64,000 nt of DNA from Methanobacteriota archaeon (GTDB taxonomy: Archaea > Thermoplasmatota > Thermoplasmata > SG8-5 > JAGLSY01): positions 1 to 64,000 of the forward strand of contig JAEHCQ010000007.1 in assembly GCA_020696385.1 (NCBI GenBank). Direction: 5' to 3'. The translations under genes were made by a program, and so were the position numbers. Shown here piece after piece: positions 1-64,000 of this stretch. Position 1 is the first letter of the stretch. Each line of letters opens with the position of its first letter. The notes under the pieces were generated by a model. It ran no database searches. It was not told the DNA's origin and saw only the letters and a list, made by a program, of their open reading frames with translations.

Positions 1-445
<445 letters not shown>

Positions 446-919
446 ACGTAATTCATTTCAATGATGTCTTCGGGCATTGTTGAAAGCTGTTAAACAGCAG
501 AGTGGTCGATTTGTACCTGTAAAGGTATATTATCGTCCGCTCACCTGTTTGTGGTTTTGCACTTGTGTGAAACCATAAAGTCAAATAGCAATATTTGACT
601 CAATCAGTAATACAGAATTACCTTTTACGTCTACAGAGCCATGATTTATCATGGGTCAAGACTTAAATAAACAATCTTAGGATTGTTTCATTTGTGTGTA
701 AATAACAGGATCGGGTATAAACAAGCTTAATCAGCTTAAAAATATCTGTTCTGTGTCAATGTCTGGTCAATTTCCTGATCGAAGTTCATAATATGGTATT
801 CAAGCACTAAATTCGTCGAACGTTTGTAATTTTTTTACATGGCTAATGTAAATTAGATCAACTTATATTTAGAAAGTAAGCAAACCTTTTTTATAACCCT
901 TGTAACATCTGCGCACTCC

Positions 920-2989
920 ATGACTTGCCTCATAATATGCGAGAAAAACAATGCGGCACAAAGAATATCGACTATTCTTTCCTCCGGAAAGTACAATAAG
1001 ACTTTTGTAAACAAAGTTCCAGTGTTCAGATTCGCGTACAATAAGAAAGATTGTACGGTAGTTGGTCTTCGGGGTCATATTCTGGGACTGGATTACCCAC
1101 CAGAGTTCAAGAGATGGCAGCTCCATAATTTGGAGGAGCTGGCAAAGACAGATCCAATAAAAAAGCCAACTGTCGGATCCATCGCATCCGCTCTAAAGAC
1201 CGTATCGTCGGGCATTGAGGAAATTATTATCGCTACAGATTTTGACCGTGAGGGAGAACTGATAGGTGCGGAAGCCCTGGAGATCGTGCAAAAGAAAGGC
1301 ATGACGATAAAAAGGGCCAGGTTCAGCGCTTTGACAAAACCCGAGGTGGAGAATGCCTTCGAGAATCTTATTGACGTTGATATGAACCTTGCAAAGGCCG
1401 CGGAGACCAGGCAAATTATAGATCTTGCCTGGGGAGCCGCTCTCACAAGGTTCGTTTCCATAGTATCGGATCAGACCGGCAGAGATTTCCTTTCGGTTGG
1501 TCGCGTACAGAGTCCGACTCTCGCATTGGTCGTCGATCGTGAGATGGAGATAGAGAAGTTCGACCCAAAGGCTTTCTGGGAAATATCCGCAAACCTTGAA
1601 AAAAAGGATGAAAAGGGTACTTTCACAGCAAAGCATGACCATGGCATATTCTGGGAGACAGAAGAGGCAAGCAAGGCCTTCGCCCTGGTAGAAAAGGCGA
1701 AGGAGGCAAAAATTGGCAAGGTGGTGAAGGAAGAGAAGAAAGACTATCCACCAAACCCCTTCAGCACAACACAGTTCCTGCTGGATGCCAACAGGATGGG
1801 CATATCACCCGCAAGGGCGATGAACGTTGCGGAATCCCTTTACACAGAGGGTTTCATAAGCTATCCAAGGACCGACAACACGGTCTATCCCAAGAGCTTA
1901 CCGATCAAGAGAATACTTCAGGACCTTGTGATGAACTCCGATCTATCAAAAGAAGCGGAGTCGATATTATCGCAGGGCAGCATCAGACCCACCAGGGGAA
2001 AGAAGGAGACCACGGATCACCCGCCTATACACCCTGTTTCCGGAGCCAAGAAAAGTAAGTTAGTGGGCGAAAGATGGGCCATATACGAGCTCGTGACGAG
2101 AAGGTTCCTCGCCACTCTGGCCCAGGCTGCGGAGGTCGTGCTCACCAATGCAGAAGTGGACATAGATGGTGAGAAGTTCAAGGCACAGGGCCACAATACC
2201 ACCTACAGAGGATGGTATGACATTTACACATATTACAAGATAAAGGATACTTTCATTCCCGATCTTAAAGAAGGCGAGCTTGTACCTATCATCCAGGTTA
2301 TGAAAAGAGAGAGCAAGACAAAGCCACCGAACCGCTTCAACCAGGGTTCGGTCATCAAGGAGATGGAAAACCTGGGACTTGGTACAAAAAGTACCAGGCA
2401 CGAGATCATCCAGAAGCTGTACGATAGAAGATACATCGATGGGACCCAGCTCCAGCCAACGACTACAGGAAGAGCACTGATCAAGGCTTTGGAGGAAAGC
2501 GCGGAGCAGATCACCCAGCACGAGATGACCAGCACACTGGAAGAGGACATGGAGCTTGTCGCGCAGGGAAAGAAGAAGATGGAAGAAGTTATCGATGAAT
2601 CAAAAGGCATGCTTCTACGATCCCTCAAGACCCTGGAGAAGAACAAGGACAAGGTGCGCAAGGAGATCAAAGACGCATTGAACAAGCAGTCCTTTATCGC
2701 GGATTGTCCGAGTTGCGATGGTGGCCAGCTCATGATCAGATGGTCGAAGAGAGGAAAGCGATTCGTAGGCTGCTCAGGCTACCCCGCTTGCAGCAATACT
2801 TATGCACTTCCACAGTCAGGTCTTGTAGTTCCGCATGAGGAGAAGTGCGACAGATGCGGAACACCGGCCATCAAGCTCATCAATAAGGGGCGAAAGCCTG
2901 CAAAATTATGCCTTGACCTGGATTGCCAGATCAAGGAGAACAGCAAGAACGGCAGGGGTAGGAACAAGAAGGCTCCGGCAAAGAAGTAG
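920..2989 (+). CDS. topA: DNA topoisomerase IA
   Basis: Toprim motif IATDFDREGE, SVGRVQSPTL, catalytic ISYPRTD, C-terminal Zn ribbons. Confidence 0.96.
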   Translation: MTCLIICEKNNAAQRISTILSSGKYNKTFVNKVPVFRFAYNKKDCTVVGLRGHILGLDYPPEFKRWQLHNLEELAKTDPIKKPTVGSIASALKTVSSGIEEIIIATDFDREGELIGAEALEIVQKKGMTIKRARFSALTKPEVENAFENLIDVDMNLAKAAETRQIIDLAWGAALTRFVSIVSDQTGRDFLSVGRVQSPTLALVVDREMEIEKFDPKAFWEISANLEKKDEKGTFTAKHDHGIFWETEEASKAFALVEKAKEAKIGKVVKEEKKDYPPNPFSTTQFLLDANRMGISPARAMNVAESLYTEGFISYPRTDNTVYPKSLPIKRILQDLVMNSDLSKEAESILSQGSIRPTRGKKETTDHPPIHPVSGAKKSKLVGERWAIYELVTRRFLATLAQAAEVVLTNAEVDIDGEKFKAQGHNTTYRGWYDIYTYYKIKDTFIPDLKEGELVPIIQVMKRESKTKPPNRFNQGSVIKEMENLGLGTKSTRHEIIQKLYDRRYIDGTQLQPTTTGRALIKALEESAEQITQHEMTSTLEEDMELVAQGKKKMEEVIDESKGMLLRSLKTLEKNKDKVRKEIKDALNKQSFIADCPSCDGGQLMIRWSKRGKRFVGCSGYPACSNTYALPQSGLVVPHEEKCDRCGTPAIKLINKGRKPAKLCLDLDCQIKENSKNGRGRNKKAPAKK

Positions 2990-3022
2990 GTACATTTACC
3001 TGCGATGATGTTGCCAACTGCA

Positions 3023-3304
3023 TTTGTTAGTGTAGCATATTCTCAACAATGTATATGCAAATCCATGCGAGCATGCCCCAGGGCGAGTGTATTTTGCGTA
3101 AAATGCGCAAAATAATAGTTCGAGAAGCACAGTGATTCGAACTATGACGCAGACCTGGGGTACTATATTCTATATCTCAGTGAGTGACCAGCAATGACCC
3201 TGCAAAAAAGATTTACCACTCGCTTTCAAATACGAGTGGTCAAATAGAGCCCCGCCAGGAATCCAATGATGGGCGGGGGCCTTATCCAAACCCAGTTTAA
3301 CAAA
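3023..3304. repeat. Structured dispersed repeat, copy A (TTTGTTA...TAACAAA ends), with an extra two-hairpin insert of about 56 nt
   Basis: Its reverse complement aligns over the whole length with 16917-17142. Shared blocks include CCCCGCCCATC, TCCTGGCGGGGCT, TTGAAAGCGAGTGGT and GGGGCATGCTCG. Confidence 0.9.
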
Positions 3305-3319
3305 CCTCATCCACACCCA

Positions 3320-3691
3320 TCACAAATACGTAATAGCCGCCCCGATACCGATCATAATGCACCCAGCTATTGCCATCAATACCATGAATATGAATTGACT
3401 ATCCCTTCTGCCAGATCTCTCAGTCCTCATTTTTTCGTAGTAATTGCTGTGATGAGTTCCATACATGGTAGCCGCGCCCTGAATGGACTTCTCGGATCCT
3501 CCACCACCTACCAATGCTCCGATACCCATGATCAATACACCGGAGAGGAACATAGCGTATGAGAAGGCTGTGGTGAAATCACTCTCGCTCTCCATGGCGA
3601 ATATGACTGACACGATTATCGCGATGATCACTGTAGCCAGTATGATCTTCATGAATAACTTCAATATCTTTTTTATCGGACTCTCTTCCAT
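3320..3691 (-). CDS. Small membrane protein, hypothetical (3 TM)
   Basis: Three hydrophobic segments. Start moved to ATG 3691, which follows an AGGTG SD-like motif. Confidence 0.7.
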   Translation of the reverse strand: MEESPIKKILKLFMKIILATVIIAIIVSVIFAMESESDFTTAFSYAMFLSGVLIMGIGALVGGGGSEKSIQGAATMYGTHHSNYYEKMRTERSGRRDSQFIFMVLMAIAGCIMIGIGAAITYL

Positions 3692-3827
3692 GACACCTGA
3701 TCTGCTTATGCATATATAGAGGTTATTTGGGCATACCGCGGGGATGCCCATGAATTGGGATGCTCAGTATTACAGAAAGATTGACCTCCCCCAGTATCAT
3801 GAGTCCAAAGATAGAGTGTTGGATATC

Positions 3828-4295
3828 TTACCAGACGATACTTTCCATTATGTCCTCGACATATCTTTCACAGTAAATACACTTTAGTCTTATTTCCGAG
3901 CCATTCTCCACGCTGAACTCCGAGACAATAGGCTCTTTTTTATTGGTTATACAATTCGGATTGGAGCACTTGACGATCTCCATCACCTTCTTTGGAAGGG
4001 ATACCTGCATTTTTTTCGTGACCTCGGTATCCTTGATGATGATAATGGTCGCATTTGGCGCGATCAATGCGATCTTGTCCACTTCCTTCCGCTTCAATTC
4101 ACGATCTTCGATCTTCACAAGGTCCTTGAAGCCCATCTTCTTGCTGCTCACATACATGGCGATGGAGATGGAAGAATGCGATCCAGTTTCAGGGATATCA
4201 AGTATCCTGCAGACCTTGAGAGCCATTCCACCAGGTATATGATCGATGGCTGTGCCATTGCTAATTGGTGTTATCTTCATTTCCTTCTTAGGCAA
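3828..4295 (-). CDS. pyrI: Aspartate carbamoyltransferase regulatory subunit
   Basis: NGTAIDHI, KDLVKIE, Zn motifs CSNPNCITN and CIYCE; abuts pyrB. Confidence 0.96.
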   Translation of the reverse strand: MPKKEMKITPISNGTAIDHIPGGMALKVCRILDIPETGSHSSISIAMYVSSKKMGFKDLVKIEDRELKRKEVDKIALIAPNATIIIIKDTEVTKKMQVSLPKKVMEIVKCSNPNCITNKKEPIVSEFSVENGSEIRLKCIYCERYVEDIMESIVW

Positions 4296-5222
4296 TTACA
4301 CCACCCCCGAGACAAGGGCCAATAAGGCCATTCTAACAGGTACACCATTGAAGGCTTGTCTGAAATAAGCAGAGTGAACTGTAGCATCAACCTCAGGTGG
4401 TATCTCATTCACCCTTGGAAGTGGGTGCATGATCCTCATGGTCTGCTTCGCATCCTTTATCATGTCCAGATCCAATCTGTATGAGCCGGCGACCTTGATA
4501 TACTCTGCAGGATCCGGGAATCTCTCTTTTTGGATACGGGTCACGTAAATGATATCACTGTCAGGTATCACGCTTTCCAGGTCATCCGAGATTACTGGCT
4601 CAGCCCCCTCATCTTCCAGGTGCTTTATCACTTCACCAGGCATCTTCAAGGTCTTTGGAGAAACAAAAGTTAGATTGGTATCGAACATGGCCAGGGCATG
4701 AGCAAGAGAGTGGGCTGTCCGGCCATATCTCAGATCGCCGACGAGGGCTATGTTCTTGCCCTCGATGGATCCCAATTCGTCCTTGATCGTAAATAGATCT
4801 AGAAGTGTCTGGGTCGGATGCTGGCCTGCACCATCGCCAGCATTTATCACTGGTTGTTTGGAGAATTGAGCGGCCAATCTGGCCGATCCTTCCTGAGGAT
4901 GTCTCAGAACAACAATATCGGAATAGGCTTCTGCCATCCGGATCGTGTCGGCCAGTGTTTCACCTTTTGTCGCCGAAGTACCCTTGGCATCTGTGAATCC
5001 GAGTGTGGACCCGCCAAGGCGAAGCATCGCAGCTTTGAATGATAGATTTGTTCGTGTAGATGGCTCATAGAAAAGAGTTGCCAGTATCTTTCCCTTCATC
5101 AGCTCATTGGTCTCCTGGCCCTTAGCCGCAGGTACCATGGTCTCGGCCACAGATAAAATATGTTCAATCTCTTTCCTGGAAAAATCCCGAATGGACACAA
5201 CGTCCTTGCCCTTGAAGCTCAT
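4296..5222 (-). CDS. pyrB: Aspartate carbamoyltransferase catalytic subunit
   Basis: FYEPSTRT, HPTQTLLD, GDLRYGRT, MHPLPR. Start trimmed to ATG 5222. Confidence 0.97.
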   Translation of the reverse strand: MSFKGKDVVSIRDFSRKEIEHILSVAETMVPAAKGQETNELMKGKILATLFYEPSTRTNLSFKAAMLRLGGSTLGFTDAKGTSATKGETLADTIRMAEAYSDIVVLRHPQEGSARLAAQFSKQPVINAGDGAGQHPTQTLLDLFTIKDELGSIEGKNIALVGDLRYGRTAHSLAHALAMFDTNLTFVSPKTLKMPGEVIKHLEDEGAEPVISDDLESVIPDSDIIYVTRIQKERFPDPAEYIKVAGSYRLDLDMIKDAKQTMRIMHPLPRVNEIPPEVDATVHSAYFRQAFNGVPVRMALLALVSGVV

Positions 5223-5393
5223 CGGGCATTGTAATTGACTTTTCATTTAATATGCTTTGCTTTGGTCTATGCCAAATACGGATAATATGCTGGCCTTGTA
5301 TAATTGATATCATAATAATGAACCTGGCCCAATGAGAGTTATATCCAAGATAGAATGATAACTAATATCTAATGATAGAATTATCAGGAACCG

Positions 5394-6110
5394 ATGAGCC
5401 CCGACCATAAATCAAAGTTCTCGGTCATGAAGACCTATGATTCCATTGCCAAACACTTCGATGTGACCAGATACAAACCCTGGCCAGAGACAATCAAGTT
5501 CGCCGAGAGGCTTAGGTCAGGATCCCTGGTGCTTGACTTAGGTTGCGGCAATGGACGCAACCTAAGATTCCTGATATCCAAAGGAATGAAGGTCATGGGC
5601 ATGGACATATCTGTGGGGCAGCTGGATATCGCCATTGGAAGAGCGGAGAAAGAAGTGCCAGATGGTGAATATGGCTTTGCCATCGGGGATGTGGAGCATG
5701 TGCCAGTCAAGAACAGTTCGATGGACGCCGTGATCTATATCGCCACCCTGCATCATCTGACAAGCTCGGAGGCCAGGCTTACCTCCATGAATGAAGCATG
5801 GAGAGCTCTGAAGCCCGGCGGAGTGTGCCTTGTCAGCGCATGGGCTCGTGAGCAGGAGAAATTCCAGGGCGAACTAAAGTATGGCCAGCACGATATCGGA
5901 GAGGATTGGGAAGAGGGGGATATCCTGCTTCCATGGACATTGAAGAATGAAGGTGATGCCAAAAATGGCAAAAAATTCATGAGATATTATCATCTTTATT
6001 CAGAAAAAGAGTTCGATGACATGCTCGAGGCAACTGCATTCAAAGTACTGGACAGGTATATCGCTTGCGATAATCATTATGCTATTTTGCAAAAAACAAT
6101 TGATCAATAA
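5394..6110 (+). CDS. Class I SAM methyltransferase, Trm9/ALKBH8-like (probable tRNA wobble-U methyltransferase)
   Basis: VLDLGCGNG, YDSIAKHFDVTRYKPWP, IATLHHL, RYYHLY. Confidence 0.75.
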   Translation: MSPDHKSKFSVMKTYDSIAKHFDVTRYKPWPETIKFAERLRSGSLVLDLGCGNGRNLRFLISKGMKVMGMDISVGQLDIAIGRAEKEVPDGEYGFAIGDVEHVPVKNSSMDAVIYIATLHHLTSSEARLTSMNEAWRALKPGGVCLVSAWAREQEKFQGELKYGQHDIGEDWEEGDILLPWTLKNEGDAKNGKKFMRYYHLYSEKEFDDMLEATAFKVLDRYIACDNHYAILQKTIDQ

Positions 6111-6205
6111 AGTAGTAGATTACCAATTATTGTTATATATAAGAAGGACTATCGGGCAAAAAACGGTACATAACCGTTGAAGAAAAAAGTAAGGATGGTG
6201 TATAT

Positions 6206-8668
6206 ATGTTACTAGAAGGAGCCAGTGACTTTGAAGTAATAGCGTTGTGGATAACCCTTGTCGTTGCATGTTCAGGATTACTGTACGCATATCTCTTGAA
6301 AAGGTGGGTGGACAAACAAGATAATGGAACCCCCAAGATGCAGGAGATATCCGGATGGATCCAGGAAGGCGCAGAGGCTTATCTGAGAAAGCAATTGAAG
6401 ACCGTATTGGTCGTAGTTGGTGTACTTGCCATAGCCCTCTTCATGACGGCCTATGCGGGAAGGCCAGATAATTTTACAGGTACCGATAGTGAGTGGATGC
6501 TCATATCATGGGGCCGTATGTTGGCATTCCTTATGGGTGCGGGCTTTTCGGCCGCAGTGGGATACTACGGCATGAGAATGGCTGTAAAGGCCAATGTCAA
6601 GGTCGCCCAGGCAGCCAGGTCCAGCCTGAGAGAGGCTGTTACCATCGGTTACAGGACAGGAACCATCGTGGGTATGCTCACAGACGGTCTGGGTCTTCTT
6701 GGTGGTGTCGTCATATTTATGTTATTCGATGTCCATGCCCCAGAAGTTCTTCTGGGATTCGGATTCGGAGGAACTCTCATAGCTCTCTTCATGAGGGTCG
6801 GCGGTGGTATATTTACCAAGGCCGCGGATGTGGGAGCTGACCTGGTCGGCAAGATGGAAAAAGGTCTTCCAGAGGACGATCCAAGGAACGCCGCTGTTAT
6901 AGCCGATAATGTCGGTGACAATGTCGGTGACTGCGCCGGAATGGCCGCAGATATATTCGAATCATACGAAGTTACAATGGTCTCAGCAATGATACTTGGT
7001 CTGGCTGCCTTCGCTGGCAACCACGAATACCAGTACATCGCTGTCGTATTCCCACTTCTCGTCAGGGCTGTCGGTGTTATCGCATCCATTATCGGAACAT
7101 ACGCGGTAAGATCCAAATCAGAAAAGGAGAATGTGATGAAGTCCATTCACCGTGGCTATGTCCTTTCAGCTTTCCTATCGATAGGTGGTTTCGTGGCACT
7201 TGCTGTCTTCTGGGTAGAAGGAGCATTGAGCGGCCATCCGACCATAGATAATCTTGGTTACAAGTTCGCAGCCGCAACAGGAGCCGGTATAGTAATGGCC
7301 CTTGTGCTCAATTATGTTACAGAGTATTTCACAACCACAGAAGCGAAACCAGTCAGAGAGATCGCCAAGGCGACCGAGACTGGATCAGCTACAACGATCC
7401 TGAGTGGTCTTGGATGGGGAATGGAAAGCAGTGTATGGGCCTTGCTCGTCATAGTAGGCGCGATGGTCGCATCTGCAATGATCTTCCCAACAGATCAGCC
7501 TTTCATGGTAGCATATGGTGTATCACTCTGTGGTATCGGTATGTTGACATTGACTGGAAATACAATCTCAATGGATACCTTCGGTCCGATCGCAGATAAT
7601 GCGAACGGCATCGGAGAGATGGCTGGGCTTGAGCCAGAGGCCAGAAAGAGAATGGACGAGATGGACGCTGTCGGAAACACAACAAAGGCAATAACAAAGG
7701 GAATTGCCATTGGTTCTGCTGTGATCGCGGCCGTGAGTTTGTTCATGGATTTCATAGTCAGGGCAGCTGACGCAGGAAGTGAATTATTAACGGTCGAAGG
7801 TGGAACGATCACCAACCATGTTATTATCAGTACACCAATTTACTTCGCCGCACTACTTATCGGTGGAGCAATACCATTCCTGTTCAGTGCAATGTGTATC
7901 AGAGCAGTGGAGAAAGCAGCTGGCCTCATAGTTCTCGAGGTCAGACATCAATTCGCAACCATCAAAGGGCTTTGGGAAGGTACAGCAAAACCAGACTACG
8001 AAAAGCCTGTGGAGATAGCCACAGCAGCAGCCCAGAAAGAATTGGTCGGCCTCGCTATCCTTGCAATTCTCTCACCAATAATCGTTGGTTTGATATTCAA
8101 TGAAGTAGCACTCGGTGCTTTCCTCGCAGGAGCTATTCTTTCAGCACAGCTCATGGCTGTGTTCATGTCCAATGCTGGAGGAGCATGGGACAATGCAAAG
8201 AAATATGTAGAGGATGGCCATCACGGTGGAAAGGGCTCGGATGCCCACATGGCCAGTATCGTCGGTGACACGGTCGGTGACCCGCTAAAGGATACAGCGG
8301 GACCAGCTTTGAATCCAATGGTGAAGGTCATAAACCTCATAGCAGTTCTGATCGTGCCAGTTGTTGTCAAGTTCAATATCGGAGCACTTAAAGATGATCC
8401 TGTTTCGATGATGTTCACCATAGCCGGTATCGGTATGATGATATTTGGAATCGCATGGGCGGTCTCTATGAGCAAGAAGCCAGCAAAACAAGTAAAGAGA
8501 AAGGGCAAAAAACCAAAAAAACAGAAGCCAGCAAAGCCCGCTACAGAACCAAAAGAAATGGAGGAGCCTACTTACGAGGAGGCTCCACCAACTCCTCCTG
8601 TCAATGAACCAGCACCTCCACAAGAGACAGAAGCAGAGGAGATCCCAATACAATTGGAAACCCAGTAG
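6206..8668 (+). CDS. hppA: Membrane pyrophosphatase, K+-independent H+-pumping type
   Basis: GGIFTKAADVGADLVGK, DNVGDNVGD, GNTTKA (Lys at the K+-dependence position), GDTVGDPLKDTAGP. Confidence 0.95.
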   Translation: MLLEGASDFEVIALWITLVVACSGLLYAYLLKRWVDKQDNGTPKMQEISGWIQEGAEAYLRKQLKTVLVVVGVLAIALFMTAYAGRPDNFTGTDSEWMLISWGRMLAFLMGAGFSAAVGYYGMRMAVKANVKVAQAARSSLREAVTIGYRTGTIVGMLTDGLGLLGGVVIFMLFDVHAPEVLLGFGFGGTLIALFMRVGGGIFTKAADVGADLVGKMEKGLPEDDPRNAAVIADNVGDNVGDCAGMAADIFESYEVTMVSAMILGLAAFAGNHEYQYIAVVFPLLVRAVGVIASIIGTYAVRSKSEKENVMKSIHRGYVLSAFLSIGGFVALAVFWVEGALSGHPTIDNLGYKFAAATGAGIVMALVLNYVTEYFTTTEAKPVREIAKATETGSATTILSGLGWGMESSVWALLVIVGAMVASAMIFPTDQPFMVAYGVSLCGIGMLTLTGNTISMDTFGPIADNANGIGEMAGLEPEARKRMDEMDAVGNTTKAITKGIAIGSAVIAAVSLFMDFIVRAADAGSELLTVEGGTITNHVIISTPIYFAALLIGGAIPFLFSAMCIRAVEKAAGLIVLEVRHQFATIKGLWEGTAKPDYEKPVEIATAAAQKELVGLAILAILSPIIVGLIFNEVALGAFLAGAILSAQLMAVFMSNAGGAWDNAKKYVEDGHHGGKGSDAHMASIVGDTVGDPLKDTAGPALNPMVKVINLIAVLIVPVVVKFNIGALKDDPVSMMFTIAGIGMMIFGIAWAVSMSKKPAKQVKRKGKKPKKQKPAKPATEPKEMEEPTYEEAPPTPPVNEPAPPQETEAEEIPIQLETQ

Positions 8669-8686
8669 AATTCAAGACGTGATATC

Positions 8687-9244
8687 ATGTATCTGAAAGT
8701 AAGAAGACAAGATGTGGTCAGGATAGCGCCAGAGCGCCTTGGCGAAGACATGGACAAGCTTGCAGAGGAGCTCACACAGCAGACCTTTGAAGGAAAGATC
8801 GTGGGCGACAGAAGCCTTATAGTCCTAACTGCCAATATAAAAATAGAAGGCGATGGCAGGATAGTCCATGGTGACGGAGCTGTGTACCAGAACGTATCTT
8901 ATGATGCAATTACCTTCAAACTGGAGAACCAGGAAGTTATTGAGGGAACTGTGTGCGAGGTATTGAAGTTCGGTGCTTTCATAAGATTCGGACCATTGGA
9001 TGGTCTCCTTCACATAAGCCAGGTCATGGATGATCATATAGACATCGATGGCGACAATCAGAGGCTCATAGGAAAAGAATCAAAAAGAGACCTCAAATCC
9101 GATGCCAATGTTCGCGCAAGGATAGTCACCGTCAGTGTCAATGAAAGAAGTCCAAGAGAGAGCAAGATCGGCCTGACAATGAGACAGACTGGACTTGGCA
9201 AGCTCGAATGGATCGAAGAAGACCTGAACAAGAAGGAGGAGTGA
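8687..9244 (+). CDS. rpo7: RNA polymerase subunit E' (Rpo7)
   Basis: GRIVHGDGAVY, S1 domain FGPLDGLLHISQVMDD, KIGLTMRQ. Confidence 0.95.
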   Translation: MYLKVRRQDVVRIAPERLGEDMDKLAEELTQQTFEGKIVGDRSLIVLTANIKIEGDGRIVHGDGAVYQNVSYDAITFKLENQEVIEGTVCEVLKFGAFIRFGPLDGLLHISQVMDDHIDIDGDNQRLIGKESKRDLKSDANVRARIVTVSVNERSPRESKIGLTMRQTGLGKLEWIEEDLNKKEE

Positions 9245-9249
9245 TTTAT

Positions 9250-9438
9250 ATGGCCACGACCTTTAGAGCCTGTAAGAACTGCAGTGCCGTCACAGAAGAC
9301 GCAGAGTGTAATATCTGCGGCAGCCCCACGTCAAGAGAATGGCAGGGGTACATCATAATAGTCGATCATACTAAATCAGAGATCGCCAGAAGAATGGGGA
9401 TCGAGACAAATGGCAAGTTCGCACTCAGGGTCAGATGA
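9250..9438 (+). CDS. spt4: Transcription elongation factor Spt4 (RpoE'')
   Basis: ACKNC...CNICG...WQGYIII...SEIA...GKFALRVR; conserved position after rpo7. Confidence 0.93.
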   Translation: MATTFRACKNCSAVTEDAECNICGSPTSREWQGYIIIVDHTKSEIARRMGIETNGKFALRVR

Positions 9439-9940
9439 ACGCCGCTGGATACTTCCAGAGGATATGAGGGATGATCTGAAAGAGATCATCGGAGACATAC
9501 TGACAGAGAAAGAACTGGCAGATAGACTGGACACTGATAATCCCATCATAACTGTCGGTGATATCGTTACACTGACATTACTGGACATGGGAGTCGTTCC
9601 GGATCTATCAATAGTTGACTATCAGACACAAAGAGTACCCAGTGAGGAAATAAAGGAAAGACTGGGAAAATTTCACCAACAGGAGATTATAGTAAAATCT
9701 CCCGCTGGCGAGATAACAGGAGAGCTTTGGGACGCCATTGAAGATGGAATTAAAGATCCCAGACGCCTGAGAATAGTCGTGGATGGCGAGGAAGACCTTG
9801 CAGCGCTGGTCTGCATTTTGCTCGCCTCTGACGGCACAAGTGTAATATACGGCATCCCTTTTAAGGGGCTGATGCTTCTCTGTGTAGACGCCCACAAACG
9901 TGCGTATGCCAGAGAAATACTAACAAAAATGGAGATATGA
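9410..9940 (+). CDS. GTP-dependent dephospho-CoA kinase (DUF359)
   Basis: ITVGDIVT, VDYQTQR, VDGEEDLAAL, YGIP; conserved synteny. Confidence 0.88.
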   Translation: MASSHSGSDERRWILPEDMRDDLKEIIGDILTEKELADRLDTDNPIITVGDIVTLTLLDMGVVPDLSIVDYQTQRVPSEEIKERLGKFHQQEIIVKSPAGEITGELWDAIEDGIKDPRRLRIVVDGEEDLAALVCILLASDGTSVIYGIPFKGLMLLCVDAHKRAYAREILTKMEI

Positions 9941-10248
9941 GCATGGAGCTGAAGATCCTCGAGAAAAAGCAAAACGTTTTGCTGAACAGAACAGAAGTGG
10001 AGTTCGAACTCACCCACTCGAATGAGCAGACGCCAAAGAGAGATGTCGTCCGGGACATGATATCCAAAGAACTGAAGGCGACCAAGGACACTGTAGTCGT
10101 GGATAAGATAAGATCCGAATTCGGCAGGGGTATCAGTGTTGGGTATGCGAAGGTCTACACCTCGAAAGAGATCGCGACCAAGACAGAAAGAGATCACATT
10201 TTAAAGAGGAACAAGCTCTTTGAAGAGAAAAAGAAGAAGGAGGAGTGA
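9937..10248 (+). CDS. rps24e: 30S ribosomal protein S24e
   Basis: [26 protein letters not shown]. Confidence 0.95.
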
Positions 10249-10469
10249 ACTTGCCGAAACGAGATCTGTACAAAATAGAGGGCGACAAGCTAGTAAGAAC
10301 AAGAAGACACTGCCCGAAATGCGGTGAGGGAACGTTCCTGGCCGAGCACAAGGACAGGATCACATGTGGCCACTGCCAGTACACGGAGTTCAAAAACAAG
10401 ACCCCGAAGCCAGAGGCAGCAGCCAAGCCTGAGGCAAAACCAAAGGAAGATAAACCTGCTGACGCATAA
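10245..10469 (+). CDS. rps27ae: 30S ribosomal protein S27ae
   Basis: [26 protein letters not shown]. Confidence 0.95.
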
Positions 10470-10505
10470 TTTTCACCAGGACCTCGGCCCACAGCCGAGG
10501 AGATT

Positions 10506-10621
10506 GGACCTGTAGTGTAGCCAGGATATCACTGGGGCCTCCGGTTTTATTTTACTTTCAGAGTAGTGAATGGATTAAAAGGGGAAAGCCTCGAACCCGG
10601 ATTCGAATTCCGGCAGGTCCG
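10506..10621 (+). tRNA. tRNA-Arg(CCG) with a 42-nt intron (10545-10586) at position 37/38
   Basis: Acceptor stem GGACCTG/CAGGTCC, anticodon stem GGGGC/GCCTC with loop CT-CCG-G|A, T arm CCGGA-TTCGAAT-TCCGG. Bulge-helix-bulge with CTCC pairing intron GGGG. Confidence 0.92.
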
Positions 10622-10678
10622 TATATATTTTTAAAGATAGCTTTGGATCTGCCAGGAATTCGACAAGCTATTCCACCA

Positions 10679-11986
10679 TCACAGATATTTATTACACTTG
10701 TAGCAGAACCATCTATCATGCTGGCTGATATGTGTCGCGGACTGCCCACAGGTGGTGCAAGTGACGAACTGTGCTGGACTTTGCGGCTTAGGAGGGTGCT
10801 GTGGTGGGGGTGCCTGTTGATGTGACGGGTATTGGCCCTGTGGCTGTTGTTGATGTGTGTGCCCATGCTGCTGGTGTTGTGGCTGTTGCGACTGTTGCGG
10901 CGGTGGTGCCTGCTGATACTGCTGCTGTGGAGGCGGAGCCTGCTGTTGTTGATATTGATGAGATGGTGCTGGTGGCACAGGGGGTGATGGTGAACTGGCC
11001 TGTACCTCCTGTTGCACATTTTCAACCTCGTATTCCGCCTGCAGGAAATCACCCTTCAGGAAGAAAAATAACAGATCCAAAAGCGCGGAAGAAGATAGTG
11101 TTTTGATACTCACACTATCTGGCCCCGCATCTATCATTAGAATATCATGGATACCAGTTTGAAGACATGTGAAGCCTGCCAGATCAAGCTCGCCCTCATC
11201 CGACAATTTTCCAGATGTGATCGTGAGTGTTTTGTCAATTGTCAGCATCCTGCGGCTGATGAAAAAGGCATTGTCATCCAGGACATAGCTCTTGCCACTG
11301 CCATATACCAGTCCCTTGGCCATGAGGCCATCCATTGCCTCAGAGAATATTTCCTGTGGCTCTGTGGTTGCTGGCTCCAATATCTTTGCAATGATATTGG
11401 TCAGCCACTGATAATTACCATCAATGTTTGATAGTGCATTGATGACCTTATCCTTGCTGATCTTGATCGGTGTGATCTCCTTATCATCGGAGATCGTCTT
11501 CAAAAGCGATCTCCTTTGCAAGTCCAGCATCGCGGCGAGGACAAGTGCCTCACCGTGACTGAGCTCCTCGTCGAATTCCAGACTCCTGTAAATTGAATCC
11601 CCTATATTCTGACCAATTCCTTCTATTATCTTATCATTGATATCAGGATAATTGATCTTCTGGCTTCCCTCGTCATTGGTGATGGATACAGTTCGGCCAT
11701 CGGATGTGAAATAATTGATGTATTCGAATGTATGGCCGACCCCGCTATTGAAATATAATCTGGTGAAACCTCTGGGTGTGGCCAGTGCATCGATGACAGC
11801 TAAATAATTATCGACAATGGATCCATTGGGGTTGCATATTCCAGCACTGACAAGCTCATTCACACCTGCCTGAGAGCCCTCCGATCCATAATGAAATGGT
11901 GAGATACCACTTATCTCTCTTCCTAATGCGTTTTTGATCGCGCCCAGTAGTTCGGGCCTTACCACGAATTCGATGTTATTCTCCAT
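10679..11986 (-). CDS. Hypothetical protein with Gln/Pro-rich linker and C-terminal Zn ribbon
   Basis: 435-aa ORF with a GAGGGA SD; ends CTTCG...WFCYKC. Confidence 0.8.
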   Translation of the reverse strand: MENNIEFVVRPELLGAIKNALGREISGISPFHYGSEGSQAGVNELVSAGICNPNGSIVDNYLAVIDALATPRGFTRLYFNSGVGHTFEYINYFTSDGRTVSITNDEGSQKINYPDINDKIIEGIGQNIGDSIYRSLEFDEELSHGEALVLAAMLDLQRRSLLKTISDDKEITPIKISKDKVINALSNIDGNYQWLTNIIAKILEPATTEPQEIFSEAMDGLMAKGLVYGSGKSYVLDDNAFFISRRMLTIDKTLTITSGKLSDEGELDLAGFTCLQTGIHDILMIDAGPDSVSIKTLSSSALLDLLFFFLKGDFLQAEYEVENVQQEVQASSPSPPVPPAPSHQYQQQQAPPPQQQYQQAPPPQQSQQPQHQQHGHTHQQQPQGQYPSHQQAPPPQHPPKPQSPAQFVTCTTCGQSATHISQHDRWFCYKCNKYL

Positions 11987-12013
11987 TTTTATCCCTCGTA
12001 TATTTCATGATCA

Positions 12014-13918
12014 TCATAATCCGATTGCCTTCTTTCCCAGGTTCTTTATCGGATAAACTATATTATCTTTAATACCGTATTGATCAATCTGGCCCTGTGC
12101 TGCATTGGTCACCGCAGATTTGACCGTGGTTCGTACCAGGGTTTCCTTGAATATCTTGTCACCCGCACTCTTGGGAACAAACTCCCCGATCTTCTTCAGG
12201 CTGGGGGGAGCATTGAATATACTGCCGGATTTCTTACCTGTTGGTGTCCTGACCTTGTTCATAGCAGCATCAAATCCAATATCAACAGCAGCATCGATAC
12301 CTCCACTTACAGCACCTCCAACCAAACTGGTACCGTCTTCATTGGCCTGGCTGACCCCCTTTGATACATTCTTGATGCTGACATAACCGTATTTTATGGC
12401 CTTCCCAGGAGGACCAGTCACATCTCCGAGAACATCAATGGCCACATCAGCAGCTTTCTCCACACCCTCTGCGACAGCTAGGCCTCTACCTTCCCTTGTC
12501 GCCTGGTGTTGCCACATCTCGGATTCTTCCTGACGGATCTCCATGCGCTCTTCCAGTATTATCTTCTTTTTCCTGTTTATGGACTTCTGGCGCATGGCCT
12601 CGAGTTCGGCATCGGCCTCTCTCTGCATCTCATCCATCTTTCTATCGAAGGTGGAATCTCCTGCAGCTATCTTCTCATGCTCCTTCCGGCTCCATTCCTG
12701 ATCGGCCATATGGTTCTTTCTTGCCTGCTCGGCCTTGGATGGATCAAACCAATATCCGTCGGGAGTCACCCATTGGCCTGCAACTGAATCATATGTAATA
12801 TCCATCTTCTGACCTCGATGATCAGATACTTCTATCATATCCCCATTACGAGGGCCAGGATCCTGTCCTTCAGGAACTGGTGGCTCAGGCTCAGGTGGTG
12901 GACCGCCTATGCCAATATCCGCCCAACTGATTATCTCGGAAGCAATGATACCACCGATAATACCCGAGAAAGAGCTGGCTACTGCATGGTGATCTGATTC
13001 AAAGGCGTTCATGATGCTGATGCCCTCTGCGGGCGATGAAATAGATGCGTAGATGAAGGGGAGGGCCATTGGGGCCAATAATACCATTGAGTAGGCTGCT
13101 TGAGAATAAGAACCTCCTGAAGGTTTGTACAATTGCTGGGATATCATTTCATGCTTCATTTGCAGAAATATTCCAACAAAGCCAAGATAGAAAACGATGC
13201 CATAACCGAAACTAAAACCTAGCAATGTATCCTGTATAGCATAGTTAATGATAGGAGCCAGTATTAGCAAGCTCATAGCAATGATCTGAAGCATTATCTT
13301 CCTTTTTAAGGGAAAAATTTTCTCTGGCACATAAAGACCTATCATGAGAATGAACAGTATACCAGCTACCATGATCGGAATTCCTGGGAAAGGTGAGAGC
13401 TCTGGTATCATGGTGAAGTTCTCTGGAAGGACTATGATCACACTGAGGTATTTCATGAGAGTGGTTGGATTATGACCAGTCGCGGTGTACAATCCCCCTG
13501 ATGCGATCGGCGCAATGAGGACCATCGAGACAAGGAATCGACCAATCATGAAAATCAGTTTTGAAAAGAAAAAGGGTTTCTGCTCCTCTGTCGGAACAAG
13601 GCTCCCATTAGGATTCATCATTTTCCAGAGGAATAATCCAACTCCAATTCCTACAAATATTCCGATAAATGCCCAGGTGGGAGTGATGAATGCTATTAAC
13701 AAAGCAATACCAAATGCCGCCCACATAGGGGTCTTTGATGGCAATCCCTGGAATGTATTGGGAGCGGTCGTTTGATGTTGAGCCGCCCCATGGTACTGAT
13801 TACATCTAGAACATTGCCATTGATTGTATTGTTGAACCCAATTGGATGTACCTCCACACGATGGACATGGTGGTGACTGGCTTGTACCTGCTTGTTGTGG
13901 TTGATATTGATTGACCAT
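12014..13918 (-). CDS. Hypothetical multi-TM protein with N-terminal Zn ribbon and C-terminal coiled-coil plus Gly/Ala-rich region
   Basis: 634-aa ORF; CPSCG...WQCSRC, several hydrophobic helices, Pro-rich hinge. Confidence 0.8.
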   Translation of the reverse strand: MVNQYQPQQAGTSQSPPCPSCGGTSNWVQQYNQWQCSRCNQYHGAAQHQTTAPNTFQGLPSKTPMWAAFGIALLIAFITPTWAFIGIFVGIGVGLFLWKMMNPNGSLVPTEEQKPFFFSKLIFMIGRFLVSMVLIAPIASGGLYTATGHNPTTLMKYLSVIIVLPENFTMIPELSPFPGIPIMVAGILFILMIGLYVPEKIFPLKRKIMLQIIAMSLLILAPIINYAIQDTLLGFSFGYGIVFYLGFVGIFLQMKHEMISQQLYKPSGGSYSQAAYSMVLLAPMALPFIYASISSPAEGISIMNAFESDHHAVASSFSGIIGGIIASEIISWADIGIGGPPPEPEPPVPEGQDPGPRNGDMIEVSDHRGQKMDITYDSVAGQWVTPDGYWFDPSKAEQARKNHMADQEWSRKEHEKIAAGDSTFDRKMDEMQREADAELEAMRQKSINRKKKIILEERMEIRQEESEMWQHQATREGRGLAVAEGVEKAADVAIDVLGDVTGPPGKAIKYGYVSIKNVSKGVSQANEDGTSLVGGAVSGGIDAAVDIGFDAAMNKVRTPTGKKSGSIFNAPPSLKKIGEFVPKSAGDKIFKETLVRTTVKSAVTNAAQGQIDQYGIKDNIVYPIKNLGKKAIGL

Positions 13919-13943
13919 GATACAACTTTCCTGAATGATCTAT

Positions 13944-14696
13944 CTATTTGCTTTCAGGCTCTACTTCGCTCTCATCTCCAGTATCTACTGGGGTGTCCTC
14001 TACCTCGTCAGCCGAGAATTTGATCTCCTCGTCATCGTCATCCGGAACTTCTGGACCAAGACTTTCTTCCATCACGGTGATGTATTTTGGATCCACCTCA
14101 TCTGTAAGATAAACAGTGGTGCCAGCCTTCTTAATGATAAGCTCATCCTCTATCATGGCCTTGGTATTGATCTTCATTATCACCGGGAATGGATCCCTGA
14201 CGCGACCTGCATCCATCGCATTCTCATATGCCAGACTAAGATGCACACGCTTCCTGTCTGATGGTTTCAGGCCAGTCTCCAGCAGGATGTCAAGCTCCTC
14301 TTTTGTCGTGGGGTAGAAAAGCTCATCCGGTATGTTCCTGGTCGGTAGATCGAGATCAATGTCCACGGAATGGGCGTAGGTTGCCCTGATCATTCCATCG
14401 CGGAATTGATACCTACCTTTCGGATCGGTGTCAATCACTGCCAGAATATGATGGGCCCTGAGCCAGCGGAACCTGTTATGCCTTATCTGGACAGCATCGA
14501 CAAAAGATTTCAGGTCGATCCATCCATTCTCATTCATTTCAAGTTCATATCGTTCAGGGAAGTGCCTCAACACTCCGGCCATGGTACGACCTATTATGTC
14601 CAGTTCCTCCTGATTAAGGAAGAATCTGCCTTTCTCTCCACATATCGGGCATTCCTCGGCTCTAAAATAGCCGTGGGTATTACATTCTCTAAGCAT
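13944..14696 (-). CDS. kptA: RNA 2'-phosphotransferase (KptA/Tpt1)
   Basis: LRHFP, DPKGRYQ, IRATYAHS, RKRVHLS, archaeal N-terminal CxxHG-CPxCG. Confidence 0.93.
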   Translation of the reverse strand: MLRECNTHGYFRAEECPICGEKGRFFLNQEELDIIGRTMAGVLRHFPERYELEMNENGWIDLKSFVDAVQIRHNRFRWLRAHHILAVIDTDPKGRYQFRDGMIRATYAHSVDIDLDLPTRNIPDELFYPTTKEELDILLETGLKPSDRKRVHLSLAYENAMDAGRVRDPFPVIMKINTKAMIEDELIIKKAGTTVYLTDEVDPKYITVMEESLGPEVPDDDDEEIKFSADEVEDTPVDTGDESEVEPESK

Positions 14697-14890
14697 TAAA
14701 ACAGCTCCATTATATTATTAAATGAGTAAGATTCGCACCTATAATACCTTTTGCCATCAATTTGAATATCTAACTATATCTATATGCCTATGTATATGAA
14801 CTAATATAGTAAGGATATAGTAAGCTAATTAGTTGATATCAGTAACTTACCTAATTAGTTAACTTCAATTTCTTACAGAACTCAAGCAAC

Positions 14891-15736
14891 TCATCTAATG
14901 GGTATCTCCTTGGAGCTGAGCACCTTAAGCCCAAGTTCCTCACACATGGCCTTGAGCTCTCTCAGCCTGGGCTTGGACAATGCCTTTCTGTGGAAGTAAA
15001 CACCTTCCACATCTGGTACTTGCTCCATCAACTGCACCAGCATGTCATTGTCCAGCGCATCCGTCGCATAACCCGGGACCATGTGGCCAAAGGATATTTG
15101 ATGTGTCATGGCTACCTCTGACATTCTCGGCATATAATGACCTCCTCCGATACCGATGGCTATGATATCATCATCAGTTTCCAGGCTCTGGCCTGGGTTG
15201 ATAGCGATAGACAATATGGTCTCGGCAATCGCTCTGGCTGGTGGTTTTTCTGGCCAAGCGGTCTCATCACTACCGATCTCGATGAAGAAGGTCGGTGTAT
15301 TGATGTAAGGGCCGTGGTGTGTGGCCTCGAATGATATTTGGAAATCCATATCCTTAGCCTTCCTGGAAAGCGTTAGGAAGGCTTGTGTCATTTCCCTGGG
15401 TGCGGCTGATGCCAGTATCCCTGGCTTCCCGCCAAAATCTGCGGATGTGAAATTACCAAGTGGATGAACTGTCAGTGTTCGCAATTTGGACTGGCTGCGA
15501 TGCCGTGATGCCACGATGATCATCTCCGGCTCAATGTCCAGTTTCTCTTTCACTTGCAGATCCAGATCCTCACAATGAAGGTGGATATCATTTATTGTCA
15601 CCATGGTCATATCATCATATGCCAGAACCTCATTTCCATCAAAGGTACCAGCGAGCTTCCACTCCTCCAAGTCCAGCAATTCTTCTCTTATGTTCATGCT
15701 GGCTACATCTTCTTTAGAAGTTAGTATCAATATCAT
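14891..15736 (-). CDS. dtdA: D-aminoacyl-tRNA deacylase, archaeal DTD2 type
   Basis: ASRHRS, LTVHPLGN, EATHHGP, FIEIGS, GIGGGHY. Start trimmed to ATG 15736. Confidence 0.92.
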   Translation of the reverse strand: MILILTSKEDVASMNIREELLDLEEWKLAGTFDGNEVLAYDDMTMVTINDIHLHCEDLDLQVKEKLDIEPEMIIVASRHRSQSKLRTLTVHPLGNFTSADFGGKPGILASAAPREMTQAFLTLSRKAKDMDFQISFEATHHGPYINTPTFFIEIGSDETAWPEKPPARAIAETILSIAINPGQSLETDDDIIAIGIGGGHYMPRMSEVAMTHQISFGHMVPGYATDALDNDMLVQLMEQVPDVEGVYFHRKALSKPRLRELKAMCEELGLKVLSSKEIPIR

Positions 15737-15743
15737 GCTCACA

Positions 15744-16205
15744 TCACACATCCGGACTTTCTCTTTTGGACAAGTAGTGGATGTCCTCATGAAAGTAATA
15801 TCCTCTGGCCTTGAAAAGCTCCATGGACTCCTCGCTCTCATCCTCTATAAGGACTGTGATTATCCCGAGACCAAGGCTATCCAGATACTCTTCGATACTA
15901 TCCAGAAGAGTCTTGGCAATGCCCTTGTTCCTGCATTCTGGTATGACCGCCAGCCGGTTGATGTATCCACGCCGACCATCCGTGGAGCCGATCACGACAC
16001 CGACCATCTGGCCATCCTTCATGCAGCATCGGAACATACCCGGGTTAGCTTCCATTTGCGTACTAATGGAATCACGACTGTCCCGTCCGCGGGGTTTGTA
16101 TGGGAGACCTGCCAGCTTCCACACTTTGATCATGGAATCATAATCATCTATTGAAAATTTGATTATCTCGTATTCCATTGGTCTCATTAAATTCACTCCA
16201 ATCAT
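15744..16205 (-). CDS. GNAT acetyltransferase
   Basis: DGRRGYINRLAV, RNKGIAK motif A. True start may be 16178. Confidence 0.85.
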   Translation of the reverse strand: MIGVNLMRPMEYEIIKFSIDDYDSMIKVWKLAGLPYKPRGRDSRDSISTQMEANPGMFRCCMKDGQMVGVVIGSTDGRRGYINRLAVIPECRNKGIAKTLLDSIEEYLDSLGLGIITVLIEDESEESMELFKARGYYFHEDIHYLSKRESPDV

Positions 16206-16310
16206 CTTATCAACATTGGCTTATTCTTTCTAATCGCCTATATTCTATATATTATTAGCGATTAGAAAAACTAATACGTTTACATTCATAATATCTACGA
16301 AGTATTTGTT

Positions 16311-16841
16311 TCACTCCCATCGAAGTTTGTATTCACAATATTCATCGCCCTTGACCTGGCACTTTACCTTTTCCACAGTTCCCACTGTTCTTGTGGCCTC
16401 CAGGAAACCCTCGAAGGCACCCAGCCAGGCCACACAGCTTTCTTCGATCACATTCGAATCTTTGAAGAGCACGGTAGCATTCTTACCGAACTCGTCCGTG
16501 AGAACAGAAATCTTACCAAAAGGGAAGGTTTCCTCATAATTGTCCTTGGCCTTTCTAAGGAAGAATTTGATATTAGCATACCGAACTAAATGTGCAAGGC
16601 CACCAAGGTTCTTGGCTGTGTAATTACCTACTTTCCTGAGCTCTGCCAATCCATACTGATCAGAAATACAGGTTAGGAGATCAATATTGTAGGATTCGGG
16701 ATATAATTCCTTATCCTTCAGATCCTTGGGGTTTATGTTGGTATTGAGAATGCAGTCCTGCCAGGCATCTTTCCCATGCTCGGACAATACATAATCAAAA
16801 TATCCTTTCAGGACACCTCCTCTGAGCATTCGGTCGGTCAT
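16311..16841 (-). CDS. V4R-like small-ligand-binding domain protein
   Basis: C...GAFEGF...KCQVKGDEYCEY pattern typical of V4R domains. Confidence 0.65.
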   Translation of the reverse strand: MTDRMLRGGVLKGYFDYVLSEHGKDAWQDCILNTNINPKDLKDKELYPESYNIDLLTCISDQYGLAELRKVGNYTAKNLGGLAHLVRYANIKFFLRKAKDNYEETFPFGKISVLTDEFGKNATVLFKDSNVIEESCVAWLGAFEGFLEATRTVGTVEKVKCQVKGDEYCEYKLRWE

Positions 16842-16916
16842 TAGCCTATTGCATTATCGACATTGTATATGAAATTTTTCGATGATGATGGGGAAGGAGG
16901 GGGTGTTACGTGGGCA

Positions 16917-17142
16917 TTTGTTATGTGGGGTGAGGATAAGGACCCCGCCCATCGTTGAACTCCTGGCGGGGCTTAATTTGCCCACTCGCCCTTGAAAGCG
17001 AGTGGTTTATCTTCCTACTGGATCATCGCGACTGTCACCCGAATGCTCATCGAATACAGTACCCCGGGTCTGCTTTGATCGCCCCGGGGCATGCTCGAAT
17101 TGGTCTGCATCTACATTGTTATGAACATGCTCTGCTAACAAA
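16917..17142. repeat. Structured dispersed repeat, copy B (TTTGTTA...TAACAAA ends)
   Basis: Inverted homolog of 3023-3304 with at least four hairpins. Confidence 0.9.
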
Positions 17143-17171
17143 ATATAGGGTATGCTGGGTGTGAAATGAGT

Positions 17172-18272
17172 CTACGATTCGCCAACGATCTTCCTAGCTA
17201 TTGGCCCGAACTTAATGTCTTTGATCGTGATCATATTTTTCACACTAAACTCCTCGATCATCATCTTATCGGCCATCAGGTCATTGGATTTCAAATACTG
17301 GATCATCCTCGCACTCTCGTCCTTGGCAGTTTCATAGTCTGGATACGCGGATATCATGAAGGATTCAAAGCGCCTGGAACACAGGAATATCGTTGAATCA
17401 TCCATAATTCGATCGGTTACCTGGTCAGGCTCTGGAACATTGCCAGGATTGTATGTCATATGATATATCGACAGGACATCGAAATTTAACAATTTCAATG
17501 ACGGAATGCATAATGTCCTCAGGATCCCTTGGGTTTCCAGCTTCCTTCTGGTATTGGATATCGTGTGCCTCGACAATGGCAATAATTCTCCAAGGGACTT
17601 ATCACTCAAATCGGGATTCTCCACCAGAGCACAGAATATGAGCATCTCTGTTTTGGAAAGTTCATATGACGAATTGTTATTGAAAGCATCTTTTGTGAAC
17701 GTGTCAATATCATCAATTTGAGATCCATTCACATCCTCCATTTTCCAGGAAGCCAGATCCTTATCATCGATCTGAAAGTTCCTCTTCAGCAATGGAGCAT
17801 AATCAAGGAACCTGTCAATATGACTTGTTTCAAAGGGGAACAGGACCATGGTCGGATATTCCACCTCCAGAAGACCCAATTGGCCAAATATCTCTATGCG
17901 CTTGTCTTCGATATGCGTGACATCGGAATAGTTCCTGGCAACACTTATGGAAAAGCCACGGAAGGTGTCACCAACAGAATAGAAGATCTCCTCAAACACC
18001 TCGATCGTATTGGCAGTCTTTTGTATCCTGGCCTCTAACTGCACCGCCTGATTGAAATGCGTGTATGTGACACAAAAAAGTTCCGCACCCAGTCTCTGTA
18101 ACATTGGAATTCTTATCTTCTTAAAATACCCGGCTTTCTTCAGCCTCTGCTTGATGGAGGAAAAGGTAGATACCTTCATATTCACCTGATGAGCTATTTC
18201 CTTATCGGTGAAATGTGGATATTTGACAAGCCCATAGAGTACTAATTTCTCTCGTCGGGATAATTTATTCAT
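17172..18272 (-). CDS. Tandem-duplicated wHTH (Lrp/AsnC-like) transcriptional regulator
   Basis: Two similar halves, each starting LS+xE..LxxLVxxPxxxDKxxxxxxxxxxxT...+L; divergent from the hdr operon. Confidence 0.75.
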   Translation of the reverse strand: MNKLSRREKLVLYGLVKYPHFTDKEIAHQVNMKVSTFSSIKQRLKKAGYFKKIRIPMLQRLGAELFCVTYTHFNQAVQLEARIQKTANTIEVFEEIFYSVGDTFRGFSISVARNYSDVTHIEDKRIEIFGQLGLLEVEYPTMVLFPFETSHIDRFLDYAPLLKRNFQIDDKDLASWKMEDVNGSQIDDIDTFTKDAFNNNSSYELSKTEMLIFCALVENPDLSDKSLGELLPLSRHTISNTRRKLETQGILRTLCIPSLKLLNFDVLSIYHMTYNPGNVPEPDQVTDRIMDDSTIFLCSRRFESFMISAYPDYETAKDESARMIQYLKSNDLMADKMMIEEFSVKNMITIKDIKFGPIARKIVGES

Positions 18273-18439
18273 GTTTGATGTTAATGTGGTGATGAAACAT
18301 ATAGTTTTCTACCAATAATACGAAATAAATGAAAAATATATTAAAAATGTAAATTAATGTAACATTATGCATTAGATATCTATCATTAATGCTAAAAATA
18401 GGCGTAAAATATGAATTAATGAGAACTAATGGCTTAAGT

Positions 18440-18447
18440 TTTAAATA
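18440..18447 (+). promoter_or_regulatory. Putative TATA box of the hdr-flx operon
   Basis: TTTAAATA about 25 nt upstream of the hairpin-rich leader that begins at 18472. Confidence 0.45.
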
Positions 18448-18502
18448 CCTATTCTCAATATACCCTCCTCTACAACTGGGAACAGAAAATGTCCAGTTGT
18501 GG

Positions 18503-18574
18503 ATGAAAAGCCAAAGACTTTTCATATGGAAGGCTAAACGCCTTCCATCAAAGGAGGACGGAGGAATATCATGA
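18503..18574 (+). CDS. Candidate leader micro-ORF, 23 aa (MKSQRLFIWKAKRLPSKEDGGIS)
   Basis: Reads through two hairpins; its TGA overlaps the hdrC ATG (ATGA). Confidence 0.35.
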   Translation: MKSQRLFIWKAKRLPSKEDGGIS

Positions 18575-19005
18575 CCGAGGTATCGGGTAATGAATGCAGG
18601 GAAAAGCACGAACTTGAAAAGATCAGAATAGATCATAGCCTTGCCGAGGAATTGAAAGATCTTTGTGAGGAAGAATTTTTTGGTTGTTACCAATGCGGCA
18701 CCTGTGCTGCAGGATGTCCATTTATAGAAGAGATGGACCTAACACCAGATGAGGTCATCAGACATGTGATCATGGACAAGAGAGAAGTTCTCAGCTCCAA
18801 GACCATATGGCTCTGCGCATCTTGTTATACATGCGCCGAAAGATGCCCCCGAGACATCAATATCACAAAATTGATGGAAGCTCTCAGGCAGATCATATTG
18901 AGGAACAGTGTGGACAAGACCGATATGAGTTGCATCACGGATGAAGAACTGAAAAAGATACCTCAGATAGCTTTCGTCAGTCTTTTCAGAAAGAACATTG
19001 GGTGA
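18571..19005 (+). CDS. hdrC: Heterodisulfide reductase subunit C-like
   Basis: CYQCGTCAAGCP and WLCASCYTCAERCPR. Confidence 0.9.
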   Translation: MTEVSGNECREKHELEKIRIDHSLAEELKDLCEEEFFGCYQCGTCAAGCPFIEEMDLTPDEVIRHVIMDKREVLSSKTIWLCASCYTCAERCPRDINITKLMEALRQIILRNSVDKTDMSCITDEELKKIPQIAFVSLFRKNIG

Positions 19006-19886
19006 ATTCAATGGATCTACTATATTATCCCGGTTGTACGGTCAAGACCTCTGCCAAATGCCTTGAGACCTCAGGTTTCGCTGTGATCAAGGCCCTTGGT
19101 CACAATCTTGTAGAGATGGAAGAATGGAATTGCTGTGGAGTGGTCGCATCCCTGACAGATGATGATCTAATGCACCATCTGGCCCCACTGAGGAACTTGA
19201 TCCACGCTGAAGATCAAGGCCAGGAAAAGATCGTCACGTTCTGTGACATGTGCGGCAATACCCTCAAGCAGACAAACCTCCGAGTACAAGAAAGCGAAGA
19301 AAATCTTGATACTTTAAACAATTTTATGGATCAGGAAGAGGATTATAAAAAGAGTGTGGATGTCCAACATTTTCTGGAATTCCTAAGGGACGATGTCGGC
19401 TTTGCCAAATTGAAGAAGTCGGTGAAGAAACCACTGAAGGGAATGAAGATCATGCCCTATTACGGTTGTACGATGTTGAGACCACGAGAAGTTGCCATAG
19501 ATGATGCGGAAGAACCAAGGATACTGGCTGATCTACTGAAGTCCCTGGGAGCGGAGGTTATCGACACACCTTACAAGATAGAATGCTGTGGCTCCTATCA
19601 TACTATAGAACAGAAAGATCTGACTGCAAAGAGAGCTTATCGAATATCATCCTCAGCACAGAAAGCTGGTGCTGATGCCATCATGCTCTCATGCCCGATG
19701 TGCAAGTTCAATCTGGACCACAGGGGCAAGGATGCTGAATCCCTCTATGATGGATATAAGCAGATACCAGTTTATTATTACACACAATTAATCGCAATGG
19801 CCATGGGCCTGGATATAGAAGAATGTGGATTCGATTCACATACGGTTGACCCGATACCGCTCCTGAAGGAGAAAAAGGTCATATAA
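19002..19886 (+). CDS. hdrB: Heterodisulfide reductase subunit B-like
   Basis: Two CCG domains: YYPGC..WNCCG..CDMC and YYGC..ECCG..CPMC. Confidence 0.92.
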   Translation: MNSMDLLYYPGCTVKTSAKCLETSGFAVIKALGHNLVEMEEWNCCGVVASLTDDDLMHHLAPLRNLIHAEDQGQEKIVTFCDMCGNTLKQTNLRVQESEENLDTLNNFMDQEEDYKKSVDVQHFLEFLRDDVGFAKLKKSVKKPLKGMKIMPYYGCTMLRPREVAIDDAEEPRILADLLKSLGAEVIDTPYKIECCGSYHTIEQKDLTAKRAYRISSSAQKAGADAIMLSCPMCKFNLDHRGKDAESLYDGYKQIPVYYYTQLIAMAMGLDIEECGFDSHTVDPIPLLKEKKVI

Positions 19887-19899
19887 GGAAGGCGTTCGA

Positions 19900-20652
19900 A
19901 TGACCACTGAAACGAACACTGAGATTGCTCGAAAAACGAATGATGCTGATACTCCCGAGGTCAGCGCACTTAATATCTATGTAATGGGTAAGAGATACCT
20001 GGTACCAGCTGGCTTGACCATAATGGCAGCCATTGAATATGCGGGTTACCAGTTCGTAAGAAGCTGTGGCTGTAGAGCCGGTTTCTGCGGTGCATGCTCC
20101 ACGGTCTACAGGAAGGATGATGAGCAAAAACTACACTTTGCTCTGGCCTGCCAGACAACTGTCGAGGATGGAATGTATCTGGTTCAAATACCATTCGTTC
20201 CCGCCGCCAAGGCCAAATACATGATAGAGGACCTGAAGGCAGAGGAAAACACGATACTCTCTCTTTACCCGGAGATCGCCAGATGCGTCTCCTGCAACAC
20301 ATGCACCAAGTCATGTCCCCAGGACATCAAGGTCATGATGTACATCCAAAATGCTCTTAGGGGTGACATCGCAAAGGCAGCTGAACTATCGTTCGACTGT
20401 ATCCAATGCGGAATGTGCGCCATGAGATGCCCGGCAGATATCAAACACTATCATGTTGCACAGTTGGCTCGCAGACTGCGAGGCAAATACATCGATACCC
20501 TATCCAAGGACCTGAAAAAGAGGGTTGCCGAGGTAGAGGGAGGCCAATACGACAAAGAAATTGAAGAACTGGTCGGAATGAGTGAGGAGCAGTTAAGAGG
20601 CCTCTACAATAAGCGTGAGATTGAAGCTAAAAAGAAGAAGGAGGGTGAGTAG
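19900..20652 (+). CDS. Fumarate reductase/succinate dehydrogenase-like Fe-S subunit
   Basis: [2Fe-2S] motif GCRAGFCGAC...LACQ plus two CxxCxxCxxxCP. Confidence 0.8.
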   Translation: MTTETNTEIARKTNDADTPEVSALNIYVMGKRYLVPAGLTIMAAIEYAGYQFVRSCGCRAGFCGACSTVYRKDDEQKLHFALACQTTVEDGMYLVQIPFVPAAKAKYMIEDLKAEENTILSLYPEIARCVSCNTCTKSCPQDIKVMMYIQNALRGDIAKAAELSFDCIQCGMCAMRCPADIKHYHVAQLARRLRGKYIDTLSKDLKKRVAEVEGGQYDKEIEELVGMSEEQLRGLYNKREIEAKKKKEGE

Positions 20653-20653
20653 A

Positions 20654-20713
20654 ATGCGAGAACAAAGCGATTGCATTCTAAATCCCGAAATGAAATGGAG
20701 TGATTCAATATGA
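20654..20713 (+). CDS. Bridging micro-ORF / palindromic element 1, 19 aa (MREQSDCILNPEMKWSDSI)
   Basis: ATG 1 nt after the upstream TAG, behind GGAGGGTGA; its TGA overlaps the next ATG. Homologous to 28964 and 30082. Confidence 0.6.
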   Translation: MREQSDCILNPEMKWSDSI

Positions 20714-22356
20714 AACTCATAGACGGATATCCACAATATATGCTGGACTCCATCAAGAAGGTAGAAGATAAGAGAATGGAGAACCTGAAGAAGAGCATCG
20801 AGCCATTGACCATGGAAGAGCGTCAGGCTGTTCTCACACAATTTCATCCAGATTTCATGGATTCGAGCAAGCGCGCGGTGAAGGTAGGTGTGGACAAGGG
20901 CAATGAATCCTACAATGGAATAGTAGATCTCCTTGAATCCCCATCAATTCTGGACACCAGTGAAGTTGATCTTACCAAGATAGATTTCGATATTGACCTA
21001 CTCATAATCGGTGGTGGAGGGGCCGGAACAGTGGCTGCCCTTTTCGCTCTCGAGAATGGGGTTGAACTTGATAAAATCCTTATCACGACCAAACTGAGGC
21101 ATGGGGATGCGAATTCCATGATGGCTCAGGGAGGGATTCAGGCCGCGGATAGGCCAGAGGACAGCCCACCAATCCATTATCTGGACATTTATGGTGGAGG
21201 ACATTTCACCAATAAGCCCGAGCTGGCAAAGGCAATGGCAATGGATGCCCCGGGAATAATCAAATGGCATGAGGAACTGGGTGTCATGTACGACCGCCAC
21301 GACAACGGAGAATTCCAAGAACTCTCCGGTGGTGGAACATCGCGTAACAGGATGCACAGTGCGAAAGATTACACTGGCATGGAACTAATGAGGAATATCA
21401 GGGACAGGGCAAAGAACCTGGACATACCTGTGCTGGAATTCTGTCCAATAGTCGAGCTATTGCTGGATGACCAGGGCATTGTATCTGGCGGAGTGGCCTT
21501 CAATATTGAAACACATGAATACTATGTGATTAAGGCCAAAGCGACCATCATGGCAACAGGCGGAAGCGGTAGGCTACATCTGGCAGGATACCCGACAACC
21601 AACCATTACGGAGCAACGGGCGACGGTCTTGTCATGGCTTACCATGTGGGAGCCAACCTGAGAGACCTGGACACTATCCAGATACACCCAACAGGCGATA
21701 TCTACCCTGATCCGGTCATAGGTATCCTTTCTACAGAGAAGATAAGGGGATTGGGTGCAAAGCCAATAAACGTTCATGGAGACCCATTTGTTTTCCCATT
21801 GGAGCCAAGGGATGTTGAGTCCGCGGCCTTCCTCAAGGAATGCGACAAAGGCAATGGCATAACCACCCCGACAGGAATGCCAGGTATCTGGCTCGACTCA
21901 CCAATGATCGATATAATCCATGGAGAGGGAACTGTGTATGAGAAGCTGGCCGGAGAGGTCAGGAAGTTCAGAAGGTTCGGTATCGACATGGCCAAACATC
22001 CGATTCTAGTATACCCCACATACCACTACCAGAACGGTGGAGTGGAGATAAATGAGAAGTGCGAGACAGCCGTGCCGGGATTGTTCGCTGCTGGTGAGGT
22101 CACTGGCGGTGTCCATGGAAAGAACAGGCTGATGGGCAATTCACTTCTGGACTACAATGTGTTCGGCCGAAGAGCTGGAATATATGCTGCCGAATATGTG
22201 AAGACCAGAAAAGTTGGCAAGCTCTCACTGGCTCATATCGACGAGTACAATAAGGCGGTCGAAGAGGCCGGCCTGAAGAGTGGGGTCAAGGCACCCATAC
22301 TTCTGCCAGAGTACAGAGGGAAAGAAGCGCTGGCAAGAGCTCTAGATATACTGTAG
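20710..22356 (+). CDS. Fumarate reductase/succinate dehydrogenase-family flavoprotein
   Basis: IIGGGGAG, SMMAQGG, QIHPT, TEKIRG, PRD, HYQNGG, HGKNRLMGNSL. Confidence 0.85.
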   Translation: MKLIDGYPQYMLDSIKKVEDKRMENLKKSIEPLTMEERQAVLTQFHPDFMDSSKRAVKVGVDKGNESYNGIVDLLESPSILDTSEVDLTKIDFDIDLLIIGGGGAGTVAALFALENGVELDKILITTKLRHGDANSMMAQGGIQAADRPEDSPPIHYLDIYGGGHFTNKPELAKAMAMDAPGIIKWHEELGVMYDRHDNGEFQELSGGGTSRNRMHSAKDYTGMELMRNIRDRAKNLDIPVLEFCPIVELLLDDQGIVSGGVAFNIETHEYYVIKAKATIMATGGSGRLHLAGYPTTNHYGATGDGLVMAYHVGANLRDLDTIQIHPTGDIYPDPVIGILSTEKIRGLGAKPINVHGDPFVFPLEPRDVESAAFLKECDKGNGITTPTGMPGIWLDSPMIDIIHGEGTVYEKLAGEVRKFRRFGIDMAKHPILVYPTYHYQNGGVEINEKCETAVPGLFAAGEVTGGVHGKNRLMGNSLLDYNVFGRRAGIYAAEYVKTRKVGKLSLAHIDEYNKAVEEAGLKSGVKAPILLPEYRGKEALARALDIL

Positions 22357-22364
22357 GTGATCGT

Positions 22365-22625
22365 TTGATAGAAGTATTAGATGATTGGTGTAAAGGCTGT
22401 GAGATATGCGTGAACCGCTGCCCAGTCCAGGCACTTGAGATATCAGAGATCATGAACAAGAAGGGCGTTAGGGTTCCCAGGCTGAAGGCCGTGAACAAAT
22501 GCCACCAGTGCAGATTGTGCGAACAACTCTGCCCTGACTTTGCCATCACCGTGATAAAAGAAGAAAAGGAAGAAGGTGAAGAAAAAGAGTGCAAGCTCAT
22601 CATAGGAGGTGTTTGCGCTGACTGA
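22365..22625 (+). CDS. korD: 2-oxoacid:ferredoxin oxidoreductase delta subunit
   Basis: WCKGCEICVNRCP and CHQCRLCEQLCPDFAI. Confidence 0.85.
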   Translation: MIEVLDDWCKGCEICVNRCPVQALEISEIMNKKGVRVPRLKAVNKCHQCRLCEQLCPDFAITVIKEEKEEGEEKECKLIIGGVCAD

Positions 22626-22629
22626 TATA

Positions 22630-22668
22630 ATGAATATTATTAATGAATTAATTAAGGAGGGATTCTAA
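22630..22668 (+). CDS. Candidate bridging micro-ORF, 12 aa (MNIINELIKEGF)
   Basis: Starts 4 nt after the korD stop; TAA directly abuts the korA GTG. Confidence 0.35.
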   Translation: MNIINELIKEGF

Positions 22669-23859
22669 GTGAGATACGAACTAGACCCGGTAAGAGTGAG
22701 AAAGATCTTGGGAAATAAGAAACAATTCATAATGGGAGACATGGCAATTGCCTATGGTGGTCTTCTGGCAGGAGTGGGATTCTTCGGAGGATATCCGATC
22801 ACACCAGCCAGTGAAGTCGCGGAAGGTATGGCTCGTATGCTCCCGAGGGCAGGCGGAACCTTCATTCAGATGGAGGATGAGATAGCCAGTATGGCAGCGA
22901 TCATAGGAGCAGCGTGGAGCGGTACTAAGACAATGACCGCGACATCAGGCCCAGGTTTCTCATTGATGATGGAGAATTATGGATACGCGATAATGACCGA
23001 AACACCATGTGTCATTGCCAATGTCCAGAGAACAGGTCCATCAACTGGCCAGCCAACACAGGGTGCCCAAGGAGATATGCTTCAGACAAGATGGGGAAGT
23101 CATGGTGACATGATGGCCATCGCACTCTGCCCAAGCACGGTCCAAGAGTGCTTGGACATGACAATAGAGGCTTTCAACCTTTCCGAGAAATACAGGCATC
23201 CAGTCGTTCTTCTGGCAGATGGAGAAGTTGGTCACTTGAGAGAAAAAGTGGTCATTCCAGATGTTGACGAGATGGAGCTCATCGAAAGAATTGAAGCTAC
23301 TGTCGACAAGGACAAGTTCATACCCTACTCGGAATCTCAGACAAATCCTGGAAGCAAAGTTCCAGATTTCCCAACCTTCGGCTCTGGATACAGATCGTAT
23401 GTCACTGGCCTTACGCACAATGACATGGGATTCCCGGCAACTGACAAGCAGCCGGACCATGAGAGACTCATAAATCGTCTGGTCTCCAAGATCACAGACG
23501 ACCGTGAGAAGCTCACTGATGTTGAAGAGATCGAGCTGGAAGATGCGGAGATCGTCTTCGTAACATACGGAGCATCCGCCAGACCAGCAGAGAGCGCGGT
23601 CAGGATGGCGCGTGCGAAGGGCATCAAGGCAGGAATGTTGAGATTGAAACTCGTCTGGCCATTCCCGGAGAAGGCGATATATGAGCTTTCCAAGAAGGTG
23701 AGCAAGATCATTGTCCCCGAGATGAGCCTTGGCCAGATGGTCCACCCGGTCAGAGAGTTTGCGGCCAAGGATTGTGAGGTCATAGTAGCTCCAAAGGTCG
23801 GAGGAGTTATGCACCTTCCAGTTGAATTGCTCGCATACCTTGAGGAGGGATCACAATGA
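22669..23859 (+). CDS. korA: 2-oxoacid:ferredoxin oxidoreductase alpha subunit
   Basis: GYPITPASE, QMEDE, TATSGPGFSLM, QRTGPSTG. Confidence 0.93.
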   Translation: MRYELDPVRVRKILGNKKQFIMGDMAIAYGGLLAGVGFFGGYPITPASEVAEGMARMLPRAGGTFIQMEDEIASMAAIIGAAWSGTKTMTATSGPGFSLMMENYGYAIMTETPCVIANVQRTGPSTGQPTQGAQGDMLQTRWGSHGDMMAIALCPSTVQECLDMTIEAFNLSEKYRHPVVLLADGEVGHLREKVVIPDVDEMELIERIEATVDKDKFIPYSESQTNPGSKVPDFPTFGSGYRSYVTGLTHNDMGFPATDKQPDHERLINRLVSKITDDREKLTDVEEIELEDAEIVFVTYGASARPAESAVRMARAKGIKAGMLRLKLVWPFPEKAIYELSKKVSKIIVPEMSLGQMVHPVREFAAKDCEVIVAPKVGGVMHLPVELLAYLEEGSQ

Positions 23860-24737
23860 GCGAAATGATAAATCAAACCGAGATGCGCGAGAAATACCTT
23901 AGAAAAGGCATGCTGCCTAGTATTTTCTGTAATGGATGCGGACATGGTTCCTCACTGGATTACACTTTCAGAGCAATAGAGGAATTGGGTTTGGACCTGG
24001 ACAATATGGTCTTCGCATCTGGTATAGGGTGTTCCTCACGTATTCCTGGATACATTAATGCAGATGGATTGCACACAACACATGGCAGGTCACTGGCCTT
24101 TGCTACTGGTGTGAAAGCAGCCAACCCAGAATTAGATGTTGTTGTCTTCAGTGGTGACGGCGATGCAACTGGCATAGGTGGAAATCACTTCATCCATGCT
24201 GCCCGCCGTAACATCGATATAACTGTCATCATCCTCAATAATTTCATATATGGAATGACAGGCGGCCAGGTGGCTCCGACATCCCCTAAAGGGACCATAG
24301 CCACTACAGCACCATACGGTAACTTGGAAGGAGCATTCGATATAAGCGAGCTTGCCAAATCACTGGGTGCGGCATACGTAGCCAGATGGCCAGTGTTCTA
24401 CCCATCCCAGCCCATCAAGTCCATAAAGGATGCAATTCAGACCAAGGGATTTTCCCTGGTCGAGCTAATGTCACCATGCCCAACAGCATACGGCAGAAGG
24501 AACAAGCTCGGAAACATAAAGAAACTCTGGGATTGGTATGAGGACAACTCCATACTGGCAGAGGAATATGATAAGATTATGAATTACGGAACCGATGAAG
24601 AGAAAGCTGAAACCATCAACAAGATCAAGATAGGTGTGTTCCAGCATACGGAAAAGGTTGGATTCTTCGAGGCCTATGAGGAACAGATAGCGAATCTAAT
24701 GGCCAATGATGATAAGAAATGGGGTGGTTCAAAATGA
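23856..24737 (+). CDS. korB: 2-oxoacid:ferredoxin oxidoreductase beta subunit
   Basis: FCNGCG, SGIGCS, TPP motif GDGD...NN, YGMTGGQ. Confidence 0.93.
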   Translation: MSEMINQTEMREKYLRKGMLPSIFCNGCGHGSSLDYTFRAIEELGLDLDNMVFASGIGCSSRIPGYINADGLHTTHGRSLAFATGVKAANPELDVVVFSGDGDATGIGGNHFIHAARRNIDITVIILNNFIYGMTGGQVAPTSPKGTIATTAPYGNLEGAFDISELAKSLGAAYVARWPVFYPSQPIKSIKDAIQTKGFSLVELMSPCPTAYGRRNKLGNIKKLWDWYEDNSILAEEYDKIMNYGTDEEKAETINKIKIGVFQHTEKVGFFEAYEEQIANLMANDDKKWGGSK

Positions 24738-25276
24738 AGAAAGAAATTCAAGTAGCTGGATTCGGTGGACAGGGTGTTATCCTTTCTGGTTTCATAATCG
24801 GAAAGGCCGCATGTGTCTTCGCAGACCTCAATGCAGTACAGAGCCAGTCCTATGGTCCAGAGGCCAGAGGAGGAGCGGCAAAAACGGCTGTTATCATCTC
24901 GGATGAGACCATCGGATACCCAAGACCAACAAGCATCGATGTCTTTGTCTCAATGGCCCAGGAAGCCTTCAATTCATACCTACCAGACTGCCGTGATGAT
25001 ACTGTCTTGATCATAGATCCAGATCTTGTCACACAGAGCGACGTAGGAAGACCAGTCTACAAAGTAAGGGTCCAGAAGATCGCAGAAGACCTTGGCAATA
25101 AGATAGTTACCAATATTGCGATGGTCGGTGCACTGACCGGAATATATGACCTTGGTGTGCCTGATGAAGCAGTTAAGAAAGCGGTCATAGACAGTGTTCC
25201 AAAGAAGTTCATGGATCTGAATATAAATGCCTTTGAAAAAGGCCTCGAGGCGGGTAAGAATGCAAGACCAGAATGA
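24734..25276 (+). CDS. korC: 2-oxoacid:ferredoxin oxidoreductase gamma subunit
   Basis: AGFGGQG, SYGPEARGG; ATGA overlap with korB. Confidence 0.92.
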   Translation: MKKEIQVAGFGGQGVILSGFIIGKAACVFADLNAVQSQSYGPEARGGAAKTAVIISDETIGYPRPTSIDVFVSMAQEAFNSYLPDCRDDTVLIIDPDLVTQSDVGRPVYKVRVQKIAEDLGNKIVTNIAMVGALTGIYDLGVPDEAVKKAVIDSVPKKFMDLNINAFEKGLEAGKNARPE

Positions 25277-28200
25277 ATATTTCGAGCAGTACTACGAGGA
25301 AGTCGATCTTCATGATGATTATCTCATGATCCCCCCAGAGCTCGCGCTCTTGGAAGCTGAGGAAAATGAGGTCGAAGTGAAAAAGGATGAACTCGCAAAG
25401 AACAAGCTGGCTGCAGGCAGAAGAATAAACGGAGACGTGCTGATAGTAGGAGCTGGCATATCGGGTATGCAGGCTGCTCTGGACACAGCGGACAAAGGAT
25501 ATCGTGTTATTCTGATAGAGAAATCTTCCACGATAGGCGGGAACATGGTCAAGCTTGACAAGACCTTCCCGACAAATGACTGCTCCATATGCACGGCGGC
25601 CCCCAAGATGGTGGAAGTATCCAGACATCCGAACATCACCCTGATGACATATGCGGATGTAATGTCACTTGAAGGTGAGAAGGGAGACTTCACGGCTCAC
25701 ATATACAGGAAATCTGCCTATGTGGACCCAGATGTCTGTACCGGTTGCGGAGATTGCGCAACCGCCTGTCCAGTCGAGGTCGTAAATCCTTTTGATGACA
25801 AGCTGTCAATGAGAAAAGGAATATCTATCGAGTTCCCACAGGCTGTGCCAATTGTATATTCTATTAATTATGAGAATTGCGTCGGATGTGGCTCTTGCGA
25901 GAGAGTGTGCGATGCAGGCGCTATCTCGTTCCTCAGAAAGTCTGAAGATATTGAAGTTAAAATAGGCAGTGTGATCGTGGCAACTGGCTATGATCTCTTC
26001 GAACCTCTGGAAATGAGGAAGGAATACGGTTATGGAAAGTATCCGAATGTAATAACCGCGATGCAGTTCGAGAGGCTATTATCGTCCTTCGGTCCCACCG
26101 AGGGAAAGATACTGAGACCTTCTGATGGAACAGCACCCAAGTCAATTGGCTGGATACAATGCGTTGGATCCAGAAGCAAGCAGCTTGGATTTCCATATTG
26201 TTCCAGGGTCTGCTGTATGTACGCGACCAAGGAAGCGGCCATAGCCAAGGAGATCGATGATAGCCTTGAAGTCACAATATTCTACATGGATATCAGAGCT
26301 TATGGAAAGGATTTCCAACAATATTATGATAAAGCCAAGGACATGGGAGTGAATTACGTTCGTGCCAGACCATCCTCCGTATATCAGAACGAGGATGGAA
26401 GTATCGCTGTAAGGTACATGGACACCCACACAAGGGAAATACTGGACATGAACATCGATATGCTGGTACTTTCCACGGCCATCATGCCTTCTAAAGAGAA
26501 CCCTAAGCTGGGTAAAATGCTCGGAATCGGTGTGGACCATAATGGATTCTTCGAATCCGGTTCTATTGTTTCAGATCCGATCCAAACCACAAGAGATGGA
26601 GTATTCCTGGCAGGCTGTAATCAAGGCCCGAAGGATATTCCAGACAGTGTGGCGATGGCCAGCGGAGCAGCCGCGAGAGCTGTTCAGGCCATTGTGGAGA
26701 GAGAGAAAGCGGAGCCAGTTAAGCCACCAGAACAAAAAGATGTGTCTGGTGATAAGCCAAAGATCGGTGTCTTCGTTTGCCATTGTGGAAAGAATATCAA
26801 TGGCTACCTTGATTGCGCCGATGTCGCGGATACCGTCCGTGATGATCCGAATGTGGAATATTCCACGGATGTTATGTTCGCTTGCTCTGAAGATTCACAG
26901 ACTGATATTAGAAAGACCATTGAGGAAAAAGGTCTCAATCGTGTGATAGTCGCGGCATGTTCGCCGATAACACATGGCGGCCTGTTCCAGGACACCTTGG
27001 AAGAATCTGGCCTTAACAAATATCTTTTCGAATTCGCCAATATCAGACAGCATTGCTCCTGGGTCCATTCCCATGACAGGGAGAAGGCCACCCAGAAGGC
27101 AAAAGACCTTGTGAGAATGGGTATTGCCAAATCCGTGCTTCTTCAGCCATTGAGTCAGGAAGAAGTGGATGTCATACCAGTTACTGTCATCATCGGAGGA
27201 GGCATCGCGGGCATGAAAGCCGCAATGGCACTTTCCGACATGGAGATCGAGACACATATCATCGAGATGGGTGACAAACTTGGTGGAAATCTGAACAAAC
27301 TTCACAGTTTATTCCCCACAGAGCTTGATCCAAGCCAACTTGTCAATGAGATGCAGACGAAGATCGATGCATCCGATTACATCAAGGTCCACCTCAACAC
27401 CACATTGGAAAATGTCGAGGGTTTCATTGGTAATTTCAAGGCATACATGAAAGGCCCGGATGGAGATACCGAATTGAAATTCGGAACAGCCATCATCGCA
27501 TCTGGCTTTGGAGAGATAGACATGGCCGGGAAATACGGCTATGGAAATAATCCGAAAATAATGACCCAGATGGAATTGGAAAGCCGTCTCATAGCAAATG
27601 ATCTTGAAAAGCCAAAATCGATTGTGATGATCAACTGCGCAGGAGCCATGGATGAAGAGAGACCATGGTGCTGCAGGATAGGCTGTGGCGTGTCCATAAA
27701 GAATGCCAAGCTCTTGAAAGAGAAGTACCCAGATGCGGATATCAATATCCTTTACCGGGACATACGTGTCTTCGGTAAAGAAGAGGAAGAATACTTCGCC
27801 GATGTCATCGAGAACCTGCATGTGAAGATAACAAGGTACTCGGATGTCGAGAAACCACAGGTCATTATCAATGATGATGGATCGGTCATGGTCAAGGTAA
27901 GGGATCAGATATACAATGACGAGATGGAATTATCTGCCGATCTGCTGGTACTCACTGCCCAGACAGAAGGAAGCGAATCCACGGACAAACTCCAACAGAT
28001 GTTCAAAATACCTGTTGGACCCGGACATTTCTTCATAGAGGCGCATGCCAAGATCCGACCACTTGATTTCGCAACAGATGGTGTTTACTTCTGTGGAAGC
28101 GCGCATTTCCCCAAGAACCTGGCAGACGCTATCGCCCAGGCCGAGGGAGCCGCTTCAAGAGCTGCCATTCCGATAATGAAACAGAGACTTGTATTGGAAG

Positions 28201-28433
28201 GTATAACCGCCATAGTCGAGCCAGATATGTGCGTGGGCTGTGGAATTTGTGCAGAGGCGTGCCCCTTCGGAGCCATTGATCTTATCAAAGGCAAGGCCGT
28301 GGTAAATGAAGCACTGTGCAAAGGTTGCGGATTATGCAATGCCACCTGCAGATCAGGAGCTATACAGCAAAAGGGCTTCAATGATCACCAGATTCTCAGT
28401 ATGATCAAAAGCTCATTGAACGAGGTGGTATGA
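25260..28433 (+). CDS. hdrA: Large, internally duplicated HdrA-family flavoprotein (start uncertain: 25260, 25326 or 25377)
   Basis: GAGISG, LDKTFPTNDCSIC, QCVGSR..YCSRVCCMY, VFVCHCG, ACSP, a second FAD motif GGGIAG, ferredoxin motifs. Confidence 0.93.
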   Translation: MQDQNEYFEQYYEEVDLHDDYLMIPPELALLEAEENEVEVKKDELAKNKLAAGRRINGDVLIVGAGISGMQAALDTADKGYRVILIEKSSTIGGNMVKLDKTFPTNDCSICTAAPKMVEVSRHPNITLMTYADVMSLEGEKGDFTAHIYRKSAYVDPDVCTGCGDCATACPVEVVNPFDDKLSMRKGISIEFPQAVPIVYSINYENCVGCGSCERVCDAGAISFLRKSEDIEVKIGSVIVATGYDLFEPLEMRKEYGYGKYPNVITAMQFERLLSSFGPTEGKILRPSDGTAPKSIGWIQCVGSRSKQLGFPYCSRVCCMYATKEAAIAKEIDDSLEVTIFYMDIRAYGKDFQQYYDKAKDMGVNYVRARPSSVYQNEDGSIAVRYMDTHTREILDMNIDMLVLSTAIMPSKENPKLGKMLGIGVDHNGFFESGSIVSDPIQTTRDGVFLAGCNQGPKDIPDSVAMASGAAARAVQAIVEREKAEPVKPPEQKDVSGDKPKIGVFVCHCGKNINGYLDCADVADTVRDDPNVEYSTDVMFACSEDSQTDIRKTIEEKGLNRVIVAACSPITHGGLFQDTLEESGLNKYLFEFANIRQHCSWVHSHDREKATQKAKDLVRMGIAKSVLLQPLSQEEVDVIPVTVIIGGGIAGMKAAMALSDMEIETHIIEMGDKLGGNLNKLHSLFPTELDPSQLVNEMQTKIDASDYIKVHLNTTLENVEGFIGNFKAYMKGPDGDTELKFGTAIIASGFGEIDMAGKYGYGNNPKIMTQMELESRLIANDLEKPKSIVMINCAGAMDEERPWCCRIGCGVSIKNAKLLKEKYPDADINILYRDIRVFGKEEEEYFADVIENLHVKITRYSDVEKPQVIINDDGSVMVKVRDQIYNDEMELSADLLVLTAQTEGSESTDKLQQMFKIPVGPGHFFIEAHAKIRPLDFATDGVYFCGSAHFPKNLADAIAQAEGAASRAAIPIMKQRLVLEGITAIVEPDMCVGCGICAEACPFGAIDLIKGKAVVNEALCKGCGLCNATCRSGAIQQKGFNDHQILSMIKSSLNEVV

Positions 28434-28520
28434 ATGGGTTCGTCAACACTCACCATTCATCTCGAAGTTTCCAAATTTATGGAAACGTCCCATCCATCTT
28501 GCTTTCAGGAGGTGGAGTAA
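28434..28520 (+). CDS. Bridging micro-ORF, 28 aa (MGSSTLTIHLEVSKFMETSHPSCFQEVE)
   Basis: Fills the hdrA-mvhD gap exactly (TGA|ATG ... TAA|ATG). GAGGTGG SD precedes both ATGs; contains two hairpins. Confidence 0.55.
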   Translation: MGSSTLTIHLEVSKFMETSHPSCFQEVE

Positions 28521-28967
28521 ATGACTGGAGATGAAAAAGCAAAGGAAGAATTCGAGCCGAAAATAATCGGATTCCTGTGCAACTGGTGCTCGTATACGGG
28601 AGCGGATCTGGCTGGTGTGTCACGTCTACAGTACCCGTCAAATATTCGGATCATCAAGGTCATGTGCTCTGGTCGTGTCAATCCACAATTCGTACTCAAG
28701 GCTTTCCAAGAGGGAGCGGATGGAGTTCTTGTTTCTGGATGCCACCCTGGTGATTGCCATTATATCGAGGGTAATTACCACGCCCGCCGCAAGCTCGCGA
28801 TGCTCTCGGACATACTTGAATTCACGGGCATCGAGCCAGAGAGATTCCAGATGTCATGGGTATCGGCCTCGGAAGGACAGAAGTTCGCCAAGATCGTTAC
28901 CGCCTTCACAGAGCAGGTGAAGGAACTTGGGCCTCAGAAGAAACTTGCTGGAGGTGAGGATGAATGA
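28521..28967 (+). CDS. mvhD: MvhD/FlxC-type [2Fe-2S] subunit
   Basis: FLCNWCSYTGAD, VMCSGRV, GCHPGDCHY, WVSASEG. Confidence 0.94.
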   Translation: MTGDEKAKEEFEPKIIGFLCNWCSYTGADLAGVSRLQYPSNIRIIKVMCSGRVNPQFVLKAFQEGADGVLVSGCHPGDCHYIEGNYHARRKLAMLSDILEFTGIEPERFQMSWVSASEGQKFAKIVTAFTEQVKELGPQKKLAGGEDE

Positions 28968-29074
28968 GAGAGCAAAGCGATTTCATTCAGGATTTCTCAG
29001 TGCCTTCGAACTCTTCAAAATGCAAACTACGTTCGCATTTTGAAAATCCCGTAATGAAGTGGAGGGATTCGTAA
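28964..29074 (+). CDS. Bridging micro-ORF / palindromic element 2, 36 aa (MREQSDFIQDFSVPSNSSKCKLRSHFENPVMKWRDS)
   Basis: ATGA overlap with the mvhD stop and TAATG overlap with the next start; open throughout. Confidence 0.6.
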   Translation: MREQSDFIQDFSVPSNSSKCKLRSHFENPVMKWRDS

Positions 29075-30081
29075 TGGTCGATTATAATGCAATGACCCAG
29101 GAGATACGAGCCAAGGCAAAGGCAATGCTAGAGAACAAAGAGGTCAAGTACATCATTGGCTGGGAAAGGGGTGCTAATTCATTCATATCCAGGCCAGTCA
29201 TCATAAGGGATGCAGGCGACACGGACAGGCTGGTATGGAATCCAGGCTGTGTGGACAATTTGACCAGATACCTTGTTGAGGAAATGCAATACAAGCCCAA
29301 GAGGGGTGAGGAACCAGACCTCGGTCCAGTTGGTATCATTGTGAAGCCATGCGATTCTAAATCAATTGTCGAACTTATCAAGGAAAATATCGTACCCCGA
29401 GAGAGGGTGAAGATCATCGCTGTTACAAATATTGGCACAGTGGAAACTAACAAGCTCAGAAAAGTTCTTCAGAAGATACCACAGGACAAGAGAGCTGGCA
29501 TCGATATCTTACAGGATGATAATGAGTTCATCATCAAGTACGATGGTGGAGAACTGAAAGTTCCGCGACCGGAATTGTTAGCCAACAAATGCGAAACATG
29601 TGTCACACACAATCCAGTGATACATGATGTCGTCATTGGCGATAAGATAGAGGGCTTTGAGGCCGATAAATGGGCCGATTTGGCTGAACTGGAAAGCATG
29701 AGCCCCGAGGAAAGATGGAAGTTCTGGGAAGACCAGATCTCCAAATGCGTCAGATGCTATGCTTGCCGTGATTCATGTTCACTCTGCTACTGTGCGGAAT
29801 GTGTATTTGACAAGGAGAAACCATTCACCTGGATAGACAAAACTGTAGACGTAAGCAACAATATGTTCTACCATCTGGTCAGAGCAATGCACCTAGCTGG
29901 TAGGTGTGTGGATTGTGGCGAATGCGAGCGTGTTTGCCCGGTGAACATTCCTATCAGGAAACTCAACCGCCTTCTTTTGAAGAGCGCGAAAGACCGATAC
30001 AAGATATACCCTGGCATGAACCCGGAGGACAAGCCAATGTTCGGAAGTTATGACATTGCAGATCCTGACGAGGTGGTTTGA
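29074..30081 (+). CDS. FlxD/FdhB-like 4Fe-4S protein
   Basis: KPCDSKS, CVRCYACRDSCSLCYC, RAMHLAGRCVDCGECERVCP. Confidence 0.85.
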   Translation: MVDYNAMTQEIRAKAKAMLENKEVKYIIGWERGANSFISRPVIIRDAGDTDRLVWNPGCVDNLTRYLVEEMQYKPKRGEEPDLGPVGIIVKPCDSKSIVELIKENIVPRERVKIIAVTNIGTVETNKLRKVLQKIPQDKRAGIDILQDDNEFIIKYDGGELKVPRPELLANKCETCVTHNPVIHDVVIGDKIEGFEADKWADLAELESMSPEERWKFWEDQISKCVRCYACRDSCSLCYCAECVFDKEKPFTWIDKTVDVSNNMFYHLVRAMHLAGRCVDCGECERVCPVNIPIRKLNRLLLKSAKDRYKIYPGMNPEDKPMFGSYDIADPDEVV

Positions 30082-30186
30082 ATGCGAGAACAAAGTGATT
30101 GCAATCAGAACTTCGAAAAAATCGAAGTTTTGAATGCACGAATGAATTCGCGCATTCAAAATCCCGGCATGGAATGGAGGGATTGA
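30082..30186 (+). CDS. Bridging micro-ORF / palindromic element 3, 34 aa (MREQSDCNQNFEKIEVLNARMNSRIQNPGMEWRD)
   Basis: ATG abuts the upstream TGA behind GAGGTGG; stop lies 2 nt before the next ATG. Confidence 0.6.
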   Translation: MREQSDCNQNFEKIEVLNARMNSRIQNPGMEWRD

Positions 30187-30188
30187 AT

Positions 30189-31220
30189 ATGGCGGAAATG
30201 ATCATCAAGAAAGTGAGAGTGGATGGCCTATTCGAAGCAATGAAAGATTTCGAGGTATATGGACCGATTACCAAGGACATGATCACAAGATACCAGAAAA
30301 CAACTGGAACTCCAGACCTGGTCTTCAAAAGCTCGAGGAAACCACCCAAAGAAGTATTTTTCCCTCAGACAGAAAAGATGTTCGATCTGGTCAAGGATGG
30401 AACAAGATTCGTTGGGGCAAAGGATGTACCTCCGGGTGACAAGCCGATTCTACTATTCGGACTAAGGCCTTGTGATGGACGTGCATTGAATGTACTGGAC
30501 GAGCTGTTCAACTGGGATTACACTGATCCATATTACGTGGATAAAAGAAAAAAATCCACGGTCATTGGACTTGCCTGTACCCTACCAGCCATGCCGAAGG
30601 ACAATTGCTTCTGCACATCCATGGGCGGCAGCCCGGGATCCAGCGAGGGAATGGACATGCTCTGGGTGGACATAGGAGATTCTTACTATGTCGAGTCTCT
30701 TAATGATAAGGGCAATGCCATACTGGAACTTGGAAAAGGCATATTCGAGGAATCTGGCGATGATGTAAGATCATCGGCTGGAAAGGCCATAGAGGATGCT
30801 GCCAATGCCATTGATCGTAAACTGGATACAAGCGGAGTGCGTGATGCGCTTGCCAAGTCCTTTGACTACAATTATTGGGACGAGTTCTCCAAGAGATGCA
30901 TGGGATGCGGCATATGCACCTTCCTGTGTCCGACCTGCCATTGCTTCGATATACAAGATATCGTAAAGAATGGCGAAGGCGTGAGACAGAGATCATGGGA
31001 TTCCTGCCAGTTCGACTATTACAGCATACATGCTTCAAATCATAATCCAAGGCCAGAGAAGAAGAACAGACAACGCAACCGTGTTTATCACAAATTCTAC
31101 TATTCGGAGAATAAACTGGGACTTGTTGGATGTGTAGGTTGCGGAAGATGTATCAATCTCTGCCCGGTGAATATCGATATCATTGAAGTGATCCAAGGCG
31201 CGAAGGAGTTGAGCCAGTGA
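30189..31220 (+). CDS. FlxB/AsrA-like 4Fe-4S protein
   Basis: GLRPCD, CFCTS, CMGCGICTFLCPTCHCF, WDSC, CVGCGRCINLCP. Confidence 0.85.
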   Translation: MAEMIIKKVRVDGLFEAMKDFEVYGPITKDMITRYQKTTGTPDLVFKSSRKPPKEVFFPQTEKMFDLVKDGTRFVGAKDVPPGDKPILLFGLRPCDGRALNVLDELFNWDYTDPYYVDKRKKSTVIGLACTLPAMPKDNCFCTSMGGSPGSSEGMDMLWVDIGDSYYVESLNDKGNAILELGKGIFEESGDDVRSSAGKAIEDAANAIDRKLDTSGVRDALAKSFDYNYWDEFSKRCMGCGICTFLCPTCHCFDIQDIVKNGEGVRQRSWDSCQFDYYSIHASNHNPRPEKKNRQRNRVYHKFYYSENKLGLVGCVGCGRCINLCPVNIDIIEVIQGAKELSQ

Positions 31221-32149
31221 CGAGAGAGAACGTTTACAAGCCAGAGACAGCGACAGTAACAGATATACAGCTCGAAGCTGGCGGCGGCAGACCCATCAGG
31301 ACCATGACCTTCCAGGTTGATGATCCAACCGAGAGGAAGAAATTCCTGCATAAGCCAGGCCAATTCATAATAATCAGTTACTTCGGAACAGGCGAGAGCG
31401 TCTTCGCAATATCCTCGCTACCAAACGAGGATGGTATCATCCAGGTATCCGCCATGAAGGTAGGAAATGTAACCGGAAGACTTCATGCTCTTGCAGTTGG
31501 TGACAAGGTCGGCGTTAGAGGGCCTTACGGCAAGGATTTCCCCGTCGACGAATGGAAGGGGAAGAACCTTGTGTTCATAGGCGCGGGCATCGGTATATCG
31601 CCTGTAAGGGCTGTTTATCAATACGTACTAACGCCGGAGCAAAGGAAAAACTACGGTGATGTGACATTGATCTACGGCGCAAGGACACCTGCGGATCTCG
31701 CCTTTAAAGATGAGTTCAAAGAGATGGACACCAGAGATGATCTGAATCTCTGGCTTTGCATCGACTGGAAGTTCGGGCCAAAGGGACCGATAGAGGGAAA
31801 TGCACACACAGACTGGCCAGCGATCAATATGAGCGCACCAGGCGATACAGTCGTTCCCGAAGGCATTAACAAATTCACCGCCTTCGTTCCTCAGCTCGTC
31901 GAGGTCGTGAAGCCGAAGCCAGAAAATGCCATCGTGGTAACCTGCGGACCTCCAATCGCGATCAAGTTCATAACCCAGGCCTTAGCCAAATTGGGCTGGA
32001 GCCCGGAACAGGTTTACACAACATTGGAGAACAGGATGAAGTGCGGTATTGGCAAGTGCGGCAGATGTAATGTTGGCGACAACTATGTCTGCAAGGACGG
32101 GCCAGTCTTCACCCAGAAAGAGATATCCGAGATGTTCGACGACCAGTGA
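31217..32149 (+). CDS. FlxA/AsrB/HydG-like FAD- and NAD(P)-binding [2Fe-2S] subunit
   Basis: PGQF, RGPYG, GAGIGISP, CGPP, MKCGIGKCGRC..CKDGPVF. Confidence 0.88.
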   Translation: MTRENVYKPETATVTDIQLEAGGGRPIRTMTFQVDDPTERKKFLHKPGQFIIISYFGTGESVFAISSLPNEDGIIQVSAMKVGNVTGRLHALAVGDKVGVRGPYGKDFPVDEWKGKNLVFIGAGIGISPVRAVYQYVLTPEQRKNYGDVTLIYGARTPADLAFKDEFKEMDTRDDLNLWLCIDWKFGPKGPIEGNAHTDWPAINMSAPGDTVVPEGINKFTAFVPQLVEVVKPKPENAIVVTCGPPIAIKFITQALAKLGWSPEQVYTTLENRMKCGIGKCGRCNVGDNYVCKDGPVFTQKEISEMFDDQ

Positions 32150-32334
32150 AGCTTATCCTCGATCAAAGTATGAGTGAGCCATAGCCATTATTGAGCTATA
32201 GCTCTAATCTATGGATAAATAGAATAATGTAAAAATAGTTAAAACAAGAATAACAATAAATTATTAAATTTAAAAGTCAGACCATAAACTATATAATCGT
32301 GTTCAAACATAATAAGATTAATTCGGTGGGTAAT

Positions 32335-32787
32335 ATGACAGGGGAAGAAGAACAACACGTTAGAAACATGATCGATTATGTAGAAGGTCAGGTAGAGCAT
32401 GGAATGAGGATCGGAGCAAATTTGCAGGAAGTAGCAAATATGCTGGCAGGTGCGAAGATGATGCTTGATAGCGGGCTAGTACAAGAGGCCGCTAATATGT
32501 CCGAGCTTGCCCTGGAATTGGCCAATTACACCCTGCAACATCACAAATTACTGGTGACCACCATAAAGAAAGGAAGACGAATGGTGGATGAGATCGTCAG
32601 TAATGGTGGAGAGGTTAGTGAATATATCAAATTATTATTGAAGGCAGAGGAAGCCCTTGAGAGATCGGAACTCAAGGAAGGGGTGGATTATGCAATGAAA
32701 TGCGTCAATTGCCTTGAGCAGTACAGTTCCTCCATGGAGAATAAGCCAGAGAGCCCAAAACCTGATGAGAAGGAATTTATTGTTTAG
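32335..32787 (+). CDS. Hypothetical helical protein
   Basis: ORF with its own AT-rich upstream region; no family recognised. Confidence 0.6.
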   Translation: MTGEEEQHVRNMIDYVEGQVEHGMRIGANLQEVANMLAGAKMMLDSGLVQEAANMSELALELANYTLQHHKLLVTTIKKGRRMVDEIVSNGGEVSEYIKLLLKAEEALERSELKEGVDYAMKCVNCLEQYSSSMENKPESPKPDEKEFIV

Positions 32788-32953
32788 TCGAGAGATCATA
32801 AATAGATTTTTAACCAAAACAGATAAAAACTGCATGGCTATTACATAGCATGTGCCAGTTCTCTTGAGGATTGAAAGTACATAAGGACTGGCCAACAAAA
32901 AAGAATACAATAACAATATTGGGCGGCCCACAAAAGAGAAGACAATGACATAA

Positions 32954-33027
32954 GGACTCATAGGGTAGCTAGGATATCCTGCTGGCCTTCGAAGCCAGCG
33001 ACTGGGGTTCGAATCCCCATGGGTCCG
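32954..33027 (+). tRNA. tRNA-Arg(TCG)
   Basis: Acceptor stem GGACTCA/TGGGTCC, anticodon arm CTGGC-CTTCGAA-GCCAG, T arm TGGGG-TTCGAAT-CCCCA. Confidence 0.96.
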
Positions 33028-33148
33028 CTTTTTATTTATTTTATAATCAGAGGCAAGTGGGGATGAGAACAAAGTTCGATGAATGATTTCTAAGCAAAGC
33101 GAAGAAATCATGAGCAAGACCAAGTTGGCGAAGTCAGATTGGTCGCTG

Positions 33149-33180
33149 ATCCCCATGGGTCCGTTTTTATTTATTTTATA
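33149..33180 (+). repeat. Direct repeat of the tRNA-Arg 3' end plus T-rich trailer (att-like)
   Basis: ATCCCCATGGGTCCG(C)TTTTTATTTATTTTATA at 33013-33045 and 33149-33180; a degenerate third copy near 33245-33258. Confidence 0.85.
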
Positions 33181-33295
33181 TTAGAAGGACCCATGAGTTC
33201 GCATCATTATATTTATATTTATTTTCATATTATCGCGAGCTCCAGGGTCCGCTTTTTAGTTAGTTTTTTATGTCTCTTATTGATTGGTCTATCTC

Positions 33296-33613
33296 ATGGA
33301 CGATCAATGTGATAAGTGCGGTATTTGCTGTAAACTTTTCCTCATTAATTTGAATGAAGAAGAATACAAGTCTGGAAACTATAAAACAATGAATCAGGAC
33401 TTTGGATATATTGATGATTTTGAGGACGCTGAATTCCGTGGTGCTAATATTCTAGAAACAAAAGAAGATGGAAGTTGCACCTATTTGAAAGGAGTGAAAT
33501 GTTCGATCCATAATGATCGACCACAGGTATGTAGAAACTTTTTTTGCAGATCAAAAGATCCTAAATGGAAAGGAATGATCGACACGATCAATGATGCAAA
33601 GAATATAAAGTAA
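33296..33613 (+). CDS. YkgJ-family Zn/Fe cysteine-cluster protein
   Basis: CDKCGICC...CTYL...CSIHNDRPQVCRNFFC. Confidence 0.85.
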   Translation: MDDQCDKCGICCKLFLINLNEEEYKSGNYKTMNQDFGYIDDFEDAEFRGANILETKEDGSCTYLKGVKCSIHNDRPQVCRNFFCRSKDPKWKGMIDTINDAKNIK

Positions 33614-33617
33614 GATT

Positions 33618-33646
33618 GAGGCCGAGCTTTATTTCAAGCTCGGCCT
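33618..33646. terminator. Hairpin between convergent genes
   Basis: GAGGCCGAGCTT-TATTTC-AAGCTCGGCCT. Confidence 0.5.
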
Positions 33647-33664
33647 TATTTTGTTAGAATATAT

Positions 33665-34237
33665 CTACCAGTTTTCGGCCAGCATCTCGAAATACTTCTG
33701 ATCATGTTTGCAAGCTGGACATATTTGAGGGGCTACCTCGGCCTCTGTGATGTAACCGCAGTTGATGCATCTCCAAACTGTTGGCTCGGACTTCTTGAAG
33801 ACTGTACCAGCCTCAATGTTCTTGATGAATCCAAGGTACCTGTCCTCATGCTGCTTCTCTGCAACTGCAATAGCTCTCATGACGGCTGCAACCTCAGGGA
33901 AACCCTCTGCATCCGCAATTTTGGCGAAATCCGGGTACATCTCAGTCCACTCGTGATTCTCACCCGCGGCCGCAGCCTTCAGGTTCTCCACTGTCGTGCC
34001 GATCGAGCCTGCTGGGAATGCTCCTGTGATCTCACACTCTCCACCCTCAAAGAACTTGAACAGCCTCTTGGCGTGTTCCTTCTCCTGGTTCGCGGTCTCC
34101 TCGAAAGCCAGTGATACCTGCACGTATCCTTCTTTCTTGGCCACTGCGGCCCAGAAAGTGTATTTGTTCCTTGCCTGTGACTCACCTGCGAAGGCGGCCA
34201 TTATGTTCTTTTCCGTCTGTGTTCCTTTCAAACCCAT
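33665..34237 (-). CDS. rbr: Rubrerythrin
   Basis: [32 protein letters not shown]. Confidence 0.95.
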
Positions 34238-34239
34238 GT

Positions 34240-34677
34240 TTATTCCTCCATATCCATTTTTATACTTTTTTCATTAATGTAATCACCAAACTTGACATCC
34301 TCGCCCTTGATATGATTTACAAGCCAGTTCAGAAGATATGTGTTTATGGAGTCTGCCAATGACCCGGTCGCACCCTCATCCTCGAAATCTTCTTCCAACT
34401 GCTTGAGGGCAGTGGTGAACTCAGAGTGCATCTTCTTCTGTTCCTCAAGGCCAGGATAGGCGTATTTGGCCATCTGCTTCTCTTCGTCAGTGAAGTGGAA
34501 ATCTGTGTATTCGTACATGAATTCCAATGATTTCAAAATCTCACTGGCTCCCTGTGATGTCTCGACTGCCTTTGATAATTGAGTCAGTCTTTGTATCAAG
34601 GTCTTGTGCTGTTCATCGACAATATCAATACCCACCGATAGACTATCATCCCATTCTATACATACCATATTTTTCAA
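34240..34677 (-). CDS. Bacteriohemerythrin
   Basis: W..SLSVGI..VDEQH, HFTDEE, WLVNHI..ED. Confidence 0.9.
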
Positions 34678-34683
34678 CCCCTA

Positions 34684-34866
34684 TTATTCCAGAGTGACAG
34701 CACCTACCGGGCAGCTAGCCTCACATGCTCCACATTCAATACAGGAATCCGAATTGACCACATGGGCCTTTCCATCTTTAATCTCAAACACATTGGGATC
34801 GCCAGGACATACATCAAAGCAGTCTCCAGCTCCCTCACAAACCTTCATATCAACTTTTGGCGGCAT
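34684..34866 (-). CDS. Dicluster ferredoxin
   Basis: CEGAGDCFDVCP (second Cys replaced by Ala, suggesting a 3Fe-4S site) and CIECGACEASCP. Confidence 0.88.
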   Translation of the reverse strand: MPPKVDMKVCEGAGDCFDVCPGDPNVFEIKDGKAHVVNSDSCIECGACEASCPVGAVTLE

Positions 34867-34930
34867 TCTATTCACCCTGGGAGTCAAATGAGATTTACCA
34901 TATATACATTATCCCTGTGAATATCAGGCT

Positions 34931-35833
34931 CTAAATGATCAGATCGCTCATTTCAACAAAGGAAACCTCTTCCATATGGTGTGGATAATACCTTTTCTTC
35001 GCCTTTCTAAGACCTGGCATCCCAAGGTCAGATTCACGGTTGATGTACTTGAAATCATTGGCCAATATAATGGCGGCCTCCTGATTGATCAATTGATATA
35101 TTCCATCGAACTCGGGCATTGCTTTCTCATAATGAATGATCACTGTGTCATCATTAATTGCCTCAAATACCGAAATACCCTCGATATTGCCATCGATCCT
35201 CACAATGATGCCTTTTAGATCAAGTTCGAAAAGTTTATCCATTGATACCTTGAGAGCTTCAGCCTCTTCAGCCAGTATAGGATCTCCAGAGCAGTTCTTC
35301 CACTGGCACCATCTTTTCAGGAATTCCATAACTTCCTCAAAATTATTTTCAGATACATCCTTAATCTCATAATCATATCTTCGCTTGAACTTGCTTATCC
35401 TGGATCTTATCTTGGCATAATTACTTCCCTCAAGCTTAGCAAGGTCGGATGCCAAATAGACATAATCAAAATAATCCTCATTGGGTGTGAATTTTATATC
35501 GGGGTAGATCTTGGATATCCATTCGATCTCATCATTCTGAACTGCGACCAATGGTCTTTCTCCACCATGCTCCTTTGCCATCTTGATCATTGTTGCCAGT
35601 ACATCAGGATCTCTTGCGCCATGAGGAAGTCGGAAAAATACATGTCCACCCATCTTGCTCATTGAAAGCAGGTCCTCGCCAACAAAATGATAGTAATAAT
35701 CAGTATGATGTTTCCAGGATATCATTGTGGAAAAGAGCTTCTCGGAATGTGAGACTGGATACTTCGAATAATGCTTATCGAATTCCTTTTTGGAATCCAT
35801 CGTGATATCCTTGAAATCATCCATTGTGAACAT
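34931..35833 (-). CDS. DUF2156 / aminoacyl-phosphatidylglycerol-synthase-like transferase domain protein
   Basis: FDYVY, IHYEKA, GIYQLIN, YINRESDLGMPGLRKAK..Y.P. Confidence 0.85.
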   Translation of the reverse strand: MFTMDDFKDITMDSKKEFDKHYSKYPVSHSEKLFSTMISWKHHTDYYYHFVGEDLLSMSKMGGHVFFRLPHGARDPDVLATMIKMAKEHGGERPLVAVQNDEIEWISKIYPDIKFTPNEDYFDYVYLASDLAKLEGSNYAKIRSRISKFKRRYDYEIKDVSENNFEEVMEFLKRWCQWKNCSGDPILAEEAEALKVSMDKLFELDLKGIIVRIDGNIEGISVFEAINDDTVIIHYEKAMPEFDGIYQLINQEAAIILANDFKYINRESDLGMPGLRKAKKRYYPHHMEEVSFVEMSDLII

Positions 35834-35836
35834 TCA

Positions 35837-36262
35837 TTAATCTCCTTTGTACAGCATTGGTTCACCATTGAAATTATTGAAACCTATCTTCTCATAAAAT
35901 GGACGCGAACCCTGCTCGGCTATCAGACCGATCCATCCGATACCGTGTTTCTTGAGATGTGCCACCAGTGTATTGATGATAATACTGCCGATACCGAGAT
36001 TTCTAAGATCATCCCGAACAGCCACATCTTGAATATAGGCATCCGAAACACCGTCTGATATCGCTCGTCCCATCCCAACTGCCTTTCCACTGTCGCGGTC
36101 TATGGCGACAGCGAAGGCAAAGCTGCCCTTGATAAGGAGCGGGAGGCCTTCTGGCTCATATTCATCCTTCCACCACCCTCCTGCCTTGTAAAGATCTATT
36201 ATCTCGTCGATTGGCCATGACTTTACCAATTCCACCTGTATATCCTGCTTAACCATTCGCAC
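35837..36262 (-). CDS. GNAT acetyltransferase
   Basis: VGMGRAISDG, AYIQDVAV, RNLGIG, FYEKIGF. Confidence 0.88.
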   Translation of the reverse strand: MRMVKQDIQVELVKSWPIDEIIDLYKAGGWWKDEYEPEGLPLLIKGSFAFAVAIDRDSGKAVGMGRAISDGVSDAYIQDVAVRDDLRNLGIGSIIINTLVAHLKKHGIGWIGLIAEQGSRPFYEKIGFNNFNGEPMLYKGD

Positions 36263-36274
36263 ATCACCTATTGA

Positions 36275-36871
36275 TCATTTCAATATATCGTAAAATTCCT
36301 CGATCGGCATGATGGCCAGATGCCTGCCGAGTGATTCAAATATCTCGGAGAATATTTGAAGTTTGTGAGAAGCCTCATGCGCCTCCTTTGATTCCCAGAA
36401 AGTGACAAGGATATACTTCACTGGCTTCACATCAATGTCCCTGAGATCTCCGGGCAGAAAACTGCCAATGGCGGATATTCCATTTACCTTCAAAACCTTC
36501 GAACCAAGAAAACCTTCCATGCTCTCAGTGGCTCTGCAAAGATGCATGGCCTGTCCACGGAAGTTCTTCTCCTCGCCAGGTCTTAATGATATGAAATTAA
36601 GAGCGCATATCATGGACCTGCCTTCTTTCTCAAGATCTGCCTGATCATTAAGAGTGAGTATCTGGGAATCTATACCCAGTTTGACCAATCGTTCCTGGGC
36701 GATCTTCGAGCGATGTTCGGTGTTACATACCAGTAAAATATCCTTACCTTTGAGGAAATCGGTATGAAAATCCAGATCATAATGAGGAATATTAAGAGCT
36801 CCTTTGATATGCTCCTTTACGAATTCCTCTCGCGATCTTACATCGATTATTATCTTTTCTCCATCGGTCAT
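36275..36871 (-). CDS. Rhodanese fused to a sulfur-oxygenase-reductase-like (dimeric alpha/beta barrel) domain
   Basis: IDVRSREEF..HIKGA and active loop CNTEHRS, followed by LCRAT..GFLG, TFWESKEAHEASH, PIEEFY. Start trimmed to ATG 36871. Confidence 0.72.
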   Translation of the reverse strand: MTDGEKIIIDVRSREEFVKEHIKGALNIPHYDLDFHTDFLKGKDILLVCNTEHRSKIAQERLVKLGIDSQILTLNDQADLEKEGRSMICALNFISLRPGEEKNFRGQAMHLCRATESMEGFLGSKVLKVNGISAIGSFLPGDLRDIDVKPVKYILVTFWESKEAHEASHKLQIFSEIFESLGRHLAIMPIEEFYDILK

Positions 36872-36890
36872 AATATCATATCCAACAGGG

Positions 36891-37424
36891 TTACATGAAC
36901 TTCTCGAATCGTTCTTTTGTCGCCTTGCATATCGGGCATACTGGTGGTGGGTCGTCTCTTGCAGCCAGGTAGCCGCATACCTTGCATCTCCACACGGGGT
37001 ATGCGAGGGAAGTTGGTGTCTGGCCTTTTGGCTCATCTCCCATTTCATCTGAGATGGGTATCTGTGCCTTCTCTATCTTCCTTTCTGAATAGGATGGTCT
37101 TCTATCGGGTATTGGCTCGGGCTGTTTTTCACCACGCTTTATCTCATCCGAGACATAAAGCGCGCAATAGCAGGCTCCGAACTCATTGAGGTCACCATCA
37201 CGATAATCGCAGGGACAGATGATATCCAGATCATCCATTTTATTCCCATCAGCCAGTCTACATGGGCATGCCCAGTAACCGTATGTTTCCTCATTGGTCA
37301 GCAAGCCCTCAATGAGCTCCTTCACGAATTCCGTATCTGGGCTGAGGTGATAACCGAACTTTTCGGCATCCGAATCCAGCCTCTTGAATGTACTTTCTAT
37401 CTTTTCTTGAGGAATATCACTCAT
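36891..37424 (-). CDS. Ferredoxin:thioredoxin reductase catalytic domain fused to rubredoxin (FDR-like)
   Basis: CPCR, CPCDY, CYCALY, then WRCKVCGY..CPICKA. Confidence 0.88.
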   Translation of the reverse strand: MSDIPQEKIESTFKRLDSDAEKFGYHLSPDTEFVKELIEGLLTNEETYGYWACPCRLADGNKMDDLDIICPCDYRDGDLNEFGACYCALYVSDEIKRGEKQPEPIPDRRPSYSERKIEKAQIPISDEMGDEPKGQTPTSLAYPVWRCKVCGYLAARDDPPPVCPICKATKERFEKFM

Positions 37425-37696
37425 ACGCCAAGGGCCTCCTTGATCTCTTTCTCTTTGAAGCCCACTATGCATATCTCGTCCCTGATGACCAGTGTTGGAA
37501 ATGAGGTGCGCTCATTCCACTTTGCCACTTCCTTGATACATGCCTCGCGAGCTTCTCCAGCCAGCTTGTCCACGAACTCAACTTCATAGGCAACACCTAG
37601 TTCATTCAGTAAATTCTTTGTCTTCTTGCACCAGCCACATGTGCTGAGCGCGTACAATACTACTTTCCCCTTGTCTGTTCCATCAACATGTTCCAT
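37421..37696 (-). CDS. Glutaredoxin/NrdH-like redoxin
   Basis: STCGWC, SFPTL, IVGF; ATGA overlap with the FTR gene. Confidence 0.88.
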   Translation of the reverse strand: MEHVDGTDKGKVVLYALSTCGWCKKTKNLLNELGVAYEVEFVDKLAGEAREACIKEVAKWNERTSFPTLVIRDEICIVGFKEKEIKEALGV

Positions 37697-37962
37697 GATC
37701 ATCACTCCAGATTCTATGATATTCAATAGTTAAAGATAATTCATGTATATATTTACGACCCCTGTGAACGATCGGGTTCTGACCCGGATGTTCACATTCA
37801 AGGCCATAAGACCAAATTCGCGGAGTTAAAATCTCCGCGTTTAGTTGAATTATCATTTATGGTCTTACGGCATCCGACTACCACTCACATCGATCGGACT
37901 TCAAGCTTGAATGTTCACATTTAAGAACATGAAATCACATCAGGGTCCAATAGGGGATAATT

Positions 37963-39162
37963 ATGTCGGATATTTATCAAGAAAGCCTGCAGATGCACAA
38001 GGAAAAAAAAGGAAAGCTGGAAATTCGCTCCAAAGTGGAGATCAAGACAAAGCATGACCTTAGTCTGGCATACACTCCCGGAGTGGCAGAAGTATGCAGG
38101 GAGATCGCCAAGGACAAGATGAAAGCCTACGATTACACCATCAAGGGCAATACAGTGGCCATCGTGAGTGATGGATCAGCTGTTCTGGGCCTGGGAAATA
38201 TCGGAGGATACGGCGCCATTCCTGTCATGGAAGGCAAAGCCATTCTTTTCAAGGAATTCGCAGGCATTGATGCATTTCCCATTTGTTTTGAGAGCTATGA
38301 TGTGGACTTTGCCCAGGACATCAAGAATATTTCGCCAGTCTTCGGAGCGATAAACCTCGAAGACATCGCGGCTCCCAAATGCTTCGAGCTTGAGGAGAAG
38401 CTCCAGCATATCGGAATACCAGTTATGCACGATGACCAGCACGGGACTGCTGTGGTCGTGATGGCCGCACTTCTTAATGCGACCAAAATTACAGGACGAT
38501 CTCTAAAGGATATGAGATTGGTCATCAGCGGTGCTGGAGCGGCTGGCTATGCGATCATGAAATTCATTTGTAAAATGGGCGCGGATCCAGAGGATATCCT
38601 GGAGGATGTGAAAGATATCTTTGTCTGTGACAGCAAAGGCATTATCCACATTGATAGACCAGACATTCAGAATAATAAGTACAAGGTGGACATCGCGACA
38701 AGGACCAACAAAGAGGGTAGAACAGGAAGTCTGGCCGATGCTCTGAAAGGCGCGGATGTTTTCATAGGAGTCAGCGCTCCGGGCATCGTGACACAGGAAA
38801 TGGTCAGATCCATGAGTCCAGAACCGATGATATTCGGACTGGCAAATCCCGAACCCGAGATAATGCCAGACCTGGCTCATGAAGCTGGAGCCAGGATAGT
38901 GGCGACCGGCCGTAGTGACTTCCCCAATCAGATCAACAATGTACTGGCCTTCCCCGGAATATTCAGAGGAGCATTGGACGCTCACGCGACCGTGATAAAC
39001 GACCCTATGAAAATGGCGGCCTCCAGGGCACTGGCCGCTTACCTCGATGAGCCTACAGAGAGAGAGATCCTTCCCAATGTGCTTGACAAGGAAGTGACCA
39101 GGAAAGTGGCCGAGGCAGTTCGCCAGTCGGCCATTGACACAGGAGTATCTGGTAAGTACTGA
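37963..39162 (+). CDS. NAD(P)-dependent malic enzyme
   Basis: AYTPGVA, GSAVLGLGN, INLEDI, HDDQHGTA, ATGRSDFPNQINNVLAFPG. Confidence 0.94.
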   Translation: MSDIYQESLQMHKEKKGKLEIRSKVEIKTKHDLSLAYTPGVAEVCREIAKDKMKAYDYTIKGNTVAIVSDGSAVLGLGNIGGYGAIPVMEGKAILFKEFAGIDAFPICFESYDVDFAQDIKNISPVFGAINLEDIAAPKCFELEEKLQHIGIPVMHDDQHGTAVVVMAALLNATKITGRSLKDMRLVISGAGAAGYAIMKFICKMGADPEDILEDVKDIFVCDSKGIIHIDRPDIQNNKYKVDIATRTNKEGRTGSLADALKGADVFIGVSAPGIVTQEMVRSMSPEPMIFGLANPEPEIMPDLAHEAGARIVATGRSDFPNQINNVLAFPGIFRGALDAHATVINDPMKMAASRALAAYLDEPTEREILPNVLDKEVTRKVAEAVRQSAIDTGVSGKY

Positions 39163-39190
39163 GAACTATCTGGTTAGACTTCCAGATAGT

Positions 39191-40363
39191 TCACTGCAAT
39201 TGCGTGGATTCCGTGAGTTTCGTCACATTGCTGCTGGAAAAGAAACCATCGAAATCTCCAAATCTATGAATGTACTCGTTCACGATAAGAGTACTGGGTG
39301 ATGCTTTGGAGAAGGTCTGCTTGAGACCTTCATCCTCAGATCCGATCAGGCCAAGAAGGAACTCCATTCCAGTTTCTTCCAGATCCCGGAATGTCTCATC
39401 AATATTCTTTGTCTCGAAGGCCATGTGATGCGGCCTCGTTCCGTAATTGTAGATGAACTTCTCCGTTGGACCGCTGGCCTTCACTTCCGTGAATGGTGTT
39501 ATGCCGGATGTGAACACCATGGCGAACTCTCCGTCCGAAAGCCTGGCTACATTGGTGATCGAATTCATGGATTTGACATAGATCGCCATATCGAAATCAT
39601 AATTGGTCAAGCGCATGAACTCGATTATCGCCGCGTCCCGATCCACCGATCTTACTCGAGTTGCAGTGTGATCCAGCCTGCCGATATTATCCAGATGCGG
39701 AAGGTCAGGTTTCTCAAAATTCCAGGCAATGTGTTTGCACTTGCCCGTGCTGAAATTCCTCTCGCCATTCCATTGAACTATACCGACTGATATGCCGGTC
39801 AGTTCCGATGGCTGGGTCTGAATGAATGAATTATCAACATTCTCCACGATATCATCCAAAAAGCGAACACCCCGATCCTTCTGTATATCGACATAAGTCT
39901 CTATATCGGGTGTGGAAAAAACATAGGTCTCCAGCCTGGTATTCGGAAGGCTGGATGATTTCGGATTGAGATTGAATTTCCGGAAGGGGTTTTCTTTGCC
40001 CTTCCGTACTCGGACGAGAATATTTGCGGAATCAGCCACTCCTCCCAACACGCTTGTAAGATATTCCGCATCCTCGAAGCAATATTGATACTTGTAGCCA
40101 GTGTATTTCAGAAGCTCCTCGATGGCTCGATGATGATTGATGGATTCCACATTGATGATAACGGCCTCAAGACCGCCTACCAGACCATCGAGTCCGTATT
40201 CCTTCCTCTCCTTGATTATGAGAGGAACCTGGGATCGGAGAAAGTCATCACTGTTCTGGAAATTGTACGAACTCTTTACCTGGCCAGACCCACAATTCGG
40301 GCATAGGCCATTATCCGTATCTTCATGAACTGATTCGCAGGTCGCACAAATTATTTTGTTCAT
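39191..40363 (-). CDS. VOC / HPPD-like two-domain protein with N-terminal Zn ribbon
   Basis: LDHTA, PHHMAF, LKQTF, NEYIHR..FDGFF; CATC...CPNC. Confidence 0.7.
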   Translation of the reverse strand: MNKIICATCESVHEDTDNGLCPNCGSGQVKSSYNFQNSDDFLRSQVPLIIKERKEYGLDGLVGGLEAVIINVESINHHRAIEELLKYTGYKYQYCFEDAEYLTSVLGGVADSANILVRVRKGKENPFRKFNLNPKSSSLPNTRLETYVFSTPDIETYVDIQKDRGVRFLDDIVENVDNSFIQTQPSELTGISVGIVQWNGERNFSTGKCKHIAWNFEKPDLPHLDNIGRLDHTATRVRSVDRDAAIIEFMRLTNYDFDMAIYVKSMNSITNVARLSDGEFAMVFTSGITPFTEVKASGPTEKFIYNYGTRPHHMAFETKNIDETFRDLEETGMEFLLGLIGSEDEGLKQTFSKASPSTLIVNEYIHRFGDFDGFFSSSNVTKLTESTQLQ

Positions 40364-40486
40364 TTATTTCACTTCCCAAGCTGTAGGTGATGATAAACTG
40401 CATTCGGATATTTAGTTGCAACCCCTATGGATTCCTATAGCCACACAGATCAAGATAGGGGATTAACTACTGAATAATTGCATCAC

Positions 40487-43400
40487 TTAGAAGTCGATGA
40501 TAACAATTGGCAGATCGATCGAGCCTGAGGTGGAAAGTACGTATTCCACCTCATTTACGGCTCCATCATTGTCTGTGACCACCAAAGTTATGGTATGTGC
40601 TTCAAAATCCTCAAATGTATGTTCTACGAGCATCCCCGTGACTATTGAGCCATCTCCGAAGTCCCAAGCATAGGATACGATCACTCCATCAATATCATAT
40701 GAATCGGAAGCATCAAAGAAATATTGGATATTTTCTTGGAGTACATTGTCCAGACATATGGTATCTACATCAATGACAATATCCTGTTGCTTTCCCGTAC
40801 AGCTCTCGAAGTCAAAGAATAACACATCCCTGGAATCTCCAGATTCTAGTATGAGCCAAGCATTGTTCACACCCTTATGTTCAGCATCATACACTAACTT
40901 GATCTCATAGGTTCTATCAAGGTATTTGTTGAATACAATCGAATCTTTATCCGGCTGTCCAGAGGTTCTTGTGACTGGCAATTGATGAATAAGTTCTCCA
41001 TCTTCGTATATCTCCAGGGTTACTGTGTTGTCTTTTCGCCCTGCTACTTCGAGGTTGATATTTACTTCTTGATAAACCTCGATCTGTGCGACAGGTGGAG
41101 AAAGAACAACTTCGATATTGGTCTGGGAAAAGAAAGGCCAGCCTTCATCAGTAGCATTCATAATTATCAGACCCAATGGATAGATTCCGGGCATATCATA
41201 AACATGAGTTGGTCTTATGTCACTGGTCCAGGTTCCATCACCAAATGTCCAATCATAAGTTCCATTATCAGATATGTCATATCTATAGTACTCATTAAGG
41301 TCAAACTGAATAAGCGAGTCTTTCAATATTTCATATCTTCCAGATATTTTATTAAAGGAAGCTCCGCTGATGTTCCAAAGAACATCATCGAGAAGATAGG
41401 TCGTATGTCTTCCGTCTTGGTCAAGTGAAAGGTCAATAGATTGGCTACCTCTAAATGATTGTAATGTAAATGAAATATCAATTGACTGACCATTCCCATT
41501 TTCTATCCAGGCATGCAATTGATATGTTCTCAATGTATCCTGAACAAACGGTATTCTGATGTCACCATCTTGATAAGTTGAAAGATCGATGGTTTGTCCT
41601 TGTAAAATTCTCGTAATCGATATATCTATTTTTTCTTCAAGATAGACATACACAGTTCCATCTGTGACATCGGATGGAATAGTGGCAGTCATAGTCACTG
41701 GCTGTTCAATAGCTATCTCTGGCAAAGTGAAATAATGACCATCTGAGATGAATCCAAATGCCCTGTTTGCTTTTATCTGCTCAAGATATGGGAATGCCAG
41801 CTCAATACCTTCACCTGGGCTTATTGTGATATAGTCTTGATCCAGACATTGAACCTTAGAGGATATATCGGGAGCGTATGGAACCATATAGGATGAATAA
41901 GAAGGAGTGACATATCGAATATCAAGGTCAGAGCTATTACTGATATCCAGGCCAATGAAATCAATTACATGAGTTCCAGTTATTAGAAGACGAATTGGTT
42001 GGCCTGTATTTATGATGTCCTCCAGTGGAGTGATATCAATACAATCGATCACTTTATACTTCCTGGCAGGGACTGAATCAAAATCAACCCATTCACCCAG
42101 CTCATTCATGGTTTGAAGATGAATAGAGCATTTGGTACGCCGAATATCAATAGGAACATCATATGGCAATAATTCCATTATCGCATAGTGCGAGATGACA
42201 AGCTTTGCTTCATTATATTCTGGAATTGCAGGGAAGTTGATGATCAAAGTATCATTATGCTCGGCCTTGTGACGATACCCATCATCCAGTTCATCTATTA
42301 AGTCGGTTATATTACTTTCCGAATCATCCATGCACGAAATTGGGCTTAATGGAGCATTTATAGTCATGATATGCCCGTCTGGTGTCATTACCGGAGTTAT
42401 ACCGGAATCATCATAATCGACAATTGCCAGCTGTGTTCGATCCAAATAAGTTTTCTCTAACATATCTTCTTTTATCAATACTGAATAAGTATCGATGCCA
42501 GAATTACGGTGTAGGTCGCCCTGTATCATGTAATTGTCAACCACATCCAGTTCATCCCTGTGAGGATTCGTGGCCTGTGGTAGAATATTATTCTCTTCTA
42601 CGAATTGCGTGCCATCCCACACATACAGATATGGACATTCTGGGATGTCAATCTTGGCAACATTATGGACAAGGATTCCATCAGCATAGTAATTGTGATT
42701 GCCCTCTACTTCGAAGTTGTACACCGTAACAAGCTCTGGCATTTCTTCAATCGTCATTATTGATTCAGTACCAGTGAATGTGATCATTAGATCACCAACG
42801 CGCAAATCACCAGCTTCCACAGTACCTTTAGTCGTATAGACTGGATGATTCGCCGTGATCCGTAAGCGGTCGTTAATCTCTATATATCCTGCGTATTCTG
42901 TGTGAATTGTGGTATGATACACTGTTTTAGGTTCAACCTCGCCAGTCCACTCATTGTAGCTGAGCACGATATCTCCTTTGCGGATATCCTCAATATTCAC
43001 AGACCCATCTGGAGTGCTTATTGCAGTACCCGGCAAGAGACAGCCAACATCACCCCCACCAGTACTCATAGAACTGCCATCAGATAAGGCAAAATCAACC
43101 ACCATGCCACCTGGAGAAACATAAACAATTCTTGTTTGAGAAGTATAACCATCCTTCGTAGCACTAATATGATATGTTGAACCTGATGAGATAGATAAAG
43201 AATATTCTCCCGAAGGACCTGTAAGGACACTACTAGTGGCGTATCCACCACCAGAGCTGAACAATGTTGGGTCTGATGGCTGGCTCAGAGGGGTAGTAGT
43301 AATTACAGTTGCTCCCGATATTCCTATTGACGTACCTGCAATGTAAACATGACCTGAAACTGATGCAGGGGATGAAGATGACGGCGTGTATATTGAGAAA

Positions 43401-45427
43401 CTCCAGTCGGGACTACTCCAGGCTCCTTCATTACCAGCGTTATCAACTGCACATACTTTCCAGTACCATGTATCCCTAGCTAATGATGTAGGATATTGGT
43501 TATCGCTCACTAAAATGTCAATATTTAAACTACCGAAATTTGGATCGTCATCCACCCACAATCGGTAATCCCTAGGTCCGCTCAGTGTATCGGTAGCACT
43601 ACTCCACCGGAATGTGACCGGGGCGGTTGTGCCACTGGTTTGTATATCACTGGTCGGAAAGAGGCAAGTTGTTGGGGTGGATGGAGGTGTAATATCATAC
43701 CCATAAATTAGGTCACCATCTTCAATAGCAGGTGGGCTTTCTGGATTGTCAGTTAAATCAACAGCTACAGAGTCGAATTTATAATAACCATCACCCGCTG
43801 GCCAGTCAAAATCCCATTCATATGGAGGTGATAAATCAGGAGTAAATGGTGTCCAAGTTCCCCAATCGACACCATCAACAGAATAACTATAATACAATGA
43901 TACATGTTTTATCTCAGCACCAACTGGGCTAGAGGCAATACAACTGATGATTAAAGGAGAAGTTGACCTCCATTGATCATCTGAAATCGAAAGGGTGCTG
44001 GTAGGTGGAAGAGTATTGGTTGTGACTTCGTAAGTATCTGATATTTCATACCTATGCATATTCGTAATTGAATCTGATTCTTTTGTTTCTACTAATACCG
44101 TACAATAATATGTTGTATACGGATTTAGGTTTGAAATTTGGCACTGAGTAATGGTTTTATCAGAGCCACCAATATATTTCAACTCAGGGTCAATCGAAAT
44201 GGAAGTCGGAGTGAAATTAGGATCTGTTGATACATAGACCTTATATTTTTGGAAAAGATGATCCAGCGGGGTCTCTTCCCACGATAGTTGAAGTGATGTA
44301 TCTGTAATAGAGTCTGCTGAAATAATTTCAGGTTTAGGTATGGTCGGCAATGACCAAACATTATTATATTCTTGAGCTAAAGTTATTTCATAATCATAAG
44401 AAACTGTATCAACATACACACCACGATCTGACTCTAAATCAATATCTATAGAGAATAAATGATTAATGTCTGGTTCGTTATAATCCCAACTATCAATACT
44501 TAAATGTCCAACCATCCAATTTGATGTTGTAATAACACTCATATAATCATATTGGGGTGCATCATAAGTCCAAGATATGGCTGTGTTATAATCTGGATAA
44601 GTAGTTCCATCTAGCTGATTATATGAGACATAATCCTGTCCAGGGTTTGATTGGTCCACAGCATATTGAATTATATTTAGTAGGTAACCTGATGCTTTAA
44701 GACCAGTACCAACATAAGGTAAACCTCCTAAAACAGATTGAACATTTGAAAGAGAATCTTGAATTGACATAATCTGATCATGCTGAATTAAATATGGCGT
44801 TATCATCTCCTGATACCATACATTTACATCATCTTCTGTGTTGATTTCCTCTTCTATAGCAAAATCTAAATTATCACTAGGATACCAATACTTACCATAT
44901 AATGTAGAATGACCAAAGTTTAGAATATCATTATGCATATAAACATTGTTGTAATTATTAGTAGATGAATCAGATGGATTATATGGCAATTCATTCCAAT
45001 ATGGGTCATTAAAAGTTGATGATAAATCTACAGATTTTATACCTAACAAATAATAGTTGTCCCATTTCAATGGAGTATCAGGGTCAAGAATAACTCTTGT
45101 AGAGATTGTATAAAACAAATCTGCGTGATAACCACCTGCTGTACTGGACTCTGTTATTGTATAAGAAGTTGGTACGAAGGAAAAAATTACATAACCAACT
45201 GTGTGCTGAATGGGTAAGTTGTCATAAATAGGAATTATTTTAATATCACTAAAGCTTTCTATCCATTCCTGTCTTTCAAATGAATTATAACTACTCCAAT
45301 CAGTGTCATGCGGTATAATTGTATGATCTGTAATTGTGGTAGCTTTGACATTATCAGTACCAACCAATACGATTGCACTTAACATTATAATTATTACAAC
45401 ACCAGTAGTTTTTATTTTGCAAAACAT
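40487..45427 (-). CDS. Secreted multidomain protein: signal peptide, unknown N-domain, FN3/Ig-like repeats, carboxypeptidase-regulatory-like domain, Hint domain, CPYLYVWDG domain, two PKD domains
   Basis: FN3 (LQLSW..Y..NLNPYTTY); Hint CLLPGT...TANHP...VYNFEVEGNHNYYADGILVHN; PKD WTFGDG and WDFGDG. Confidence 0.85.
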   Translation of the reverse strand: MFCKIKTTGVVIIIMLSAIVLVGTDNVKATTITDHTIIPHDTDWSSYNSFERQEWIESFSDIKIIPIYDNLPIQHTVGYVIFSFVPTSYTITESSTAGGYHADLFYTISTRVILDPDTPLKWDNYYLLGIKSVDLSSTFNDPYWNELPYNPSDSSTNNYNNVYMHNDILNFGHSTLYGKYWYPSDNLDFAIEEEINTEDDVNVWYQEMITPYLIQHDQIMSIQDSLSNVQSVLGGLPYVGTGLKASGYLLNIIQYAVDQSNPGQDYVSYNQLDGTTYPDYNTAISWTYDAPQYDYMSVITTSNWMVGHLSIDSWDYNEPDINHLFSIDIDLESDRGVYVDTVSYDYEITLAQEYNNVWSLPTIPKPEIISADSITDTSLQLSWEETPLDHLFQKYKVYVSTDPNFTPTSISIDPELKYIGGSDKTITQCQISNLNPYTTYYCTVLVETKESDSITNMHRYEISDTYEVTTNTLPPTSTLSISDDQWRSTSPLIISCIASSPVGAEIKHVSLYYSYSVDGVDWGTWTPFTPDLSPPYEWDFDWPAGDGYYKFDSVAVDLTDNPESPPAIEDGDLIYGYDITPPSTPTTCLFPTSDIQTSGTTAPVTFRWSSATDTLSGPRDYRLWVDDDPNFGSLNIDILVSDNQYPTSLARDTWYWKVCAVDNAGNEGAWSSPDWSFSIYTPSSSSPASVSGHVYIAGTSIGISGATVITTTPLSQPSDPTLFSSGGGYATSSVLTGPSGEYSLSISSGSTYHISATKDGYTSQTRIVYVSPGGMVVDFALSDGSSMSTGGGDVGCLLPGTAISTPDGSVNIEDIRKGDIVLSYNEWTGEVEPKTVYHTTIHTEYAGYIEINDRLRITANHPVYTTKGTVEAGDLRVGDLMITFTGTESIMTIEEMPELVTVYNFEVEGNHNYYADGILVHNVAKIDIPECPYLYVWDGTQFVEENNILPQATNPHRDELDVVDNYMIQGDLHRNSGIDTYSVLIKEDMLEKTYLDRTQLAIVDYDDSGITPVMTPDGHIMTINAPLSPISCMDDSESNITDLIDELDDGYRHKAEHNDTLIINFPAIPEYNEAKLVISHYAIMELLPYDVPIDIRRTKCSIHLQTMNELGEWVDFDSVPARKYKVIDCIDITPLEDIINTGQPIRLLITGTHVIDFIGLDISNSSDLDIRYVTPSYSSYMVPYAPDISSKVQCLDQDYITISPGEGIELAFPYLEQIKANRAFGFISDGHYFTLPEIAIEQPVTMTATIPSDVTDGTVYVYLEEKIDISITRILQGQTIDLSTYQDGDIRIPFVQDTLRTYQLHAWIENGNGQSIDISFTLQSFRGSQSIDLSLDQDGRHTTYLLDDVLWNISGASFNKISGRYEILKDSLIQFDLNEYYRYDISDNGTYDWTFGDGTWTSDIRPTHVYDMPGIYPLGLIIMNATDEGWPFFSQTNIEVVLSPPVAQIEVYQEVNINLEVAGRKDNTVTLEIYEDGELIHQLPVTRTSGQPDKDSIVFNKYLDRTYEIKLVYDAEHKGVNNAWLILESGDSRDVLFFDFESCTGKQQDIVIDVDTICLDNVLQENIQYFFDASDSYDIDGVIVSYAWDFGDGSIVTGMLVEHTFEDFEAHTITLVVTDNDGAVNEVEYVLSTSGSIDLPIVIIDF
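42662..43042 (-). other. Hint (intein-like) domain, 127 aa, no endonuclease; +1 residue is Val
   Basis: Block A Cys1, block B TxxH, terminal His-Asn followed by GTT (Val). Confidence 0.88.
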
Positions 45428-45441
45428 ATTATTCCTCCAAA

Positions 45442-46569
45442 TTATTTTTTACGGATATAATAGCCAATAGCACCGACTCCCACCAATGAAGTTCCCCCAA
45501 TTGCAATGTACGTGAAAACTACATTAGTTGGATTTTTAATGTTATAAACATTAATAAAATTATAATTGGCTATTACTAGCTTGTTTCCTTTTGGTGCCCA
45601 CTCTAGATAAAGTAATCCTGAAGCTTTAGCTTCAAGATCAATCGATTTTTTTGTCCATTCATTAGTATTCCATATGGTAATTGGATAGACGAAAGATGAA
45701 ACTGCTAACTTAGAAGAATCACTAGACCAATCTAAATCATGGATCATATTGTTTATAACGATATCATCCACTGTGCTTAAAGTCATATTGCTATTATAAA
45801 TTAAATTCCAGGATTCTTTTGAATCAAATACTATAAATCTTCCATCACAATCCCCCCCAACAATTTTTTTTCCATCGGGTGACCAACTTAAACTTGAAAT
45901 TGGCTCATCCCAGCCTGTAAGATTGGTAATGGTTTTTTGGTTTTCAATGCTAATTATGGTGATTGTCTTATTATTGCTTATTGCTAGTAATTTTCCATCT
46001 GGAGACCAATCTAACTTTCCCCCTTCCGCTCTTAAATCAACATATTCTAAGTTATCATCCAGATAGTTCCATAAAACAAAACCATCTCCAGGAGAAGTCC
46101 AAGCAAGTAATTTATTGTCAGGCGACCATTTTATATCTGTAACTTCTCCTTTTATAGAATTATTATTACCATAATTATCATCTCGTTCCCAAATTAATGA
46201 TGAATCTGCATAATTGTGAACTTCAACGGCTACATTGCTTGTAGTTCCAACTGCTATTAATGTACCATCTGACGATATATCCATTGAAGTGACAAAATTA
46301 TTTTCCATTGAGGTTGAAATAGATTCACCCGTATCTGAATTCCATTTAATGTAGCCAGGACTATCAACGGCTAAAGAAGTAATTATTTCAGAGCTATCGA
46401 ATGACCAAGTAACATCTGTTACGACCCCTGGATACATATTGTTATAATATGACAACTTTTGATCTATTTCATAATTTGCTTCATCGTCTTCAGCGATGAC
46501 GATATTAGAAATAAATGAAACTGAAATTATTAAACAAACCAATTGCACAATTAGTCTCTGATCCCTCAT
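45442..46569 (-). CDS. WD40 beta-propeller protein with signal peptide and C-terminal membrane anchor
   Basis: Repeated WSPDG/WSSDS blades; N-terminal hydrophobic segment; C-terminal TM followed by RKK. Confidence 0.85.
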   Translation of the reverse strand: MRDQRLIVQLVCLIISVSFISNIVIAEDDEANYEIDQKLSYYNNMYPGVVTDVTWSFDSSEIITSLAVDSPGYIKWNSDTGESISTSMENNFVTSMDISSDGTLIAVGTTSNVAVEVHNYADSSLIWERDDNYGNNNSIKGEVTDIKWSPDNKLLAWTSPGDGFVLWNYLDDNLEYVDLRAEGGKLDWSPDGKLLAISNNKTITIISIENQKTITNLTGWDEPISSLSWSPDGKKIVGGDCDGRFIVFDSKESWNLIYNSNMTLSTVDDIVINNMIHDLDWSSDSSKLAVSSFVYPITIWNTNEWTKKSIDLEAKASGLLYLEWAPKGNKLVIANYNFINVYNIKNPTNVVFTYIAIGGTSLVGVGAIGYYIRKK

Positions 46570-46835
46570 TTATTCACCTCTCACTCTTATGTAGGTGCAA
46601 TATTACAATAGTTATAAGTGTTATGCTATTAAATTCCAGCATGTTAAAAAGTAATATGCCGATCTTGACTTTATTGGCTTAACATCAATTATTTCATGAT
46701 AGATTGTTATATTTTGAGACGATTTACTTGGTATTCGGGCTTATCTAAATGAGGAGATCAAAAGCTAAAAGAAGATTATATAAAATATAAATTCAGTATC
46801 CAAGATGAACTATACAGAATCTGCTCGCTCGGGTT

Positions 46836-47453
46836 CTAATCCTCTTTAAAGCGCTTGAGTCTGAACACATTCTCACGCTCTAATTCCTCTAATCTCATCA
46901 TGATCATATTTTCCGCAGTCTTCAACTCCGGAATAACCTTGTATTCCAGCGCATTAACCCTCCTCTTGGTTCCAGATATTTCCTCCAAGAGCTTCTTCAG
47001 CGTTGTTTCTATCTCGGCTGCTCTGACAATTTCCTCCACCAGTTCCTCGTAAGCTTCAGCTGCTTCATCTATCCTGGTAGATGTGCCGATCAGACCATAA
47101 CCCCGCTCGTCAATTCGTTTTCTGACCTTCTCACCCTTGATCTTCGGAACAACAACTCCCATCACGTTCTTCGTGTAAAGGGAGATGGTGGGGACCTCGG
47201 CGGCTGCAAACGCCGCCGATCTTACACCCATCTCACCCTCAACAGCCTCGGCGATGGCCATCTTCTGCTCCGCGTTCGTGCATTTGTACATGATGCTTCC
47301 ACGGACCTTCTTGGCCTCGTCCAGTATTTCGAAGAATTCCAGAATTAGCCCATCTCTCTTTTTCTTGAGAAGGTCGTATCCTTTCTCAGAGAACTTGATA
47401 CGCTTCTTCACATCGAGCAATTCGGATCGTGTTGGTTTGAATTCCCTGGCCAT
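46836..47453 (-). CDS. atpD: A-type ATP synthase subunit D
   Basis: PTRSEL, LLKKKRDGL, TKRRVNALE. Confidence 0.95.
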   Translation of the reverse strand: MAREFKPTRSELLDVKKRIKFSEKGYDLLKKKRDGLILEFFEILDEAKKVRGSIMYKCTNAEQKMAIAEAVEGEMGVRSAAFAAAEVPTISLYTKNVMGVVVPKIKGEKVRKRIDERGYGLIGTSTRIDEAAEAYEELVEEIVRAAEIETTLKKLLEEISGTKRRVNALEYKVIPELKTAENMIMMRLEELERENVFRLKRFKED

Positions 47454-47501
47454 GTGTTGTTTCCTCTTTGATTTATTTATTTGATCATGTCATTTCAATT
47501 A

Positions 47502-48899
47502 TCAGAGTTTACTTGGTTTTTTATGCGCCGGATGATAGGCGGCGATGATCTTATTGTCGATCTTCGTAAGAGAAGCCTCGGGTATGTGGGATAAGAGATC
47601 CCAGCAAATATCCAGTGTCTCCTGGATCGGTCGGTCATCCTCATATCCCTGCCTGACCACCCTGTCCTCGAAGCCATCCGCGAAGTCCAGATATTTTCTA
47701 TCTGTCTCGGATAGAGCTTCCTTTCCGATGATGGACACCAGTGATCGCAGGTCCTTGCCGTTCGCATATACCGCGTAACACTGATCGGATACCGATTTGT
47801 GATCCTCACGCGTCATGCCCTTTCCGATACCGGAATCCATCAATCTTGACAAAGATCCAGATATATCGATCGGCGGGTAGATACCCTGCCTGTGCAGATC
47901 TCTTGAAACAATGATCTGGCCCTCGGTGATATACGCACTCAGGTCAGGTATCGGATGTGTGATATCATCATCCGGCATGGAAAGAATTGGTATCTGTGTG
48001 ATACTTCCCTTTCTTCCCTTTATCCTGCCAGCTCGTTCGTACATGGTGGCAAGATCAGTGTACATGTAACCCGGATATCCTCTCCTGCCAGGCACTTCTT
48101 CCCTGGCAGCTCCGATCTGCCTCAAGGCCTCGCAGTAATTCGTTATGTCTGTTAGAATGATAAGAACGTGCATGTCCAGGTCGAAAGCCAGGTATTCGGC
48201 TGCTGTCAATGCCATCTTCGGTGTGATCAATCTCTCAATGGTCGGATCATTGGCCAGGTTCAGGAACACGACCGATTTCTTGATCGCGCCAGTTCTCTCG
48301 AACTCCTTCATGAAATGCTGTGCTTCCTCATTGGTGATACCCATAGCTGCGAAGACCACGGCGAATTCCTCTACTTCGGCCAGCACCTTCGCGTTCTTGG
48401 CTATCTGAAGCGCGATGTCATTGTGCGGAAGACCGCTACCAGAGAAAATTGGAAGCTTCTGACCTCTCACCAGGGTGAACATACCATCGATGGTGGATAT
48501 GCCAGTCTGAATGAATTCCTTTGGTTTCTCACGAGCATATGGATTGATCGCGCCCACAATTATCTCTTTCTTTTCTTTGGGTATGATCGGTGGCCCGCCA
48601 TCCAGTGGTTGGCCAGCACCGTTCAGGATCCTGCCTATTATATCGGGTGAAACACCGAGCTTGACAGTCTCTCCAAGGAATTTCACAGTCGAATTCCTGT
48701 CGATACCGTCAGTACCCTCGAAGACCTGAACGACTACCAGGTCTTTTGAAGTATCAAGGACCTGACCTCTCTTTCTGCTTCCATCGGAGAGTGTGATGTC
48801 CACTATCTCGCCATATCCCACGTGCTCTGTTTTCTCGAGAAAGACCAGAGGTCCAGCGATCTCAGTTATCGTACGATATTCTTTTCTCATTTGGCTCAT
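47502..48899 (-). CDS. atpB: A-type ATP synthase subunit B
   Basis: [29 protein letters not shown]. Confidence 0.97.
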
Positions 48900-50674
48900 T
48901 TGGACACCTCCTTTTTAGAAGATGGTTCTGCATCTCCTCTCATGTCCGTGCATTCGCCCATCATGCAGTCCATCACCTTCTTCAATTCTGCATCGAACTC
49001 GGGTTCATATTTGACCTTCGCAAGATCGTCCTTGGACTTCATGGTCATGATTTTTGTAATTGGCACACCTACTGAAAGCAGATCCATTGAATCATCATTG
49101 AACTTCTTGATACAATTGATCAGATTCTCCTGTCTGGATGGCTTGCAGAATGTGTCCACATCGTGGAACGCGTTTTGTTGGAGGAAGTATTCTCTCAACA
49201 TCCTGGCCACCTCGAGCAACACACGCTGATCATCCGGTAATGCGTCGGCTCCAACGAGCTGAACAATCTCCTGAAGTTCAGCTTCTTTCTGGAGAACTCC
49301 CATTGCCCATTTGACCTTGCTGGACCAATCCGGGTCCACATTCTCACTGAACCATGGGTCCAGAGATTGGGAGTATAAACTGTATGAGTTCAGCCAGTTG
49401 ACAGCAGGGAAATGTCTTCTTTCCCTGAGCTTGGTGTCCAATGCCCAGAAGACCTTGACAATTCTCAATGTGGCCTGGGTAACAGGTTCGGAAAAATCCC
49501 CACCCTGTGGAGAAACAGCCCCGATAACAGATACCGAGCCTTCCTTTCCATTGAGACCACTCACACGGCCAGCTCTCTCATAGAAAGCGGATAATTTGGA
49601 TGACAGGTAAGCTGGATATCCTTCCTCCCCAGGCATTTCTTCCAGCCTGGATGATATCTCTCTCATTGCCTCGGCCCATCTTGATGTGGAATCGGCCATC
49701 AATGCAATATCGTAGCCCATATCACGATAATACTCGGCCATCGTGATGCCTGTATAAACTGAAGCCTCTCTTGCAGCCACTGGCATATTGGAGGTATTGG
49801 CTATCAGGATCGTCCTGTCCATAAGAGGCGCACCGGTCTGAGGGTCTTCCAATTCGGGGAATTCCTTCAGCACATCGGCCATCTCATTTCCTCTCTCACC
49901 ACAGCCGACATATACGACCATGTCCGCGTCACTCCACTTTGCCAGCTGGTGCTCGGTGACTGTCTTTCCAGTTCCGAATCCACCAGGGATAGCGGCTGTT
50001 CCACCCTTGGCTATCGGGAAGAAGGTGTCCAGAACTCTCTGGCCTGTAATAAGTGGTATATCAGGTGCGAGCTTTTCCACAATCGGGCGTGGGTTCCTGA
50101 CCGGCCAATTGTGATACATTTTCAATTTATCTCCACTGTCCAGTGTCGCGATTATCTCGTCAATATTGAAATCCCCACCCTTGATATCCGTGATAGTGCC
50201 AGATACTCCCGGGGGTACCATGATGTAATGCTTGATATTCTTGGATTCCTGAACCCAGCCAATGATCGAGTTCGATGATACTTTATCGCCCACATTGGCT
50301 GTTGGATTGAAGGTCCATATTTTTTCATGATCCAGACCAGGTACATTGACCCCTCTCTCAATGATATCTCCCATTTTCTCCTGAAGCACTTCCAGGGGTC
50401 TCTGGATTCCATCATATATACTTGTCAGAAGTCCGGGTCCAAGTTCCGCGGTCAATGGCTCGCCGGTATCAGTCACTGGCTCGCCAGGACGGATACCGGA
50501 AGTATCCTCATAGACCTGGATGATGCTCTTTTCTTTGATTATCTGGATAACCTCACCCATCAGCTTTTCCTCGCCGACGAATACCACATCAAACATCCTG
50601 GGTTCTATGCCAGTTACCGTGACCACAGGGCCTGCCACCCTGAATATCTCGCCTGTTTTTCCTTGTTCACTCAC
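48896..50674 (-). CDS. atpA: A-type ATP synthase subunit A (no intein)
   Basis: [28 protein letters not shown]; GTG start behind GGAGGA. Confidence 0.97.
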
Positions 50675-50678
50675 AGTT

Positions 50679-50981
50679 TCATCCTCCTTTGAATAGATCA
50701 ATTCCAATGACTCTCTTTACTTTCTCTCTAAGGTCGCTCTCTTCTTCTCTGCCAACGGCAACAACGACCGGGCTGACGGATGCCAGGAATTTCCTTCTGG
50801 ACTCTTCCGACAGCGATTGAAGGGACGAGTTGTGGATCACCACGATGCCAACATCCTCGTCCTGCATTATCTCATTAAGCTTATTTTCGATCTCATCATC
50901 CTTCGAGACGTGGATCTTCCTTATCCCGACGAGCTGATAGCCCAGCACGAAATCATCTGTACCCAATACAGCCAATTCCAT
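50679..50981 (-). CDS. atpF: A-type ATP synthase subunit F
   Basis: [26 protein letters not shown]. Confidence 0.93.
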
Positions 50982-51044
50982 TCAGACCATCTCCTGTAAA
51001 GATGATGAAGTTACATTGTAAAGGAAAATTATCAATATCATCAT
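50982..51044 (-). CDS. Candidate bridging micro-ORF, 20 aa (MMILIIFLYNVTSSSLQEMV)
   Basis: ATGA overlap with the atpC stop; TGA directly abuts the atpF ATG. Confidence 0.45.
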   Translation of the reverse strand: MMILIIFLYNVTSSSLQEMV

Positions 51045-52138
51045 ACCACCAATAATCCTCTAATTGTGTCGATGTCCAGACCACTTTCCTTGCCCCTTGC
51101 GATTATCCGTAAGTTATCAACCTCTATCTTCTTCAAGATCAGATAGTTGAGAATGGGAAGCACGGATAATGGATACACCTTGGCGAATTTGTCCGCCTGC
51201 TTGAGCAAGTGTTTTTCCGCCTGCCTGGTCATCTCGTTCAATGTCATTTTCTCCTCTACGTGTTCAGAGGCTTCAGCGATGTCTTCATAGAAGGAGAACC
51301 TTTGAAGTTCTCCTATGAACTGGGAATAAGAAGTGGAAGCCAGCAATGCCTTCAAGCCAACATCCTTCAGCTCCCCACCGCCCGGGATCATATACTGCTC
51401 GGGATCATTGATACCTTTATCGTGCAATATCAGATCGAACTTTATCTTCATAAGGGTCGTCAGGTTCTCGATGTCGATCTCTTTCTTTATGAAGTTCAGG
51501 AAAAGGGCCGTGGAACGTGATTTGACCTCGGATGCCGATGCGATGAGCGTGGCATAATAGGCCTTGTCGATCTCGTTCTCAAAGGTTATCAGAGTGGTTA
51601 TGGTCGCTGATTCCCCAATATTCCGCAGGGCCTTCTCAAGCGAATGGTGATACGGCGTGCCTTTCAGACCGCCTATGACCTCGGGGATCGAGCTCATTCT
51701 TGCCAGTTCCTCCAGTTTCGCCACTTTCATGATACCACTGGGGGTCAGCTCCTTAATGATCTCTTCAGCATCCGCCTTGTGGAATTTGCCTCTGATGATC
51801 GTCTTGATATTCCATACATCCACCTTTCCAAGATAATGAGAGACCAGTGCCTTCAATTGTCCTTCACAGAAGGTCATGATCTGATTGTATGTCTTGGCCA
51901 GGTTGGCATTGGTCGCCCTCTCGACAAGATCAGCTCCCGAGAAATCAGATGATAGTTCCTCGATCTCTGTCTTGTACTGGCTCTCACCAATATACCTGGA
52001 TATCCCTGGATTGTCCATGACCGATAGCCTGAGGTATTCATCCTTGTGAATAAGGAAACGCCTCTTGGCTCTCACCCTTGTACAGGCATAGGGATAGTTA
52101 CTGGATGCACGACTGAACTTCAAACTTTTCACCCTCAC
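51041..52138 (-). CDS. atpC: A-type ATP synthase subunit C
   Basis: NYPYACTRVRA, DVWNIKTIIRG, EVDNLRIIARGK. Confidence 0.93.
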   Translation of the reverse strand: MRVKSLKFSRASSNYPYACTRVRAKRRFLIHKDEYLRLSVMDNPGISRYIGESQYKTEIEELSSDFSGADLVERATNANLAKTYNQIMTFCEGQLKALVSHYLGKVDVWNIKTIIRGKFHKADAEEIIKELTPSGIMKVAKLEELARMSSIPEVIGGLKGTPYHHSLEKALRNIGESATITTLITFENEIDKAYYATLIASASEVKSRSTALFLNFIKKEIDIENLTTLMKIKFDLILHDKGINDPEQYMIPGGGELKDVGLKALLASTSYSQFIGELQRFSFYEDIAEASEHVEEKMTLNEMTRQAEKHLLKQADKFAKVYPLSVLPILNYLILKKIEVDNLRIIARGKESGLDIDTIRGLLVV

Positions 52139-52695
52139 TTGAATAGAATGTCAGCGACCTGGCCGATATTCTCCGTCCATAGTTCCTCAAGAAGCATCTC
52201 GTAAGTCAGGTTCAGCCTTTGAGTTCTGTCTGAACTCTCGATGATAATTCCGCCGGAGCATTTTATGGTTCCAGCAAATTTATACTGGGATGCCATTTTC
52301 TTCACGGCAGCGGAATCCTCATCATTGGAATACACGGAACCACTTGGAATTATCTGGGCAGCCTGCTTTATCAGGCCATTCAGGATCTGCTCCTTCTTTG
52401 GTGTCGAAGCTGCTATCAGATCCTGGAAGGTCTTTTCTTTGACCTCATCCAGTATCTGCTTTTCAGCCGTGAGCCGATTTCTTCGACCCTCGACCTCTGC
52501 GGATGACATCTCCTGCTCCTTGTTCAGTTTGATCTGCTTCTCAGCCCTTTCACGAGCCTGGCTTACCAGTACTTTAGCATCGTTCTCAGCCTTCTTGATT
52601 ATCTGAAGTGTCTCCTGTCCGCCCTGTTTCACGATCATGTTGGACTCGCGTTGACCCTTCTCGATCACCTTTTTTGCGACTTCGTCTAAGCTCAT
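52135..52695 (-). CDS. atpE: A-type ATP synthase subunit E
   Basis: N-terminal coiled coil, GGIIIES, operon position. Confidence 0.9.
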   Translation of the reverse strand: MSLDEVAKKVIEKGQRESNMIVKQGGQETLQIIKKAENDAKVLVSQARERAEKQIKLNKEQEMSSAEVEGRRNRLTAEKQILDEVKEKTFQDLIAASTPKKEQILNGLIKQAAQIIPSGSVYSNDEDSAAVKKMASQYKFAGTIKCSGGIIIESSDRTQRLNLTYEMLLEELWTENIGQVADILFK

Positions 52696-52719
52696 CTGCT
52701 AACCTCTTTCAATCTTCAT

Positions 52720-53049
52720 TCAACTGCCGATGATCATAAAGGCGATAAGCAGACCGAAGATAACTATCGTCTCTGGAATAACTGTCATAAGCAATCCCTT
52801 ACCGAACATCTTTGGGTCCTCTGCCATGGCTCCCACGGCTGCGGCTCCAATAGATGCCTCTCCAATTCCTGCTCCTACACCGGACAATCCTACGGCCAGG
52901 CCTGCTCCTATGAGCTTGAGGCCCACACCAGCGGGATTCGCTTCTTCTGTGGTCTCTACATGATCCTGAGCTGCTACCAGTCCCACGATCACAGACATGG
53001 CGACAAATAAGACGCCAAATACCATCATTATGTTCACAATCTTTCCCAT
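52720..53049 (-). CDS. atpK: A-type ATP synthase subunit K (c)
   Basis: GAGLAVGLSGVGAGIGE, IPETIVIFG. Confidence 0.93.
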   Translation of the reverse strand: MGKIVNIMMVFGVLFVAMSVIVGLVAAQDHVETTEEANPAGVGLKLIGAGLAVGLSGVGAGIGEASIGAAAVGAMAEDPKMFGKGLLMTVIPETIVIFGLLIAFMIIGS

Positions 53050-53062
53050 TCTTAATTCCTCC

Positions 53063-55054
53063 TTAATGCTCTATAGTATATTTTCTCCTTTTACCAAAGG
53101 GTGTGTATCTGTGTCCATCACCCTCATAAAATTTAGTAAAGAACTCGACATAATGCAACCTTAAAGAATGCAGTGTCGGTCCTATCAGTCCCAATATGAC
53201 ATTTATGAAATGCCCCATGAAGAATATCGCGGCAGCCATCACTATCCCAAATCCACCAGCATCCCACTGCTCTATTGCCATATTATTGAAAGCAATGGCA
53301 ATTCCTGCAGATGAAGCACCGATGGCAAATAGCCTGGTGTATGACAGGGTGTTACTCAGCCACATGGTTGGCAATTCGATAAGCCCAGTCATTCCCTCGC
53401 CCTTGATGACCATTATCATGCCTATGACTATCATGGCTATGGATATGTAGATCATGGTATCGCTGTTCGGTAATGCCCATCCTCTCATCATGATCGGTAC
53501 GACATAAATTGAAAGCATCCAAGCGCCCGTTAAAGCAATGACCCATCCACCTTTCTCCATGATGGCTTCTTTAATTCCATGTGCGACAGTCACATTCCTG
53601 AATCCCAGGAACCATGCTATGTACAGATGGAACATACCGATCATACTAGTCAGAACGAGCATGAGTTCGATCTCATGCACCCTATGAAGTGGGAATGTGA
53701 CTTCGATACCATACAGGATCTTGAAGAGAGCATACTGGCCATATTCAATATCTGGTAATCCCCATTGCATCAGTAATCCTTGAGCACCATGATAATTATA
53801 AAGCTCGAAGCCAAAGAACTCTCCGTAATAGAATCCAAATATAACAGATGATATGGAAGACCATATCAATATTCGATTGAGCTGTGGGCCTACCGTATCC
53901 ATGGCGAACATATTGAATATCTTGTCAGTTGTCTTGCTAAGCACAAGTGCTAGAACAATAATTCCATAGGCCACATCACCAAGCATGAACCCGAAGAATA
54001 TCGGGAAGAAGATGGCGACCAGCAATGTCGGGTCGATCTCCTTGGCCTGTGGATTTGAATAAGCATCTATCATTGGCTGGAACTGTCTTGGAGGATCGCG
54101 GTTCTTCATAAGGACCGGAGCCTCATCACCAGTGGATTCAACTTCCTCCACCACGACATGTCCAGATGTCACCTTGTCGATGGATACCTTAACCTCATGC
54201 ACCCTCGTGGTAGGTACCCAGCCTTCCAGTATGAAGAATTCACTGGTCGTCGCACAGTGCAATGGCATCTCCGCGATGTCCAGTTTATTTGATAAGAATT
54301 CCTCTGCAGCCAAGAGAGAGTTACCATGCTTCATCTTGTGATCCTCCACCTTTGCAGATATCTCCAAGGCTCTTTTCTCAAGCTTGGAGCTTTCTTCTGA
54401 ATTGGATTTCTTCACCTGTGCCAATGTGCCCTTGAAACTTGGAAGATCCATATGCTCGAAATTGGCTATCTCCAGGAGCTCCTTGACACGTTCTTCATTT
54501 GCCAGAGGGCAGTGTATGACGGATGTCCACAATTTGTGCTTCTTGTTCGTGGCTATCTTGCATTCGCCAGCCATCTTGCCCAAAGCTTCTGATGGCGACA
54601 TCTTCAGCTTACCGCTGAACACAACGACGCTGGAAACATCCAGTCTGATATCCTGTGGAAGCTCATCGAGCTGTGATAATAATTCAGTATCCCTTCTGAT
54701 CTCCTCGATCCTTGAATCGACCGAGGTCTTCTCCTTGACCAGGGTAGTTACTTCTTTATCCACCTTTTCGAGGGAGGTGTTGACCCAATTTTCGACATTG
54801 GACACATCTTCCTTCTTGCTGGAAGTGTAATTATCGATATCCAGAGCGCCTATCAGACTTTTTGTCCTGACGATCTTCCTTGAGACATCAGATGCCTCGG
54901 GAAGTGCCTCACCGATCCTCAATCCGCCCTTCTCCTCTGTGAAATCCTTGATATGAATGACATTCTTTTCATGAAGAGTGGTAATGGCAGAACGCATATG
55001 CTCCTTAGAGCCAGTGATCACGACCTTCGCCATGTTTGCTGTTTTAAGCCCCAT
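53063..55054 (-). CDS. atpI: A-type ATP synthase subunit I (a)
   Basis: EIDPT, FGFMLGDVAYG, LSYTRL, HSLRLHYVEFFTKFY. Confidence 0.95.
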   Translation of the reverse strand: MGLKTANMAKVVITGSKEHMRSAITTLHEKNVIHIKDFTEEKGGLRIGEALPEASDVSRKIVRTKSLIGALDIDNYTSSKKEDVSNVENWVNTSLEKVDKEVTTLVKEKTSVDSRIEEIRRDTELLSQLDELPQDIRLDVSSVVVFSGKLKMSPSEALGKMAGECKIATNKKHKLWTSVIHCPLANEERVKELLEIANFEHMDLPSFKGTLAQVKKSNSEESSKLEKRALEISAKVEDHKMKHGNSLLAAEEFLSNKLDIAEMPLHCATTSEFFILEGWVPTTRVHEVKVSIDKVTSGHVVVEEVESTGDEAPVLMKNRDPPRQFQPMIDAYSNPQAKEIDPTLLVAIFFPIFFGFMLGDVAYGIIVLALVLSKTTDKIFNMFAMDTVGPQLNRILIWSSISSVIFGFYYGEFFGFELYNYHGAQGLLMQWGLPDIEYGQYALFKILYGIEVTFPLHRVHEIELMLVLTSMIGMFHLYIAWFLGFRNVTVAHGIKEAIMEKGGWVIALTGAWMLSIYVVPIMMRGWALPNSDTMIYISIAMIVIGMIMVIKGEGMTGLIELPTMWLSNTLSYTRLFAIGASSAGIAIAFNNMAIEQWDAGGFGIVMAAAIFFMGHFINVILGLIGPTLHSLRLHYVEFFTKFYEGDGHRYTPFGKRRKYTIEH

Positions 55055-55373
55055 TTGCCTTCCTCTCAAATTCTTGGATCAAAAAGATCTTCGCCTGCTC
55101 GATATTGGTATCGGCCTGCTCCCTCATTGCCTCGATCTGGTTATTGGATCGTGCCTGCAGTATCTCTTTTTCCTGTGAGATCTCTGCAATTGACTTGTTA
55201 AGCATATTGTCATAGAGCACTTTTGATCTGGTCTGTCCTTCATTTATCTTGGCCAGGGCATCATTCCTTGCTTTTGCAAGGTTATTCTCTTTCCGCTGGA
55301 GGGCTGAGCTCTTTAGCTTTTCAGCTTTCTCCTCTGCGTCCTTTATCACATTCAAAATATCTGCTTTTTTCAT
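55044..55373 (-). CDS. atpH: A-type ATP synthase subunit H (G-like peripheral stalk)
   Basis: IKDAEEKAE coiled coil; first gene of the operon. Confidence 0.8.
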   Translation of the reverse strand: MKKADILNVIKDAEEKAEKLKSSALQRKENNLAKARNDALAKINEGQTRSKVLYDNMLNKSIAEISQEKEILQARSNNQIEAMREQADTNIEQAKIFLIQEFERKANGA

Positions 55374-55725
55374 GGCAGTCACCGCTGTCAATGATGGTAG
55401 ATTTGGAGAGGATAAAACACTCATTTATATTAACCCTTATGGCTGAAATGTTAATAATTGTACACAATATTACACTAATATTAACTTAGTTAATACACTG
55501 CGATAACAACAATGTTCAAAATATGCCAGTAATCACCAACCATAATGGCATAACAACATGACATCGCGAACATACCTGACACTATCCTCGGCTATGGTTG
55601 TTAGGTTTTATATATTACATAAAAAAGTCGCGAGGGCTCATGGACATGAATTTGAGATGCATCTTCAGACTTCCGTCCTTATATCTCAAAGGAGAAGTAT
55701 TTTATAATCAATAATAGATGAGAAA

Positions 55726-56541
55726 TTGATGGAGATCAATGAGATCAAGAGTAAACTTGGAAGATTGGGCATCAAGCCTTCCAAGAGATTCAGCCAGAAC
55801 TTTCTGATAAGCGAGGATATCGCTCGAAGGCAAGTGGAAGCTGCTGGCATTGAGGATGGCGATAGGGTTCTGGAGATCGGACCTGGACTTGGCATCCTTT
55901 CAAGGCACATACTGGATAAGACAAAAAATGTCCAGTTCATTGAAAAGGATCCTCATCTGGCAGGTTTTATCAAAGAAGAATATTCAGCGGATGTGATAAG
56001 CGGAGATGCACTGGAAGCTGATCTTTCCGGGTTCGATGTGGTAATAGCCAATCTGCCCTATCATATATCATCGGAGATCACCGTGAAATTGCTTGAGGCG
56101 GGCTTCAGAACTGCCATCCTGATGTTCCAGAAAGAGTTCGCAGTACATCTCACAGCCAACTCCGGAAGTCGAGATTATTCCCGCATCACGGTATTCAGAG
56201 AATTCTACTCGGATGCCGAGATCATCATGGATGTTCCGAAGACCTATTATTACCCGGTGCCAAAGGTTGATTCTTGCATCGTGAAACTGGAAGGCCATGA
56301 GCCACCCTTCCAGCCCAGGGACATCGATCATTTCTTCAAGATCGTGAGGATAATATTCTCTCACAAGAAGCGCACTGTCAGGAATGCATTGCTTTCAGAA
56401 ACAGGTGTTCTGGGCACTACCAAGCAAGATATCAAACCCCATCTCATGGATCTTCCATTCGCAGATGAGAGGGCATTCAACCTGTCTCCTGATAAGATAT
56501 ACGATATCTCCGAATATGTATATGGAATATTGAAAGAATAG
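55726..56541 (+). CDS. rsmA: 16S rRNA dimethyladenosine transferase
   Basis: SQNFL, VLEIGPGLG, ANLPYHIS, PVPKVDS. Confidence 0.95.
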   Translation: MMEINEIKSKLGRLGIKPSKRFSQNFLISEDIARRQVEAAGIEDGDRVLEIGPGLGILSRHILDKTKNVQFIEKDPHLAGFIKEEYSADVISGDALEADLSGFDVVIANLPYHISSEITVKLLEAGFRTAILMFQKEFAVHLTANSGSRDYSRITVFREFYSDAEIIMDVPKTYYYPVPKVDSCIVKLEGHEPPFQPRDIDHFFKIVRIIFSHKKRTVRNALLSETGVLGTTKQDIKPHLMDLPFADERAFNLSPDKIYDISEYVYGILKE

Positions 56542-56559
56542 ATCGATCATCGGATGTAT

Positions 56560-56630
56560 CATATCAATAGTTCATATCAATAGTTCATATCAATAGTTCA
56601 TATCAATAGTTCATATCAATAGTTCATATC
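56560..56630. repeat. Perfect tandem repeat CATATCAATAGTT x5.5
   Basis: 13-bp units start at 56560, 56573, 56586, 56599 and 56612, followed by CATATC. Confidence 0.95.
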
Positions 56631-56673
56631 TTGATTGGCATATCAAGATCGACATATTGATAATTCGGAAATA

Positions 56674-57312
56674 TCAGCGTTTCTCAAAATAGGTCTCGAT
56701 TATCTTCTTCTGACCCCGCCTCAATATCTCCGAAAGGGTGGCAGTCGATACTTCAAACATATCAGCCAGCTCTTTCACACCAATGCGCTTTGGAAAGTCA
56801 TAATATCCGCGATCATAAGCGGTCTTGACTATCTTCTCCTGGCGATCTGTGAGCAAATCATCATCCTTGATGCTTGTCAATTTGATCAGCTTTGGCTGGG
56901 CATCGTGTTTGTCCAGCTCGGCAACAAGATTCTTCAGTTTTTCCCTGTCACCAGCCAACATGGTCCATTCGACCCGATCATCCTGGGTTGTGACCGAAGA
57001 TATGAGGAAACAATCACATTGTAAAAGAGCCTTGCAGCCATAGCACATCTTTGTCTTGACAATGCCCAGTGCCTTGCTGGAGTCCACATGGTCGATGTTC
57101 ACTTCTCCCACTTCATCTATACCCTCAATGAATTTCTTTACCTCTTCTATATCCGCACCATTGAGCTTGATCTCCACCAGATCTTGAACACCGTCTTTTC
57201 CAAATGGAATTATATCCAATATCCTGACCTCGATGGGAAATCTCTTGACAACCTCGGTGTGCCAGATACCATATAGCTTAATTGAAAGAACTGCTTCGAT
57301 CATGTTTCTCAC
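56674..57312 (-). CDS. HTH-10 (Bat-like) transcriptional regulator
   Basis: LTDRQEKIVKTAYDRGYYDFPKR...STATLSEILRRG. Confidence 0.9.
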   Translation of the reverse strand: MRNMIEAVLSIKLYGIWHTEVVKRFPIEVRILDIIPFGKDGVQDLVEIKLNGADIEEVKKFIEGIDEVGEVNIDHVDSSKALGIVKTKMCYGCKALLQCDCFLISSVTTQDDRVEWTMLAGDREKLKNLVAELDKHDAQPKLIKLTSIKDDDLLTDRQEKIVKTAYDRGYYDFPKRIGVKELADMFEVSTATLSEILRRGQKKIIETYFEKR

Positions 57313-57457
57313 TTACTCCCGCGGCTCAAAAGGTAATCATTATATATAATCCTTAACTATAGCATTTATTAGAGATTGTCACATCTCATGCAATCGAAAG
57401 GGTTAATAACAAAATGCAATTATACCCGGAGATATCCTTCATTGGTGGGACTCATAC

Positions 57458-58321
57458 ATGCAGAAGAAAAATCGTTCTGAACAAGACAGTGCAGAAGAAA
57501 AATACAGCGCCCTAGTGGAAAAAAGGAATGAACTCAATACACAGGCTAGAGAATTTGCTGAAGCAAGGAATACTTTGAACGCAGAGCGAAGGCGCATTTT
57601 GGACGAGTCCAAGGAACTGAGAGATGAGCGCAAAAAAGCTGTAGACAAGATGCGCGAGCACAAAAAGAGAAGAAATCATTTCCAGGAGAAGGGAAAGGCT
57701 CTCATTGAAAAGAAGAAGAAAAGCAAAGGGAAGATCCCAGAAGGCTTAAACAAGGAGATCGCAACAACCAGGGCCGATGTCAGGAGTCTGGATCACAAAC
57801 AACAAACAGTACCCATGACTGTCCAGGAAGAGAATGTTCTTCTTGACGAAATGAAGATCAAGATGAAGAACCTCAAAGACCTGGAGGTCGTTAAAGAGGA
57901 AGAAGACTCGATCATGGATGATGTCAAAAAGACCGACCTTTCGATCAATGAACTTTTTGAACTGGCTGATGAGGAGCACAAGAAAGTTGTCGAATACTCC
58001 AATATAGCCAATGAGGCTCATGAGAAGATCAGTAACACGATGAAATCAATTTCTCATCTGATTTCTGAAGCGAACAAGAATCACGAAGCATATGTGGTCA
58101 TGAAGGAAAAAGCAGATGGCTTCCATCAGAAGGCCATGGAAATGCGCAAGAAGCTCATGGCCCTTAAAAACGAGAAGAGAGAGGAAGTCAGAGCTGGAAG
58201 GAAACAGGTAACAGACCACAATAAAGATGTCAAGAAATACCTTGGCGATGAAAAAGACCTGGATAAAGCAGCGGATGATGCCCTACAACAGCTTCTTAAG
58301 AAAGGCAAGGTAGAGATTTAA
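57458..58321 (+). CDS. Archaeal coiled-coil protein (COG1340-like)
   Basis: Charged heptads, QQTVPMT..EE, ADEEHKKV. Confidence 0.75.
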   Translation: MQKKNRSEQDSAEEKYSALVEKRNELNTQAREFAEARNTLNAERRRILDESKELRDERKKAVDKMREHKKRRNHFQEKGKALIEKKKKSKGKIPEGLNKEIATTRADVRSLDHKQQTVPMTVQEENVLLDEMKIKMKNLKDLEVVKEEEDSIMDDVKKTDLSINELFELADEEHKKVVEYSNIANEAHEKISNTMKSISHLISEANKNHEAYVVMKEKADGFHQKAMEMRKKLMALKNEKREEVRAGRKQVTDHNKDVKKYLGDEKDLDKAADDALQQLLKKGKVEI

Positions 58322-59445
58322 TGTCAGAAAATCTCAAGGCCGTCATTCTAGCAGGCGGTATTGGAAAACGCCTGAGGCCATTGACCGAACACAGGCCAAA
58401 ACCATTGATACCCGTGGCAGGCAGACCATGTATTGATTTTGTTATCAGATCCTTAGTAAAAGGCGGCTTCACAGAGATCATTGTAACAACTGGCTATCTG
58501 TCAGATAGGCTAATAAAAAGTATCGGAGATGGCTCCAAGTACGGAGCGACCATTCTTTATTCCTTCGAGGAAGAGCCAGCTGGAACTGCGGGCGCAGTCA
58601 AGAAGGTGGCTGATTTTCTGGACGACACATTTGTTGTCGCCAGCGGCGATCTTTTGGCAGATATCGACATGGGCCAGCTTTTGAAATATCACAAGGACAA
58701 GGAAGCGATGGCCACCATGGCCCTGACAAAGGTCAGTGACCCCACGGACTTTGGTATCGTGGGTATGAACAAGGCCAATAAGATCACAAAATTCGCAGAG
58801 AAACCGAAGAAAAAGGATGTCTTCTCTAACCTTATCAATGCAGGTATCTACGTTCTTGAGCCAGAGGTCCTGGACATGATACCCGAGAATACGATGTACG
58901 ATTTCTCCAAGCAGGTCTTCCCCGAGCTTCTGGCAGCGGATAAAAAACTGTACGGAAAGATGATCAAGGGCATCTGGAGAGATATTGGAAAACCCATCGA
59001 CCTCCTTCAAGCCAGCCTGGATGTTGTTGAAAGGGAAGGCACGAAGATCAAGCTGGAGAAAGTGAAGACAAAGGGCAATATCATCATTGGAAAGAACACG
59101 GCCATCGAGAAGGGCGTGAAGATCATCGGGCCAGCATACATCGGTGATGATGTCTATGTTAGCTCTGGAACGGTCATAGACAAGTCATGTATCTATGATA
59201 GCGTTTTCATCGACCGGGACACGAACATAAAGAACAGTATAATCCTGGATGGCAGCAAGATAGGGTGGCAGAGCACCATTGTGGAAAGTGTGATCTCCAG
59301 GGATTGCCAGGTTGAAGAGGACGTGACAATCACCAAGAGCATAATCGGGGACAAGATGACGGTGAAGATCCACTCGAAATTGGAAGATGCGAACCTCACC
59401 CAGCCCCCAGAGAGCAATAATGGCAATAGTAATCGCAATTTATAG
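58321..59445 (+). CDS. NDP-sugar pyrophosphorylase (mannose-1-P guanylyltransferase family)
   Basis: AVILAGGIGKRLRPLT..PKPL, GTAGA, EKP, C-terminal hexapeptide repeats. Confidence 0.9.
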   Translation: MSENLKAVILAGGIGKRLRPLTEHRPKPLIPVAGRPCIDFVIRSLVKGGFTEIIVTTGYLSDRLIKSIGDGSKYGATILYSFEEEPAGTAGAVKKVADFLDDTFVVASGDLLADIDMGQLLKYHKDKEAMATMALTKVSDPTDFGIVGMNKANKITKFAEKPKKKDVFSNLINAGIYVLEPEVLDMIPENTMYDFSKQVFPELLAADKKLYGKMIKGIWRDIGKPIDLLQASLDVVEREGTKIKLEKVKTKGNIIIGKNTAIEKGVKIIGPAYIGDDVYVSSGTVIDKSCIYDSVFIDRDTNIKNSIILDGSKIGWQSTIVESVISRDCQVEEDVTITKSIIGDKMTVKIHSKLEDANLTQPPESNNGNSNRNL

Positions 59446-59507
59446 GCCATGAACCTCCAGCTAGAGTTGGAAGCTGCAATTTGTAACTAATTTCCATCTA
59501 TTTTCAT

Positions 59508-60089
59508 TCAAGGATAAGAGATGATTACTTCAGTCCCGGCAGTGATATTATTTTCAGCAGCCAGCCCGTAGTTCATTTCGAGCACGTACAATGCAGGACC
59601 ATCACTGTGATATCTTATCAACTGTATATCTGGCGTGGCATTGTCCTCCACAATGGCCTCTTCCACATTGAGAACCTTAAGATCTTCACCTATGAACACG
59701 ATATCAAGGGGTATCTCCACATTATTCATCCAGAATGTCCTATCATCGGGCTCGTTGAAAATGAACAGCATGCCTCGATCCTGAGAAAGATTTGTCACAT
59801 ACATCAGACCCTGCTGCCTGTCTGCTGTTGTATTGGCGATATCGCAGAATATTGTGAGGTTGGCATTTGTACTTCCTGATGTGTCTGGCATAAGGGTGAC
59901 CGATGCCTCATAATCGATGGTATTGTTTACAAGATCATCGTCAGGTCCATTATCGTCGTCATCATCATCACCATCGTTTTCATCATCCTGATCAGGTTCC
60001 AGACCCACATAAAGCAAGGCTGAGACCACCAATATCGAGATGATGGCTATGGCCAATATGATAATGATCTTATCTTTGGGCAATCTCAC
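59508..60089 (-). CDS. DUF192 family membrane-anchored protein
   Basis: RQQGLM, GMLFIF, FWMNNVEIPLDIVF, YVLE. Confidence 0.88.
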   Translation of the reverse strand: MRLPKDKIIIILAIAIISILVVSALLYVGLEPDQDDENDGDDDDDDNGPDDDLVNNTIDYEASVTLMPDTSGSTNANLTIFCDIANTTADRQQGLMYVTNLSQDRGMLFIFNEPDDRTFWMNNVEIPLDIVFIGEDLKVLNVEEAIVEDNATPDIQLIRYHSDGPALYVLEMNYGLAAENNITAGTEVIISYP

Positions 60090-60227
60090 ACCAGATGATA
60101 CATGAAGTTCAGTCTATTTTAAACTTCATGTTTCAGAGAATTTTATCAGCCAGTTTGAAGTCAGGAGGTCCTTGACCAGGTCTGCTAACAACCATCAGTA
60201 AAACTTAGGGATGATTTAATATCCAAA

Positions 60228-61001
60228 GTGGCCAATCATGTCCTGATGACCGAATGGGATGCCGAGATTTTGATCATTATCATATGTTTCACATTATCAT
60301 TCTTAGCCCATAGAAAATCAATTCTGACAAAAAATGGTTCTATCGGAGCCTTTTTCGTCGGCATCATCATAGGCATAATGGGACATATCACCTGGGTCAT
60401 TCTATTATTGATATTCTTCCTGACCAGCTTCCTTGCCACCAAATATAAATTTGAATACAAGAAAACTAAGGGACTTCAGGAAGGGAAAGGCGGCGAGAGA
60501 GGGCTGAAGAACGTACTGGCAAATGGGGCTGTGCCAGTCCTTATCGCGATATTGAGCTTCGTATCCGAACACTATTCCTATCTTGACAAGGGGACATGGT
60601 CGATAATATTCATCTCATCGATCGCGGTCGCTGCTTCAGACACCCTGGCCAGTGAATTGGGAGTGATATCGGATAAAGTATATCTCATCACCAATGGAAA
60701 AAGGGTGAAAGCGGGCGTGGATGGTGGGATTTCCGCCCTCGGGCAAATGGCGGCCTTCATTGCCGCCGCCTATACCGCGGCACTTGGATTCCTGGCCTTT
60801 ACGTATTTCGATCTCATAGACCAGTGCTGGTGCTTCGTAATACCTCTCGTCACTTTCATCGGTTTCCTTGGATGTCAGGTCGACAGTGTCTTCGGGGCAA
60901 CCCTGGAAACAAAGGGAATACTTACAAAATTAACAAATAATCTGTCGTCAATAGCTATTGGCGCGATAATAGCATGGTGGATACTGACATGGCTCGTATG
61001 A
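60228..61001 (+). CDS. DUF92 (TMEM19) membrane protein
   Basis: NVLANG, SDTLASELG, GVDGGIS, DSVFGATLE. Confidence 0.88.
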   Translation: MANHVLMTEWDAEILIIIICFTLSFLAHRKSILTKNGSIGAFFVGIIIGIMGHITWVILLLIFFLTSFLATKYKFEYKKTKGLQEGKGGERGLKNVLANGAVPVLIAILSFVSEHYSYLDKGTWSIIFISSIAVAASDTLASELGVISDKVYLITNGKRVKAGVDGGISALGQMAAFIAAAYTAALGFLAFTYFDLIDQCWCFVIPLVTFIGFLGCQVDSVFGATLETKGILTKLTNNLSSIAIGAIIAWWILTWLV

Positions 61002-62218
61002 AGATACTGATGATCATATGTGATGGGATGGCTGACAGGCCGTCGAATGAATTGAAGGGCAAGACCCCGATGGAAGCCGCCTCCACGCCGGCCATGGACA
61101 AGCTGGCAAAGCAAGGTTCCAATGGTCTGATGGACCCGATCGGAAAGGGCATAGTTCCAGGTAGTGACACAGCCCATCTTTCACTTTTTGGCTATGATCC
61201 ATACACTTATTATTGCGGCAGAGGAACTCTCGAAGCCGCCGGCCTCGGCATTTACATGAAAAATGGCGATGTGGCCTTCAGATGTAATTTCGCGACAGCC
61301 GATAGCGACCTGCGGATACTCGACCGCAGGGCTGGCAGAATTGCCTTCGGAACTGAAGAACTGGCCGAGTCCATAAACGGGCTGGTGATCGACGGCGTGA
61401 AGGTGATATTCAAGGACGCGGTCGAGCATCGTTCCGTCATGGTCCTTCGAGGCCCTGGACTTAGCTCGAATGTTTCTGAGGTCGACCCCCATCACGAGAA
61501 TGAAATAGCCTGGAAATCCGTAGCTACGAAACCTGGCGCGGAGAAGACCGCGGACATACTGAATAAATTCACCAGAATGTCCTTTGACATTCTGCACAAA
61601 CACCCGATAAATATCGCAAGAAAGGAAGAGGGATTGCTTCCCGCGAACATCATACTGGCCAGAGGCCCGGGGGACGTGCCAGACATCCCGACCTTCAAAG
61701 AGGTTCATGGAATGAAGGCCTCGGCCATAGTCGGGATCACTCTTGTCAAAGGTCTGTGCCGCATAATTGGAATGGAAGTGCCCGAGATAGAGGGCGCGAC
61801 CGGAGGAGCGGACACCAGCCTGCAAAATAAAACGCAGGCTGTCCTGGAAGCTCTGGAAGACCATGACTTCGTGCTGTGGCATATCAAGGCGACCGATGTC
61901 TTCGGTCATGATGGCGACGCCACTGGCAAAAGGGACTTCATCGAGAAGATCGATGCAAGTTTGGCTGGTTTGGTGGAAAACCTGGATGACCAGGTTCTGA
62001 TCGCCATAACCGCCGACCATTCCACGCCAACCACGGTAAAGGACCATGCTTCCGACCCCGTGCCTTTGCTGATATATGGCAAAGGATTGAGGGCTGATAA
62101 AGTACAGGCATTCAATGAGCTGGAGGTTTCCCAGGGATCCTTGGGAACCATTCAAGGCCTGGAGCTTATGCAGATATTGAAGGGGCTTGGGGGATGGAAC
62201 GATAAGTTCGGTGCGTAA
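60998..62218 (+). CDS. apgM: 2,3-bisphosphoglycerate-independent phosphoglycerate mutase, archaeal type
   Basis: DGMADRP, PGSDTAHL, GRGTLEAAG, DVFGHDG, TADHSTP. Confidence 0.94.
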   Translation: MKILMIICDGMADRPSNELKGKTPMEAASTPAMDKLAKQGSNGLMDPIGKGIVPGSDTAHLSLFGYDPYTYYCGRGTLEAAGLGIYMKNGDVAFRCNFATADSDLRILDRRAGRIAFGTEELAESINGLVIDGVKVIFKDAVEHRSVMVLRGPGLSSNVSEVDPHHENEIAWKSVATKPGAEKTADILNKFTRMSFDILHKHPINIARKEEGLLPANIILARGPGDVPDIPTFKEVHGMKASAIVGITLVKGLCRIIGMEVPEIEGATGGADTSLQNKTQAVLEALEDHDFVLWHIKATDVFGHDGDATGKRDFIEKIDASLAGLVENLDDQVLIAITADHSTPTTVKDHASDPVPLLIYGKGLRADKVQAFNELEVSQGSLGTIQGLELMQILKGLGGWNDKFGA

Positions 62219-62270
62219 GCCTTTTCTTACTTCCTATCTACCTTAAATATAATATCGATAATGGCAGTTC

Positions 62271-63254
62271 GTGAACGCAAAGAGCATACCCACTGTACTA
62301 TCGGCAGACGAGATACTGGAAAAAGCCTTCAAGAGAGCGGACAAGTTCCAGATCTGGAACGCGGGCAATCGTAAGAAGACCCGCGCGGAATCTGGCTCGA
62401 AGCTCAATTCATTCGGCCACACGATATCCAGTAAATTGAGAATGTATGTGAGAAAGTTCCCCAGCATGGACCAGCTTCACCCCTTCTATTATTCACTCAT
62501 TGATCTCAAGATCGACAATGACAAGCTCAGGCACTCACTGGGCGCCTTGCAATGGGCGGCCAATACCACGGACGCGGTCCTCAAAGAGAATGAGAGGAAG
62601 CTCAAAGGAGCCGAGGGCAAGAAGGACATGGAGAAGGTGAGAAAGGGTGCGTACGGCAGGATCTCATCGATCGTCAGAAAAGTGGAGAAAGACCTTGTCC
62701 TGCTTCAGGAAACAAGAGAGTTCATGAAGACACTTCCAGAGATAGATGTCGATGAGCCAGTCACTGTTATCGCGGGCGCTCCGAATGTCGGAAAGTCAGC
62801 TGTGATGACAAGGCTGACAGCGGCCACACCCAAAATCGCTTCCTATCCTTTCACCACCCAGAACATTAGCATCGGGCACATGGACCTGGAAGGAGAAAGA
62901 TTCCAGATCATGGACACCCCGGGATTGCTGGACAGACCTCTTGAGGAGAGAAATGACATCGAAAGGCACGCGATCTTGGCAATAGAACATATTGCCAGCG
63001 TCATTGTCTTCATCCTCGACCCATCGGAATCATGCGGCTATGTCATGGAGGAGCAGAAGAATCTGCGAGCCACCATCATGAAGTCCTTCCCCGAGGCAAG
63101 ATTCATCACTATCACGAACAAATCCGATATGGCGACCATGGACGAGCACATGGCCGTTTCAGCTCTGTACGACAAGGGATTTGATGAGCTGGAAAAACTT
63201 CTTTACAAGGAGCTGGATGCAATTCCACCTGCACCTTATTATGGGCCGGATTGA
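62271..63254 (+). CDS. NOG1-family GTP-binding protein
   Basis: GAPNVGKS, YPFTT, DTPGLLDRP, NKSD. Confidence 0.92.
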   Translation: MNAKSIPTVLSADEILEKAFKRADKFQIWNAGNRKKTRAESGSKLNSFGHTISSKLRMYVRKFPSMDQLHPFYYSLIDLKIDNDKLRHSLGALQWAANTTDAVLKENERKLKGAEGKKDMEKVRKGAYGRISSIVRKVEKDLVLLQETREFMKTLPEIDVDEPVTVIAGAPNVGKSAVMTRLTAATPKIASYPFTTQNISIGHMDLEGERFQIMDTPGLLDRPLEERNDIERHAILAIEHIASVIVFILDPSESCGYVMEEQKNLRATIMKSFPEARFITITNKSDMATMDEHMAVSALYDKGFDELEKLLYKELDAIPPAPYYGPD

Positions 63255-63266
63255 GTAATAGAAAGA

Positions 63267-64000
63267 TCAATCCCAGAACCTCTTCGTTCTCGCATACTTA
63301 ACTTCCGCATTGAGGATGGCAGTTAAGAAATCATCCTCATCCTGATACGATCTCTGAAGGATCAAAGCCGCATTGCCAGGCCCCACACCCCGGGCGGCCA
63401 GGCAGAGCGCGGCCTTCTGTCCATGATTGCTCATTAAAGAGGCTGTTTTCATCATGTTCTTTATTTCCTTCTTTTCTTCGAGGGTTGGATTCTTCTTTTT
63501 TAGAAGCTTCAGGCGATCCATCTGGTGCCTTCTTATAGTGGCCACCATGACCGCACCGCATTTGTCGCAGGATACACGATCCTGGATGGATGACACGGAT
63601 CGTATGGACTTGCTACTGCAGTTCATGCACACCTGAACCATTCGTTCCTTCTCCAGTCGCTTTTTGAGGGCCATGAGGATCGCGTGAGTTGGACGTGCTG
63701 GCATCATCATGTCCATTCTCTGTTCTATACCCTCCTTACCGATGGGTGATAGAGCAGATCTCTCCAGAGTGATCTTCCCACTCTGGATCCTCTCGATTAT
63801 TTGAATGGTCAAGGGGATGTCCAGGTTCTCATAAACGGTCTTGTTTATTGCCTCCTTCATTATCGGAGTTCCAGTGTACGATCCCATTATTCTCTCGATG
63901 TTCAGGCTTCGGTAATCCGCATCCTTTCTGATGGCTCCGAACTTCTTGGCCACGTACACGAACTTCCACCTTAGGTAGGCCGTGTTCCGGAGGTATATCC
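63267..64000 (-). CDS. Lhr-family helicase, C-terminal part (starts beyond the window)
   Basis: VAKKFGAI, Zn ribbon CMNC..CDKC, LAARGVGP, YARTKRFWD. Confidence 0.8.
   Translation of the reverse strand, partial: IYLRNTAYLRWKFVYVAKKFGAIRKDADYRSLNIERIMGSYTGTPIMKEAINKTVYENLDIPLTIQIIERIQSGKITLERSALSPIGKEGIEQRMDMMMPARPTHAILMALKKRLEKERMVQVCMNCSSKSIRSVSSIQDRVSCDKCGAVMVATIRRHQMDRLKLLKKKNPTLEEKKEIKNMMKTASLMSNHGQKAALCLAARGVGPGNAALILQRSYQDEDDFLTAILNAEVKYARTKRFWD

What the first reader, a model, noticed from the sequence alone, without database searches (positions are those of the whole stretch)
20652..30191. Family of palindromic inserts that encode frame-preserving 'bridge' micro-ORFs between genes of the Hdr-Flx operon
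Seen: three homologous intergenic elements (20654-20713, 28964-29074, 30082-30186). Each starts at an ATG overlapping or within 1 nt of the upstream stop codon, behind that gene's terminal SD motif. Each ends in a stop overlapping or within 2 nt of the next start codon. They share a 5' hairpin (GAATGC-GAGAACAAAGCGATT-GCATTC) and a 3' hairpin (AATCCC...GGGATT) that contains the next gene's SD. Copy 2 has a compensatory change, GAATGA/TCATTC. They translate to MREQSD-x(n)-NPxMxWxD. Copies 2 and 3 carry unrelated extra hairpins adding 54 and 51 nt, both multiples of 3 with no stop codon. Established: translational coupling by termination-reinitiation occurs in archaeal operons, and palindromic elements with coding potential are known inside ORFs (Rickettsia RPE). 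Inference: a mobile or modular hairpin element targets stop/start junctions and is kept only if ribosomes can read across it. The ribosome would melt the SD-sequestering 3' hairpin and hand on to the next gene, tuning subunit stoichiometry or mRNA processing. I know of no description of this arrangement.
Basis: partly seen in the sequence, partly recalled or inferred. Interest (0 to 1): 0.88.

Follow-up and report, generated by a model that had tools for sequence, protein, structure and literature searches.

The report
Translated hairpin inserts between archaeal genes
A small hairpin-forming repeat has spread through the gene junctions of one group of uncultured Thermoplasmata archaea, and the copies that sit between two genes keep a tiny reading frame running from the first gene's stop to the next gene's start, probably so that ribosomes are still handed on across the insert.

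Summary
The three elements exist as described, and a fourth, sequence-unrelated one was missed at 28434-28520. They belong to a modular repeat family found in one Thermoplasmata family: 22-48 hairpin-A copies in each of 4 genomes of one genus, 3 in a sister genus, and 0 in 16 of 17 other genomes of the order.

Hairpins A and C show strong compensatory covariation, with G-U far outnumbering A-C, which points to a sense-strand structure. At least 17 copies occupied in sister species are empty in this genome. Junctions 1, 2 and the new one are empty in a species with 87-94% identical flanks. Empty sites are tight SD-stop/start overlaps.

The bridging ORF depends on context:
- Where an upstream gene ends at the element, 41 of 50 copies are bridged or fused in frame; dinucleotide shuffles predict 12.
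- Where no gene ends there, 15 of 50 are bridged.
- By orthologous site the figures are 36/44 against 12/36.

The likeliest reading is a mobile structured insert kept tolerable by a translated relay ORF that preserves termination-reinitiation coupling. No expression data exist.

This is not unprecedented. Mycobacterial MIRUs are described in the same way. I rate it a new archaeal, hairpin-built variant of a known kind.

The parts
20650..20680 (+). Element 1, hairpin A. A 10-bp stem (including G-U and A-U), then tandem G.A/A.G, then R-Y and C-G closing a 3-nt loop. It contains the micro-ORF ATG at 20654.
   Evidence: Covariation on A1 and A2; RNAalifold predicts the same structure; CM hit of 51.8 bits.
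20654..20713 (+). Micro-ORF 1, 19 codons. It starts 1 nt after the upstream TAG (20650-52), and its TGA overlaps the downstream ATG (20710) as ATGA.
   Evidence: The site is empty in G002 and G001.
20681..20705 (+). Element 1, hairpin C. A 6-bp stem with a 13-nt loop. SD2 (GGAG, 20697-20700) sits at the loop/stem border.
28434..28520 (+). It is one 28-codon ORF from TGA|ATG to TAA|ATG, between the HdrA-like gene and mvhD.
   Evidence: The site is empty in G002 and in three other Thermoplasmata loci. The same module is part of the junction-3 element of G002.
28959..28991 (+). Element 2, hairpin A, ATGA variant with a compensating T on the 3' arm. Its TGA (28965-67) is the stop codon of mvhD.
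28964..29074 (+). Micro-ORF 2, 36 codons. ATGA overlap upstream and TAATG overlap with the downstream ATG at 29074.
   Evidence: The site is empty in G002 and in L083-L085, and filled in G003 (L082).
28992..29044 (+). Element 2, modules B1 (degenerate) and B2 (hairpin at about 29014-29044).
   Evidence: Aligns with B1 and B2 of the other long copies; folding results.
29045..29069 (+). Element 2, hairpin C with SD2.
30077..30109 (+). Element 3, hairpin A. The upstream gene stops at the TGA 30079-81 inside its 5' arm.
30082..30186 (+). Micro-ORF 3, 34 codons. Its TGA (30184-86) lies 2 nt before the downstream ATG at 30189.
   Evidence: The orthologous site in G002 is also occupied, by different modules forming a 46-codon ORF.
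30109..30159 (+). Element 3, hairpins B1 (30109-30129) and B2 (30130-30159).
30160..30184 (+). Element 3, hairpin C with SD2.

Best explanation
These are copies of a lineage-restricted, modular, hairpin-forming interspersed repeat. Its modules are A, optionally B1 and B2, then C or D.

The repeat inserts between a gene's Shine-Dalgarno sequence and its start codon, always in the sense orientation. It brings a TGA-ATG at its 5' edge and a fresh SD plus a short spacer at its 3' edge.

When it lands in a tight stop/start junction of an operon, the native SD now serves the element's own ATG. The element is kept only in forms where a single short ORF runs from the upstream stop, through the hairpins, to a stop at or next to the downstream start.

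Ribosomes finishing gene 1 would reinitiate on this relay ORF, unwind the hairpins including the one holding SD2, terminate at gene 2's start, and reinitiate there. Termination-reinitiation coupling would therefore survive a 55-140 nt insertion.

The peptide itself would be a by-product.

Shown: the family, its sense-strand structure, insertion polymorphism at tight junctions, and context-dependent conservation of the ORF.

Inferred: translation, reinitiation, and the benefit.
For: **Family and distribution**
- The covariance model R1 finds 23 genuine hairpin-A copies in G000. It finds 48, 27 and 22 in three congeneric genomes and 3 in a sister genus. Only 1 of 17 other genomes of the order has a hit.
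- In all 23 G000 copies hairpin A lies on the same strand as the nearest downstream start codon found by the script, 53-128 nt ahead.

**Structure**
- Across 40 short copies from 4 genomes, 95.4% of cells are paired and 13 of 18 pairs show double changes. 0 of 500 shuffles reach this, and slid controls reach at most 41%.
- RNAalifold independently gives the same two hairpins, and four hairpins in the long forms.
- The invariant G-U pair and 52 G-U/U-G cells against 2 A-C/C-A cells indicate a sense-strand fold.
- The two 'synonymous' third positions of the peptide (GAA/GAG and AGT/AGC) are in fact one base pair: GC in 21 copies, AU in 14.

**Mobility**
- Junctions 1, 2 and the new one are empty in G002, whose flanks are 87-94% identical.
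- 17 sites filled in G002 or G003 are empty in G000.
- The junctions on both sides of mvhD are TAATG, TGATG or TAAATG in three further Thermoplasmata loci.

**Context dependence of the ORF**
- Copies with an upstream gene end within -12..+4 nt: 41 of 50 bridged within 8 nt or fused. Other copies: 15 of 50 (Fisher p = 2.5e-7).
- By orthologous site: 36/44 against 12/36 (p = 1.2e-5).
- The ATG frame has no interior stop in 44 of 50 such copies, against 10 and 9 of 50 for the other two frames. Dinucleotide shuffles predict 12.1 of 50 bridged.
- ATG is present in 46 of 50 against 32 of 50.
- The intercistronic copies are not younger: they average 7.6 mismatches to the consensus, against 5.7 for the others.
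- Five orthologous sites, plus junction 2 in G000 and G003, are occupied next to an upstream gene end in two species with different module content or sequence. Their ORFs are 18/18, 17/39, 34/46, 36/19, 35/54 and 36/36 codons, and all are bridged in both species.
- The ATGA variant of the stem, with a compensating partner, occurs in 14 of 50 copies against 1 of 54. In 8 of the 14 it is the upstream gene's stop.
- An annotation-free scan found 30 of 381 co-directional spacers of 30-200 nt bridged, where 9.1 were expected. 10 of the 30 carry hairpin A and at least 4 carry other modules of the family.

**Why a relay would be needed**
- In Haloferax and E. coli, intergenic distances of about 20 nt almost abolish termination-reinitiation (abstract of PMC10666635).
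- This organism uses SDs at coupled starts: 85 of 112, against 16 of 112 at random coding positions.
Against: - There are no expression, ribosome-profiling or peptide data, and no RNA run was listed.
- 9 of 50 copies next to an upstream gene end are not bridged: 3 lack a start codon, 5 stop early and 1 runs past the start. Several of these are long composites.
- Gene ends and starts come from my own ORF and SD heuristics. Six downstream starts were reset by eye after seeing the data. Three of those moved a copy into the bridged class.
- Copies are related by descent, so the tests overstate independence. The site-level count only partly cures this.
- Hairpin C is a weak fold: 6 bp closing a 13-nt loop. 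In the single-sequence minimum-energy folds it did not form in element 1, though it did in elements 2 and 3.
- 15 of 50 copies away from a gene end are also bridged, so part of the signal is built into the consensus sequence.
- The mobilising machinery is unknown.
Confidence: 0.7

Rival explanations
1. The open frame is a passive property of a recently spread element. The master copy happens to carry TGA-ATG at one end and a stop near the other, and recent insertions have simply not decayed. No ribosome needs to read them.
For: - The consensus itself is open in the ATG frame.
- 15 of 50 copies away from any gene end are bridged too.
- Insertion polymorphism between species with 87-94% identical flanks shows some copies are young.
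Against: - Intercistronic copies are more diverged from the consensus than the others, not less: 7.6 against 5.7 mismatches.
- Five orthologous sites, plus junction 2 in G000 and G003, have different module content or sequence in two species and are still bridged in both.
- Leader copies of the same subfamilies carry point-mutation stops (MRE*, or stops in loop C) that are nearly absent from intercistronic copies.
- Stem variants that create the upstream stop are compensated on the partner arm, and are confined to intercistronic copies: 14/50 against 1/54.
Confidence: 0.15
2. The primary role is that of an RNA element bound by a trans-acting factor or acting as an mRNA stabiliser or processing signal, shared by about 25 highly expressed transcription units. 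On this view the micro-ORF only keeps the spacer covered by ribosomes, for example against cleavage or premature termination, and is not a reinitiation relay.
For: - The internal loop of hairpin A is almost invariant: G17, A18, G19, A20, A29 and T30 are identical in all 40 sequences.
- The G-U over A-C bias points to a sense-strand fold.
- Leader copies persist at orthologous sites in 2-3 species without any ORF, upstream of genes whose N-termini look like NAC, L10e, S8e and DnaG. At the NAC-like site the two species differ by a compensatory change in the upper stem.
- Whole elements fold at -17 to -44 kcal/mol, with z-scores of -2.5 to -5.8.
Against: - No Rfam family matches.
- The loop lacks the 3-nt bulge of a K-turn.
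- This reading does not by itself explain why the ORF ends are pinned to the flanking stop and start: upstream offsets of 0, +1 or +4 in 35 of 50 copies, and downstream gaps of -4..+2 in 33 of 39 bridged copies.
- It can coexist with the main explanation rather than replace it.
Confidence: 0.1
3. The micro-ORFs encode a family of functional small proteins (MREQSDCIQ...).
For: - The N-terminal nine residues are conserved.
- An SD-like motif precedes the ATG in 43 of 50 intercistronic copies.
Against: - The conserved residues are exactly those encoded by the covarying hairpin A, and the apparent synonymous sites form a base pair.
- Beyond that, the sequence and the length (16-54 codons) vary freely, even at orthologous sites.
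- Module D gives an unrelated peptide at the same kind of junction.
- 15 of the 54 copies away from a gene end have no start codon at that position: AAG 10, ATA 3, AAA 1, ACA 1.
Confidence: 0.03

Closest known systems
Mycobacterial interspersed repetitive units (MIRUs; Supply et al. 1997). I saw this only as described in two reviews, PMC12548453 and PMC3184786 (passages read); the original paper was not seen.
   Same: - Both are short (40-100 bp) interspersed repeats in the intergenic regions of operons, co-oriented with the genes.
- Both show filled and empty orthologous sites.
- Both contain a small ORF whose ends overlap the stop and start codons of the flanking genes. This is interpreted as keeping translational coupling so that the insertion does little harm.
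   Different: - The host is an archaeon, not an actinobacterium.
- The element is built from discrete hairpin modules with compensatory covariation and an invariant tandem G.A loop.
- It donates a new SD in a hairpin.
- Copies also occupy 5' leaders, without an ORF.
- No flanking tetranucleotide direct repeats were seen in the empty/filled pairs I inspected.
- Tandem arrays are rare.
- Sequence relatedness was not tested, because I had no MIRU sequence in hand.
Neisseria REP2 repeats, as described in PMC3184786 (passages read).
   Same: [quoted passage not shown]
   Different: REP2 is described as carrying a promoter and fusing its start to the downstream ORF. Here most copies end in a stop at the downstream start and sit inside operons.
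BOX elements of pneumococcus, and MITE/REP-type palindromic repeats (reviews PMC3184786 and PMC10969869, passages read).
   Same: [quoted passage not shown]
   Different: - No terminal inverted repeats or target-site duplications were seen.
- Orientation is strictly sense.
- The insertion point is pinned between the SD and the start codon.
Rickettsia palindromic elements (RPE).
   Same: Both are palindromic repeats that stay open in frame where they are translated.
   Different: RPEs sit inside protein-coding genes as in-frame insertions. Here only 2 of the 50 copies next to an upstream gene end, and 5 of the 50 others, are fused in frame to the downstream gene. The rest are separate micro-ORFs.

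Membership tests
MIRU-like intercistronic repeats with a coupling ORF (a functional class) | Multi-copy short repeat in the intergenic regions of operons, co-oriented with the genes. | tested here: met
   There are 23 copies in G000, each with hairpin A on the same strand as the nearest downstream start codon found. Three congeners hold 22-48 copies each.
MIRU-like intercistronic repeats with a coupling ORF (a functional class) | An internal ORF whose ends overlap or abut the flanking stop and start codons. | tested here: met
   41 of 50 copies next to an upstream gene end are bridged or fused. Upstream offsets of 0, +1 or +4 occur in 35 of 50 copies. Downstream gaps of -4..+2 occur in 33 of 39 bridged copies.
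MIRU-like intercistronic repeats with a coupling ORF (a functional class) | Filled and empty orthologous sites. | tested here: met
MIRU (the mycobacterial sequence family itself) | Sequence homology to MIRU units, and flanking tetranucleotide direct repeats. | tested here: not met
   No direct repeats flank the inserts in the pairs inspected. Homology was not tested, because I held no MIRU sequence. The host is an archaeon, so this is an analogue and not a member.
MITE | Terminal inverted repeats and target-site duplications. | tested here: not met
   The two ends are separate hairpins (A, and C or D), not inverted copies of each other. The insert replaces the 2-8 nt between SD and ATG without any duplication.
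REP/RAYT or IS200/IS605-derived palindromic elements | A cognate Y1 transposase whose element ends match the repeat hairpins. | tested here: inconclusive
   G000 has one Y1_Tnp gene, at C50:2010-2357. Its 3.3-kb surroundings share no more than 10-nt words with the modules. Relatives and other transposase types were not examined.
K-turn / K-loop (L7Ae-binding) | Tandem sheared G.A pairs next to a 3-nt bulge, or a loop that replaces the C stem. | tested here: not met
   The tandem G.A/A.G is present and invariant. It is followed directly by a covarying R-Y pair (GC 21, AU 14) and a C-G pair closing a 3-nt loop, with no bulge. The definition of a K-turn is recalled, not taken from a call.
Any curated RNA family (Rfam 15) | A covariance-model match. 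| tested here: not met
   There were 0 matches at E <= 10 over window 18000-33000, both strands.

The most novel reading that the evidence does not exclude
The family is more than a tolerated parasite. On this reading it is a self-propagating 'coupling cassette' whose invariant hairpin-A loop is the docking site of a trans-acting factor.

Its spread would then have wired about 25 highly expressed units into one post-transcriptional regulon. By the N-termini of their products these look like ribosomal proteins, thermosome, NAC, DnaK, and Hdr/Mvh/Flx-, oxidoreductase- and hydrogenase-type operons. The relay ORF would let the same module work inside operons.
Probability: 0.15. Interest if true: 0.85.

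Novelty: new variant of a known kind. Interest (0 to 1): 0.66.

Why it matters
Experiments in Haloferax and E. coli show that termination-reinitiation coupling collapses once genes are about 20 nt apart (abstract of PMC10666635).

Here evolution seems to have run the complementary experiment dozens of times. Inserts of 55-140 nt of stable hairpin were dropped into overlapping junctions of operons, several of which encode subunits of redox enzyme complexes. The inserts persist in the forms that restore an unbroken chain of translation.

That gives a natural, comparative test bed for four things:
- the distance rule;
- the 'deliver a ribosome' role of very short ORFs;
- how a mobile element can lower its own cost;
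- dual coding, where stem bases change to make a stop codon and the partner base follows.

In the searches I ran, which are named under Tried and rejected, I found no archaeal counterpart of the MIRU principle in print. This case would extend that principle to archaea and to structured RNA modules.

There is also a practical point. Such micro-ORFs and leader hairpins are likely to confuse start-codon calling in these genomes. In this window the longest-ORF starts at 29059 and 30099 lie inside elements.

Tried and rejected
**K-turn idea.** I first read the hairpin-A loop as a K-loop that would bind L7Ae. I dropped this when covariation showed an R-Y pair stacked directly on the G.A pairs, with no bulge.

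**Multi-ORF relay.** I wrote a chain-following script for the composite elements that fail the single-ORF test. With TTG and GTG starts and 3-codon ORFs allowed it finds chains almost anywhere. I did not count its results, except to correct one downstream start: L040, a TTG overlapping the stop.

**Expression.** The look-up of sequencing runs listed no RNA holder for window 28300-30400. None was listed, which is not the same as none existing.

**Mobilising enzyme.** The single Y1 transposase locus shows no similarity to the modules.

**Other collections.**
- A scan of viral contigs for hairpin A found 0.
- A scan of metagenome contigs for the 19-nt core gave 117 stretches, about what chance predicts for 16 fixed bases by my own estimate. 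80 were returned as loci. Of the 81 matches checked on them, 2 had complementary arms, and by eye only 1 (L238) is a true element.

**16S rRNA.** The assembly holds no SSU rRNA (a motif search also found nothing). The anti-SD could therefore not be read, and SD use was shown statistically instead.

**Unbiased clustering.** Clustering of intergenic gaps collapsed into one 158-member single-linkage cluster and was not used.

**Limits of the census.** The census regex missed a few covariance-model hits that contain indels, for example G000 C11:38083, G000 C22:314732 and G002 L065. Two regex false positives in G000 were removed before counting. G001 and G003 copies too close to contig ends were not fetched.

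**Literature searches behind the statement that no archaeal counterpart is in print.**
- translational coupling / archaea / termination-reinitiation / operon.
- miniature inverted-repeat / archaea / Shine-Dalgarno / intergenic. 0 papers.
- the MIRU terms.
-.
- archaea / intergenic repeat / stem-loop / mobile / translational coupling.

None of these produced an archaeal case. Subscription journals and supplementary files were not searched.

**What I saw of each paper.**
- PMC10666635: abstract and outline.
- PMC12548453, PMC3184786 and PMC10969869: passages found by term.
- PMC6728339: search listing only.
- Supply et al. 1997: not seen.

Full report
**1. What is in the window**

- Both shared motifs occur exactly three times. 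0 of 100 dinucleotide shuffles gave a match.
- Each element begins with an ATG next to or overlapping the upstream stop: TAG-a-ATG at 20650-56, ATGA at 28964-67, and TGA|ATG at 30079-84.
- Each ends with a stop next to or overlapping the next start: ATGA at 20710-13, TAATG at 29072-76, and TGA-at-ATG at 30184-91.

A fourth element was missed. It lies at 28434-28520 and is made of a different module (D). It too is a single ORF, 28 codons, running from TGA|ATG to TAA|ATG.

By Pfam the genes involved are:
- a CCG-domain protein;
- an Fe-S subunit, then junction 1, then a FAD_binding_2 flavoprotein;
- two 2-oxoacid:ferredoxin oxidoreductase subunits;
- a 1068-aa HdrA-like protein, then the new junction, then MvhD;
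- junction 2, then an Fe-S protein, then junction 3, then an Fe-S protein;
- a FAD/NAD-binding protein.

The closest public relatives of the MvhD gene are uncultured Thermoplasmata MAGs.

**2. A genome-wide, lineage-restricted, modular family**

The conserved loop of the 5' hairpin occurs about 20 times in the genome (2.28 Mb, 50 contigs), always just upstream of a start codon.

A covariance model of hairpin A (R1) gave the following:
- 23 genuine copies in G000;
- 48, 27 and 22 in three genomes of the same genus, and 3 in a sister genus;
- hits in only 1 of 17 other genomes of the order. All 22 genomes held for the order were searched.

Rfam has nothing like it.

Copies are built from modules.
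- A is the conserved hairpin.
- B1 and B2 are optional hairpins.
- C is a hairpin carrying the downstream gene's SD.
- Other 3' modules, such as D, can replace C.

The 'extra' hairpins of copies 2 and 3 are the same B1 and B2 modules, diverged from each other. They are not unrelated. RNAalifold predicts four hairpins in the long forms, and 14 of 34 pairs show double changes.

**3. Structure is under selection, on the sense strand**

On 20 G000 copies, 93.8% of cells pair and 8 of 13 pairs show changes on both sides.

On 40 short A+C copies from four genomes:
- 95.4% of cells pair, and 13 of 18 pairs show double changes;
- 0 of 500 shuffles reach this, and slid controls reach at most 41%;
- hairpin C alone has 5 of 6 pairs with double changes;
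- RNAalifold finds the same fold without being told.

The stem contains an almost invariant G-U pair. G-U/U-G cells (52) far outnumber A-C/C-A cells (2). The fold therefore belongs to the transcribed strand.

Hairpin A reads as follows: a long stem, then G-U, A-U, tandem G.A/A.G, R-Y and C-G, closing a 3-nt loop.

The two positions that look like synonymous third-codon changes in 'MREQS' are the R-Y pair (GC 21, AU 14). The conservation of the peptide's N-terminus is thus explained by the RNA.

There is no 3-nt bulge, so this is not a K-turn.

In hairpin C only the last G of GGAG and the 3' extension of the SD are paired. In module D the SD is buried in an 8-bp stem.

Whole elements fold at -17 to -44 kcal/mol, with z-scores of -2.5 to -5.8.

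**4. The elements come and go at tight junctions**

The orthologous operon of G002 has flanks 87-94% identical.
- It lacks element 1, the new element and element 2. It carries overlapping or adjacent stop and start codons there instead.
- G001 also lacks element 1.
- Junction 3 is occupied in both G000 and G002, but by different modules (A+B1+B2+C against A+x+D).

The reverse also holds. 17 sites occupied in G002 or G003 are empty in G000: L043, 45, 46, 47, 50, 52, 54, 55, 62, 63, 64, 66, 67, 74, 75, 79 and 81.

Three more Thermoplasmata loci have TAATG, TGATG or TAAATG at both junctions flanking mvhD. The tight junction is therefore the likely ancestral state.

The insert replaces the 2-8 nt between the native SD and the native start.
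- I saw no target duplication and no terminal inverted repeats.
- The last one or two codons and the stop of the upstream gene often change.
- After insertion the native SD sits at the usual distance from the element's ATG, and the element supplies a new SD for the gene.

This organism does use SDs at coupled starts: 85 of 112, against 16 of 112 at random coding positions.

**5. The bridging ORF depends on context**

I took 104 hairpin-A copies with enough flank from five genomes. I split them by whether a long upstream ORF ends within -12..+4 nt of the ATG position ('I', 50 copies) or not ('U', 54 copies, 4 of them without an assignable downstream start).

| Measure | I copies | U copies |
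|---|---|---|
| Bridged within 8 nt, or fused in frame | 41/50 | 15/50 (Fisher p = 2.5e-7) |
| Same, after collapsing orthologous sites | 36/44 | 12/36 (p = 1.2e-5) |
| ATG at the position | 46/50 | 32/50 |
| No interior stop, ATG frame | 44/50 | 31/50 |
| No interior stop, other two frames | 10/50 and 9/50 | 19/50 and 11/50 |
| Mean mismatches to the consensus | 7.6 | 5.7 |

Further results:
- By genome, I copies are bridged or fused in 13/13 (G000), 10/14 (G002), 8/8 (G003), 10/14 (G001) and 0/1 (G004).
- Dinucleotide shuffles of the I copies predict 12.1 of 50 bridged.
- I copies are not younger than U copies, as the mismatch row shows.
- Five orthologous I sites, plus junction 2 in G000 and G003, are occupied in two species with different module content or sequence. 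Their ORFs are 18/18, 17/39, 34/46, 36/19, 35/54 and 36/36 codons, and all are bridged in both species.
- The ATGA variant of the stem, with its compensating base, occurs in 14 of 50 I copies and 1 of 54 U copies. In 8 of the 14 it is the upstream gene's stop codon. TAATG variants are compensated likewise.
- Upstream offsets cluster at 0 (21 copies), +4 (8) and +1 (6). Downstream gaps cluster at -4 (14), +2 (9) and +1 (5).
- A scan that ignores the family found 30 of 381 co-directional spacers of 30-200 nt bridged by one ATG ORF, where 9.1 were expected. 10 of the 30 carry hairpin A and at least 4 carry other modules of the family.

Caveats:
- Gene ends and starts are my own heuristics.
- Six downstream starts were reset by eye, and three of those moved a copy into the bridged class.
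- Copies are related by descent.
- 9 I copies fail the test, several of them long composites.

**6. Leader copies**

Some copies lie upstream of genes whose N-termini look like thermosome, NAC, L10e (a tandem pair), S8e and DnaG. No upstream gene ends nearby.
- They often carry AAG in place of ATG, or an early stop.
- They still keep both hairpins.
- Several persist at the same gene in two or three species.

The fold therefore has some value or persistence of its own. That could be recognition by whatever copies the element, or an RNA-level role such as a 5' stabiliser or a protein site. I could not decide between these.

**7. Mechanism proposed**

- *Shown:* the family, the sense-strand fold, insertion at SD/start junctions, and a context-dependent open frame pinned to both flanking codons.
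- *Established elsewhere:* about 20 nt of spacer nearly abolishes termination-reinitiation in an archaeon and a bacterium (abstract of PMC10666635). A short ORF can deliver a ribosome to a coupled gene (PMC12548453, passage).
- *Inferred:* the terminating ribosome restarts on the element's ATG using the native SD. It reads through and melts the hairpins, stops at the downstream start, and restarts there with the help of SD2. Insertions that break this chain inside operons are lost. In leaders there is no such filter.

**8. Comparison with what is known**

The logic has a bacterial precedent. MIRUs of mycobacteria are described as mobile repeats that insert at start codons, whose ORF overlaps the flanking stop and start. 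I did not see the 1997 paper itself.

Neisseria REP2 carries an RBS and an ATG. BOX elements are modular. RPEs are in-frame palindromes inside genes.

The present family differs in several ways:
- its host domain;
- it is a set of covarying hairpins with an invariant tandem-G.A loop;
- it donates an SD;
- it has ORF-less leader copies;
- it lacks flanking direct repeats.

My searches turned up no archaeal case.

- There is no RNA or ribosome data.
- There is no 16S rRNA in the assembly.
- The mobilising enzyme is unknown. One Y1 transposase gene is present, with no similarity to the modules.
- Supplements were closed and might hold MIRU-type catalogues that I could not see.

**Verdict.** The 'no precedent' claim is wrong. 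I rate this a new archaeal, structured variant of the MIRU principle.

Noticed in passing
window 28434-28520: A fourth junction element of a different module type (D) lies between the HdrA-like gene and mvhD. It is absent at this junction in G002, but the same module forms part of G002's junction-3 element.
   Followed up: yes
window about 34524-34690, minus strand: This is an empty site. The orthologous junction in G002 (L063) carries an A+C element with TTG in place of ATG. G000 has a short native spacer here.
   Followed up: partly
G000 C33:92974-93010 and downstream: This hairpin-A copy has no SD2 module. Its ATG is in frame with the downstream gene (494 codons open, GcvPB-like by its sequence, named from recall), so the element may be translated as an N-terminal extension.
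   Followed up: partly
G000 C22, minus strand; script coordinates 82251-82360 counted along the reverse strand: A spacer made of a tandem repeat forms one ORF, a roughly 12-residue unit repeated about three times, from the upstream stop to the downstream start. It is a MIRU-like tandem, unrelated in sequence to the hairpin family.
   Followed up: no
G000, genome-wide: Other strand-biased words occur in 20-35 copies each, one at 25:1 and one at 35:6 between strands. They point to further repeat families, possibly CRISPR arrays or another interspersed repeat.
   Followed up: no
G000 C50:2010-2357 (-), locus L163: This is the only IS200/IS605-type Y1 transposase gene in the assembly (100 bits). 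It shows no similarity to the repeat modules.
   Followed up: partly
window 29059 and 30099: Longest-ORF starts for the two Fe-S protein genes (GTG 29059, TTG 30099) lie inside the elements. Automatic start calling in these genomes is likely to over-extend genes into the repeats.
   Followed up: partly
G000, whole assembly: No archaeal SSU rRNA gene was found in the 94%-complete assembly.
   Followed up: yes
L084 (Thermoplasmata MAG locus), junction upstream of mvhD: A native, element-free junction reads SD-ATTT-TAATG, almost the same as the 5' flank of the element (SD-ATTTGA-ATG). The element's 5' edge may derive from an ordinary coupled junction.
   Followed up: no
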